NCBI GenBank assembly: GCA_043228905.1
Contig: JBHGNT010000006.1
Location: 18,600,001-18,664,000 of the forward strand
DNA length: 64,000 bases
Direction: 5' to 3'
DNA from: Azolla caroliniana
Lineage: Eukaryota > Plantae > Polypodiophyta
The translations under genes were made by a program, and so were the position numbers. Of the stretch, positions 1 to 64,000 are shown in pieces (position 1 is the stretch's first letter; each line of letters opens with the position of its first letter). The notes under the pieces were generated by a model. That model was not told the DNA's origin. It was given only the letters and a program-made list of their open reading frames with translations, and searched no databases.

Positions 1-3000
1 TTACCGGACGAGGAAGTCGAGCTGTACCTCGAGGAACACCCACGAATCATCCCACTATTTGAGGTGGATATCACGGCGGCAGTAGAACCGTACATTACAA
101 CGCCGGATGAACCGGACCAAGCGGCGATCCGGGAACTGCGACAAGCGCAGGAATCCCTAGAGAGGGAAATGACGATATCCCAGAGGGTAAAAGCATCCCA
201 ACTAGAGGAGGTGGACCTCGGCACAGCAGACAAGCCCCGACCGGTAAATGTTGCAAAGGAATTGCCGAAGGAAGAAAAGAAGGCAATGGTATCATTATTA
301 ACAGACTTCAAGGATGTGTTCGCGTGGTCGTACGAAGACATGTGAGGGCTGAACCCCCAGCTCTATCAGCACCAAATTCACCTAAGTACGGACGCGAAAC
401 CGATCGCTCAACGCAAGTACCGGATGAATCCGAATTATGCGGCGAAGGTGAAGGAGGAAATTGATAAGCCCCTCCGGGTCGGATTTATCCGGCCGGTCAA
501 GCAGGCAACCTGGCTAAGTCCGATAGTGGTGGTCCCGAAAAAGAACGGCAAAATCCGGGTATGCGTGGACTATCGCAAACTAAATGCCGCAACAGTGACC
601 GATACGTTTCCACTACCATTTACGGACGGGGTGTTAGATGCGGTAGCCGGCCACGAAGTTTACAGCTTCCTGGATGGATTTAGCGGCTACAACCAAATAC
701 GAATGCACCCGACCGACCAGGAGAAGACAGCGTTCATTACGGAATGGGGCGTGTTCGTCGCGGTCGTGATGATGTTCGGACTAAAGACGGCTCCAGCGAC
801 CTTTCAAAGGATAATAATGGAAATTTTCGGGGAATATATCCCCGGTTTTATGCAGGTCTTCCTTGACGATTTCGCGGTCTACAACCGGCACGGAGAGCAT
901 CTCGATCACCTCCGGCTGTGCTTGGAGAAGTGCCGCGAGTACCGATTGAGCCTGAACCCGGCCAAGTGCGTCTTTGGAGTGGCAAGCGGCAACTTACTAG
1001 GGCACGTGGTGAGTAAGGAAGGAATCGCGGTAGATCCGGATAAAGTCAAGGTGATTCTCGAGGCACCAGCACCAAATAACGCAAAGGCTTTAAGCCGGTT
1101 CCTGGGCCAAATAAGGTGGCATAGCCGGATGATACGACACCTCGCAGACTTCGCTACACCATTACATACCGCCGTACACAGGGTACCCTTCCTATGGGCG
1201 GAGATGGAGGAGGAAAGCCTACCAAGCGTTGAAGGTTATGTTGTCCCACGCTCCGGTGGTGCAACCGCCGGATTGGAGTAAAAGCTTTCATGTCTTCGTC
1301 GACGCGTCGGACATAGCAATCGGCAGCGTTCTGATGCAACTCACGGAGCCGAAATGGTACCGACCGGTGTACTACGCAAGCCGGAAACTCTCAAAAGCAG
1401 AACGGAATTACTCTACGACGGAACGCGAGGCATTGGGAATGGTGTATAGTGTCACAAAGTACAGGCACTATCTGCTCGGAAGGAAGTTTTCCTTCCATGT
1501 CGACCATTCGGCACTACTCTACCTGGTCTCGAAGGCATCCCTGACGGGAAAAATTGCACGATGGACACTGCTGTTACAGGAATTTGAATTCGACATTTTC
1601 CACCGACTTGGGGCGCAGCATGCGGTAGCGGACTACCTAAGCAGACTCGAATCCGGAGAAGCAGGGGACGGCGTCCAGGATGAGTTCCCCGACGCCGAGT
1701 TGTTCCGGATCACGACGAAACCGGCAACGGATGCAACGGTAGCCGATGAAGACACGTGGCTAACTGAGATGCATCAGTTCCTGAGCACCGGAGTTCCCCC
1801 GGAGAACATGGACCGCGATGAAAGGAAAAGGGTAGCAGTAAGAAGCAGACATTTCTGCTTGGTTGGAGACACCCTCTATCACAAGGGGGAAGATGGCATC
1901 TGGAGACGAGCAGTGCGGAGCGATGAGAAGGATTTAATCCTCAGGGAAGCCCACTGTGGAATTGCCGGCAGGCATTATGCCGGCGACGCAACCGCTCGGA
2001 AAATATGGTAGAGCGGATTGCGGTGGCCCACCACCCTAAAAGATGTCGTGAAGTATAGCAGAGAATGCGATTTGTGTCAACGATTGGGCCAACCCACGGA
2101 GCAGGCCTGGATGCCACACCACCCGGTCTTGCCTTTGGAACCGTTTCAAAAGTGGGGGTTGGACTTTATCGGTCCCTTCAAGCCACCGGCAATGCGAACC
2201 GGAAATCGGTATGTCATAGTTGCAACCGACTATTGCACCAAATGGGTAGAAGCAAAGGCCTTACGGGACAACACGGCCGCGTCCACGGCAAAGTTTCTGT
2301 ACGAGTGCATATGGTGCCGGTATGGATGCCCGATCGAGCTTATAAGTGACCAAGGAGGACATTTTCTCGGGCAGGTATTAGAAAGCCTGACGTCATTTTA
2401 CGCGGTGGTACATAAAAGGAGTACTCCCTACTACCCTCAAGCCAATGGACTAGCGGAATCAACAAACAAAACTCTGTAGAACATCCTACGAAAAATTGTC
2501 AACGAGAACCGGACCGACTGGGATACAAAATTGCAAAGCGCACTATGGGCGTACCGAACAACGTACAAAACCAGCATCCGGACAACCCCGTTCCGACTAG
2601 CATTCGGTTTAGAAGCGGTCATGCCGGTAGAGTTCCAGATCCCCAGCTTACGGATCCAGGTAAAGGAGCGCTTAAGTGAGAAGGAGTCCGAACGAATCCG
2701 GTTGGCGACGTTGTTGGAATTAGATGAAAACCGAATAGCCAGCTTACTACAACTCGAACTGGAGCAAAGGAGGAGAAAAGCTTTCGTGGACCAACACCGG
2801 CATGGCAACGAAAAGGAGTTCGAAGTCGGGAAACCGGTGCTACTATTCCAGACACAGATGGGGAACATGCCGGGAAAGTTGCGGTTTCGGTGGACCGGAC
2901 CGTTCTGGATCACCAAGGAGTACAATGGGTCGTATCAGCTCGGCACGTTGTCGGGAGATGTCATCGGTAAGTGGGCAAATGGGTTTCGGCTAAAGCCGTA

Positions 3001-3205
3001 TAAGGGGAATATGCCAGCCAACCCGTTCAAGCAAAACCCGGAAATCCGGCAAGATGAGGAACCGACACCGACAGACGCTGCTGAAGATATTCGGACCGAG
3101 GAAGAACCAACACCGATACTGACAAAGACTATCCCGGAAAACCGACAGAAGGATCTGGTATCCACGCGAACTGACCCGAACAAATCGGGGGGGACCAGCA
3201 AATGA
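1..3205 (+). pseudogene. Disrupted pol of A (RT 424-1281, RNase H 1229-2011, integrase 2018-3205)
   Basis: RT motifs VCVDYRKLN, LDGFSGYNQI, MMFGLKTAPATFQ, FLDD; RNase [22 protein letters not shown]; integrase HHCC, WGLDF, ISDQG, PQANGLAE, GPF. Several in-frame stops and one frameshift. Confidence 0.93.
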
Positions 3206-3406
3206 CGTGGTCCAAACAAAGAAGAAAAAAAAAACGTGGGCAAAATCGACGTGAATCATAGTAGTGATGAGGAGATCACAAGAGGTGGGAGCGCCACCAT
3301 GCAACGAAGAGGCGCCATGCATTAAAGAAGGACGTGTGCGTACTTGCTATTTAAAGCATGGAACGTGGGCACTCACACGCGGCAAACAAGAAAGGACATA
3401 CTAATT

Positions 3407-6400
3407 ATGGCGGGAGAGGAACATGCGCGGGAAACGAAAAAGGGCGGCTCGAGGAAAATGCCAGTATATAAGACACAGGCCTGCGAAGGACTCACTTTTT
3501 ACGAATTTTCCTACACACAGGCGCAGAAGCACAGAAGAGTGATCCGACGCACAGTGCACACACAGCCCGATCCCGAACAACAGACAGCAGAGGAAGAATT
3601 CGAAACAATGGTACTATCGGAGGAGGCACACCAATGGATGAGGGAGAACGGGTTAAAAGGATTGTTGCGGATCGCCGACGCTCCACCACACGCAGAACCA
3701 GAGCAGGCGGCAGCATCGATCGATTTATCAGAAATCACGGAAGGAGCGGTGCAGGCGCTCACGGGGATAAAAGCAAGAGGGCTTCAAACAATCGAAAACC
3801 CTTCAAGTGAAATCCTGTTCGAATATTTCGGTGAGTATTCTATCAGCAGCAAGGCATACCGAACACAGGGCGGAGAGAACCTGCTGTTCGGAGAAGTGGC
3901 CCGCGCCATGATGGAATACGGATTCGTGAATCCTCGTCCCCCGACCATAGCCAGGTACCGGGCAGCGTTCTTAATAGCAGCATACGAAGGATTACAAGTA
4001 GACTGGCTCCATTTCATAACCGAAGGATTGAAGGAGGCCATCAAGAATCTTGTGGAAGGAAAAAAGCCATGGGCCGAGATAGCACAATGGCTAACAGTGT
4101 TAGTCCCACCGGTGCTCCCCATCACACAAAAGAAAAGAGGTCGGCAGGAGACAACGCCGAAAAAGGTCACAAAGCGCCGACAGATCCTGGAGAAACACAC
4201 CCCTGGATGGACCCAGCAAGAAGCAGAACAGCGGGGGGAAGGACCATCCCGACAGCAACAGGAACCGGCAACAAAGGCAAAACTGGCAGGAAAAGGCAAA
4301 GGGAAATCGGCCGAGGAGGAACCGGTACCGCGCAAACCAATCAATATAACGTTGCGACGGCCGGAACCGGAACCAGAGGTCTTTATACAAAATGTCCGTC
4401 TGGTAGCCGCACCGGAGGAGGAAGCTGAAACAGAAGACTCATCCGAACCACTGGTAAGACTCCCAGCAAGACAAGGTCTGGAGAGACGGGCGAAAGGACC
4501 GGCTCCACCAGTTGACAAAACTCAGCAGAGGGTGCAAGGACCACCTCCAGTAGCCGAGGCGGAAGCAATACCGGAACCCGTACCGAGGGAAGCAGCACCG
4601 ACACCGGTTGTGTCGGACTTCAGAGAACCGGTCATCCCAGAGAAGAAGAATGAACAAGCGCCGGAGCCAGAGAAAAGGCCGGAAAAACAGCCTGAGTTAA
4701 GGAGTAGAAGTGAGCAAGGCCACCCTGATACAGGAAGAACAAAGCCACAATGGCTGAGATGGCTTTCGGAGCAGTTATCGGGAGTAGCGGACCAGTTAGA
4801 GGAAGAAGAAACGTGTAGGCAACAGCTGACGCATACAACAACTCAAGAGTTGGTTGCGCTCCGAACACAGATCGAGGAAATGCAAGGGGAGCTGTTGCAG
4901 GCAAGGGAAGGAATTCAACAAGCACAAGTTGTCACCGAGCCGGTCGGGACAACAAGGAAGCAACCAGAACCGGAACCGGAACCTGTAGCCTTGCAAACCG
5001 GCCCTGAGACCGAAAAAATAATAGAAACCTTACGAGAGGAGTTAAAAGCTCAGGAGGCATTAAGGGAAAGAGAAAGGGAGCAGCGGAAAGCGGTGGAGGA
5101 CGACAGACGAAAAATGGAAGAAGGCCTCCGGAAAGGTCGAGCCACTAATGACCGACTGCAAGAAGAAAAAGAGAAGCTGCAAAAGGAGAAGGACCGACTG
5201 CGTCGACATGCCGAGCAGGAGATAGAACGACTGCAGGAAGAACTCCGACAATAGAAGGATCGGGACGATCGGTTAAGAGCTCAGGCAAACCGACGCCTGA
5301 AGCAGAAGACAGAGGACTTCGACCATCTCTACCGAGATCACAAGCAGGCCGAGTCGGACAACAAGAAACGGGCAGCAGACTACGACCGGCAAATAGAGAA
5401 GCTGAAAGAACAGCTCAAAGAGACCCGATTAGACCTGGCTAAGGCAATAGATGAGGTCAGTGCCAACAAGGAAGCATTGTCGGTGGAAATAGCCCAAGCA
5501 ACGGAGAGAAGGAAGGAATTAGAGGCGCTAAGGCGGGAAAAGCCGGATCTGACCAAGATCAGGACTGAAGAAAAGGAAAAATCGACCTTCACGATCAGCA
5601 AACTGCAAAGTACCTATGAAAAGCAGAAAGCGGATTACGAGGCCCAGGCTCAGATAATGGCCGACATTATAAAACGGGCAAGGAAGGAAAAGAAAGAAGC
5701 TTATGTGCATGCTAAGGCGGGGGTTGACCGGATCAAGCTCATCATGTCAGGTTGGAGTACCCGAGCTCAGGCAAGCATCAACGAAAGTACGGAAAAGCTA
5801 TGGAAGGAGTGGTCACAACAGGCAGCCGAGCTGTAGACACTCCAAGCGGATGCCGAGAATCGGAGGAAGACCGGTGACAAGTTCTACAAGATGGATGAAG
5901 AAAGTATCGTCGCCATTCGGGAAGAATTGTCGGAGGATTTCTACGCTTTAGCGGAAGAACATCTCAAAGAAATCCGAGGGTTGGTAGAGAGGTTGGATGA
6001 CGGGCAGCTCGCAACTCAGTTGGAGTTGGAGAAATACGAGCAGGACCGGTTACGACAGGAAGCCAAGGGAAGAACGACACCAATCACTATAAGTGAGGGA
6101 GAGCGACCGGCTAAAGTTGAACCAACCGACACCGAACAACCCCGACGAGGAATACCCGAAGAAGAACTTCCGTTCGAAGGAGAAGAAGAAGAGCAGGAGC
6201 AGACCGATGCCGGAGAAGAAGAAGAGCTGAGACCGAAAGACACCAAAGCAGAGGAAGAAGGCGTACCGAGCCGACCAGTCGAGACCGGAGAAAGCGACAC
6301 TAGTAACAGAATAGAGCCTGGAACGGAGGGAGAACAGGAAGAACCCGGATGAAGCGGTGAGGAAGCACCGGTACCACAAAACCAAGCAGAGCCGGAACAG

Positions 6401-6529
6401 CAAATTTTTACGGAACAGTCCACCCAACCGGAGGTCGGAGACCAGGCAGGCAAGGAACCGGAATTGGAGGAAGAAGCACCACTTGACACCATCGAGCAAA
6501 GTGTGCTCGATATTTTGGAGGAAGAATGA
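3407..6529 (+). pseudogene. Extra 3' ORF of A (~1040 aa; globular N-terminus, Pro/Glu-rich linker, long coiled coil, acidic tail), 3 premature stops
   Basis: ORFs 3344-5254, 5477-5836, 5891-6352 and the stretch to the TGA at 6527-6529 share one frame. Stops TAG, TAG, TGA fit C>T changes. Homologous ORFs in C and E end in IL(E/D)EE*. Confidence 0.8.
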
Positions 6530-6579
6530 GACCGGGAGTGGATTCGAAGTGCAAGGCACTTTCCCACGGGCGTGCCATG

Positions 6580-7394
6580 TGTTGGCCGGTCAGAAGAGCA
6601 AGGACAAGTGGGAAGGCGGAGTCGGATCGGATAATAGGAAGTAAATGATAGTAGAATTATTATTCAGAGGGACGGATCCGGTACAGTTGTACCGATCCGG
6701 ATCCGGACCGATTCGGATGTCGGTTGCCTAAGCGCACCGATTGTAACCTTGCCGGATGCCTATAAAAGGATCCGATGATTTGTAAAAGGCTTTGACGGAA
6801 GTAATACAAAAGTAATTATTGCGTGTTTATCTGTATTTTCGTATTGTTTACCGTCTGTGCTTAATTGTAATCATCTTACGCGTGTAACCTATGTTGTTCT
6901 CTGACCGGACAAGGCCTAACACAAGGTGTCACGGAGACACTTCACCAAAGGGTGATTACGGCATAGGATTATGACTCAACGATTACACCGACCTAAGTAG
7001 GTTACACGATTAGAGCGCTTTTGTTAATTACACGCGTAAGATATAACAGTAAGTACAGAACGGAAATCAACACAAAAGTATAAACACCATACGCTCTATT
7101 AATTATCCGCTGCGATTACAATGGGCTCCGGGCCTTTAAATAGGTTTCCGGTCCGTAGTACAAAACGGCGCCTATCGCACCTATTCGGGATCCGTCCGGA
7201 TCTGGAACGGCATACCGTTTCCAATCCGTCCGTCCATACTATGCTTATTTACAACCATACTTAATTAATTCCTTCACTCCGTATTTTGGACTCTTTGCCG
7301 GCCGGTAACAACCTAGCATCCAATCCTTACCACCCCTTTGGAGAAGTGTCGGATAGACACCTGTGTTGAGGCTAGTCCGGCCAGGCAGACAACA
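6580..7394 (+). repeat. 3' LTR of A (6580-6891 plus 7311-7394), split by a solo LTR
   Basis: Starts TGTTGGCCGG, ends GACAACA, TATAAAA near 6761; similar to the LTRs of C. Confidence 0.85.
6892..7310 (-). mobile_element. Solo LTR of an A/C-related gypsy family, inverted
   Basis: TG...CA termini, perfect 5-bp TSD ACCTA (6887-6891, 7311-7315), collinear similarity with the C LTR at 18941-19373. Confidence 0.92.
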
Positions 7395-7693
7395 CCTCTT
7401 CCATCTTTATATAAGGAGGAGAGAAATATGTATAAGGTTGTTGATTAATATACAAGGATTCATCAATCTAATATATTCGTGGGATTCACGAATTTTGCCA
7501 TCTAAATTACTCTTATAATCTAAATATTGTTTTAAATACACTAAACTCGTGGGATTCACGAGATTGCTATCTTACTTCTCTTTCTACTATTCATAACTAG
7601 CCTTAAGTTGTATTCCTCTTCCTCCTAGTCCAAAACCTCAGCGGTTCCCACCCGACTCACGCAACAATCTAGAGCCGAAAGGCACGACGCAGT

Positions 7694-7711
7694 TGGTGAA
7701 CCCGACGTGAA
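7694..7711 (+). promoter_or_regulatory. Primer binding site, tRNA-Trp (element X)
   Basis: Complementary to the plant tRNA-Trp 3' end as I recall it (TTCACGTCGGGTTCACCA). Same PBS in H, I and J. Confidence 0.85.
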
Positions 7712-7802
7712 AACCCGGGTGGCAAGGAGATGGAAAATCAACCGGAGGCTAGCAACATGATGATGATGTTCAAGCAAGCATCCATGGGCTACGACAACAA
7801 AA

Positions 7803-8170
7803 TCCGACATGGGAGGCGTTTGAAGAAGAGCTAAAGAGGACGTTCGCCATCAAGGATTCTTCCAAGGCGACGCGAAGGGGATTCGAAGATTGGGTGGAGA
7901 CGCCGGACAAGGGATTGAAGGTCGTTGATGTGTTTTCGGCATTCGAAAGCCGGTTCGGGAGGTTGTCCGCGAGAGATCAAGCTATCCTCGTACCGGACAA
8001 GGTGATCATGTTCTTGCGAGCCGTGGACGTCTGGGACCGGAAAGATCTCGGAGTGCTCTTGGAGGACACGACCACGAAGAGTGGCCTCACCGAAACATGG
8101 GAAAGCGTGCGAGATATTGTCGCGCGATACACGAAGAGGGTGGAATAGCTTCCCAACGAGGAAGAGAGGG
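7803..8170 (+). pseudogene. gag fragment of X
   Basis: RRGFEDWV...VPDKVIMFL...DRKDLGVLLED matches I gag RRAFMDWV...VPDKVILFL...DRKDLGMLLED. Confidence 0.82.
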
Positions 8171-9219
8171 TGTCTTGCCTTTCGGCTCCGGATCGTTGCG
8201 TGAGTCGGGTGGGAACCGCCGAGGTTTTGGACTAGGAGGAAGAGGAATACAACTTAAGGCTAGTTATGAATAGTAGAAAGAGAAGTAAGATAGCAATCTC
8301 GTGAATCCCACGAGTTTAGTGTATTTAAAACAATATTTAGATTATAAGAGTAATTTAGATGGCAAAATTCGTGAATCCCACGAATATATTAGATTGATCA
8401 ATTCTTGTATATTAATCAACAACCTTATACATATTTCTCTCCTCCTTATATAAAGATGGAAGAGGCTAAGCATGGCTTCATGCTTTTTCACCAAAAGTGT
8501 CCATGCACACTAAATGTGCATGTGATGTGATGCTTTTTCATTTCCTAAGTATAGGGCTCATGCACGCTAGATGTGCATGAGTCACTTTTAATGTCACGTG
8601 TAAATAAAATATTCACACCCTAAAGAATACATGATTTTTACCTTTTAATAAAGGTATGTGTAAATAAAGGTCTTATACGTGGAGGTGCAGGGTTTGAATC
8701 TTGCCCTATGGACGTGATAAATATTTTGATATATTATTTATTTATTTATATGTATCTAAAATCGGATATATTATTTTATGGTTTTCACGTAGTGTGTGGA
8801 ATACACTATGATAACGCTAGTATAATGATAAGGCTTAAGATTATTAACATGGAGGTGCAAGGTTCGAATCTTGCCCTATGCATGTTATATATATTTTTAT
8901 ACTTTCTTCTATTTACAAATACGTCTCTTCATCCGGTGAGAGACTCTCACAGGCCTTCTTCATCCGGCTCTTTCCGGTTCTGCTTCATCCGGTGCTTGAT
9001 TGTTTTCTTTGTCCGGTTCTTACCGGGACCTCCTTACCGATCTCTTCGTCCGTTTCTCACCGACTCTCACTAGCCTTCTTCATCCGGCTCTTGCCAGGTC
9101 TCCTTGCCGGTTTCGGTCCTTACCGGTTCCTTCTTCCGGTTCTCACTGGGTACTCCATGTCCTATCTGGAGAGACCAAAAATGTAATTTTTCACGTAGTG
9201 TACGAATTACACTACGACA
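8171..9219 (-). repeat. Full-length LTR (~1049 bp) of family X, inverted
   Basis: On the minus strand it starts TGTCGTAG (like the TGTCGTG starts of H, I, J) and ends GGCAAGACA; copia gag sequence resumes at 9220. Confidence 0.78.
8818..8876 (+). promoter_or_regulatory. tRNA-like Pol III A/B-box module in X LTR (antisense to the element)
   Basis: A-box-like TAGTATAATGA at 8818, B-box GGTTCGAATCT at 8861 within a GCAAG/CTTGC stem. Degenerate second B-box at 8691. Confidence 0.55.
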
Positions 9220-9897
9220 ACGGCGTTTGAAGAGGTCAATTCAACCCATCACACAAAGGGAACTCAAACCTTCACGAAAGCCATCGAGGAACCTTCGGAA
9301 GAAGGGGGACCTTCCACGCCGAACATGGTCGGCAAACGAGGCCCACAACTTGCAACTATTGCGGCAAAATCGGCCACCGCAAGGAGGAATGCCGAAAAAG
9401 AAGAAGCGAGTCGGCTTCCACAAGTCGACAGCACCTAAATTATGTTGTCAACTCCGAATACGATGATGACAGCGGACTATTCCTAATGAGGCATAGAGCG
9501 AACTCTATGTCGGCCTCCAACTCCACAAGCACCTCCAACTCAGAAGACATGTGGTTCGTCGACTCCGGCGCCTCACATCACATGAGATCTCATGAAGAGT
9601 GGTTTCGTGACTTGCGTACACCGGACCGACCCGGCTTCATAGAGACGGGAGACGACACCACACACCCCATTCGGCAAATCGGCAATGCCCATTCGGGAAA
9701 GAAGGCGAGCAAACTTGCATCAAGAATGTCTTGCACGTGCCCACAACAACGAAGAATTTGGTCTCGGTCGGCCAAATCGTGGAGCAAGGCATGCAAGTCC
9801 GCTTCAACAACGAAGGTTGTTTCATTGAGAAAGATGGCCGACTCATAGCTAAGGGGCGGAGAGACGGTCGAATGTTCATCCTTGATTCAAACGAGGT
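9220..9897 (+). pseudogene. Ty1/copia gag-protease fragment Z (apparent oldest layer)
   Basis: Zinc knuckle CNYCGKIGHRKEEC, protease WFVDSGASHHM, HVPTTTKNLVSVGQ; similar to D at 14000-14680. Confidence 0.85.
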
Positions 9898-10323
9898 TGT
9901 TGAGCGGCAAGCTCAACCGGATCCGAATCAGCTGAATAAGCCTAAGCCGGATCGGCATCCAGAAGGATGAGCCGGTGAGCAAGTGTGCCGGGGAGATGGG
10001 GAGCCGGTTCGTCGGATTGAGCAGTAACCGGAAGCCTAGTAGCAACCTAGACTACTACGTAGTTAATGACTCGTAGTTAGTGTCAGAAGCTCGTGTGAGC
10101 ATTGAAGTACATTGTACTTCTGTCAGTCCTCTTAGGACTTGTATAAATAGTGTTGTTGAGCACGTTGTATGCATAGAGAACTATTATTGTGTTTTAATAG
10201 ATTATTAACGTTCTACTCATTCTCTGTCTCTCCCGCGTACACTCTGTGTATATTCAAGCTCTCCATTAAACCTGCGTTTCTCTATTTGGGTTTCTATTGC
10301 TTCTGCACGTTATTCCTTTTTCA
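9898..10323 (+). repeat. 5' LTR of B
   Basis: TGTTGAG...TTTTCA followed by Met PBS; U3 close to 29871-30160. Confidence 0.88.
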
Positions 10324-10335
10324 TGGTATCAGAGC
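10324..10335 (+). promoter_or_regulatory. Primer binding site, tRNA-iMet (element B)
   Basis: TGGTATCAGAGC directly after the LTR. Confidence 0.9.
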
Positions 10336-10427
10336 TCGAGGGTTGAGAACCTCTGCAGACGACATCAACATTTGAAGACAAACCCTAAGACCCGGTAAGA
10401 ACAAATAGAGAAGTGATAGACAAAGGG

Positions 10428-12727
10428 ATGGCTAGCTCGCTCCTGATGGAAAAGCTCGACAGATCCAACAATTACGCATCTTGGTCTTACAAGATGCACC
10501 AGTACCTACTTGGGCATGGTTACTAGAGCCATGTCGACACAGCTAATGACACAGCACCTGATGCGGCACATAAGGACTTCCAAGTGTGGGAACAAGCAGC
10601 AAGCAGAGTGATGTACTACTTTGTGTCCAGTGTCGGAGACCAACTGTTGAGCCATGTCCAAGATGCCAAGACGCCAAAAGAAGCTTGGGGAAACCTGAAG
10701 AAGGATTTCGCAGCAAGCACTATGGCCCGGAAGCTGCAACTCCGACAAGAGTTGAGCAATGTCCGACAGAAGCACATGTCGGTAACCGATTACACGGCCG
10801 GAATCAAAGAGATCTATGACTTACTTGCCTCTATCAGCGTCATTGTAGAGGAAGATGAGATGGTGCACATCTGTCTTGGGGGCCTAGCGTCTAAGTTCGA
10901 AGCATTCCAAACGGCGGTATGTACAAGGGAGAATACGCCGTCATTTTTCAACTTCGGTGCGTCAACAAGTGCACCCACTGATAGATGAATGTTGTACACA
11001 GAGGCGGATCAGCCCCGTGGGCGTGGTGGACGAGGCAGGTCAGCTCGCAATAGTAGTGGCCGGCAAGAGCAGGACCGAAGGCACAAGGAACGTGCCGACA
11101 ACAATTCCGAACCCTCCACAAGCAGGGGGAGTCAAGACGGCGCCGGAGGCCGGCAAGCAAACGCCGACATGGAATGTTGGTACTGTGGTCAAAAGGGCCA
11201 CAGAGAAAGCAAGTGCTGGAAGAAGCGTGCCGATTCGGATAGATCTGGATCCGGCAAGGCCAGCAGAGAGAACCCGCAATACTCACACTACGCAGAATGA
11301 TCAGGAGGATCCAAAACCGGAAAAGCCAGTAAGCCTTGGTGATGAAACACAAGGCTAACTCGATGAAGACCACTTCCAAATCAGAGGAAGTGTGATACGT
11401 TGATTTCGGTGCGTCGAATCACATGATGAGTCATAGAGAATGGTTCTCTTTCTTGGAGAAACCGTAACAAATAGGACTTTTCGAAACCGGAGACGACACT
11501 CCACACCCAATCGTGCATGATGGAGAAGTCCCTTTGAGTCGTCGGACAGATGGGGAAGTTGATGAACGTATTACACGTTCCGACCATCACGAAGAACCTG
11601 GTGTCGATTGGACAGATTGTTGACCAGGGGATGCAGGTGCGGTTTACGCACCTCAGGTGCTTCATCGAGGAAGAGGGCCAAATCATTGCGCAAGGGCGCA
11701 GAGATGGGAGGATGTTTATCCTCAACACCAATGACATCGGCACTGCTTTGTTCGCCAAACGATAAAAGATTGAATCGGATATTGATCTCTAGCACAAGCG
11801 GATCGGTCACGTCAATTACCGGAGGGTTCAAGACTTGCAAATGAAACAAGTTGTTTTCAGTTTGCCAAAGTTTAGTGGTCGGAGGACCCAAGTATGTGAA
11901 GCTTGCCAACTCGGGAAGCAACACCGGCTTCCATTCCCCACCGAACGAAACCATAGCCGTAACAAGCTCAACCTTATTCATTCGGATGTATGGGGACCAG
12001 CAGAGAACGTGAGTCTTGGCAGGAGTCGATATTTCGTCTCCTTCATCGACGACTACAGCTGGCACACGTGGATCTATCTCATTGAGTAGAAGAGGGAAGT
12101 CTTCAAGTGTTTCCGGAACCTTTAAATCTTGGTTGAACGGGAAACGGAGAGGAGGATCAAGTGTCTGCGGTCGGATGGCGGAAAAGAATGTTTCTCCGGC
12201 CAAGTCAACAATTATCTGCAGCAAAAGGGAATTCAGCGAGAATTCACCTGCAGATAAACACCGGAACAGAACAGTGTGGCCGAGAGGAAGAACCGGTCAC
12301 TTATCGACGCGGCAAGGGCGATGCTGGAGGAGAAGAGCATGCCCAAGTTATACGGGGCTGAGGCGGTCCGGACGGTCGTCTACATCCAAAACCGGACCGG
12401 TGATAAGGTCTCCGCACATGAGCTGTATTTCGAGCGCAAGCAAAATTTGAGACACCTTCGGATATTCGGTAGCATTGCATATGTGCATGTGCTGGAAGCG
12501 AAGCGGAGGAAGTTGGATGCAAAGTCGAAGAAAAGCATCCTAGTTAGTTAATCGTATGAGAAAACGGGGTATAAGTGCTATAACCCCCGAACTAAGCAGG
12601 TCTGAGTAAGCCGGGATGTTGAGTTTAATGAGACGGCATCATGGTATGCCTTACCGGGTCTGACTTCCGACCCCGACCCGATACCGGAGAATGAGGCTAG
12701 TGAGCTTGAACCGGTCCAGTTGGAAGA
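10428..12727 (+). pseudogene. B gag-protease-integrase, many stops and frameshifts
   Basis: CWYCGQKGHRESKC, LHVPTITKNLVSIGQ, CEACQLGKQ, HSDVWGP, SFIDDYS, AERKNR. Confidence 0.88.
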
Positions 12728-13110
12728 TGTTGAGAATCAAGCTCAACTTGGTCTAGTGTGTGAACTCACCTTGAGAGTGAAGAGACACTCCAACGGTCAA
12801 GAGTCACCATTATGTCACCACTTTGTATTCTAGCCTTTAGTATAAGTCATAGAATCATATTCTATGACACATAACTTATGAGCTTTCACATTCCCCATGC
12901 TCCATGAGGCTTGTAGGTAATGAAGAGAGAGGGTGACTACATAAAGCACCCTCCTCCCACCTTGTATAATGTTGAGTCTTTCTCCTTTGTCAATATACTT
13001 TTACCTTGCGTATTCCTTGTCTCTCTCTCACTCTCTCTCTCTCTCTCTCATACACACACATAACTCATATCTCTTCCGCTTCACAAGAATCCATCTCTTG
13101 ATTCTTTACA
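12728..13110 (+). repeat. 5' LTR of D
   Basis: Near-identical to 17844-18244 apart from (CT)n length and a few substitutions. Confidence 0.94.
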
Positions 13111-13268
13111 TGGTATCAGAGCGATTTGGTAGCTCGATCTAGCCCATTCGCCTCATCGTGATCGTGTGTTGTGCTCCACGCTGACGACCAAGAACCGGCT
13201 CATCGCTATTGTAGCTTCGCTACATAGCTCGCATTCGAGAGAGAAGAAGAAGAAGAAGAATTGACGTA

Positions 13269-16171
13269 ATGAATACTCAAATGGGGAGCGCTCTCCCTAC
13301 CGAGAAGTTGGATCGAAACAACTTCGCATCTTGGGAGTACAAGATGCACCAATACCTTGTCGGACAAAGCTATTATTGGAGCTACATCAAAGGAGTGCAT
13401 GAAGACCGACCCGCCGAAACGGCTCCCGTATACGCAACATGGGAGCAAGCCGCAAGCCGCGTGATGTATTGTTTGGCGACATGTGTTCATGACCACATGC
13501 TCAGTCACATTCGAGAAGCCAAGACACCAAAGGAAGCGTGGGAAAACCTATGAAAGATTTTCGCCGCCAACACGACCACGAGGAAGCTTCAACTCCGCCA
13601 AGAGTTGAACAACATTCAACAAAGGGATATGTCCATCACGACATACACCTTGAAGATCAAGGAGCTTTGCGACTCGCTCGGCTCAATAAGCGTAAGTATA
13701 GATAATGATGAGATGGTGCAAATATGCCTCGGCGGCCTCGCACCACGGTTCGGCGCGATGCGAACCGCCATTCTAGCACGAGATAAATCTCCCTCCTTCT
13801 TCAAGCTCCAATCAATGCTATTGGTCGAAGAAAACCACACGTGTACAAGGAGCAATGAGTCGGAAGGCCACATGCTCTACACGCACTCTAATGGAGGAAG
13901 AGGACGCGGACGAGCGAGAGGCCGATTCGGCCAAGGACAAGGCGGACGAGGTCCGACCTACGACAACAACTCCCAATTTCGGCCGCAAAACGGAGGCCAA
14001 TGAGGAACCTTCGCAAGAAGGGGGAGCTTCCACTCCGGCCTGAGCCGTCAAAACGCAACCGAATGCGGATATTGCGGAAAGCTCGGCCACCACGAAGAAG
14101 AGTGCCGAAAGAAGATGCGTGAATCAGCTTCCACAAGCCGACAACTCACGAATTACGCGCACAATTCCGACTATGAAGAGTATAACGGAATGTACGGGCA
14201 CAACTCCGACTACGAGGATCGTGGCGGAATGTACGCATACAACTCCGACCGTGGCGGAATGTTCATGATGAAACATAGAGCAAACTCTATGTCGGCCTCT
14301 ACCTCAACTAGTGCCCTCAATCCGGAGGACTATGGTTTGTTGACTTCGGAGCCTTAAACCATATGACATCCCACAAAGAATGGTTTCTAGAACTTCGAGA
14401 GCCGGAGCGACCCGGTTATGTCAAAACTGGAGATGACACTACGCACCCGATTCGGCACATCGGCAATGTTCCGTTCGGCGAAAGAGGTAAGCAAATATAC
14501 ATTAAAAATTTCTTGCATGTACCCACCATCACAAAGAATTTGGTCTCGGTCGGCCAAATGGTTGAGCAAGGGATGCAAGTACAATTCGACCAAGAAGGGT
14601 GTTTCATCGAAAAAGAAGGCGGAATCATCGCACGCGGAAGAAGAGAGGGCCGATGTTCATTCTCGATTCGCACGAGATGAAATCCGCTATGTTCGCGAAA
14701 AGCACGAAAGCCAACTCCGACATAGAGCTATGGCATAAGCGAATCGGCCACATCAATCTCAACAAACTCAAAGCAATGAAATTGAAAGGAGTCGTCATCA
14801 AACTCCCGACATTCAAAGACAAGGAAATTGAAGGTGTATGCGAAGCATGCCAATTCGGCAAGCAACACCGACACCCATTTCCGAAGGAGCGGAATGTGAG
14901 CAAAGGCGTACTCGACGTAATTCATTCCGATGTATGGGGTCCGGCTCAAACGGCGACATTCGGCGGATGCCGATATTACGTGCTCTTCATCGACGACTTT
15001 TCTAGGCACCACTTGGATCTACCCGATGTGGCAAAACAACGAAGTGCTCGGACACTTCCAAAATTTCAAGAATGAAGTCGACAAAGCCACGGGCCGACAT
15101 GTACGATGCCTTCGATCGGATGGCGGCAAGGAGTACTTCTCAGACGATTTCACGACGTATCTTCGAAAGGAAGGAATTCGGCGAGAATTCACTTGCCGAC
15201 ACACTCCACAACAAAACGGAGTAGACGAGGGCAAAAATCGGCACATCCTTGAATTAGTGCAGGCCATGATGAACAAGAAGCATATGCCCAAGTCATATTG
15301 GGCCGAAGCGGCAAATACGGTCGTCTACCTAATGAACCGGTGCACAACATCCGACGTGCACGAGGTCACTCCGCACGAAAGATTCTTCGGAAAGAAGCCG
15401 AACCTATCACATGTTCGGACATTCGGCTCCATTGCGTACGTGCACATCCCCGACGAGAAGCATCAAAAGCTCGACTCGAAGTCGGAGAAATGTATCCTCG
15501 TAGGATACTCACTGGAGCAAAAGGGGTACAAGTGCTACAACCCCTCAACTCGAAAATCTCGGGTAAGTCAAGACGTCATCTTTGACGAATCCGCATCCTG
15601 GTACGCACCAGAGACAACTTCGACTCCGACCCCGCTTGACCCGGAATCCACCGAACAAGAGATAGAGGATGAAGATCATCTTACGCGCATGTTCAAAGAA
15701 AGGCTGATCACGACCCGACTGAGCGGACCACAAGAGCCTTTGAGTGATCAAAGCACATCACGGCCTAGCCCGAAGATAGACAAAGGCAAGGCGAAAATGG
15801 CGGAATATGAAGACGATCGCTTCGACGATGATGAATCGACTCACTCACTCGACAGTGAGTTCGGCGGTTTCGAGGTACCAATCAGAGCCTAGAAAGCCCT
15901 CCTCTCTGCAAATGAAAAGCTCCGCCGATCCACTCATGAAAAGAACCCCGTAAGCCGATTCGGATACAACGATTATATGGCGTACCATTACGCCTTTATA
16001 ATGAAGGTAGCGACAGTACGGGAGCCGGAAACCTTTTCAGAAGCCATGAAGGACCCGCGATGGATCGAAGCTATGAACGAGGAGATGCAGGCACTACGGA
16101 AGAACGAGACCTGAGATCTTGTTCCCACCTCACCACACAAAAAGGCGATCGGATGCAGATGGATCTACAAG
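13269..16171 (+). pseudogene. D gag-protease-integrase, disrupted
   Basis: Gag, CGYCGKLGHHEEEC, LWHKRIGH, HSDVWGP, LRSDGGKEY, KCILVGYS, spread over broken ORFs. Confidence 0.9.
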
Positions 16172-17590
16172 GTGAAGTATAACGTCGATGGCTCCGTAAA
16201 CCGCTACAAAGCTCGACTCATAGCGAAAGGATACGCTCAAACACATGGCGTCGACTACGAAGAGACCTTTGCCCCGGTAGCAAAGATGACGACGGTGCGG
16301 ACCGTAATTGCGATTGCCGTGGCGAAAGGGTGGCACCTCCATCAAATGGACGTCAAGAACACCTTTCTACAAGGTGAATTAGAAGAGGAGGTGTACATGA
16401 TCCAACCACCTGGCTTCAACTCGAGCACTCATCCAAAAGCCGTATGCCGACTCAAGAAGCCACTCTACGGCCTCAAGCAAGCACCGCGTGCTTGGCATTC
16501 GAAGATAACGCAATATCTTCATCAAATCGGCTTCCGTATGTCAAAATCGGACAACTCCCTCTACATACGAAGCGATTCTACAAGTCAGATCGTCATCATC
16601 TTATATGTGGATGACCTAGTCATTGGAGGTGAGCATCTCGTCGAAATTAATAAAGTCAAATCCCTCCTTTCTGACAAGTTCGAGATGACGGACATGAAGG
16701 AGGTCCATTACTTCCTCGGCATCGAGGTAATTCGGACTCCGGCCGGAATCATGATCTCTCAACGGCACTACATCCTCAACTTATTATACAAGTTCGGGAT
16801 TGCTGAGTGCAAATCTGTGCCAACCCCGCTCGATCATAATCTCAAACTAGATGCGAACTCCGGCACCAAAGCGTGTGAGCCGACTCAGTATCGGCAACTC
16901 ATCGGGAGTCTCATCTACCTCACGATAACTCGACCCGATCTCAGTTATCCGGTCAGTCTCCTTAGCCAATTCATGCAAACACCGCGTGATACTCACTTGG
17001 ATTGCGCTAAGCGAGTTCTACGATACGTGAGCGGCACAATGGATTGCGGCATCCTCTACAAGACCGCGATGCCAATACGACTCGAGGGGTACATAGACGC
17101 CGATTGGGTCGGCTACAAAGCTGATAGAAGATCAACCTCCAGATTTGTTTTGTCCCTCGGCAGTGGAGCAATATCCGGGAGTAGCAAGAAGCAACCCACC
17201 GTCACTCGTTCGAGTACGGAGGCGGAATACAGGGGCACAGCCGTAGCTCCATGTGAAGCCGTATGGCTCAAGAGGATTTTGAAGGAACTGGGTGTACCCA
17301 TCAAGGATCCGACTTCCCTTTATTGCGACAACATGAGCAGTATCTATCTGGCTCGGGACCCGGTGTTCCACGTGCGGACAAAGCACATCGAAGTGCACTA
17401 TCACTTCATCCGAGAGCGCGTTCTGGCTGGCGATGTCGACCTACAACACATTAGCACCAATCTTCAAACGGCCGACATCTTCACTAAAGCCTTAGGAGCC
17501 GACAAGCTATGGCAATTCATGACCGATCTCGGATTGACGATCCTTGACCTGCCAAGCTTGAGGGGGAGTACTGAAGACACTACGCAATAA
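16172..17590 (+). CDS. Copia reverse transcriptase-RNase H of D (open segment of a broken polyprotein)
   Basis: RYKARLIAKGY, QMDVKN, LYGLKQAPRAW, YVDD, KHIEVHYHFIRE, ADIFTK. Confidence 0.9.
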   Translation: MKYNVDGSVNRYKARLIAKGYAQTHGVDYEETFAPVAKMTTVRTVIAIAVAKGWHLHQMDVKNTFLQGELEEEVYMIQPPGFNSSTHPKAVCRLKKPLYGLKQAPRAWHSKITQYLHQIGFRMSKSDNSLYIRSDSTSQIVIILYVDDLVIGGEHLVEINKVKSLLSDKFEMTDMKEVHYFLGIEVIRTPAGIMISQRHYILNLLYKFGIAECKSVPTPLDHNLKLDANSGTKACEPTQYRQLIGSLIYLTITRPDLSYPVSLLSQFMQTPRDTHLDCAKRVLRYVSGTMDCGILYKTAMPIRLEGYIDADWVGYKADRRSTSRFVLSLGSGAISGSSKKQPTVTRSSTEAEYRGTAVAPCEAVWLKRILKELGVPIKDPTSLYCDNMSSIYLARDPVFHVRTKHIEVHYHFIRERVLAGDVDLQHISTNLQTADIFTKALGADKLWQFMTDLGLTILDLPSLRGSTEDTTQ

Positions 17591-17843
17591 CGCGTGGATT
17601 CCGCAACCACGCAACGAAGCAGCGAAGAGCCGATCTACCGCGCAAAGCCGCGAAGAAAGATGCAAACCAAAGCACAGACTTCGCAACTACGCACACAAGC
17701 CGAAGTGCAGACTTCGTACAACGCAAGCTAGAGCACGGATTCCGCAACTCCGCATAAAGCGAGCCGATGCGGACTCTGGAACGCGAGTTGAAGCGGATTT
17801 CGGATACCGTCTGAAACCGACCCGACTTGAGGTTGAGGGGGTG

Positions 17844-18141
17844 TGTTGAGAATCAAGCTTAACTTGGTCTAGTGTGTGAACTCACCTTGAGAGTGAAGAG
17901 ACACTCCAACGGTCAAGAGTCACCATTATGTCACCACTTTGTATTCTAGCCTTTAGTATGAGTCATAGAATCATATTCTATGACACATAACTTATGAGCT
18001 TTCACATTCCCCATGCTCCATGAGGCTTGTAGTTAATGAAGAGAGAGGGTGACTACATAAAGCACCCTCCTCCCACCTTGTATAATGTTGAGTCTTTCTC
18101 CTTTGTCAATATACTTTTACCTTGCGTATTCCTTGTCTCTC

Positions 18142-18186
<45 letters not shown>

Positions 18187-18244
18187 CACACACATAACTC
18201 ATATCTCTTCCGCTTCACAAGAATCCATCTCTTCATTCTTTATA
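17844..18244 (+). repeat. 3' LTR of D
   Basis: Copy of the 5' LTR, ending TATA instead of TACA. Confidence 0.93.
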
Positions 18245-18940
18245 GACGACAAAGGGTTCGTGACTCTAGATGAGAGTCCGGAATCGTTTCGGTTGAGCAG
18301 GCCCAGCAAGCGACTGAGTTCGGATAACCAGTCGGATGATGAACCGGCAAGTAGTGGAGACTCTATCGTGCTCTCCCCGCGCAAGGAACCGAGGAGATGG
18401 TTCATGCGCAAGGAAAAGGGGAAGAGGAAGATGCCGAAGCACGAGACCAGCAATGGCGAGTCAGATAGGAACGGATCCGACTCCGAAAAAAACCGGACAA
18501 CGATAAGATACGCCGGTCTTCCCGCCAAAAGAACCCCGTGAAGCGGAACGGGTACAATGAGTACATGGCGCATCACTATGCATACATGACAAAGGTGGCG
18601 GAAGTGCATGAACTGGAGAGCTACGAAGAAGCGGCAAAAGACGCAAATTGGCATGCCGCTATGGAGGAAGAAATGCGGGCACTTGATGCCAAAGACACAT
18701 GGGACCTAGTTGACCCTCCCCAACACTGTAAACCGATCGGATGTAAGTGGGTATACTAGTTAAAGTACAATGCAGACGGTTTGGTTAACCGGTACAAGGC
18801 TCGGTTAGTGGCGAAGGGATACGCGCAGACCCATGGAATCGACTACGACGAGACCTTCGCTCCAGTAGCGAAGATGACGACGGTTTGTGTGGTGCTGGCG
18901 GTTTCTTCGGCAAGGGGGTGGCATCTTCACCAGATGGACG
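18245..18940 (+). pseudogene. B integrase-RT linker and RT N-terminus
   Basis: [32 protein letters not shown]; cut by C. Confidence 0.85.
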
Positions 18941-19373
18941 TGTTAACTCTTAGGGCCGGACAATGGCCTAACACAGGGTGTCTACGGAAGACACTTCACC
19001 AAAGGGGTGTTACGACAAGAGGATTAGGCTCTACGATTAATCCGATTTAATTAGGTTACTTAGCAAGATCATCCTTAATAATCACACGCGTAAGATATAA
19101 CAATGAATGCAGAACGGCAATTAACACAGAGATAAAAACACTAAGCTTCATTAATTATCCATCGCTCATTACATTGTATCCGGGCCTTTAAATAGGTTTC
19201 TGGTTTGTAGTACAAAACGGTGCCATCCGCACCTGTTCGGGATCGGTCCGGATCCGAAACGGCATACCGATTCCGGTCCATCCGTCCACACTAATAGCTT
19301 ACTTACAACCATTCCTTAATAATTAAATAACTCCTTCATTTCACACTCTGGACTCCTATGCCGGCCGGTAACA
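18941..19373 (-). repeat. 3' LTR of C
   Basis: TG...CA termini; close copy at 28350-28784. Confidence 0.93.
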
Positions 19374-19428
19374 CATGGCACGCCCGTGGGACAGTACCTT
19401 GTACGTCGAATCCACCATCCGACCCTTG

Positions 19429-22408
19429 CTATTCTTCATCCAAAATATCGAGAATGCTTTGTTCGAGAGTCTCCAACGGTTCATCTGGAATTGGTGGTTG
19501 TTGTTGTTGTTGTGGTTACTGCTGCTCCGTTGATGGCTGCTGCGACTGGTCCTTTGGTGGCTGCTACGACTGCATCTCCATTTGTTGCTCTGACACCGGC
19601 GTTTCTGTCGTTGCTCCCTCCGTCGTAGTGGTCTCCGGTTGACTGGTTCCGGCCTGGCCCTCGGCCGGCGACGGTTCCTCATCACTAAGGTTAACCCTTG
19701 CCGCTTCCCGTGCTTTTTCATCCCGAACCCGGGACCGCGCGTAGCTCTCAAACTGGATTTAAGCGTCCAGCCTATCATCATCTAGGTGAGCTACGAGTTG
19801 CCAGACCTGCACCAGTTGTTCATCCGCCAGGACTTGGAAGTCTTCAGCCAGTTCGTCCCGTATGGTGGTGAAGTCCTCAGAAGTCAACGTGTAACAATCA
19901 TCTCCTTCCTTCCGCCGGTTTTCCACGTCTGCCCGTAGCAATTGGAGTTCCGCCGTATTTTGTGCCCACTTTGTCCACCATCTTACGGAGCTTTCGTCAA
20001 TCAAGCGTTTTGTCTGATTCAGCCATGCACTGAGGATGCACTGAATCCGACCCGTTCCCATCTGCGATTTGATCTCCGCAGCTTGTCGTTCCTCCTTCAA
20101 TTGCTTGATGATTTTGACGTTGTCTTCTGCCTGCTCCTTGTAATGCGTTAACTGCCTTTGATATGTGCTTTGTAATTTTTGCAATACCGTTGTCGCTCTC
20201 TCCCTTTCTTCCTACTGCTGACTCTGGAGCTCCATCCGGACCTTCTCCACCTCATCCAACCGTCTTGTATTTTCCACTCGTTCGTCGGCGAGCGCCATCG
20301 CGGCCTGATCAACTTCCTATCGGAGCTCGGCCATCCGTTCCTTATGCTCCGTTTCCAGCCATTTGTAGTCCCGATGCAGGTGCTAAAAATCATCTGTCTT
20401 TTTCTTGAGCTGTACGTTGATCTGTCGACAGGCCCGGTCCTCGTGGTCCTTCTGCTGGCGGAGCTCCTCCTTTAGCCGTTCAATTTCCGTTTCCGCCGTC
20501 TTCCGTAGCTTGTCCTTTTCCTACAGCACTTTGTCTTTTTCCTCGCTTAGCCGGTCGTACGCTTGATGGCCTTTCCGAAGGCTCTCCTCTGCCCGGCGGA
20601 GGTTCTCAGCAGTCTTCTTTAATTCTACTTCGGCCGTTGTCTTCAATTCCCATTCACGGCTCCTTAGCGCTTCTTGTGCGGCAAGTTCATGTCTCAATTC
20701 CGCAAGCTCCTGGGCTTGCGCCACATCTCTCTCTGGAAAGGTTTCTGTTGCCGGGGTCTTATTAGTATGTACAGGTTGGTCTGGTTCTTTATTCTGTATA
20801 CTTACCGGAGTCGCCGGTGATTGGATCTGTGTTGCCGTTAAGGCCATTTTGGCCATTTCTGCCGTGACCTGATTCAAGTCTTTTTCAAGGCACCGGATTC
20901 TGGACCGGGCCGTCTCTAGTTGTTCGGTTGTGACGAGCAACCGTTCGCTTTGCGCTCATTCTTCCACCTCAATATACCCCACTGCTCCGGCAATCTGTTC
21001 ACCTATCCACCGGAGCCACAGGCTACCGGTGCGTTGTTGTTGCGCTTGCACGGAGGTTTGACGGATGGGCTCGCTTGTGGGTGGGTGGTCCCGCCTGATT
21101 GCGCGGAGTTGCAATTCCGTTTCTGCTAGTGGACCACCTTGTTGTCCTGGTTCCCCTTGCGCTTCTTCTTGGTTGGCCGAGGGAGGCTTCATTGACCTTT
21201 CCGACTCTGGCAGAACGGGACTTGCCGGTGCTGCCGGTGGTGCAGGGGCTTCTGATTCCGGTGCCATGCGCACCGGTTCCAGTTCCTCCCTTCGTGTGGG
21301 AGTCTCAGTATGGGGAGCCGGTGTTCCCTCTGGCTGGGGGTCCGAACGTTTCCCGGCTTCCTCAACGGTCCTTGCCGATGACCGTCGCTAGAGGTGCTCC
21401 GTAGGCTCCTCCTCTATTTCCTCCTCTGAGTCCCGGCATTGAGTTTCGCCGCCAAGGGGTCCGCTTCTCTATTCACCGGTCGGCGGAGTGTAATCTTTAC
21501 GGACTGTACCGGTGGTTCCTCCTGCGCATCCGTTGGCCGCTTCCAGCTGGCGCTCTCCTTTCCCGCCTGTTCTACGTCCGCTGCCTTCCCCTTAGTGGCC
21601 TTAAAGGCCAACAACTGTTGTCTTTTGGAAGGAGTCTTTGGGGTGTTGTCCGCCACTCTTCCCCGCTTCTTGGGCTCGACGGGCTCGACGGGTGGCACAA
21701 GCAAGGTCAGCCACTGCGTTACTGCATGCCATATCCTCCGTCCGTCTCGGCCTTCTTTGCCGTTTTTTCCTTTGACGATCTCGATCGCCGCACACAAACC
21801 GTCTGCGATCAATACCGGCCTATCCACCTCAATCCCTTCATAGGTGGCGATGATCATCCCTGCCCGGTTCTACGGCATGACAGGGGGTCTAGGGTACACA
21901 TGGCCGTATTCGTGGAGCACACGGGCAATCTCGCAGAACAGCATATCTCCGCCGCCATGTGTCCGGTAGCCCTTGCTGGCTAGGGAGTACTCACCAAAAT
22001 ACTTGATGAGTTGCTCCGAGGTCGGATTGTCGATCGTGAATATGCCTCCCTCCGGAAGGCCTGTTAATGCACGGATCACCTCCGTCGTTATGACCTCTGT
22101 GTTGATTTCTTTGATCACCTTGTCAGCTTCTTTGTGTGGCGGTACCTCCATAATCGTCAAGAAGCCCTCCAGCCCGTGTTACTTTAGCCATTTCTTGGCG
22201 GCTTCCAATCGCGTTTGCGGGTCCATGTTTGTGTCGGGGTCAGATTGTGGTGGCGAGGTTGGATAGTGATGAGAGAGAGAGTTCAGAAAGCAGGGGTTCT
22301 CTGTGCGTAGGTTCTCGTCTGATGGTCTTCCAACGCCTTGGTGCTTCTGTGCTCCTGGGTTCACGAAAGTAGAAGGTCTCCATGCGTTGTGGTTTTTCTC
22401 TGTGCATT
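19429..22408 (-). pseudogene. Extra 3' ORF of C (homolog of A 3407-6529); start approximate
   Basis: VIRALTGL, YFGEYSLASKGYRTHGG, WLTLLVPPV, WLRWIGEQ, IRDELAEDF and DILDEE* align with the A extra ORF. Confidence 0.82.
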
Positions 22409-22605
22409 CTGGCGCCTTTTTCGAGCGTGTGCACGTCGTGTCTTAAAATAGCATTATGTCCTGTGGCGGCGCTTAAATGACCAATACGTACCTTTTCGCT
22501 CCTCGCTCTCTCATCCGTCCATACCTCGCTTTTGCATGATTACTTCGCTTTTCTTTTTCTTTTCTTTTTTTTTTTTCTTTTCTTTTTTTTTAATGTAGTG
22601 TGAGG

Positions 22606-25600
22606 TTACTTGTCCGTTGGTCCTATCGGACCCTTACCAGCCTCATTACGGTTTGCCGTTGCCTCATTCTCCCCTGTTACCGGCTTGCCGTCTCCTCCGT
22701 CTTGGTGGTTGCCGTTTCCCTCACAGGTTGTCGTTTCCGCACCGGTTCCCGATCCGGTGTCGGTCCTTTGCTCAAATGGGTTCTTGGGCATCGGTCCTCT
22801 ATATGGCTTCAATCTGAATCCGTTGACCCATTTGGCTAGCACTTCGCCAGCAAGTGTCCCTAACTAGTAGGACCCATTATACTCACGTGTCAGCCAATAC
22901 GGGCCGGTCCATCTAACCCGTAGTTTACCCGGCATCTTGCCCATCCGGGTCTGAAATACTAACACCGGCTTGCCGATTTCGAACATTTTTTCATTTCCTT
23001 TCCTGTGTTGGTCGACAAATGCTTTCCGTCGCCGTTGTTCCAATTCTAAGTGCAGGATGCTTGCTAGTCGTTGTTCCTCGAGTTCACACAGCGCTGTTAA
23101 CCATATTGCCTCCGACTCCTTCTCGTTCAGCCATTCCCGTAGCTGAATCCGTAAGCTTGGTACTTGGAATTCCACCGACATGACCGCCTCTAGTCCGAAC
23201 GCTAACCGGAATGGTGTTGTTCGGATGCTCATTTTGTATACTGTCCGGTATGCCCAAAGTGCGCTATGTAGCTTGGTATCCCAATCCGTTCGGTTTTCGT
23301 TGATGATCTTCCGGAGGATATTCTGGAGCGTTTTGTTCGTCGACTCAGCTAACCCGTTTGCTTGCGGATAGTACGGTGTGCTCCATTTATGCACAACGGC
23401 AAAGAATGTCGTCAAGCTTTCAACTACTTGGCTGAGAAAGTGCCCCCCTTGGTCGCTTATTAATTCGATTGGGCATCCATAACGGCACCAAATGTATTCG
23501 TATAGAAATTTTGCCGTTCACGCAGCGGTGTTGTCTCTTAAGGCTTTGGCCTCCACCCATTTCGTGCAGTAATCCGTCGCGACGATGACGTACCAATTAC
23601 CTGTTCTCATTGTTGGTGGTTTGAACGGTCCAACAAAGTCTAGTCCCCACTTCTGGAATGGTTCGAGTGGTAGTACAGGCTGGTGTGGTATCCGAGCTTG
23701 CTCCGTTGGCTGGCCCATTCGCTGGCATAGGTCACATTCTTTTGCGTACCGTACAGCATCTCTTAATGTAGTTGGCCACCATAGGCCACTTTGCCATATT
23801 TTCCTGGCCGTCGCATCTCCGGCATAGTGACCTTCGGCAACACCGCAGTGGGCTTCCCTCAGTATGAGATCCTTTTCATCGTTGCGCACAGCCCGTCTCC
23901 ATATGCCGTCCGCGCCCTTGTGGTAAAGTGTGTCTCGCAGTAAGCAGAAATGTCGGCTTTGCACCGCCAGGCATTTCCTTTCGTCCCGGTTCATCTCCTC
24001 CGGAGGCAGTCCTGTGCTCAGAAACTGGTGCATATTTGTGAGCCACTTGTCTTCCTGTGCCACCGTCTCATCTGTTGTTGTTTCCGTAGTGACTCGAAAC
24101 AGCTCCGCATCCGGAAACTCGTCCGCTACTCCGTCGCCCGTCTCTCCAGACTCTAATCGGCTTAAATAATCCGCTACGACATGCTGTATACTGGGTCGGT
24201 GGAATATTTCGAACTCGAATTCCTGTAACAGTAAGGCCCACCGGGCCAACTTACCGGTGAGTGACGCCTTGGACACCAGGTAGAGGAGTGCCGAATGATC
24301 TACATGGAAGGAAAACTTCCTTCCCAATAAATAATGCCGAAACTTTGTCACACTGTAGATCATCCCTAGAGCTTCCCGTTCCGTGGTAGAGTAGAGTAGT
24401 TCCGCTTGGCATAGCTTTCGGCTGGCATAGTACACTGGCCGGTACCACTTTGGCTCCGTAAGCTACATCAGTACGCTTCCGATTGCGATGTCGGAGGCGT
24501 CCACGAACACATGAAATTCTTTACTCCAATCCGGAGGCTGCACTACCGGTGCTTGCGACAATAGTACCTTGAGGGCCCTATACGCCCTATCTGCGGTGTC
24601 GGTCCACTGGAATGGTGTTCGATGTACCGCGACATGCAACGGTGTAGCCAGGTCGGCCAAGTATCGGAGCATCCGGCTGTGCCACCAGATCTGGCCTAAG
24701 AACCAGCTCAATGTCGTTGTCGTTGCCGGCGTCGGTGCTTCTAATATGGCTTTCACTTTGTCCGGGTCGACTGCAATGCCTTCCTTGCTCACAATATGTC
24801 CTAGTAGGGTTCCACTGGACACGCCAAAGGTCGGGATATATTCACCAAAGATTTCCATGATGATTCGTTGGAATGTTGCCAGTGCCGTTTTGAGTCCGAA
24901 CATCATCACCACGGCCACAAACACCCCCCATTCGGTGACGAAAGTCATTTTCTCTTGGTCTTCGGGGTGCATACGGATCTGATTATACCCGCTGAATCCG
25001 TCTAGAAAGCTATAGACCTCATGGCCGGCGACGGCATCCAACACTCCATTTGTGAACGAAAGTGGAAACGCATCTGTTACCGTCGCCGCATTGAGTTTCC
25101 GGTAGTCCACACAAACTCGAATTTTTCCGTTCTTCTTCGGTACGACTACGATCGGGCTCAGCCATGTCGCTTTCTTTACCGGACGGATAAAGCCAACTCT
25201 TAGTAGTTTGTCGATTTCCTCCTTGATTCTGGCGGCATAATTGGGATTCATCCGGTACCGTCTTTGTGCCACTGGTTTTGCGTCCTTGCTCAAGTGAATC
25301 TGATGTTGGTATAACTGAGGGTCGAGCCCTCGCATGTCTTCATATGACCAGGCAAACACGTCGCGAAATTCCGTGAGAAGTGTGATCATCGTCGTTTTGT
25401 CTTCGGACTTCATCTCCTTGGCGATGTGCGCCGGTTTTGCTTCGTCCGTGGTCCCTAGGTTCACCTCTTCAAGTTGCGACGCTTTTACGTGCTGTGAAAC
25501 GGCCATTTCCCGTTCCAACGCTTCCTGCACTTGCCATAACTCTCGGATTGCGTCCTTATCCAGTTCTGCTTCAGTCTCTTCCGGCTATGGTAAGTATGGT

Positions 25601-28296
25601 GCTACTTCGTCGAGAATGTCAATTTCGAAGAGGGGTACGATCTTCGGGTTTTCCTGCAAGTACTGAGCTTCTTCTTCATCAGCTAATCTTTCTAGCATGT
25701 TGACGCACTCTGCATACAACGGTGTACATTCCTTGCCAGTGCTCGTCCTTGGCTGTGTTGGTACACGTACCTTGGCTTTTCTTCGCCGGAAGGTAATTAT
25801 ATTTTTCCTCCAATTCTGTTTGATATGTGCCATTTTCAACCACGGCCGCCCCAGCAATAGCGGGTACGCGCCTTGTGCCTGTAATAGTAGCACTACTGTC
25901 GAGATGTGAAATGTATGACCGCCAACGGTGACTTCTAATTTCCGTATTAATCCTGTCGACCGCACTGAGCTTGTATCGGCCATCCGTAACCAGAACGGAC
26001 ACGGCTCCCACTCGTGGATTCCCAGGGCATCACACATCCGAAGGCTTATTACATTCACACCGGAGCCTCCGTCTATTACTGTGTCGGGGAGTTCTTTCCC
26101 TTTTACAATGGCAGTAATTACCGGATTGTTGGTGTCCACCACCGTTGGTCCCTCTTCCGGATTCGAGAAGAGTACCGGTGCCGGTGATGATTCTCCTTCC
26201 CTCATGACTGTCTTCAGTCCTTCCGTGAATCTCGGCACAAGCTGTAGGAGTCTTCCTAGTGGTAACGTAATCTGGCATTCTTGCAACGCCTACCATGTCT
26301 CGTTCTCGGAGTGATTGCCGCCGGCAAGCCCTACGGTGTTCTTCTTTTGCCGCTCTAAGTCTGTTACGTTTTGCTCGTTTGCTTTCTTCACCCATTCCGT
26401 CGCTTGCTTCCGGATGGTCTCCTGCGTCTCCCATTCCTTGGCAATGCCCTTCAACCTTGTGGTCACCTGCTGCAGATCTGCCACTTTAGGGACTACCATA
26501 TTTACTGCCGGTCGTTTGTCATAGCTCTTCACCGGGCATTGATTACTATAATGGCCTTCCTGTCGGCAGTAGTAGCAATACGCTTTCCGGGTATTGTTGG
26601 ATTCAGCATTGTTTGTTGTACCCGGGGCAGGTCCTGTGGTAAGCACGGGGTTTTGGGCCGGTTGGCTGCTTGAAGCTCCTTGTTCTGGATCCTGTGGGTG
26701 GCCGCTATTTTTGAAATGTCGTTTTTTGTTATAGTTCTTATTGCGGTACTCTTGACGAGGTTGGTCGTTATATCTGCCATATTCCTCCCGTTGCTGACGA
26801 TACCCGGGGGAGTGCTCCCAGTCGTAATGTTCGTATCATCTATTGTAATCCCGGTACCGATCATTTCTATCGTGCCGGTCATAGTTATCCCGCCGATCAT
26901 CGTACCGAACATCATTCTCACGTCGATCGCCATACCGGACATCCTGTGCCGGTCGGTATCGGTCCATTCGCCGCCATCGTTCCTCTTCTTCATCCCGGCT
27001 GCTGCGTGCCTCTATTTGTTGGACGGGCGGTGCTTGCCGGTTCAATAGATTATACTCGCACCTATCCATCGTATGGCCCTTGGATTGACAGATTACACAT
27101 TGCGTCCTCATAGTGCATTCTAGTGCCGAGTGTCCGGAATTCAAGCAGGTTGTGCACTGTATTGCTTGCCGAAACCGGAGGTCTTCATCGGACGGTAACG
27201 CCCGTTGGAGTGCTCCCAGTGTGAGCCAGGAGCTTGTCTTTTCCATCTCTCTCACCCAGTCAATGACCTGGTCGATGGTAGTTGCGCGGAAGTCAATTAC
27301 CGTGCAAACCGTGCGTAGGGGTTCCCGAAGCGCATTTAGGAATATAGTCCGTAATTCCTCCTCCAGGGGTGCGCGGGCAAGCTAACTATGCATCCGTTGA
27401 AACCGGATGACAAACTGGGGAATGCTCTCCCCTTCCTCCTGTCGGATGGTATAAAACAAGCCCACCATTACTGTCTGGTCCACCTCCTTCTGGAAAAAAT
27501 GCAAGAATTTAGCTTTTAAATCTGCGAAGGTGGTGATGGTAGACGGGTCCTGCGTCCGGCGCCACCTTGTTGCCGGTCCCTCCAATGTGACGCCCAATTC
27601 CGCTATCTTAGAGCGTTCCTCTTCCTCCGGGGTCAATCGCTGGGACACATGGTTTGCTTCCCATGTCTGTTCAAAGGCATGAACATGAGCTTCCGCTTCC
27701 AGATCATCTCTATACTTGGAGTATTGGAACGGCATGTCGTCGTCCGGTATCGGTGCGCGGGTTGGTGGTGTTAGTGGTCGTTCCTGGTTTGTCTCCGGCG
27801 TCGGTGGTCTTTCCTCTTCTTTTGGTGATGAAGGCCTCTCCTCCTCGACTTCCGGTGTCGGAGGTCACTCTTCCTCTGCTTCTGGTTCCGGAGGTTCCAG
27901 CCTTAGCACTTCTGGTTCCGGTGTTGGTAAGGTTTCCGATCCTTCGTCCTCCGGTCCGCCTGGGATGTCGTTGCTGCTACGGTAGTTCGTGTGCACGTTG
28001 TATCGCCCTTTGGAATCCGATTCATACGCTGAAAATGCTTCTGCTTTGCCTTCTCCGCTTGCCAACGCCTGGAGAAGGGATTCGGTTTCCCAGAGGCTGC
28101 TTAGGCTGCTGCCGTCATCCGGGTGCGATGTTTGCTGTAACCAGAGGGACTCCTTCGCTACTCTCCAGATTACGTTGGAAAACGAGCGATCCGCTCTAAT
28201 TTCCTGCGCCGCTTGCTGGAAATCCTCACGTCTCCTTTGCCTTTCGGCAAGGTGTCGAGTTCGATCTGTAACCAGGTCGTGCGTAGATCTAGTCAT
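22606..28296 (-). pseudogene. C gag-pol (zinc knuckles, protease, RT with deletion, RNase H, integrase)
   Basis: CTTCLNSGHSALEC, CYYCRQEGHYSNQC, VIDGGSGVNV, and RT/RH/INT closely matching A; several stops. Confidence 0.92.
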
Positions 28297-28330
28297 CCAT
28301 TCATGCCGTCGTTCGCTGCAAAAACAGGAA

Positions 28331-28342
28331 TCGTGGTCGCCA
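28331..28342 (-). promoter_or_regulatory. Primer binding site, probably tRNA-Arg (element C)
   Basis: TGGCGACCACGA 7 nt after the 5' LTR; complements a GTGGTCGCCA tRNA-Arg-type 3' end. Confidence 0.7.
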
Positions 28343-28349
28343 AAAACTA

Positions 28350-28784
28350 TGTTAACTCTTAGGGCCAGACAATGGCCTAACATAGGGTGTCTATGGAAGA
28401 CACTTCACCAAAGGGGTGTTACGACAAGAGGATTAGGCTCAATGATTAATCCGATTTAATTAGGTTACTTAGCAAGATCGTCCTTAATAATCACACGTGT
28501 AAGATATAACAATGAATGTAGAACGGCAATTAACACACAGAGATAAAAACACTAAGCTTCATTAATTATCCGTTGCTCATTACATTGTATCCGGGCCTTT
28601 AAATAGGTTTCCAGTTTGTAGTACAAAACGGTGCCATCCGCACCTGTTCGGGATCGGTCCGGATCCGGAATGGCATACCGATTCCGGTCTGTCCATCCAC
28701 ACTAATAGCTTACTAACAACCATTCCTTAATAATTAAATAACTCCTTCATTTCACACTCTGGACTCCTATGCCGGCCGGTAACA
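28350..28784 (-). repeat. 5' LTR of C
   Basis: Copy of 18941-19373, adjacent to the PBS. Confidence 0.93.
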
Positions 28785-29745
28785 GGACAAGAAGAATGTA
28801 TTTCTTCAAGGCGATCTTGGAGAAGAGGTCTTTATGACCCAACCCCTCGGTATCCCGTCGAAGATGAACAAGTCAGTGGTATGCCGGTTGAAGAAGTCAC
28901 TTTATGGCCTGAAGCAAGCCCCCCGAGCTTCGAATGCGAAGATCACGCACCGATTGCATAAGGTGGGGTTTGTGGCCTCCAAGTTCGACTCTTTGTTGTT
29001 CATCCGGCAAGGTCTAGACGGTCCGGTTTGCATCTTGCTGTATGTTGATGATGTAGTCCTCACCGGACCCGAACTCGATAAAATCAGCCAAGTCAAGCCC
29101 CAGTTGTCAGACGCATTTGAGATGAAGGACCTGGGGAACCTTCACTATTTCCTTTGGATTGAGGTGATCCGAACCCCCGACAGCATATTGCTCTCACAAA
29201 CACACTATGTGTTGAATATACTATACAAGTTTGGCATGACTGAATGCCGACCGATCTCCACACCTCTGGACCGGAACCAAAAGCTCTGGACCGGCCTGCG
29301 ATGAGAAGCGATTCCGACAAATCGTCAGAAGCCTTATATATCTGACAATCACCCGACCCGACATCAGTTATCCAATCGAAGTGACCAGCCAATTCATCGA
29401 CAAGCCGACCATAGAGCACCTTCAGTGCCCACACCAGATACTCCGGTATGTGAGCGGCACGAAGGACCGGGGACTGTTATACCGACATGGTATAACTGAA
29501 GATCTAGTCGGCTACACCGATGCCGACTGGGCCGGCGATTCATCGGATCGCCGATCCACCTCCGGCTATATGTTTTCCCTTGGTAGCGCCGCTATTGTGT
29601 GGAGCAGCAAAAAGCAGCCAACAGTGGCCCTTTCAAGCATTGAGGCCGAATATCAGGGCGCTACCATTGCCACCTGTGAAGCCATTTGACTTCGGCGACT
29701 GTTGCAAGACCTGCAGATCGAGGTGCCGATCCCAATCTACTGCGG
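28785..29745 (+). pseudogene. B RT-RNase H remainder; RNase H C-terminus deleted
   Basis: [29 protein letters not shown]; breaks off after PIYC. Confidence 0.87.
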
Positions 29746-29870
29746 AACGGGACCAGACTGAACGAAGAGCGCGAGCGAGGCGAAGTGATGCCAAAAGGAG
29801 CCGGGTAGAAAGATCGGCTGCCATGGAGACTTACGCTACAATCCGACCTTAAGTTGAGCTTGAGGGGGAG

Positions 29871-30303
29871 TGTTGAGTAGCAAGGTCAACCGGATCCGGA
29901 TCGGCTGAATAAGCCTAAGCCGAATCGGCATCCGGAAGGATGAGCCGAATCGGTGAGCAAGTGAGCCGGTGAGCTGGGGAGCCGGTTAGCCGGATCGAGC
30001 AGTAACCAGAAGCCTAGTAGCATCCTACACTACTAGGTAGTTAATGACTCGTAGTTAGTGTCAGACGCTCGTGTGAGCATTGAAGTACATTGTACTTCTG
30101 TCAGTCCTCTTAGGACTTGTATAAATAGTGTTGTTTAGCACGTTGTATGTACAGAGAATTTTACAGAGTTGTTGACAATAGATCTAAGTTGTTCTACTCT
30201 TTCTCTGTCTCTCCTACATACCTTCTGTGTGTTAATCTCTCCCTCTCTCTGTTGCTATCCAGCTAAGCCGGTTGTCTAATGCTTCCATGCCTTCATTTTC
30301 ACA
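29871..30303 (+). repeat. Shared LTR: 3' LTR of B and 5' LTR of tandem unit B2
   Basis: Preceded by a PPT and followed by PBS TGGTATCAAAGC (30304) and a second gag. Confidence 0.88.
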
Positions 30304-30946
30304 TGGTATCAAAGCGCAAGGGTTGAGAACCTCTGCAAACGACATCGGCATTTGAAGACAAACCCTAAGACCCGGTAAGAGCAGAAAGAGAAGTGATGGA
30401 CAGAGGAATAGTTAGCTCGCTCCCAGTGGAGAAGCCCGACAGTTCCAAGTATGCATCTTGGTCATACAAGATGCACCAGTACCTACTTGGGCATGGTTAC
30501 TAGAGCTATGTCGACGGCGCTAATGACACAGCACCTGATGCGGCACACAAGGAGTTCCCAATGTGGGAACAAGCGGCAAGCAGAGCGATGTACTACTTTG
30601 CGTCCAGTGTCGGAGACCAGCTATTGAGCCATGTCCGAGATGCCAAGATGCCAAAAGAAGCTTGGGGAAACTTGAAGAAGGTTTTCACAGCAAGCACTAC
30701 GGCCTGGAAGCTGCAACTCCGAGAGGAGTTGAGCAATGTCCGATAGAAGGACATGTCAATAGCCGATTACACGGCCCGAATCAAAGAGATCTGTGACTCA
30801 CTTGCCTCTATCAATGTCACTGTAAAGGAAGATGAGATGGTGCAGATCTGTCTTGGGGGCCTAGCGTCTAAGTTCAGAGCGTTCCGAACGGCGGTATGTA
30901 CAAGGGAGAATATGCCGTCATTTTTCGACTTACAGTCGATGCTCCT
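30304..30946 (+). pseudogene. B2: PBS, leader and gag of a second copia unit, cut by E
   Basis: Collinear copy of 10324-10950. Confidence 0.88.
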
Positions 30947-31445
30947 TGTTAACCGTTTCTAGGGAATTACCTTCAATGAGCCCACAGGCTATCGGTGTCA
31001 AGGGATCGTGTTACGTGGAAGCCTCTTTTACACGGGGAAAAGGAAGGAGAACGGGGAGCGTACATGGGCTACAACCCATTAGGCATAAACGTAGCTCGAT
31101 TTACGAGCACGGGGAGAATACCCAGATAGAAGATTAGAAAAAACGAAACTTATATTAAATGATAAAGCTCACAGCGATTACAGTACTCGGCTCTCAGCCG
31201 GAAATAGTTCGTACAGAGCTTGCTACTAGGATAATACTCTCGCTAAGACTGATCTAGATAATCCCCCATGTCGAGGTATGCATAACTCGGGTTATATAGT
31301 TTTTCCTCTTGAGACAGAGCCAAGCCATCAGCTTATTGTGAGGGCTAAAACATGGCTATTTCTAGTCTTACCTATTTCCTCACCTACTCTTCTACCTAAC
31401 GGCGAGTTTACATAATATATTTATATTTCTGGCCTATGGACAACA
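30947..31445 (-). repeat. 3' LTR of E
   Basis: TGTTAAC...CAACA; interrupts B2 gag; adjacent internal motif matches A and C. Confidence 0.8.
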
Positions 31446-31856
31446 CCTGGCACGCCTGTGGGATAGGACATTGTCTGTCGGACCCACGGTGCACCATGTG
31501 GAGGGGTAACCATGGATTTGGCAAAAACAAAACAAATTACAAAAATTGCCCGTTTATACGAGGGCTTATAGGTTTGTTTTATTCCTCTTCCAATATGCCG
31601 AGGATATCCTCAGGGGCGTGGGGTTGGTCTGGCTGCTCGGAAGGTGGGATTGGTGATCGAGGTTTTGTTGCCGAGTTGGGGATGGTTGTGTCATCGTGTG
31701 CGCCCTCCTTCGTTGGGACCGATTTAGGCAGGGTCATGGTTGTAGTCTATGGCTCGAGTGGGATGTGGGGGCCTGTTGGGGCAGGTTCCTCCAGTCTGGC
31801 TTCCGTGGTGGGTGGCTTGGGTCCTTGCTCGTTGGTCATGGGAGCTCTGTTAATCC

Positions 31857-31949
31857 TGTAAAAAGTAACGTGCGGAAGCAAGTGTGAAGACCAAACAAGA
31901 GGAAGAAAACTCAGGTTCAATGGAGAGCTTGAGCTTACGCAGTATACGT

Positions 31950-31988
<39 letters not shown>

Positions 31989-32322
31989 CACACGAACTAT
32001 ATTCAACAAGAACAACCCAATCTCTATTCACCACACTCTATACATATGTGTGTTCAATGAACACTTTTATACAAGACCTAGAAGGACTGACCGAAGTACT
32101 AACAGTACTTCAATACTCATTAAGAGCTCCTACACTAACTCCCAAATATATTCCTCACGAAATATCTTTCCTAACGGTCTCCCGGTTTACGCACCGATCC
32201 GGCCCTACCTACGCACCGGTCTGCGTACCGGTTTACGCATTCGGCCTAACCAATCGGTCCCAACCGATCCGGTCCTCGGCTTCTTCAGCCGATCCGGCCG
32301 ATGTTGAGCTTGTCTCTCAACA
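31857..32322 (-). repeat. 3' LTR of F
   Basis: Copy of 38125-38616 with a shorter (GA)n. Confidence 0.93.
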
Positions 32323-32656
32323 CTCCCCCTCAAGCTCAACTTGAGGCTCTTCAGGATCTTCGGGCTCACAGCTCCGGTTCCTCCTGGCTTCACGCCTCGC
32401 TCGCGCTCCACGGCCTGTTTGACTCCGCGCGCTTCGACCCTTCCGGTTGGCTTGTCTGCTCATGTGGCCCTTATAAGCTCTTCTGCTGTTGCGGTGTTGA
32501 CGCTTCTCCTGCTGCCTTTTCTTCCGCTTGGGCCTCGGTTGATTCAGCGTATCTGAATCAAACATTCGAACCAACTCGGCTACCTCCGATCGGTTTTCGC
32601 TCTCGTCCGAGTTGGCTGTCTCCAACTTGTCTTCGGTCTTCTCACCCTCGGTGGCG

Positions 32657-35600
32657 TCATCTTCCCCATGCATGGTTGGCTTCGGCTCTCTCCTTCGGTT
32701 GCTCCCCCTTCTGTCCGCTTCCGGACTTTTTCGTGGGTCCGCCCTCGGCTTCTTCAGCCGATCCGAAGTCCAACTTGACAACCGAGTCAACCGACTCGGT
32801 GTCGCGGTCTCCGCTCCTTTCCTGCTGCCTTGCTTGGTCGTTCGGGACTGTTCTCCCCCTCAAGTTTGGCACATCGAGTTGACGCAATCCGAGCGCACTT
32901 GAGAATTGCCACAACTTGTCCAGACCAAGAAGCTTGGTGAAGATGTCAACAGTCTGCCGATCCGTCGGAACGTACTGAAGTTCGACTTCACCGGAGAGGA
33001 CACGCTCACGGACGAAATGGTAATGCACCTCAATGTGCTTGGTCCGTGCGTGGAAAATGAGGTTTTTCACGAGCTCGATGCTGCTGAGGTTGTCACAGTA
33101 GATCGTCGTCGGATCTGACACCTCCGCTTGCAGGTCCCTAAGCAGTCCTTTCAACCATATGGCTTCGCATGTCGCGACAGCCGCTCCTCGGTACTCAGCT
33201 TCGGTGCTCGACAATGCAACTGTCGGCTACTTCTTACTCCTCCACGCAATCGCGGCACTCCCGAGGGAGAACGCGTATCCGGACGTGGATCGGCGATCGG
33301 CGGCGTTGCCAGCCCAATCAGCATCGGTGTAGCCGACTAACTGGGCGGCTGCACCACTTAGTGCCGTTGACATACCAAAGTATGCGTTGCGAACACTGAA
33401 GGTGCTCCTCGGTAGGTCGCGCCATGAACTGACTAATCACTCCGACCGGATAACTGAGGTCAGGTCAGGTGATGGTCAAGTATATGAGGCTTCCGACAAT
33501 TTGTCGAAACCTCGTCGGGTCGCATACCTTTCCCGTATCGGGACGAAGCTTGACGGTTCTGTCCAGAGAAGTCAAGACAGGCTTACAGTTGGCCATCCCA
33601 AATTTGAAGAGCATACTGAGCAGGTAATGACATTGGCTGATCAATATGCCTTCGGGGGTACGGATCACTTCGATCCCAAGGAAGTCATGAAGGTCCCCCA
33701 GATCCTTCATGTCGAACGATGCCGCAAGCTGGATCTTCACGCGGTCGATTTCTCCTAAGTCGGCGTCGGTGATGACCAAGTCATCAACATATAGCAAAAT
33801 ACTAACCGGTCTGAGTCGACCTTTCCAAATGAACAGGGAAGAGTTCGATTTTGACGTGACGAAGCCCATCCGACGCAATTATTGCGTGATCTTCACATTC
33901 CAGGCACGCGGGGCTTGCTTCAGTCCGTAAAGGGACTTCTTCAGTCGGCATATTGCCGAGGAGTTCGTTCCTAAGTGAAATTCGGGGGGTTATACCATGT
34001 ACACCTGTTCCTCAAGGTCACCTTGCAAGAACGCATTCTTTACATCCATCTGATGTAAGTGCCACCCCTTCGCCGCAGCTACTACGAGCAAAACACGGAC
34101 GGTCGTCATTTTCGCGACCGGCGCAAACGTCTCATCGTAGTCGATGCTGTGTTTCTGCGCATAGCCCTTTGCCACTAGCCGAGCCTTGTACCGGTTGACC
34201 GAGCCATCTGTGTTGTACTTGACCTTGTACACCCACCTACACCCGATCGGTTTTACCCCTGTTGATGCGTCAACCAGGTCCCAGGTCTCGTTGTCCGCCA
34301 ATGCGTGCATCTCTTCCTCCATCGTGGCACGCCAATTCGCGTCTATAGCCACTTTTGCGTAGCTCTCCGGCTCACGCACTTCCGCTACACGGGTCATGTA
34401 CGCATAATGATGCGCCATGTACTCATTGTATCCGAACCGCAAAACCGGATTCTTCTGGCGGGTAGATCGGCGTAATCTCACATTAGCCGATGTCGAGGCC
34501 TTCTCGGTCAATGCGGTCTCCACCTTTAAAGACTCGTCACCGGTTCCCTCAGAGTCGGACTCGCATCGGCTTGACTCGTTCTTATCCGTGACGGAATCCG
34601 ACACCTTCTTCTTCCCTTTCTCTTTGCGTGTAATCCGTCTCCTCGACTTCCTTTGCGGGGAATGCACGGCCGAGTCTCCAGTACTCGCCGGCTCTTCATC
34701 GGACTGATCGTACCGACTCAGTCATCCAATCGGTCCACTTAAACGGAGTGAAATCGGACTCTCTTCTCGGGTCTCGATTTCGGCCTCGCTGACCTCATCG
34801 TCAGAACACGGATTGGAGTCGGGGTTCGGAGTCGGGGGCTGGTACCAGGACGCGGACTCGTCAACCATAACGTCACGGCTAACACGCGCTTGTTTGGTGC
34901 GAGGGTTATAGCACTTATAACCCTTCTGCTCGTCCGAGTAACCGACCAAGATGCATTTCTCGGCCTTTGTGTCTAGCTTCCTCCTTTTCTCCTTCGGTAC
35001 ATGCACATATGCAATGCTACCGAACACCCTCAAGTGTCGCAAGTTTGGCTTCGTTCCGAAATATAGCTCGTGCGCTGACACTTTGTCTCCGATCCGGTTC
35101 TGGATGTATACCGCGCATAGTATGAACCATGCGTACCATTCGTGCATTCGTGTTCGAGAATGATTCAATCACTCGAGAATGATAAACACTCTCGAAGAAT
35201 GATAAATACCATACTTTTGGATAAATGGTTTACTATAAGGTAAACATTTTTTCACGGAAAAAAAATTTTAAAAATTGCAAAAAAAAAACATATTACCTTC
35301 TTAATAACAATATGCTTTTTTTCGTAAATTCTAATAACAACTACCCAAAATGCCTAGTCTCCAAAAAAATCCTCAATGAGGTGTTACATCAAAACGAGCA
35401 TTCCTAATCTTCATTCAAGGTGATATCATCATCTTCAAAATCATCATCCTCAAAATCATCATCCTCATCTTGTGCATTATCATCAAGATAAGACATCACA
35501 TTGGTGAGGCTCTCATTTTCATCAACTTCTTGTGCTTCTTGTTCATCAATTTCTGAAAGATGAAATTTCATCACTGAAATTTCAGAAATTTCAATCAAAA

Positions 35601-38052
35601 TTTCTGAAATTTCAATCATCACTGAAATTTCAATCAAAATTTCTGAAATTTAAGTGATGATTGAAATTTCAGAAAATTTGATTGAAATTTCAGAAATTTC
35701 AATCATCACTAAAATTTCTGTGATGAAATTTCTGATTTTTTAGCACAGAAATTTCTGATTTTTCAGCACAGAAATTTCATCACTGAAATTAAAACCATAT
35801 TTCTACACTAAATATACCTGAAGGTTGAATGCACTCCGCAAAATCGCAAATCGTTTGAGGCTAGGTTGTAGAGGAGAAGAGAGCGTAACGTTAGTGCAGA
35901 GGAAAAGGGGGAAAAGAGGGAAAAATTGAAAAAAATTGAAAAAAAAATGAAAAAAAATGAAAAAAAAAACACACGAATATTTGCATATCATTCGTGTTCG
36001 TTTTCCAACGTATGAAAACGAATGATATGGAAGACGAACACGAATTTTACATACTATGATACCGCGGTCCTTACCGCCTCGGCCCAGTAGAACTTGGGCA
36101 AGCTCTTCTCCTCCAGCATTGCCCGTGCCGCTTCCACAACTGACCAATTCTTCCTCTCGGCCACGCCATTCTGCTCCGGCGTGTATCTACAACTGAATTC
36201 GCGGCAAATTCCCATTTGTTGTAGGTAACCGTTTAATTGACCGGAAAAGTACTCTTTCCCGCCATCTGACCGCGGGCACTTGATCTTTCGTCCCGTTTCC
36301 GTTTCCACGAACCCTTTGAGGTCCCAGAAACAGTCGAAGACTTCGCTCTTCCTCTCAATGAGGTAGATCCACGTGTGCCGCATGTGGTCGTCGATGAAGG
36401 AGAAGAAATATCGGCTCCCGCCAAGACTAACGTTTTGTGCCGGCCCCCATACATCGGAGTGTATAAGGTCGAGCTTGTTCCAGCTCCGGTTTCGCTCGTT
36501 GGGGAAGGGAAGTCGGTGTTGCTTCCCGAGCTAGCAGGCTTCAATAATTTGTGCCTTTCGGCCACTAAATTTGGGCAATCCGAACACTACCTGTTTCGTT
36601 TGCAGATCTTGAAGCCGCTGGTAGTTGACGTGGTCTATCCGCTTGTGCCACAAGTCGATGTCCGACTCGGATTTTTGTCCCTTCGCGAACATTGCGGTGC
36701 CGCCATCAGTGGAGTCGAGGATGAACATCCTCCCATCTCTGCGCCCTTGCGCAATCACACGACCTTCTTCCTCAATGAAGCACCCGAGGTGTGTAAACCA
36801 AACATCCATCCCTTGGTCGACGATCTGTCCGACCAAGACCAAGTTCTTCGTGATTGTCGGAACGTGCAACACGTTCATGAGTTTCCCTTTCTGCCCGACA
36901 TGGCTAAGGGGAACTTCTCCGACATTTGCGATCGGATACGGAGTGTCGTCTCCTGTTGCGACTACTCCAAGTTTTTCAAGGTACGAGAACCACTCCTTAT
37001 GGCTCGTCATGTAGTTTGACGCGCCGGAGTCTACGTACCACACCTCGTCCGATCTCGGGGTGGTCTGTTTCATTGAGTTTGCTTCGTGTCTCGTCACGAA
37101 GGTAGACCCTTCTCTGGCTCTCCCGGAGTCTTCGGCGTAGTGTGATCGCTGCCGATTTCCCTTGTCGGTATGTCCAGAGCCGTTTCCGGAACCGGTTCTC
37201 TCCGAATCGGCGCGCTTCTTCCAGCACTCACTTTCCCTGTGGCCTTTCTTGCCACAGTACCAGCACTCCGCGATGGCCTTCCCTTGCCGGTTCTCATCGC
37301 TTCGACTCCCCCTGTTTCTAGAGGGGTCCGGAGTTGCTGTCGGCATCACTTCGGTGCCTTCTTCCTTGATCTCGTCGGCCGCCTCCATTGCACACCGACT
37401 CGCCTCGTCCTCCACGTCCACGGGGCCTATCTCCCTCCGTGTACAGCATTCTGTTGTTGGTATGCATGCTTGTAGTCGCATCCGCGTGGTTCTCCTCTAC
37501 CAGGAGCATTGACTGTAAGTCGAAAAAGGACGGCGTATTCTCCCGGGTACACACAGCCGTTCAGAATGCTCCGAACTTCGACGCCAAACCTCCGAGACAG
37601 ATCTGGACCATCTCGCTCTCCTCGATGTTCACCTCTATGGAGGCGAGGGATTCGCAGATATCCTTGATCTTTGAGGTATAGTCCGCCACCGACAAGTCGC
37701 GTTGTCATAGGTTGCTCAACTCCTGTCGGAGCTGAAGCTTCCTGGCTATGGTGCTCGCGGCGAAAATCTTCTTCAGATTTTCCCACGCACCCTTCGGCGT
37801 CTTTGCATCCCGAACATAGCTCAATAGTTGTTCGCCCACACATGACGCGAAGCAGTATAATACCCTGCTCGCCGATTGCTCCCACGACAGGAAGTCTCTG
37901 TGTGTCGATTCAGGTGCCGCGTCATTAGGTCCTTCGACATAACTCCAGTAGCCGTGCCCGAGCAGGTACTGATGCATCTTGTAGGACCAAGACGCGTAGT
38001 TGGTTCTGTCGAGCTTCTCTGTTGGAAGCGAGCTCGCCATGCCTCTATCCAT
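32657..38052 (-). pseudogene. F gag-PR-INT-RT-RNase H polyprotein with stops, frameshifts and a hAT insertion
   Basis: [55 protein letters not shown]. Confidence 0.92.
35116..36058. mobile_element. Non-autonomous hAT-type DNA transposon (943 bp)
   Basis: TIR CATAGTATG/CATACTATG, 8-bp TSD ATACCGCG (35108-35115, 36059-36066), subterminal ATTCGTGTTCG repeats, AT-rich interior. Confidence 0.9.
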
Positions 38053-38124
38053 CGTTCTTCTTGTTCTTCTTCGTCAAGCTGTGTTGACTACAAAGAGGTT
38101 CTCAACCCTCGCACTCTGATACCA

Positions 38125-38229
38125 TGTAAAAAGTAACGTGCAGAAGCAAGTGTGAAGACCGAACAGGAGGAAGAAAACTCAGGTTCAATGGAGAGCTTGA
38201 GCTTACGCAATATACGCGGGAGAGATAGA

Positions 38230-38282
<53 letters not shown>

Positions 38283-38616
38283 CACACGAACTATATTCAA
38301 CAAGAACAACCCAATCTCTATTCACCACACTCTATACATATGTGTGTTCAATGAACACTTTTATACAAGTCCTAGAAGGACTGACCGAAGTACTGACAGT
38401 ACTTCAATACTCATTAAGAGCTCCTACACTAACTCCCAAATATATTCCTCACGGAATATCTTTCCTAACGGCCTCCCGGTTTACGCACCGATCCGGCCCT
38501 ACCTACGCACCGGTCTGCGTACCAGTTTACGCATTCGGCCTAACCGATTGGTCCCAACCGATCCGGTCCTCGGCTTCTTCAGCCGATCCGGCCGATGTTG
38601 AGCTTGTCTCTCAACA
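38125..38616 (-). repeat. 5' LTR of F
   Basis: Adjacent to the Met PBS; ends at the TSD. Confidence 0.93.
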
Positions 38617-39640
38617 AATCCCAGTAGCTAGGCATTCCTCCTCGTAAGCTTCAGCTTCTAAGCGAAACACCATTTGATCGTCTCGTTCTTGTTCTTTGAG
38701 TGCGGCCAAGCTTTCAGTGAGCAGTCGCTTGAGGTCAACTTCGTGGCCCGCAGCTTGTTCCCGTAGTTGGCCAAAAATGTTGTTGTGGTTCTATTTTGCT
38801 AACTTGGCTAGAGTGATTTGGGCCTTAAGCTCCTCCTGGTAGTCCCAAAGGGGAGGCCCGGTCTGGGTTGCCGCTTGCTGGACTTGGGGAGAGGGTTCCC
38901 TGTCTGTCTTTGTATATCGTTCCATGACGACCGGTGGTGGTGGCGTTTGAGTGGAGGCGTGGCTGGTTTGGGGGTGCGGGCTGATATCTGCCCGTGACGA
39001 TGGCTCGCTTGTCTGTACCAAGTCCGTCATTGTGCTGGCTTCGACCGTGGCTACCTTGGAGTGAGTGGTGTCGTCTTTGTGTGCTTCTGTACCCGCAGCG
39101 CTCAGGCTCGGGTTCGGAAGAGTGGCTGGTGAGACATCGTCACTCGGCGTAGGGAGGCTTAAGGGCAGTTGTTCTGGATGTTGTTGCTTGAATGTCGCCA
39201 GTTTCTCCTCGACGGCTTGCCATAGCTCGGTAGCCCGTTTGGCTTGCTAATGCGCCATTTTGATACGTCGGGCCATGTCCTTGGTTGCCCGAGTAGTGTG
39301 GTGCAGATTTCGATATGCCTCGACTAAGGCCGTGTTCTGATCTAGTAGTTCCATGAGGAGCGACGCATTCTGTACTTGCTTCTTCCGTCCTATCTTCTAT
39401 AAGGCTCGATCCTCGTGAGGTTCGATTTCTCCCATTAGAGCGCGTTGGATCATCTTTGTTCGGCGTGCTCCTCGGCTATACGAGCGGCGGCAGCTACTTG
39501 GGCGCGCGTGAGGAAATCCATTAACTCATATGTTGTGCCCGGTCGAAGTAGTGCATTGAACTCGTATGCCTTTGCGGGGAGATCTTTGTAACCGAGGAAT
39601 TCCTCCTCTGATATCTGCGTGGTTTGTCCATGCTCAATCT

Positions 39641-39926
39641 TGTCGAATACAAGTGTATAATGGACGTATTCACACTATCCTTTTGGGCCATTTGTGTAAT
39701 TAGCATAAATGGTAGTTGCCCTAAGTCGGTCACTATATATAGTGACCTTGTAACCTCTTTGTAAGGTTGGTTGTTGTATTATTTGCTTTATGAAATAAAG
39801 AGTCTTTTGTGCCTCTCTCTCTCTCTCTCTCTCTCTCTGTGCAACGACCTAGAAACTATCATACGCAGGTACAGAAAAGAATCGAATGCTTCTTGATCTT
39901 CCGCATAGACGACTTTGTCTCCAACA
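39641..39926 (+). repeat. 5' LTR of G
   Basis: TGTCGAA...CCAACA. Confidence 0.96.
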
Positions 39927-40620
39927 TCTGGTATCAGAGCCTGCACAGCATTCGGTCCTTCAATCCGCTGTCGGCCGTCGTCTCAGCCTGCACAGCATTC
40001 GGTTTCTTGCGCCATTCGAAGAAGAGAGAAGAAGAAAAACGAGGCTTGCATCTCATCGCGTTAGATCATCTTCGCTTGGAGTAAGCCAGTCGGTTGTACT
40101 CTATTCCTTGTGATCGTAACCGCTCGAGGTGAAATCCCCTTGTGCAACATTGACACGATCGTGCTCCACTCGGTTAAACGGCATCCGAAGAGGTCATCAA
40201 ACGCTGCTCGCCGCTCATTGTAACCACTCGGTGCAGATCGGTCTCAAGAAAACAACCCAAATTCGTGCTTCATCCGGCTGATCGACATTCGGGAGGATCA
40301 GTTGGATCCGTCTCTCTCGTCGCTGCAGTCAACCGAAGCAGAATCGGTCCAAATAATCGGTTTCAATAATCGGTATTCGGCATATATATTCGGAAGCGAA
40401 CCGGGCTCACTCCGACTCGGCAACATTCGGGAAGACCAGTCGGTTCTGTCCCTCAAGTTATCGGAGTCAATTCGAGCAAGTTCAACAATACATATATCCG
40501 AAGCCGAACCGACTCGGGTCCAAATCCGACTAGAACGATATCGGGTGAGCCAACCGGCTGCACTCCAACAAGGTTCGTAGTCAACTCCGAACCGAGCTTC
40601 GTTAACCGAAACCAAATTTG

Positions 40621-43600
40621 ATGGCATCAACATCCGGCTCGTCAGAAATGAGTCTACGAAAGTTCGATGGATCGAACTTCAACTTCTGGAAGGAGCAAAT
40701 GCAGGACTATCTCATAGTCAAGGGGCAAATCGATCCCATCGAAAATGAAGAACCTCCAGAAGGATACAAACCAATTGAGTGGCAGAAGCTGGACAGAATC
40801 GTCCGCGCCACAATTCGGATGCACCTATCGGAATCGGTATACTTTACGGTGCAATCGTGTACGACAGCATTCGAACTGTGGAAAACACTGTCGGACACTT
40901 ACGAAAAGAAGGTCGCCGCAACGAAGATGTTTCTGATCCGGCGCCTCTACAACTTGCGGATGAAAGAATCCGATTCGGTTCAAGCACACCTTAATGAGTA
41001 CGAAAGCATAAGCTCCCAAATCTCATCTCAGGGGACGGCAATCGAGGATGAACTCAGAGCAATGATACTCATGAGTAGCCTTCCCTCATCATGGGAAACT
41101 TTCGTCACAACCGTGTGCAACGCGTCAACCATGGCTGTCAAATACTCCGAAGTCACAAGCGCAATCCTGACCGAAGCAGCTCGGAGAAAGTCTTTCGCCA
41201 AAGACTCAACAGACGACGCTTATGTAGTACAAGGTTCGACAGACCGATCGAACATACGAGGAAGAGATTCCTCACGACCGCCGAACAATCAGCGAAGACG
41301 GAGCCAGTCACGGGATAACCGAATCTGCAACTACTGCAAGAAACCCGGACACATCAAAGCCGACTGCCGCGCACTCAAGAACAAGAACGACAAGTCTCAG
41401 AAATCAGACAAGAAGAGTGGCCGGCATGAGGAGATCAATTACGTCAGCTTCTCAGCTGATGTGCTACCAGACGACCCGAATATACTATCAATCGAAAATC
41501 CAGTCGGATCAGAAGTTCTGCTCACGACTGAAGAATCGAGCACATGGCTCTTAGATTCGGGCGCGTCATTTCACGTGACTCCTCATCGATCCCAATTTCG
41601 GCAATATACGACCCGTCACTCCGACTCAGTTCGAGTCGGCAACTCACAACACTGTGACATCATCGGAATCGGCACAGTAGAGCTCAACCTTGCAGGTGGC
41701 TCTACACTTGTACTTCACAATGTCCGACATGTACCCGAGCTCTCAAGGCCATTGATCTCAGTCGGACAACTAGATGAAGACGGCATTCGTGCCGGTTTTT
41801 CTTCGGGAGGGTGGACACTCCACAGGGGGAACCTCCTGCTTGCTAGAGGACCCAAGATACACTCACTGTATCCGTTACATGTTACGCTCAGAGAGGGTAA
41901 CCTGTTTTTGGTGGATATTCCTGTGTCATCACTATGGCACCGAAGACTGGGACACCTCAGCAAGGCCGGCATTACGCATCTATCTAGAGCCGGATACATC
42001 CCCAAACTCTCCTTCTCCGACCATCAATTCTGCGAGCATTGTCAGTATGGCAAACAAGCAGCTGCATCACACCCGACATCAGCACCAAGAGAAACGAGAC
42101 CTCTCGATTTAGTCCACTCGGACGTCTGTGGCCCGATGCCGCATCAGTCTCTTGGCGGTGCCTCTTACTTCGTCAGTTTTATTGACGATTCGACTCGAAA
42201 GGTGTGGGCTTATCCAATTCGCACCAAAGATCGTGTCTTCTCGATCTTCTCCGATTGGCTCGCTATGGTAGAAAATCAAACCGACCGAAAGCTGAAATGC
42301 TTTCGGACCGACAATGGGGGAGAGTTCAAATCAGAAGAATTCGTCAAATTCTGCCGACAACGCGGCATCCGACGTGAATTTACGGCACCACACAGTCCGG
42401 AGCAAAACGGGATTGCCGAACGCATGAATCGGACAATCCAAGAACGGATAGTTTCCATGCTCCAACACTCCGGACTGTCGGATGGCTTCTGGGCAGAGGC
42501 TCTACTCACGGCAGCACACATAATCAATATGTCGCCAAGTAGACCTTTAGGACTTCAAATTCCTCAAGAACTATGGATCGGCAGTAAGCCGAATTACGAC
42601 AAGCTGAGGATCTTCGGATGCGAGGCGTACGTCCTTATTCCGAAAGATGATCGCCGAAAACTTGCACCTCGGTCCAGGAAATGCATTTTCCTCGGATATG
42701 GATCAGACGGCGAAATGGGATACCGACTCTGGGACCCCGAACGCAGACAAATCGTTCGAAGTTCGGACGTTGTGTTCAACGAGTCGGCTATGAATCCATC
42801 AGTCGAAAAACCGATCGAAGTCCGAAGGGTAACATTTTCCGATGTGCCGACCCTTCAAGAAGGCCCCGCTCTTAACACACGGTCAGCTTCACGGGTAGCT
42901 GAACCTTACACTACCGAATCGGACAACTCCGACTCGGCACTGCAGAACAATCCGCTTTCGGACCATCCGACCTTGATACCCGATGCGACCAGTCCAATCA
43001 TACCTCGACGATCCGAGAGACTGTCGCAACCTCCGGAGAGGTATTCTCCTGGAATTTTCTTCACCGACGCCGGCGAACCGACGTCTTACGAAGAAGCATC
43101 GACATCTGTCGATTCAGCCACCTGGCATCTGGCGATGGAGTCGGAAATGCACTCCATTCGGGCAAACAAGACTTGGGATCTGGTCGAATTACCTAGGAAC
43201 CGACGTGCTCTTCCTTGCAAGTGGGTTTATCGACTAAAAGAGACGTCTGATTCGACCACCCCAAAGTACAAGGCCAGATTAGTTGCGAAGGGCTTCCGAC
43301 AAGAATATGGCGTCGACTTCGACGAGATTTTTTCACCAGTGGTGAAAATGACAACCCTTCGTTTCCTACTCGGCGTAGTGGCAGCCGACAACTTGGAGCT
43401 GATTCAGCTAGATGTCAAAACAGCCTTCCTCCATGGTGATCTTGACGAGGAAATTTATATGGAGCAGCCAAAAGGCTTCGTGGCGACTGGCCAAGAACAT
43501 CTAGTCTGCCGACTCAGGAAGAGTCTATACAGCCTCAAACAGGCACCGCGACAATGGTACAAGAAGTTCGACGACTTCATCCAATCGATCGGCTTCTCAA

Positions 43601-44652
43601 AAAGCGATGAGGACCATTGTCTTTTCACCAACACAGCTCAAGATGGATCACCCATCTTCCTCATCATTTACGTGGACGACATGCTAATTTCTGGACGCCA
43701 CGCGGGCGAACTTGCCGATCTCATTCGGCAACTGCGGTTGAAGTTTGCCATGAAGGACCTCGGCCCGGCACGACACATACTCGGCATGAAGATTAGTCGG
43801 CATCGCGATAAACGACATCTTTTTCTGTCTCAGACCGACTATATCCGACGTGTCTTAGAACGCTTCAACATGCAATCAGCCAAATCTGCTTCAACCCCGC
43901 TCCCTATGAATCTTCGGCTCTCTCAGCGACACTGCCCAACATCCGGTCCGGAGGGGGAAGATATGAAGTCGGTACCGTATGCACCGGCAGTCGGCTCCCT
44001 TATGTACCTGATGGTCGCGACACGGCCTGATATTTCTCACGCCGTAGGAGTCGTTAGCAGATTTATGCACAATCCCGGCCGATCGCATTGGAACGCAGTC
44101 AAGCATGTGTTCAGATATCTGGCTGGCACAAAAGACCACGGCATTCTTTTCGGTCCGAACCGAACCTCAGGCGTAGTCGGTTACACCGACTCGGACTTCG
44201 CCGGCTGTATAGACAGTCGGAAATCAACAACCGGATACTGCTTCAAATTCGGCAATGGAGCAATCTCGTGGAAGTCGAAACTTCAGGAGTGCACAGCGAC
44301 CTCAACGACCGAAGCAGAATATGTAGCTGCGTCCGACGCAGCAAAAGAAGCTTTGTGGCTCGGTCGGCTGGCGCACACGTTTCGACAAGTCGACCATGAC
44401 TCGGCTCCAGTTGTCTACAGCGACAGTCAAGGTGTTGTTGCCTTGTCGAAAAATCCGGTTCACCACAACGCCTCCAAACATATCGACGTTCGATATCACT
44501 TCGTTCGGGACTGCGTCATTTCAGGGAAAATCGGTCTAGAGAAAATATCCACAACCGACAATGTCGCAGATGGAATGACCAAGTGTCTTTCGGCAGACCG
44601 CTTTCGGTCCCTTCGGCATCAGATGGGCGTAACGACAAACCAGTCCGGTTAG
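40621..44652 (+). CDS. Intact copia Gag-PR-INT-RT-RNase H polyprotein (~1343 aa)
   Basis: CNYCKKPGHIKADC, WLLDSGAS, LWHRRLGH, HSDVCGP, TDNGGEF, AERMNRT, QLDVKTAFL, YVDD, DSDFAG, KHIDVRYHF; no stops. Confidence 0.97.
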   Translation: MASTSGSSEMSLRKFDGSNFNFWKEQMQDYLIVKGQIDPIENEEPPEGYKPIEWQKLDRIVRATIRMHLSESVYFTVQSCTTAFELWKTLSDTYEKKVAATKMFLIRRLYNLRMKESDSVQAHLNEYESISSQISSQGTAIEDELRAMILMSSLPSSWETFVTTVCNASTMAVKYSEVTSAILTEAARRKSFAKDSTDDAYVVQGSTDRSNIRGRDSSRPPNNQRRRSQSRDNRICNYCKKPGHIKADCRALKNKNDKSQKSDKKSGRHEEINYVSFSADVLPDDPNILSIENPVGSEVLLTTEESSTWLLDSGASFHVTPHRSQFRQYTTRHSDSVRVGNSQHCDIIGIGTVELNLAGGSTLVLHNVRHVPELSRPLISVGQLDEDGIRAGFSSGGWTLHRGNLLLARGPKIHSLYPLHVTLREGNLFLVDIPVSSLWHRRLGHLSKAGITHLSRAGYIPKLSFSDHQFCEHCQYGKQAAASHPTSAPRETRPLDLVHSDVCGPMPHQSLGGASYFVSFIDDSTRKVWAYPIRTKDRVFSIFSDWLAMVENQTDRKLKCFRTDNGGEFKSEEFVKFCRQRGIRREFTAPHSPEQNGIAERMNRTIQERIVSMLQHSGLSDGFWAEALLTAAHIINMSPSRPLGLQIPQELWIGSKPNYDKLRIFGCEAYVLIPKDDRRKLAPRSRKCIFLGYGSDGEMGYRLWDPERRQIVRSSDVVFNESAMNPSVEKPIEVRRVTFSDVPTLQEGPALNTRSASRVAEPYTTESDNSDSALQNNPLSDHPTLIPDATSPIIPRRSERLSQPPERYSPGIFFTDAGEPTSYEEASTSVDSATWHLAMESEMHSIRANKTWDLVELPRNRRALPCKWVYRLKETSDSTTPKYKARLVAKGFRQEYGVDFDEIFSPVVKMTTLRFLLGVVAADNLELIQLDVKTAFLHGDLDEEIYMEQPKGFVATGQEHLVCRLRKSLYSLKQAPRQWYKKFDDFIQSIGFSKSDEDHCLFTNTAQDGSPIFLIIYVDDMLISGRHAGELADLIRQLRLKFAMKDLGPARHILGMKISRHRDKRHLFLSQTDYIRRVLERFNMQSAKSASTPLPMNLRLSQRHCPTSGPEGEDMKSVPYAPAVGSLMYLMVATRPDISHAVGVVSRFMHNPGRSHWNAVKHVFRYLAGTKDHGILFGPNRTSGVVGYTDSDFAGCIDSRKSTTGYCFKFGNGAISWKSKLQECTATSTTEAEYVAASDAAKEALWLGRLAHTFRQVDHDSAPVVYSDSQGVVALSKNPVHHNASKHIDVRYHFVRDCVISGKIGLEKISTTDNVADGMTKCLSADRFRSLRHQMGVTTNQSG

Positions 44653-44846
44653 AGCCGGACACAGCGCAGGATGGTTTCGGACAACCGACATCAGTTCCTT
44701 AATGATCGGCTTCAACTCTTCCGACCCGACCAGTTCGGTCTTCTGCCTTCGGACCCTGCCGACTCGAACAAAAATTGATATGTCCGAGAACCTAAGTTTA
44801 TACCTGTAATCTTAGATAACCCATGTATACGCCCATTACGGGGGAG

Positions 44847-45130
44847 TGTCGAATACAAGTGTATAATGGACGTATTCACACTATCCTTTTGGGCCATTTG
44901 TGTAATTAGCATAAATGGTAGTTGCCCTAAGTCGGTCACTATATATAGTGACCTTGTAACCTCTTTGTAAGGTTGGTTGTTGTATTATTTGCTTTATGAA
45001 ATAAAGAGTCTTTTGTGCCTCTCTCTCTCTCTCTCTCTCTCTGTGCAACGACCTAGAAACTGTCATACGCAGGTACAGAAAAGAATCGAATGCTTCTTGA
45101 TCTTCCGCATAGACGACTTTGTCTCCAACA
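44847..45130 (+). repeat. 3' LTR of G
   Basis: Copy of the 5' LTR followed by TSD AATCT. Confidence 0.96.
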
Positions 45131-45403
45131 AATCTTACCGACTTGGAGCCATGACTCCGTTGGTACCATGGTCGTGGGGTCGGGTTGGCCTCTTTTGATC
45201 TCAGATGATGGTTGCCCTCGGTTTCTGTGGTTGACTCCTGAATGATGCGGCGTCTTTTTGGCGGCTGATCCTATGTGTCTGGGGCCGGTCGTGTTACCTC
45301 TTTTGTTGTCGTATGGCCAAGGGCTGCTGGCTTGCTCGGTTGTGGAGAGGGCATCGATGTCCTTGGCGTTTTCTGGCGTATAGTGACATCCTCAGTGATG
45401 CGC

Positions 45404-46090
45404 TGTCGTGAAGATTTTCGTCCATAGGCGGAAAACCGAGCGAAGCAAGCAAACCCGCGATGTGCAACGTTGCACATCAACATGTTGTATTTCTATTTAT
45501 CGATAGTGATAAGTATGGAGCTAGAAATGCACCTTAGGATTTGTAAAGTGTAAAGGTGATGTGCTTTTGCGCGCACATCCACGTGAGAGAGAGAGATAGG
45601 TACGTGGTAGTTCGTGTAGAGGTGGGAGTTAAGACCCATCCTTCCCACCTCCCCTAAAATCAAGGGAAATATCCCCATTGATTGAAAGGGGATATTTTGT
45701 AGCACCCTTTTTGAAAACGGTCTTCTCTCCTTGTGCTATAAAAGGAGAGGAAGAGCACCATTGTGGGGGTTGCCTTATTTTTGAAGTGTGAGGTATACCA
45801 TTTCGTTTTAGGGTTTAGGGTTCCTTAGTTAGGGTTTCTTTTCTTCTTCGTCGGATTAGGGTTTCGGGTTTATCATAGTCGTTTGGTGCGGCCTACGCGG
45901 CCGCCATTTTTGTAATCGGTTTTCGGTTCTAATATATCTTGTTGAGCATTTGGCCTCCATCCTCCTCTTGTTCATTCTTTCTCTTCTTGTGCTAAGCTCC
46001 ATTCCGAAGTCCTATTCCTTCTCCCCTTCTCCTTAGTCCAAGACCCCCGTGGTTCCGCCCTTCTCCACGCACGCGCGTAACAACGCGACA
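45404..46090 (+). repeat. 5' LTR of H
   Basis: TGTCGTG...CGCGACA; TATAAAA near 45737. Confidence 0.93.
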
Positions 46091-46094
46091 TCTT

Positions 46095-46112
46095 TGGTGA
46101 ACCCGACGTGAA
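46095..46112 (+). promoter_or_regulatory. Primer binding site, tRNA-Trp (element H)
   Basis: TGGTGAACCCGACGTGAA. Confidence 0.88.
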
Positions 46113-46132
46113 GGGCGGCAAGGGAGAAAGAG

Positions 46133-48340
46133 ATGGAAGAAGGCTTCGACTTCGAGGAGATGACGACAAAGATCTTGATGAACGCCGGACGGATGAGGGC
46201 GAGGCGAGAGGCGGCTCAACAAGCGGTCAAAAGGGTGGTCCGTCTAGTCGGCCGGTTCGATGGGAAGGAGGTCCCAAAATTTTTGAGAGCCTACGATGCG
46301 GAAATGACGGGGATGGGCGTGGACGAAGCGACGAGGCTAGAGTTCTTTCGTCGAGCGGCGGCCGCATCAAAGTACGAGGAGGTCAAGGAGCTCCAAGAAG
46401 CTCACGAATCGTGGGAGTCCTTTGAAGGGGCTCTAATGGAGGCATACGGGTGCGCGGAATCGGAGGTAAGAGGTCGGCGAGAGTTCGATCGGTGGGTGGC
46501 GTCGGCGAGGCGCCATCGGAGCGCGATAGAGGCGTTCCGAGAGTTCGAGCGTCGTTTCTCTCAACTCTCGGAGTGGGAACGAAGATCGGTGGGGGCGGAC
46601 AAAGTCCTCCTATTTTTGAAGACGGTCCATCATGAGGAGAGGATGGACATCATGTTCGAGCTTCAAGACGATTATGGGGCGCATGGTCTCACCGAGGAGT
46701 GGCCCGAAGTAGAACGGGTGTGCCGACAACATGATAAGAGGTGGTCGGCCACAACACGACCCGCGAGCGGCGGAGAAGAGAGGGCGGTGGGCGGCTACAC
46801 ACCACCGCCGGAAGAGAGCTCGATGCACGACCAACCGGAGGAGTACGACTTCGAGGCGTTGGTATGGGAGGCGTGCGAGATCGTGACAGCGAAAATCGAG
46901 GCCGGAAGAGTGTACGACGGTGACATGGGAGAGGGTGCGGAGCAAGCGACCCTCTTGCCTTGCGGTGAAGCGACGGCCATGGAGGCCGGTACTTACGGTT
47001 TCGGGACACGGTGGCCCGAAACATCGAGTCGGGAGGAGACGAGCGTCGGTGTCGCGACCTTCCACACACCGGCCCTAGAGGCTTCGGCGGTCGGCCCGAG
47101 TGCCGGCACGAGACCTAGAGCTACGGACGGTGGCGGCGGCAAGGCGGACAACCGAGATGAGGACGAGACCGGCGAAGAAGAGGCGGCGGCAAGCATACTC
47201 GATGCTTGCGAAACCGAAGACGGGGTAGCCACGGACGACGATGTCCGAATGGAGGTGGCTACGGACGAGAGGAGTGGTGGTGTCGCGACCTTCCACACAC
47301 CGGTCCTAGAGACTCCGGCACCCGGCCCGAGAGCCGGCGAGAGGCCTAGAGTGACGGACGGTGGCGGTGGCAAGGAGGGCAACCGAAACGACGACGACAT
47401 GGGAGAGGGTGCGGAGCGAGCAACCCTCTCATCTTGCGGCGAATGGACGGCCAAGGATGAGGCCGGTGACTACAAAGCGGAGAGCGCCACTTCGAAAGTG
47501 GGCGGAAGATTCGGGGCACGGCGGCCCAAAACATCGAGCGGAGAGGAGGCGAGCGGTGGTGCCGCGACCTTCCACACACCGGCCCTAGAGGCTTCGGCGG
47601 TCGGCCCGAGTGCCGGCACGAGACCTAGAACGACGGGCGGTGGTGGCGGCAAGGCGGGCAAACAAAATGACGCGGAGAACGGCGAAGAAGAGGTGGTGGC
47701 AAGCATACTAGAGGCTTACGGAATCGGAGATGGGGGAGCCGCGGACAACGACGTCCGAACGAAAGCGGCTACGGAGACAACAAGCGGCGGTGCCGGGTCC
47801 TTACCCACACCAATCCTAGAGGCTCCAATGGCCGGCCCGAGTGCCGGCATAAGGCTTAGTGCGACGGGAGGTGACGGCGGCAAGGCGGGCAACGGAAACG
47901 AGAAGGAAGATTGGAGCGGACGGAGGCAAGACCCCTTGACACCAGGGCCGGAGACTTCGGCGGTTGTGCTCGAATGCCGACGTGAGACCGGAGAGATGGG
48001 CGGTGACCGTGAGGAGGTGAAGCCCGGAGAGAGCGCATACGAAGACGAGTATGCGGGGCCCGGAATGGGCGTATACGGTGGGTCCGACGGAGAGGACCGG
48101 AGCGGAAACGAGGAGAGAGTCGGGAACCGACCCGACCGGAATACGGCACGGAAGAAGAAGAGAGTAAGGGCCGGCGAACCGGGCCCAAACCGAAGGAAGC
48201 CGGCGAGACCGATTGGCCGGTTACGGTTACGGTTACGGTTACGATGGGAGCCGGTAAGCGCGAGATGGAGGCTAACCGGGCACGACGACCATGGTTCGGG
48301 GGAAAAACGGAAACAAACGAGACCCTCCATACCACTCTAG
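46133..48340 (+). CDS. Gag capsid-like domain fused to a repetitive acidic/Gly-rich tail (735 aa)
   Basis: N-terminal ~200 aa homologous to I gag (VGRFDGKEVPKFLRAYDAEM, DKVLLFL, GLTEEW); repeats of TFHTPALEASAVGPSAG. Confidence 0.8.
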   Translation: MEEGFDFEEMTTKILMNAGRMRARREAAQQAVKRVVRLVGRFDGKEVPKFLRAYDAEMTGMGVDEATRLEFFRRAAAASKYEEVKELQEAHESWESFEGALMEAYGCAESEVRGRREFDRWVASARRHRSAIEAFREFERRFSQLSEWERRSVGADKVLLFLKTVHHEERMDIMFELQDDYGAHGLTEEWPEVERVCRQHDKRWSATTRPASGGEERAVGGYTPPPEESSMHDQPEEYDFEALVWEACEIVTAKIEAGRVYDGDMGEGAEQATLLPCGEATAMEAGTYGFGTRWPETSSREETSVGVATFHTPALEASAVGPSAGTRPRATDGGGGKADNRDEDETGEEEAAASILDACETEDGVATDDDVRMEVATDERSGGVATFHTPVLETPAPGPRAGERPRVTDGGGGKEGNRNDDDMGEGAERATLSSCGEWTAKDEAGDYKAESATSKVGGRFGARRPKTSSGEEASGGAATFHTPALEASAVGPSAGTRPRTTGGGGGKAGKQNDAENGEEEVVASILEAYGIGDGGAADNDVRTKAATETTSGGAGSLPTPILEAPMAGPSAGIRLSATGGDGGKAGNGNEKEDWSGRRQDPLTPGPETSAVVLECRRETGEMGGDREEVKPGESAYEDEYAGPGMGVYGGSDGEDRSGNEERVGNRPDRNTARKKKRVRAGEPGPNRRKPARPIGRLRLRLRLRWEPVSARWRLTGHDDHGSGEKRKQTRPSIPL

Positions 48341-49656
48341 AGACTACGGCGGTTGCGGATCAACATAAGACCGGAGAAACGGCGGGTGGCGGCGAGGAGT
48401 CGGAGGCCGGAGCGTACGAGGTTACCGGAACGGATATCCGGTACGAGATGGTGGACGGGTGGGTCCAAGATGGCGAGCCCGTGTCGGAACGGGCTACGGT
48501 GACAAAGGAGGAGAAGACCGACACGGAGGTCGGGTCTACGGCGGAAGAGCGAGACGAGATGCATGCAATACAGCTGATGGAGGGCCAAGACACAAGCATG
48601 CCTACGAAGGAGCCACATCGAGCGACTGAAGATGACGGTCGGATCACGCCTTCGAGAGGCGAATACGAGGAGGAAGGCGGCGACGACGAGACCTGGCACG
48701 ATGCTAGGGAAGATTGGTGGGAAGAGGTGGCCTACGGAGAGGCTAAGACCGGCGGCCACGAAGATAAGACCCGAGAGGGATCCTCCACACCGGCTATAGA
48801 GACTCCGGCGGTCGGCGCGAGTGCCGACGTGAGACCAAGAGTGGCGGACGGTGGCGGCGAGGGGACGAAGGCCACAACGGATGAAGGCACCGAGAGAGGC
48901 ATACGGGAGGTCGCGGAGAACGAAGATGTATGCGCCCAAAAGAACGAACACGACATCACGAAGGATGTGTGCGGTCGAGCGGGCCAAGAGGGCCAAGAGG
49001 GTGTTCCTCCGAGCGAAACGGAGGTCGGGGAAGAAAGGTACCTTTCCGAAAGGGTACGCGAAGAGGAGCGGAATGCGAAACGTGCAATGCGGCCGCATGA
49101 GGGCCAAGCAACGAGCACGGGAACGATGGTATGCTCTACGGCGAGAGAGCGCGGCAAGCAAAGGGAAGGCGAAAAATGCGTGATGGGGTCATCGAAGGAC
49201 CGAAGCACGAGCACGCATTCGAGGGACAACACCGACGTACGGGGAAAGCCTACGGAAGGCAAGCACGGAGCGAGAAGAGTCGGCACGACGAGGTGCGCGG
49301 CACGAAAAAGGCGGATCCGGAGGATATGCGAGGCGGACAAAGGGTCGGCAACGGCGTTCGGGAGGACCGAACGGGGAGGAAAGCGCGGGCATCGGATATG
49401 GCGGTCCGAGTGTAGTCGATGGTTCGAGGAAACACGGTGGACGTGGCGGATCGGATGGAGCCGACGGTTCGAGACCATTCGGCGGAGATGGTGGGCCGGA
49501 AGGCGACGGTGGTTCGTGTGGACGGGGTGGACTTGCTCGAAGTGGAAGACGAAGCCGGGCAAGCCCACGAGGTTGTCAAGGGCTCGGTTGGCCGCCTTGG
49601 CCGAAAATCTCGCGTTTTGTTCCCCTTTTGGCACATACCGGTGGATGTGCGGTTAG
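48244..49656 (+). CDS. Probable frameshifted continuation of the H ORF (acidic, then Arg/Trp-rich)
   Basis: Carries the same repeat (TPAIETPAVGASA); ends SKWKTK like the J ORF C-terminus. Confidence 0.55.
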   Translation: MGAGKREMEANRARRPWFGGKTETNETLHTTLETTAVADQHKTGETAGGGEESEAGAYEVTGTDIRYEMVDGWVQDGEPVSERATVTKEEKTDTEVGSTAEERDEMHAIQLMEGQDTSMPTKEPHRATEDDGRITPSRGEYEEEGGDDETWHDAREDWWEEVAYGEAKTGGHEDKTREGSSTPAIETPAVGASADVRPRVADGGGEGTKATTDEGTERGIREVAENEDVCAQKNEHDITKDVCGRAGQEGQEGVPPSETEVGEERYLSERVREEERNAKRAMRPHEGQATSTGTMVCSTARERGKQREGEKCVMGSSKDRSTSTHSRDNTDVRGKPTEGKHGARRVGTTRCAARKRRIRRICEADKGSATAFGRTERGGKRGHRIWRSECSRWFEETRWTWRIGWSRRFETIRRRWWAGRRRWFVWTGWTCSKWKTKPGKPTRLSRARLAALAENLAFCSPFGTYRWMCG

Positions 49657-49667
49657 GTGGGGGCGGA

Positions 49668-50358
49668 TGTCGTGAAGATTTTCGTCCATAGGCGGAAAAC
49701 CGAGCGAAGCAAGCAAACCCGCGATGTGCAACGTTGCACATCAACATGTTGTATTTCTATTTATCGATAGTGATAAGTATGGAGCTAGAAATGCACCTTA
49801 GGATTTGTAAAGTGTAAAGGTGATGTGCTTTTGCGCGCACATCCACGTGAGAGAGAGAGATAGGTACGTGGTAGTTCGTGTAGAGGTGGGAGTTAAGACC
49901 CATAATTCCCACCTCCCCTAAAATCAAGGGAAATATCCCCATTGATTGAAAGGGGATATTTTGTAGCACCCTTTTTGAAAACGGTCTTCTCTCCTTGTGC
50001 TATAAAAGGAGAGGAAGAGCACCATTGTGGGGGTTGCCTTATTTTTGAAGTGTGCGTGAGGTATACCATTTCGTTTTAGGGTTTAGGGTTCCTTAGTTAG
50101 GGTTTCTTTTCTTCTTCGTCGGATTAGGGTTTCGGGTTTATCATAGTCGTTTGGTGCGGCCTACGCGGCCGCCATTTTTGTAATCGGTTTTCGGTTCTAA
50201 TATATCTTGTTGAGCATTTGGCCTCCATCCTCCTGTTGTTCATTCTTTCTCTTCTTGTGCTAAGCTCCATTCCAAAGTCCTATTCCTTCTCCCCTTCTCC
50301 TTAGTCCAAGACCCCCGTGGTTCCGCCCTTCTCCACGCATGCGCGTAACAACGCGACA
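49668..50358 (+). repeat. 3' LTR of H
   Basis: Copy of the 5' LTR with a 4-bp indel and a few substitutions. Confidence 0.93.
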
Positions 50359-50659
50359 GCGCTCCTCGTCCTCGTCCTCGTCCCATTCGACACGGGTCGC
50401 TGTTAACATCTGTTGTTTTTGTGTTTTTGGTGGGGGTGATGCCGAGGTGGAAGTAGGGTTCCGAACGGCTGAGGGAGGTGGGGAAGGCGAGGGGTCTTCC
50501 CATTCTTCCTGGGTTAACGCCAAAATCTTCTCTCGTTGTTTCCTTGGTAGTGGTGGAGAGGTCAGGATGCGACGAGGGGAAACCAAAGGAGGTGGGTAGA
50601 GGACTTTGAGGAAGTAATTAATCACAGGCAACAAGCGCTTACCGGTTTGAAAATATTCG

Positions 50660-52743
50660 GAGGGCCGAGTGGTCGACGTGGAATGTGAAATTCCAGCCCA
50701 AAAGATAATGTCGGAGTTTGTTGATGTTGTAGACCATACCGAGGGCCTCGCGTTCAGTGGTTGAGTAGTTCTTTTCCGCGGCCGAGAGTCATCAACTAGA
50801 GTAATACACAGGCCGGTACCAATTTGGTTGTGTGTGTTGCATGAGTGCGTTGTCGATGGCTATATCTAATGCGTCTACGAAGACGTGAAAAAGTTCCCAC
50901 CAGACCGGTGGCTGTACCACAAGGGCATGGGAGAGCATTAACTTAAAGGCTTGGTATGCTTTGTCTTCTGTTGAAGACCACTGAAATGAGAGTCGATGCA
51001 CCGCTGCGTGCAAAGGAGTCGCGAAATCGGCCAGGTGGCATATCATCCAGCTATGCCATCTAATTTGGCCCAAGAATCTACTGAGAGCCTTCGCGGTAGA
51101 GGGCGCAGGGGCATTCAGAATGGCCTACACTTTATCTGGGTCCATGGCGATGCCTTCCTGGCTGACTATATGCCTGAGCAGGTTGCCGCTTGTCACCAAG
51201 AACGCGCATTTTGCCGGATTTAAGCTCAAGCGAGCGTGTCAACATCGTTCGAGACAGAGACGTAGCTAGGTCATATCCTCAAGCCGCTAGCCATACACGG
51301 CAAAGTCGTCGAGGAACACTTGCATGAACGCCGGAATATACTCGTTGAAAATCTCTGAGATGATGCGTTGGAACGTGGCTGATGTGGTTTTTAATCCAAA
51401 CATCATTACGTCGGCCACAAAGACACCCCAATCCACGACAAACGTCATTTTCTCCCGATCGTCCGGGTGCATTCGGATTTGATTATAGCCACTGAACCCA
51501 TCGAGGAAATTGTAGCATTCATGACCAGCCACCGTATCGAGGACACTATCCGTGAATAGAAGAGGAAACCCATCTGTGACGGTCGCGGCATTGAGTTTGC
51601 GGTAATCAACGCAAACGCGGATTTTCCCATTTTTCTTGGGGACGACGACAATTGGCTCTTTTTACAAGGCGTATAAAGCCTACTTGCAGGATTTTGGGGT
51701 TCATCCGGTACCGTCGTTGTTGGATCGGCCGAGTGTCCGGCAGGAGGTGTACTTGATGTTGGTAAAATTAGGGATCCAATCCCTTCATATCAGTGTAAGA
51801 CCATGCGAACACATCTTGATACTCCATGAGCAGGCGTATCAGGGCTGACCGTTCGTCGGCTGGTATGTTATTAGCGATTTGTAGTGTACATAGGTTCTCG
51901 TCGGAGCCGAGGTTCAGTGACTCAAGCATTGATGCTTTGACTCGCTGGGAAATGGCGAGTTCTCATTCGAACGCGTTCTGAGCTTGTCGTAGTTCCGCGA
52001 TAGTTGTGGAATCGGCTTCGTCCTGGGGAAGGGAATCTGCCATGCCATCCTCTTCCAGTGGTGTGCTGAAACCCGAAATGGCGTTTATTTCGAAGAGGGG
52101 TATGATAGTGGGGTGATCTTCCAGGAAGTCATCCACGTCTTCATCGGCTAAGCCGTCGAGCATGTGTACCCCTTCCACATATAAGGGCGTAGTGTTGTGG
52201 GGCGTGTTTAAGCGTTCTTCTGTTAGTACCCGTACCTTGGACTTCCCCGGTGGAAGGAGATCATATTCCGCTTCCAATGTTGTTTAATATTTGTTGTGCG
52301 CAGCTAGGGTCGGCCAAGCAGCATTGGGTAAGTGCCTGGAGCTTCAAGGAGTAACACGACTGCCGAGATAGTGAACATGTGGCCGCCTAACGTGAAATCA
52401 AGGTGGCGGATTAACCCGATGGGGCAAACCGATCGCGTATCGGTCATCCGTAGCCAAAAGGGGCAAGGCTCCCATTGGTTTATGCCGAGGGTGTGACGTG
52501 TGGCCTCACTGATGACATTCACACCAGAGCCACCGTTGATTATGCACCCATGAAGGTCACGTCCTTTAATCGTGATTTTCACGGCTGGATTCTAGGAATC
52601 CATGAGGGTTGGGCCCGTCCCTGGCTCCATTAGGTTAACAAGGGGTGCGACCGATATGTCATTAGCCGTGAGCTTAGCCAAGGTATCCCGAAAGCGCGGC
52701 ATGAGTGGTAACATCTTATGTAATGGCAGCGAGATCCTAGCGC
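50660..52743 (-). pseudogene. E protease-RT-RNase H, heavily decayed
   Basis: IINGGSGVNVI, FLDGFSGYNQI, QVFLDDFAV, HVFVDA, HVDHSAL. Confidence 0.87.
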
Positions 52744-53624
52744 TGTCAGGGTAGTTGTGGTTCGTGCGGCGAAGTCGCAGGGACTAAGGTTAAGGGGAGT
52801 TGAAGGAACTTTTATTAGGCTTGCGCGCAAATGTTAGGAAGATAAAGGATATGAGGAATAATAGTTTAAAGTAATATATGTGAGAGAGAGACTAGTATAG
52901 ATAAAAGATAGAGGCAATGTATGATTCAAGACGCAAGATAGAGACAAAGTATGATTTAAGACAAAAAAGTATATGATATGAACATAATGTATATTATGAA
53001 TACAAGATTTTACCAACTTTACAATGTTTGGTAGCAAGATGAACCCTTTCTCTACCGACCCTTGATTCGAACTCTTGACTCCAACTTGGAAACACGAGCC
53101 TCTTCACCAACAAGCTAACTTGTTTGTTTCTTTGATTATCTTATTTCTCTAACTTTCTCTTGATTCATTGATTCCCTTTTGTTTTCCTTTCCTCTCTTTT
53201 TATAAGTATTTCCATGCATATGGTAATGTCATGCATGAGTTACATCTGATGCATGATCGCCATTTGGCGCACATGCATTGCATGTGATGCATGATAGCCA
53301 TCATGCTCATTTGAGCTCCCATGTATTGGGATAAGTATAATGATGGATATAACCCTAAAACAAATAACTTAGCTTAGTGGTGTATGGTTTGTGCTTGATA
53401 TACAAGGTTGAGGGTTCAAGTCCCTCAATTTTACTTAATACAATATATAGCTTCATTCTTATATCATGAAGCACATTTATTACACACTCTTACAAATAAA
53501 TAGCCTAGCCTAGTGGTATGTACATTGTACATCGTATATAAGGATGTGGGGTCAAGTCTCTAAAATATTATTAAATACAACATTTAAGCTCATTTTTATA
53601 TCGTGAAGCACATTCTTCACGACA
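52744..53624 (-). repeat. 3' LTR of I
   Basis: Near-identical to 59224-60104. Confidence 0.94.
53370..53560 (+). promoter_or_regulatory. Two tandem tRNA-like Pol III A/B-box modules in the I LTR (copies at 59850-60040)
   Basis: TAGCTTAGTGG (53370) with GGTTCAAGTCC (53413) in stem GAGGG/CCCTC, then TTTT; TAGCCTAGTGG (53506) with GG(G/T)TCAAGTCT (53549). Confidence 0.65.
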
Positions 53625-56600
53625 CCCACCCCCTCTGAACTTGCACATTGGTTGTGCAGAGTTCATCCAACACTTCTTCCGATTCTTTTAGTTCTTCTAC
53701 TTCTTCATAAAATTTAGGCTCTAATGACTCCCTCCTTTTAAATATTTTAATCCTTTTTCCTGCAATTAGGATACGAATTTCTGTCCCATCTAATTCATTG
53801 AGGAAATATGTGGCTTTATCTGTTATTTTCCTAACTTCATAAGGTCCAAACCATCTTTTTGAAAACTTCCGAATAGTACTGTATTGATTATCTAGGCTAT
53901 TATCATATACTAATACCCAATCTCCCTCTTGCACCTTTCTTGGTCGTATTCTTTTCATCTTGTCAAATCTGTCCTTATTCTTGATTCTTGCCTCTTTCAA
54001 TCTAGTAGCTGCTTTTTCTATGTCTTCTATCCTTGATTGAAGTTGTCGTATTCGAACCGCAAGTAAATCTTCCCTACTCATTTCCGATTCCCAAGGCAAC
54101 ACAGCCCATGTAGTTATCTTTTCTTCAATTGGCATTATTGGCTTCTGTCCTGTGATTAATTCTGCAGGCATATATCCAGTAACAGTGCTGTGAGTTGTCC
54201 TATCAGCCCATAGTGCATAGGGTAAGGTTTTTGGCCAATCACTGACCCGTCCTCTACATGCCTTTGCCAAAGCTTTGACTATTGGCCCATGTCCCCTTTC
54301 TACCTTTCCATTAGCTTCTGGATTGTACGCCGTTGTCAAAGAAAGCCGAATTCCTATTTTGTCGAAAAAATCTTGAGCTTCCGCATAATTGAGTTCTCCC
54401 CTATCTGCCACTATCTTCCCGATACATCCATATCTACAAACAATGTCCTCCAAGATGAATTGACATACCCCTAATGTCCCTTTTGTTCGCAATGAACGGC
54501 CTTCCACTTGATTTGTTAGATCTTCTCTAGCAAGAACCAAGTATATCTTTTGTCCTACTCCAAGTGGCATTGTTACCAAATCTATCATCCACTTGTAATG
54601 CACCCCCGGTGAGTATGTTGGGTGTAATTCATCACAAAATTTTACGTTTGAATAATATTGACAAGTGGGACAAGTTTCCACATACTTTTTTATTTGCTCA
54701 TAGTATCGAGGCCACCAAAATCGTTCTTTAATCTTACTGAAAGTGGCCCACACTCCTCGATGACCAGCCCATTCTTTGTCATGCAGCTCTCTGATTATCT
54801 CCTTTCTTTGCCCTTCAAAACCTATTACTCTTTGCGGGTTTCCAGTCTTGGTTTTCGGATGTCGCCATAGATATCCTTCATGCAGGAAGAACTTATGGGC
54901 TTTCTTGCGAAACTGTGCGAACTCTTTTCCAGATCGACCTTTGTACTTGTCAGGGGTTTGTAGGTATTTCCCTATTTCCTTGAATTCATCTTCATACTCC
55001 TCTTCTAGAAACTGCATTCCTCCTTCCCGAGTAATGCTTGTGGTAAGGACTGTTTGTTCTTTGTCCTCATCGTCCGAGTCTGGAATCTCCTCTTCCTCAT
55101 ACCTTGCTCTTGATAACATATCTGCTACTGCATTTCTATTCCCAGAGATATGTCGAACTTCAGGGTTGATTGATCTAATATAGATACACCATCTTAACAT
55201 GGCTTGATCTGGAATATCACAATTAGCTATGATACCCAGAATAGGCAAACAATCAGTTTCTATTATTACTTCAGCACCAATTAAGTAATCTCTGTCTGTC
55301 TTTACAGTTGTTACTATCCCCCATAGCTCTCTTTTCACCTGTGCATATTTTCTTTGTCGACCACTAAGAACCTTTGCCCCGAATCGGACTGGATACCTTT
55401 CTTCCCTATCTTGTTGGCTTATCACCCATCCAATTCCAATGGGACTAGAGTCTACTGTGAGATATATGGGCCGGGTGTAGTCTGGTTGCTTTAATGGTGG
55501 AGCTTGTCCCAAGTAGTACTTCAATTTCTTCATTGCCTCTGAATGCTCTTCACTCCATTCAAATGTCTCTCCTTTTCTTAGGAGTCTATATAAAGGTTCA
55601 GATAAATGGGCATAATGCGGAATCCATTTACAGTAAAAAACACATACCCCCAGAAACCTTCGTACTTCTGAGATGGATGTACATTCCTCTTGCATATTTT
55701 GAATTGCATTGACCTTGGTTGGGGATGGCTTTCTCCCATACGGGCCACACATATGACCAACTATTAATATCTCTTTTGCCCCAAATATTGACTTCGCCCC
55801 TGATAAGGTCAAATGCACTTCTTCCATCCTTGATAGCACCTTCTCACAATCCTTGATATGATCAGCAACGAATTGACAGCAACCACTTTCGTCCAATTCC
55901 TCATTCTTCTCTTCCTCCTTGCATCCCTTAATTGGAACATCATCTAGAAAAGGCATTGTAATATGAGGAATAAAATCACGAAGTACCTTGTTCATTCCAT
56001 TCATCATATGCGCCACCGAGTTGGTCGCTCCTTGCGGCAAGGTGCACATCCGTACTAACCCTATAGGTGTCTTGATAGAAGTTATATCTCGACTTTTGAT
56101 AGCAAGTTGAAATTGATCATACCCGGAATAAAGGTCTCCCATTGAATATATAGCTCTTCCTGCAAACATCTCAGCAAACTCATCCACAATTGGCCCTACT
56201 CCCGAGTTTCGGATTGTTACCTTATTCACGGGTTGCATATCTTGGATAAATCGGAGTCGCCCATCTTTCTTTAACACAGTGAACCATCGACTCGAGTAAG
56301 GAGCGTTCGATGGTTCCAAGATACCCATCCTTATCTTTTCTTTCAAAAGTTCTAATAGTTGAGGGATTCTAGCCCTAGGCATGGGTATTGGCTTAAAGTT
56401 CCATGGAATATGAGGGATAGTGAATATAACCATGGGCTCCATAATTTCTGGATCCACACACCCTATTTCCTCCGGTTGGAATGCGAACGCCTTTCCATGC
56501 CTTTTTAACATCTCCCTGAACTGCTTTTCTTCAGCGGGTAATAGGAAGTCACCCCCTCCTATTTTCATCCCTTGTATTGTTTCCGGAGTAAACACATGTC

Positions 56601-56868
56601 CTACCTTTCGTGGGTCTCTGATCATTGGCTCTGTGGCTGCTTCTTTGATTGCCTTTTCACTATCCCCTGGAAGTGGAGCAGGAATAGGACGAACCTTCTT
56701 CTCCACTGTCTTGTACTTTGTTAGTACATGTGCTTCATGATCCTTTCGAGCAACTTCTTCAATGACCTCATACATCTTGATTGAATGGACAGGAACTTGG
56801 ATTTCATTGTCTTCTTCCATTGCTTCCAAATGAGTTATTGTATCTTCAAAACTTAATTCTTCAAACAT
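53617..56868 (-). CDS. RT-RNase H-integrase of I (1083 aa open)
   Basis: DLYSGYDQ, LPQGATNS, FLDD, TVDSS, ETDC, NAVADMLSR, HHCC, VADRGE, PEANGKVERGH, WFGPY; no chromodomain; stop lies inside the 3' LTR. Confidence 0.95.
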   Translation of the reverse strand: MFEELSFEDTITHLEAMEEDNEIQVPVHSIKMYEVIEEVARKDHEAHVLTKYKTVEKKVRPIPAPLPGDSEKAIKEAATEPMIRDPRKVGHVFTPETIQGMKIGGGDFLLPAEEKQFREMLKRHGKAFAFQPEEIGCVDPEIMEPMVIFTIPHIPWNFKPIPMPRARIPQLLELLKEKIRMGILEPSNAPYSSRWFTVLKKDGRLRFIQDMQPVNKVTIRNSGVGPIVDEFAEMFAGRAIYSMGDLYSGYDQFQLAIKSRDITSIKTPIGLVRMCTLPQGATNSVAHMMNGMNKVLRDFIPHITMPFLDDVPIKGCKEEEKNEELDESGCCQFVADHIKDCEKVLSRMEEVHLTLSGAKSIFGAKEILIVGHMCGPYGRKPSPTKVNAIQNMQEECTSISEVRRFLGVCVFYCKWIPHYAHLSEPLYRLLRKGETFEWSEEHSEAMKKLKYYLGQAPPLKQPDYTRPIYLTVDSSPIGIGWVISQQDREERYPVRFGAKVLSGRQRKYAQVKRELWGIVTTVKTDRDYLIGAEVIIETDCLPILGIIANCDIPDQAMLRWCIYIRSINPEVRHISGNRNAVADMLSRARYEEEEIPDSDDEDKEQTVLTTSITREGGMQFLEEEYEDEFKEIGKYLQTPDKYKGRSGKEFAQFRKKAHKFFLHEGYLWRHPKTKTGNPQRVIGFEGQRKEIIRELHDKEWAGHRGVWATFSKIKERFWWPRYYEQIKKYVETCPTCQYYSNVKFCDELHPTYSPGVHYKWMIDLVTMPLGVGQKIYLVLAREDLTNQVEGRSLRTKGTLGVCQFILEDIVCRYGCIGKIVADRGELNYAEAQDFFDKIGIRLSLTTAYNPEANGKVERGHGPIVKALAKACRGRVSDWPKTLPYALWADRTTHSTVTGYMPAELITGQKPIMPIEEKITTWAVLPWESEMSREDLLAVRIRQLQSRIEDIEKAATRLKEARIKNKDRFDKMKRIRPRKVQEGDWVLVYDNSLDNQYSTIRKFSKRWFGPYEVRKITDKATYFLNELDGTEIRILIAGKRIKIFKRRESLEPKFYEEVEELKESEEVLDELCTTNVQVQRGWVS

Positions 56869-57016
56869 ATCCTGAATTTCTTCATCATCATCTATTAATC
56901 CAAAACACTTAAAGTACTCGAAAGCATTTTGTATTTTATTATTATTTACTTTTAGTATAAAAGTAGCACCATTAGATTACATTGTACAAGGAATATCTTT
57001 ATTTACATTATTATTT

Positions 57017-57081
57017 ATGGGGTTTTCTTTTATGCTCGGGCTATCACAGCCCCTACCTGTAAAAGCCCTATCTAAAAATCC
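57017..57081 (-). promoter_or_regulatory. Candidate -1 programmed ribosomal frameshift signal
   Basis: G GAU UUU UAG, 6-nt spacer, 12-position stem 57068-57038; the RT frame is -1 relative to the protease frame. Confidence 0.75.
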
Positions 57082-59184
57082 TGGGAAAACTCTTCATCCA
57101 TCTCTTGAATTGGATGTTCCCTCAAGCATTCTTTGTTTCTTTCATGGTTGGGCCTCACGGTTAAGAATTGGACAGTCTTTCTTCCATCTTGACTCTTGAT
57201 TCTCGCGAAAGCCGAACCATCATCAATAACCTTTGTTTCCATCCTCACTGCGGTGATGTAGGGCTGGCCAAGGATGACGGGGTAGGTTGATCGATCCTGC
57301 ACAAAGAAATTTTGATTCGCCGAGACATCACCAATTGTTACCTTCACATTAGGACATGCTCCGAATAGATCCTCCGTAGTTTCTGTGGCAGCTCTTATTT
57401 TCCACCCATGATTCTTGTCGATCGGCCATCGTCCTCGAGCGTAAAATTCCGATGACATCATGTTAATCTCTGATCCATGATCGATCAAAGCAATACATGG
57501 AATTTGCTGCTCCCCAATTTTTGCAGGTGCCTCCGTTGTTGCTCGAGCCCAATGGTCCCTTGTATAGTGACTCCTATCCCCTTCATGGACGCCAACATCA
57601 TTCTGGTTTTTTACACTTGCAGCATTGATGGTGCCACCATACAAATCTTGGAGTGTTGCTGCACACCCTCCTGTAATTTCCTCCGTCACCTGTCTCTTCC
57701 TTCTAATAATATCTATGATAACTTCATGAAATTCTTTCTTTGCTATACCCAACACTTCTCTTAAAGTAAATTCTACCTTACTATTTAATATTCTTGTTTC
57801 TAGTACCTTTTTTATATCCGTCGTTGTTTCTATGTCTGAGGCAAGCTTGAAAGATGGGCCTGTCTTTCCTTTTACTTTATCAGCTTCCTTCGGCTCAATA
57901 GCACCCTTTTCCATCTCCCTTCTCTTTTGTTCTCGTGTCTCATGTCTCTTTGTCAGATCAGCTTCCTCAGCTCTCTTCCGCTTCTCTTCCACTAGCACAT
58001 CTTGTGCATTCACTTGGGCGAATGCTGATAGCGCGTCTACTGGATCATTCCATCCAGTGAAGTTTCGTTTTCATCTCCCGCTCTTTTTAATTCATCCACT
58101 CGAACCTTCCCTTTTCTTGCATAATCCATCACATCTTGCCAAAAGCCAGATCCACCATATGAGTCTTCTACGCGCAATCCTAAGTTGCCACGGATTGTAT
58201 CACTTGAGTCGTTTCTCTCTCGGCATCTTCCATTAGCCTTTTCATTCCTCCTCGCCCGAAGTTGAGTTGAAGTGGTTGTCGAGTCTCAGTTGAGTGAATC
58301 TTGCCATCTTGATAGTAGATTTTATTATGATTAAGAGCATCCCTATGCTCTTGACAATCTTTCTTCTGGTGGTCGATACTATCACACCACATACACCTTC
58401 GGACCATTCCACCTCCCTGCCTTGATGAAGTCGAGCTTTGTCCTGATTCTAGCTTCGTCACTTTGATCGACAAGTCTTTCATGCCTTTCACTAATTCGTG
58501 TAAGAGTGATTCTTCTACTTTCTTTTCTCCCGACTCGTTCCCCGTTTCTTCATCATTTCTGTCGGGCAACTCCATAAACCATAACTTTCTTTTGCAGAAA
58601 TGGGCGCACGCCCTTTTCACCTCCTCCCAATCTTCAGTAAGTCAACTTGGACTATTCTGATCTTCTAAAAGCATTCCCAAGTCCTTCCTGTCTTTAATAT
58701 TAGTAGCTTGTAGAAACAATATGACTTTATCTGGCACTATTATATTTCTATCTCTAACATTTAGTTGCTCAAATCTTTCCGAAAACTCTTTTAATACTTC
58801 CAAAACACTTAAATGTTTATAAGACTCTACCCAATCCATGAAAGCTCGCCTTGTCATCCTTGACATATCGTTGAGGTTGTATTCATTGAGTAATGCCCTT
58901 TCGAATGTTGTCCATGTCTGATTCTCCCTTTGGAGCTCTTGGATCCTCTCTTGTAGCCCAATCGCAGCGACTCGACTAAAGCTATTAATTTTTGTAGCTT
59001 CGTCGACACCGCGTTTAAACATTTCTTCATTATAAATCTTCAGAAATCTTGTTAAATTTAAACCTTCGAAGATTCCTACTCGTGCGAGAATATTGTCGAC
59101 GGCTTTGTCGATGCTTGCCATCATCCCTTGTTCCCGCATCACTCGTTCCATCATCGTACACATAAGCCTCATTTGCTCCTCCAT
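57072..59184 (-). pseudogene. I gag-protease (one internal stop, two frameshifts)
   Basis: Gag N-domain, CMWCDSIDHQKKDC knuckle, protease ALIDHGSEIN...ILGQPY. Confidence 0.88.
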
Positions 59185-59201
59185 TTCTCCTCGTCGCCGC
59201 C

Positions 59202-59219
59202 TTCACGTCGGGTTCACCA
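59202..59219 (-). promoter_or_regulatory. Primer binding site, tRNA-Trp (element I)
   Basis: Plus strand TTCACGTCGGGTTCACCA. Confidence 0.88.
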
Positions 59220-59223
59220 AATG

Positions 59224-60104
59224 TATCGGGGTAGTTGTGGTTCGTGCGGCGAAGTCGCAGGGACTAAGGTTAAGGGGAGTTGAAGGAACTTTTATTAGGC
59301 TTGCGCGCAAATGTTAGGAAGATAAAGGATATGAGGAATAATAGTTTAAAGTAATATGTGTGAGAGAGAGACTAGTATAGATCAAAGATAGAGGCAATGT
59401 ATGATTCAAGACGCAAGATAGAGACAAAGTATGATTTAAGACATAAAAGTATATGATATGAACATGATGTATATTATGAATACAAGATTTTACCAACTTT
59501 ACAATGTTTGGTAGCAAGATGAACCCTTTCTCTACCGACCCTTGATTCGAACTCTTGACTCCAACTTGGAAACACGAGCCTCTTCACCAACAAGCTAACT
59601 TGTTTGTTTCTTTGATTATCTTATTTCTCTAACTTTCTCTTGATTCATTGATTCCCTTTTGTTTTCCTTTCCTCTCTTTTTATAAGTATTTCCATGCATA
59701 TGGTAATGTCATGCATGAGTTACATCTGATGCATGATCGCCATTTGGCGCACATGCATTGCATGTGATGCATGATAGCCATCATGCTCATTTGAGCTCCC
59801 ATGTATTGGGATAAGTATAATGATGGATATAACCCTAAAACAAATAACTTAGCTTAGTGGTGTATGGTTTGTGCTTGATATACAAGGTTGAGGGTTCAAG
59901 TCCCTCAATTTTACTTAATACAATATATAGCTTCATTCTTATATCATGAAGCACATTTATTACACACTCTTACAAATAAATAGCCTAGCCTAGTGGTATG
60001 TACATTGTACATCGTATATAAGGATGTGGGTTCAAGTCTCTAAAATATTATTAAATACAACATTTAAGCTCATTTTTATATCATGAAGCACATTCTTCAC
60101 GACA
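59224..60104 (-). repeat. 5' LTR of I
   Basis: Copy of the 3' LTR; inner terminus mutated CA>TA. Confidence 0.93.
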
Positions 60105-60627
60105 GCGCTTGTAAGGGCTTCCCATAGATGGTCATCTTCTGTCGTGGCGGATGGTCCTGCCGTCGGTGGTGCGTCGATGGTCACGTCCTGCATCTCTGTG
60201 TGCATCCGTGCCACATTGCTTTTATTAGCGGTCTCAATCCATTCCTTGGCTGCTTGTCGGACGTCATCTTGTTCGTGCCATTGGCCAGCGTGGGTCTTGC
60301 TACGTGTCATGACGTGTTGGACGTCGGCCATAATAGTATTCACAGCCGGAGCCTTGCCGTGGTCAGTGGTTGGGCATTGGGTAGCGTACTGGCTGGGCTG
60401 GTTACACTTAAAGCAGATAACAGATGCCGAGTTGTTGGTGTCACCGTGCGTAGTATGTGGGAAGGATTGTGATTGGTTCCCGACCGCTTGGGTAGGTGTG
60501 TTGGCCCGTGGCGCGGTGTGTGGTGTGCGGGGCGTTTGGAGGGGGTTCCCGACGACGATTGTCGTTCTGACGCCGATTGTTCCTCGGACCTCTATAAGAG
60601 TTTCGTCGATCGTTTCGTGAATACCGT
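60105..60627 (-). pseudogene. E gag fragment with zinc knuckle
   Basis: CFKCNQPSQYATQC...PAVN...VRQAAKEWIETAN matches C gag. Confidence 0.82.
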
Positions 60628-61270
60628 TGTCGTGACGATTTTCGGCTACGGTGTGAAACCGAGTGAGACGAATAAACCAATGATGTGCAACATTGCACAT
60701 ACACTTAGCAAATAAGCCTCCTAAGGCTTAGTGGCACTTGAGTTCATACAGAGGGGTGCAAGCAAGGATTGAACCTTGCACCTCTAAGATACAAGATAAT
60801 TGCCTTACCACTAGGACAACTATCATATAGTGTAGATTTTATGTATTTCCTTTTCATATACAAATTATAGACGAAACAACCATAGAAAACCATGTGCACA
60901 AAACCATGGTTTTAAACCCATGGTTTGTGCATGACATAAGCAAAACCGTGTGCACAAAACCATGGTGTTAGCCCATGGTTATGTGCATGTCACGAGCATG
61001 GAAAGACCTATAAAAGCCTCTAGTTGGGCTTGTGTAAGGGGGGCTCAATATGTGATATCACCAACACCATTATCATCAATATAATATTTGTCTTTATCTT
61101 CATATTTTTCTACTTCTCAAGTGTACAATTTTTCTTCTTCTCAAGTAAACCATTTTCATTTAATCTTACATTGATCGTCATCTAGCGTCGATAATTCCGT
61201 GATCATCCTCCCTAGTCCAAGACCCCGGTGGTCGCTCGAGTAGCACACGCACGCGCGAATCTTCGCGACA
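60628..61270 (+). repeat. 5' LTR of J
   Basis: TGTCGTG...CGCGACA. Confidence 0.93.
60760..60818 (-). promoter_or_regulatory. tRNA-like Pol III A/B-box module in J LTR (copy at about 63386-63444)
   Basis: Minus strand TGTCCTAGTGGTAAGG...GAGGTGCAAGGTTCAATCCTTGC. Confidence 0.6.
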
Positions 61271-61275
61271 TCATT

Positions 61276-61293
61276 TGGTGAACCCGACGTGAA
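61276..61293 (+). promoter_or_regulatory. Primer binding site, tRNA-Trp (element J)
   Basis: TGGTGAACCCGACGTGAA. Confidence 0.88.
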
Positions 61294-61314
61294 GAGCAGC
61301 AGGGGAGGACGAAG

Positions 61315-63177
61315 ATGGATGGCGAATATCTCATGGAGGCAATGGCAAGAAGGATGATGGAGTTTCTGAGAGAAGAGAAAAGAAGAAATGAAGCCCAACA
61401 AGCCGTCGACAAAGTAGTCGAACGAATGAGCTATTTCAACGGTGCCGAAGTCCAAAGTTTCCTAAAAGTCTACAATGCGGAGATGGATTCAAGAGGTGTG
61501 GACAAAGCTATGAGGCTAGAGTACTTTTTTCGGGTGTTGTCTCAACCGATCTTCAAAGATGTAGAAGAGCTTCTAGAAGCTCATGATTCGTGGGCGACTT
61601 TCGAGAAGGCTCTATTGGAGGAATATGACTATGAGAGACTAATGGGACAAGATCGACGCAACTTCGACCAATGGGTGACATCAGCGAAGACCCACCAAGG
61701 TGCGACACAAGCATTCGTAGACTTCGAGCATCATTTTTCTCAATTGTCGGAGCGGGAACAAAGATTGGTGGGGGTCGATAAGGTCCTTATGTTCGTGAAG
61801 TCAATCGATCGAATGGAAAGGATGGCGATCGGCCTCAAACTCGAAGAAGATGATGGTGCAAATGGCCTCATCGAGGATTGGAGCAAAGTGGAAAGTGTAT
61901 GCCGACTACACGATAAGGGGCAAGCGAGAATATCGACGACAACAAGACGGCCCATGAGGGATGATCGAAGAGGGACGAGATGCAACAACGCACCACCAAC
62001 AAAAGAAATGAAGCTTAGAAGGGAGACAAAACCGAGGCGAATGGTGATCGAGGGAGAAAAAGTGTTTGAGTCTGAAGAGATTGAGGAGGTAGCCATGACA
62101 AACAACATCGAGTCGGAGGTGGCTATGGACGAGTCGACAACGGATAGCCATGTCAAGACTTTCTCCACGATTGTTCCAGAGACTTCGGCGGTTGCACCCA
62201 TGTGCCAACGTGAGACCGGAGAGACGGAAGGTGGTGACGGGAAGACAAAGGCCCAACACAAAGAGGAAGAAGATCGAGGAAGAAAGGATATCCCCACACC
62301 TATTCTAGAGACTTCGGCGGTTGTGCACGTGCGCCAACGTGAGACCGAAGAGACAGAATGTGTGGACAAAAAAGAGGACGACCGGAAGGGCGATGAAGAA
62401 GACAAGGTAAATGTAAATGAACGAAGGGATTCCTTCACACTGGTTCCGGAGACTTCGGCAGTCGAGACCGTGTGTCGACATAAGACCGAAGATAAAGGAG
62501 GTGGCGAAGAGGAGACAATATGGCTCGAGGCGAGCATACACGGAGGGAAGGATATGGCCGACGTGGAGGCCAAGGATGAAGCTGCGGTTGAGTTCGATGG
62601 AGATGTTGCATGCGGGAAGGAAGGAAGAGTCGAGAACCGGTTGAACCGGAAGACGATCCGGCCGGGATTCCGACCCGAACGAAGGAAGATCCACATGGGA
62701 GCCGATCGACCGGGGCCGACCCGGCCGAAACCTGATTCGGCGAAAATCGATCGAACGATTCCGATCCAAAAGGGGGCCGACCCAGCCAGAATCAATCGAT
62801 CGAGCCCGACTCGGGGAAATGTGAATGCAGACGAAGGCCAACCAAGCCAAGAAGCGATCGGTGGAGACCAATCCGGACAAGGGCAAACCCGGCCTAATCG
62901 GAGATCGACACGAACGATCTACAATACCCAGTTGAAGACGGTGAGCGTGAGGAGTGGCCAGGAGTCCAATCGAAGGACACGCGCGGTGGACGAAGGAAGA
63001 GCGGTCGTATCGACGACATCGTTCGGTAGATCTACTACAACCGATCGGGGAAGAAGGTGTGAGCGCCGGATATGGTGGATCGGGTGGCTACGGTGGTTCG
63101 GTTGGAAAGATTGTGCATACTCGAAGTGGAAGACAAAGTCAGACGAGGTCGACGAGCGTGCAGAGGAACTCGGTTGA
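61315..63177 (+). CDS. Gag capsid-like domain with repetitive disordered tail (620 aa, intact)
   Basis: N-terminus homologous to H and I gag; ETSAV repeats; Trp/Arg-rich C-terminus. Confidence 0.82.
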   Translation: MDGEYLMEAMARRMMEFLREEKRRNEAQQAVDKVVERMSYFNGAEVQSFLKVYNAEMDSRGVDKAMRLEYFFRVLSQPIFKDVEELLEAHDSWATFEKALLEEYDYERLMGQDRRNFDQWVTSAKTHQGATQAFVDFEHHFSQLSEREQRLVGVDKVLMFVKSIDRMERMAIGLKLEEDDGANGLIEDWSKVESVCRLHDKGQARISTTTRRPMRDDRRGTRCNNAPPTKEMKLRRETKPRRMVIEGEKVFESEEIEEVAMTNNIESEVAMDESTTDSHVKTFSTIVPETSAVAPMCQRETGETEGGDGKTKAQHKEEEDRGRKDIPTPILETSAVVHVRQRETEETECVDKKEDDRKGDEEDKVNVNERRDSFTLVPETSAVETVCRHKTEDKGGGEEETIWLEASIHGGKDMADVEAKDEAAVEFDGDVACGKEGRVENRLNRKTIRPGFRPERRKIHMGADRPGPTRPKPDSAKIDRTIPIQKGADPARINRSSPTRGNVNADEGQPSQEAIGGDQSGQGQTRPNRRSTRTIYNTQLKTVSVRSGQESNRRTRAVDEGRAVVSTTSFGRSTTTDRGRRCERRIWWIGWLRWFGWKDCAYSKWKTKSDEVDERAEELG

Positions 63178-63253
63178 TCACCGTTGCCAAAGATCTCACC
63201 TCTTCACCTTTCTCGGCACATACCGGAGGATGTGCGGGTTTGGTGGGGGTGGA

Positions 63254-63746
63254 TGTCGTGACGATTTTCGGCTACGGTGTGAAACCGAGTGAGACGAATA
63301 AACCAATGATGTGCAACATTGCACATACACTTAGCAAATAAGCCTCCTAAGGCTTAGTGGCACTTGAGTTCATACAGAGGGGTGCAAGCAAGGATTGAAC
63401 CTTGCACCTCTAAGATACAAGATAATTGCCTTACCACTAGGACAACTATCATATAGTGTAGATTTTATGTATTTCCTTTTCATATACAAATTATAGACGA
63501 AACAACCATAGAAAACCATGTGCACAAAACCATGGTTTTAAACCCATGGTTTGTGCATGACATAAGCAAAACCGTGTGCACAAAACCATGGTGTTAGCCC
63601 ATGGTTATGTGCATGTCACGAGCATGGAAAGACCTATAAAAGCCTCTAGTTGGGCTTGTGTAAGGGGGGCTCAATATGTGATATCACCAACACCATTACC
63701 CCGGTGGTCGCTCGAGTAGCACACGCACGCGCGAATCTTCGCGACA
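63254..63746 (+). repeat. 3' LTR of J (150-bp internal deletion)
   Basis: Matches the 5' LTR except for loss of about 61073-61222. Confidence 0.92.
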
Positions 63747-64000
63747 CCGTTGATTGTACTAGTCCTCCCGATCATCGTCATACCGATCGTACTCATCGTT
63801 TGCTCTATATTGGTCGTCGTGGTACTGGTCACGATCGTCTGATCTTTTGCGATTGTCGTGGCGGTACCGGTCATCGTGGCGACGGTAGTCGTCGTCGCGG
63901 CGCTGGCGACAAGTTAAAGAAGTTGTCACATACACACTAACCATGGACTACGACAGAGCCTGGATGATGGGGCTAAGAGTGTGGAACTTAAGAAGTTGGG

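Follow-up and report, generated by a model that had tools for sequence, protein, structure and literature searches.

In the literature, retroviruses and LTR retrotransposons are described as generally priming their plus strand from a polypurine tract, or PPT (PMC5371799, PMC6317226, PMC10886601). In Ty3 and other canonical elements, this PPT is encoded by the element itself (PMC5371799). The elements of Azolla caroliniana described here resembled them in the tRNA used as minus-strand primer at the 5' primer-binding site (PBS), in a gag-pol with reverse transcriptase (RT), RNase H and integrase, in the 5-bp target duplication and in a putative plus-strand primer ending just upstream of U3 (PMC5371799), but they had no PPT, and another host tRNA, annealed to DNA, probably served as their plus-strand primer. 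Ty3 and Ty1 bind their tRNA in two segments, the acceptor stem and the T arm (PMC5371799), and Drosophila gypsy has two tRNA-Lys2 sites, the second of which is near the 3' end (PMC1635307). The Azolla site was similar to both in these respects. However, the Ty3, Ty1 and gypsy sites are complementary to the tRNA on the genomic RNA and serve minus-strand initiation in elements that have a PPT (PMC5371799, PMC1635307), whereas the Azolla site was in tRNA sense and hence, from its sequence, could bind the tRNA only as minus-strand DNA. In defective HIV-1 proviruses, RT reads the attached tRNA primer, and 7-54 nt of tRNA are left in the integrated DNA (PMC12657518), which is a precedent for reading such pieces as primer footprints; the HIV-1 tRNA is the minus-strand primer at the PBS, whereas tRNA copies of the Azolla elements were also found at the start of U3. 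Helenus TRIMs are likewise LTR elements with tRNA-derived sequence, but their tRNA-like part is inside the LTR as a promoter, and both PBS and PPT are present (PMC10886601).

The window, the whole 64,000-nucleotide stretch that was analyzed, contained three gypsy elements (A, C, and E), each with a conserved site directly followed by an LTR starting with TGTT, and the three hairpin sequences reported in the initial annotation were all found in place. In element A (plus strand), the site consisted of a distal half (6538..6547), a 13-nt mini-hairpin insert with a 4-bp covarying stem and a 3-nt loop (6548..6560), a proximal half (6561..6577) and a 2-nt spacer (6578..6579) between CCA and the TG of the 3' LTR. 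An inverted solo LTR (6892-7310, with ACCTA as target duplication) interrupted this LTR (6580..7394), and the RT and RNase H frames of pol (346..2008) were broken by stops and frameshifts. A sense extra ORF of 1021 aa followed pol (L093:6751-9816; window 3326-6530, plus strand), stopped a few bases short of the site and matched no Pfam family above the cut-off. An inverted repeat pair of 294 bp (98%), probably a DNA transposon or MITE, was located directly after the 3' LTR of A (7395-8465). Element C was complete (18941-28784, minus strand) with a 5-bp target duplication (TGTCC/CGTCC), a 3' LTR (18941..19373), a 5' LTR of 95% identity to it (28350..28784), a broken pol region with RT, RNase H, and integrase zinc finger (22867..25584), an ordinary 5' PBS complementary to tRNA-Arg(UCG) 7 nt past the LTR (28331..28342), and the site with its mini-hairpin and spacer at 19374..19415. 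Element E (minus strand) had the corresponding site at 31446..31487 and a 3' LTR at 30947..31445, the end of which is approximate; an RT of the same clade (51167..51643, minus strand) probably belongs to E across nested insertions. As first described, A, C, and E had no purine tract before the 3' LTR (8-9 purines of 18), whereas the other six LTR pairs of the window had 11-14 purines of 18 and a G run. An LTR pair with 100% identity over 445 bp and a PPT was located at 60628-63698, with no recognizable PBS after the first repeat as aligned.

An analysis of the site revealed that it reproduced, in sense orientation, the last 28 nt of the host tRNA-Arg(UCU), including the T arm, the acceptor strand, and CCA. 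The distal half was a copy of tRNA positions 49-58 (5' strand of the T stem and the T loop), the mini-hairpin was inserted at 58/59, and the proximal half was a copy of positions 59-76 with one C missing (65/66). The tRNA identity of the hairpin together with the following 12-mer, which ends in CCA, had been missed in the initial annotation, and the lower stem and bulge of the proposed RNA hairpin were the T stem and T loop of the copied tRNA. Comparison with host tRNA-Arg(TCT) genes, found with ARAGORN at 12 of the 20 loci fetched, showed that these genes end in the same letters as the site and have no genomic CCA; ARAGORN found no tRNA in the window. The G/A variation among the elements matched G- and A-type isodecoders of tRNA-Arg, and E carried the A-type letter. 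In an alignment of 148 rows, the distal block matched tRNA positions 49-58 by 68-98% per column, whereas no base exceeded 48% in the nine columns upstream; the distal block was free of search-pattern constraint, while the 3' part of the alignment was partly fixed by the search patterns. Substitutions in the distal block showed no clear bias toward wobble-compatible changes, and at least one copy (L014) had lost the block. On the opposite strand, the site had the form of a PBS directed from the 3' LTR into the element, complementary to the mature tRNA 3' end over 11 nt without mismatch, then, after a 1-nt bulge, over 6 more and finally over up to 10 more. Like a functional PBS, it would pair with a mature tRNA 3' end with CCA near the LTR terminus, 2 nt from TG. 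The ordinary 5' PBS was complementary to tRNA-Arg(UCG), or to tRNA-Arg(UCU) in some subfamilies; tRNA-Arg(UCG) was located with a looser pattern after a first, stricter one gave none. Degenerate tRNA-Arg(TCT) copies with shared flanks were clustered elsewhere (L039-L044, L050; C4:19.5 Mb, C11:0.69 Mb), possibly as a tandem repeat or SINE-like family.

The site was not restricted to the window. Exact junctions of CCCACRGGCGTGCCAKG+TGTT numbered 2118 in the 523-Mb genome, with the site fixed 2 nt before U3 in all these copies, and the control gave 0, so the motif was not due to chance. A looser junction pattern gave 2979 matches, some of which were ordinary PBSs of another family. When copies with long open frames were picked from an RT search (18082 candidates, of which 150 were scored) and the motif was ignored in the choice, the Arg(UCG) PBS was present in 20 of 20 and the inverted site in 19 of 20; for the remaining copy, no 3' LTR was found within 14 kb. 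In a second young subfamily, all 4 copies examined had both, giving the PBS in 24/24 and the inverted site in 23/24 young copies. A normal PPT was found in none of the 23 with a visible 3' LTR, in keeping with the initial annotation, and the LTR starts were 98.6-100% identical in protein-picked copies where both were seen. A G-run variant of the motif (L126, L168, L184, L187, L194), considered as a PPT combined with the site, proved to be an ordinary PBS on the opposite strand. In a metagenome scan, at least 123 stretches with the site were found, nearly all of those listed coming from one assembly series, and the site was also covered by a pile-up of contigs from sequencing runs of four other organisms. 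A scan of viral contigs gave 9 matches, none of them in an LTR or hairpin context. An element of about 3 kb, apparently non-coding, had the same PBS and 3' site with a 4-nt spacer (L319:725-3440; C2:12.74 Mb), and non-autonomous members thus apparently use the system too, judging from this copy.

A young copy had the Pfam order gag, zf-CCHC, RVT_1, RT_RNaseH, Integrase_H2C2, and rve with no Pfam match to a chromodomain, and in the elements a TG...CA LTR pair, a target duplication, and a tRNA PBS after the 5' LTR were all present, as in Ty3/gypsy non-chromoviruses apart from the PPT. The motif-bearing RTs formed one clade (support 100/99) with 77-96% identity to that of A, except for one fragment of 63%, and the clade was placed among non-chromovirus RTs of liverworts, ferns, and Tat-like Vitis rows. 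A search aimed at PPT-bearing sister clades returned only the motif-bearing clade. The long extra ORF after pol and the length of about 10 kb were features shared within the group of plant non-chromovirus lineages (Athila, Tat/Ogre/Retand, Phygy, and Selgy), and the tRNA-Arg PBS was shared with Ogre/TatIII/Retand (PMC6317226). Tat (TatI-III, Ogre, and Retand) was excluded because the 1957-aa polyprotein had no Pfam match to RVT_3/aRH, the domain used as criterion in PMC6317226. Athila was excluded by primer type, tRNA-Arg instead of tRNA-Asp/Asn; the rows of the tree included no labelled Athila reference. The Azolla elements also differed from Athila in the sense orientation of the extra ORF (PMC6317226). 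Phygy and Selgy, which have a 4-bp duplication, a tRNA-Trp or tRNA-Ala PBS, and no extra ORF (PMC6317226), were excluded by the 5-bp duplication, the Arg PBS, and the 1021-aa extra ORF. The sections of that survey consulted here treat 5' PBSs only and report no PPT-less group (PMC6317226).

The mini-hairpin, rather than the whole bulged structure, carried the covariation. As isolated 30-mers, A (-9.7 kcal/mol, z -2.2) and C (-7.5 kcal/mol, z -0.67) folded as drawn in the initial annotation, but E took a different register. In a 101-nt context, A, C, and E were no more stable than shuffled sequences (z -0.03 to -1.0), and C folded otherwise. The two compensatory pairs between A and C and the two A.C mismatches of E were present as described. 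The alignment used for covariation consisted of 148 distinct sites, 58 from the genome and 90 from metagenome contigs; of 160 distinct segments, a filter removed 11 before alignment, namely 5 chance matches, 4 ordinary PBSs, and two genuine sites that were degenerate (L014, L207), and one more chance match (L209) was taken out by hand. The predicted covariation of the 30-nt structure was borne out, with 128 both-side changes against 41 in shuffles and a score of 0.238 against 0.100 in shuffles and at most 0.084 when the structure was slid, where cells count sequences and not events and the shuffles ignore relatedness. It was concentrated in the inner pairs (46, 49, and 17 both-side changes), with the stem types GTGC/GCAC, GTAC/GTAC, GGAC/GTCC, GGGC/GCCC, and GCGC/GCGC, and the same stem swap recurred across separate LTR subfamilies. 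The lower stem had only 2 both-side changes over 4 pairs, its 3' side being fixed by the search pattern in most rows, and its outer pair was unpaired in 46 of 148; among the 25 rows not selected by pattern at the lower stem, the standard outer pair was seen in just 9. RNAalifold did not recover the hairpin from the 148 rows; its only prediction was a helix of 3 bp at another place (-0.86 kcal/mol). G.U and A.C cells in the stem were balanced (19 and 22), so that RNA and DNA strands were not told apart. The site thus stood as a conserved, structured cis-element that replaces the PPT and points to non-canonical plus-strand priming, as first proposed, but the 30-nt bulged RNA hairpin did not hold up as the functional unit.

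Judging from the sequences, plus-strand synthesis is most likely primed by a host tRNA-Arg(UCU) that anneals to the minus-strand DNA, which would mean dual tRNA priming. In the proposed course, tRNA-Arg(UCG), or tRNA-Arg(UCU) in some subfamilies, would prime the minus strand at the ordinary 5' PBS, to which it is complementary, a use supported by retained copies at the U5 end. RNase H would then clear the genomic RNA, as is standard. On the DNA so exposed, tRNA-Arg(UCU) is predicted to form two paired segments, positions 76-59, which include a single bulged tRNA base, and positions 58-49; opposite A58, the mini-hairpin of the DNA would loop out and create a three-way junction. RT would extend the CCA through a spacer of 2-4 nt into U3, as the footprints described below suggest. 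The primer would normally be removed and the spacer lost at integration; if it were not removed, the finishing minus strand would copy the tRNA and often stall at A58 after 18 nt. Cofolding of A, C, and E, with RNA parameters as a proxy, predicted the three-way junction at about -50 kcal/mol compared with -4.5 to -5.8 kcal/mol for the DNA alone; in the predicted structure, a single bulged tRNA base was 11 pairs away from the primer end, and the mini-hairpin was looped out at 58/59. A tRNA on DNA is in principle a substrate of RNase H, and a likely candidate role of the bulge and hairpin is to position RT or to shield the RNA:DNA hybrid from RNase H. Since the two active sites of Ty3 RT are about 13 bp apart (PMC5371799), the bulge might, speculatively, lie close to the RNase H active site and preserve the primer. 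The wider reading, that the lineage abandoned the PPT, uses host tRNAs to prime both strands through a tRNA:DNA three-way junction that spares the tRNA from RNase H, and keeps fossils of the second primer in the genome, seemed likely, though slightly less so than the priming itself.

Footprints of the tRNA at U3 provided the evidence to separate a host primer from a built-in mimic, which the site sequence alone cannot do. The missing C distinguishes element-type from tRNA-type sequence, and 46 exact tRNA-type 18-mers with CCA were found in the genome, all of which were inspected. Thirty-seven were read as U5-side (ordinary PBS, retained minus-strand primer, or inverted chimera) by spacer, LTR identity, and TATA direction, with the calls verified for part of the 37; one was joined to an internal gag position and one was in a complex chimera. 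The other seven represented four independent events before the U3 of the LTR that the PBS follows, on the 5'-LTR side. These were 57 nt of tRNA in three copies of a tandem duplication (C2:12.01 Mb), about 50 nt with A58 read as T (C2:12.74 Mb), 18 nt between LTR copies (C16:17.53 Mb), and 18 nt of the A-type isodecoder in an element with a G-type site of its own (C20:0.88 Mb). The footprints, 18-57 nt in length, carried the extra C and the non-genomic CCA, and all four differed from the 3' site of their own element, while each kept the spacer of its subfamily (TG at C2:12.01, TATG at C2:12.74, AG at C16, and TG at C20). Because CCA was present, mature tRNA was the source. Methylated A58 of tRNA blocks RT, and the 18-nt lengths and the A58 misread fit such a block. 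In their sequence, the footprints appeared to be the trace expected of an unremoved tRNA plus-strand primer. As a positive control, U5 ends likewise carried retained copies of the minus-strand primer tRNA-Arg(UCG) (L102, L103, L105). All three of these copies began at position 38, and this common start suggests an RT block at the modified base 37. Minus-strand tRNA-Arg(UCU) was also kept at U5 ends over 39-76 nt (L031, L045-L049, L328, L363, L369), once in full length with CCA (L045), and with misreads at position 58 among the copies, which are a fossil record of tRNA modification.

The most serious alternative is a primer built into the element, in which its tRNA-like RNA would survive RNase H, be cut after CCA in the manner of a tRNA-DNA junction, and prime the plus strand, and the footprints would come from later switching onto a look-alike tRNA. 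The plus-sense RNA can indeed fold (-11 to -13 kcal/mol), the mini-hairpin covaries, and chimeras of site and tRNA type exist (7 of 46 matches; C3:8.09 Mb). Junctions of this kind would also result if RT copied an element-derived primer that had not been removed and then switched, through short homology, to a tRNA; template switches do happen, since the C3:8.09 Mb chimera mixes tRNA letters and element hairpin letters. However, in the C20 footprint the letter 10 nt from the CCA end is that of the other isodecoder, so that the switch would need to work with 9 nt of homology or less. Short element-type pieces before the 5' LTR, the expected remains of such a primer, were not found in searches within one LTR length range; A-type 5' LTRs had 0 short retained pieces upstream, and the three matches before the 5' LTR in one subfamily were one tRNA-type piece and two tandem elements. 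A built-in primer would also leave unexplained that the site tracks tRNA positions 49-58 and both isodecoders while the lower stem is uncompensated, and we regard it as unlikely.

A second alternative, considerably less probable, is that another nearby primer starts the plus strand and RT, having reached the end of the minus strand, jumps to the 3' ends of free tRNAs, with the site as a decoy, a strand-transfer aid, or a packaging signal. End-to-end jumps of RT need little homology, and a tRNA-type 18-mer was found at an internal gag position (L370), both of which would fit. But three of the four footprint elements had an Arg(UCG) PBS, and in all three the tRNA captured at U3 was Arg(UCU), matching the 3' site and not the minus-strand primer; Arg(UCG) followed by a 2-nt spacer and TGTT occurred twice in the genome, and neither match was read as U3-side. 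The captured pieces kept the subfamily spacer (TG, AG, or TATG), a feature that puts the beginning of the plus strand right at CCA, and four other CCA-TG-U3 junctions were three mutated sites and one ordinary flank. The 5' LTRs start at TG, which rules out as primer the purine-rich run about 45 nt upstream, where the extra ORF ends. Hepadnavirus epsilon has covarying lower and upper stems, a templating bulge, and terminal-protein priming by RT. An epsilon-like RNA signal for packaging or protein priming, the analogy drawn in the initial annotation, is the least credible, for although A and C can be drawn with a lower stem, a bulge, and an upper stem that has a single bulged U, this likeness is superficial: the lower stem and bulge are a tRNA T arm without compensation, Rfam gave only one chance match around site A (E 5.5), Pfam found no extra priming domain in the polyprotein, and the site immediately flanks the LTR, at the place required for the 3' end of a primer.

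Several rearranged copies combined both types of sequence. The order of element hairpin, tRNA-type 18-mer, PBS-type spacer, and inverted LTR was found in 7 of the 46 matches (L341, L342, L347, L358, L364, L367; C2:18769770, C3:8087665, C4:14909592, C10:11769321, C13:7721002, C16:16199577/661). In these chimeras, the PBS copy of the plus strong-stop DNA was likely mis-transferred onto the complementary 3' site, which would be a cost of carrying both sites. One chimera was integrated (L373:2109-9715; C3:8.087-8.095 Mb), with LTRs of 99% identity and a 5-bp duplication; its interior was an inverted C-type element, the reversed 3' site of which stood as the PBS, and a tRNA-derived piece was located before the 3' LTR. 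It may serve as a model for the origin of the site. At L370 (C21:4842470), U5 and the spacer were joined to 18 nt of tRNA-Arg(UCU) running into internal gag, a possible case of ectopic plus-strand priming.

A tRNA-primed plus strand, or an inverted PBS replacing the PPT, was not described in the literature searched, which mostly excluded subscription papers, Repbase reports, and the per-element table of PMC6317226. Within that literature, the priming route that these sequences suggest would be without precedent, although the kind of element itself is known. Programs that rely on PBS and PPT to determine the orientation of LTR elements would probably orient this lineage wrongly or discard it. 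If the proposed route is true, the site provides a short, testable substrate for primer selection and removal, and the RT/RNase H of these elements would be able to use a tRNA:DNA hybrid as a precise primer. A high-copy and recently active lineage of Azolla elements would then break the PPT rule with a second host tRNA.
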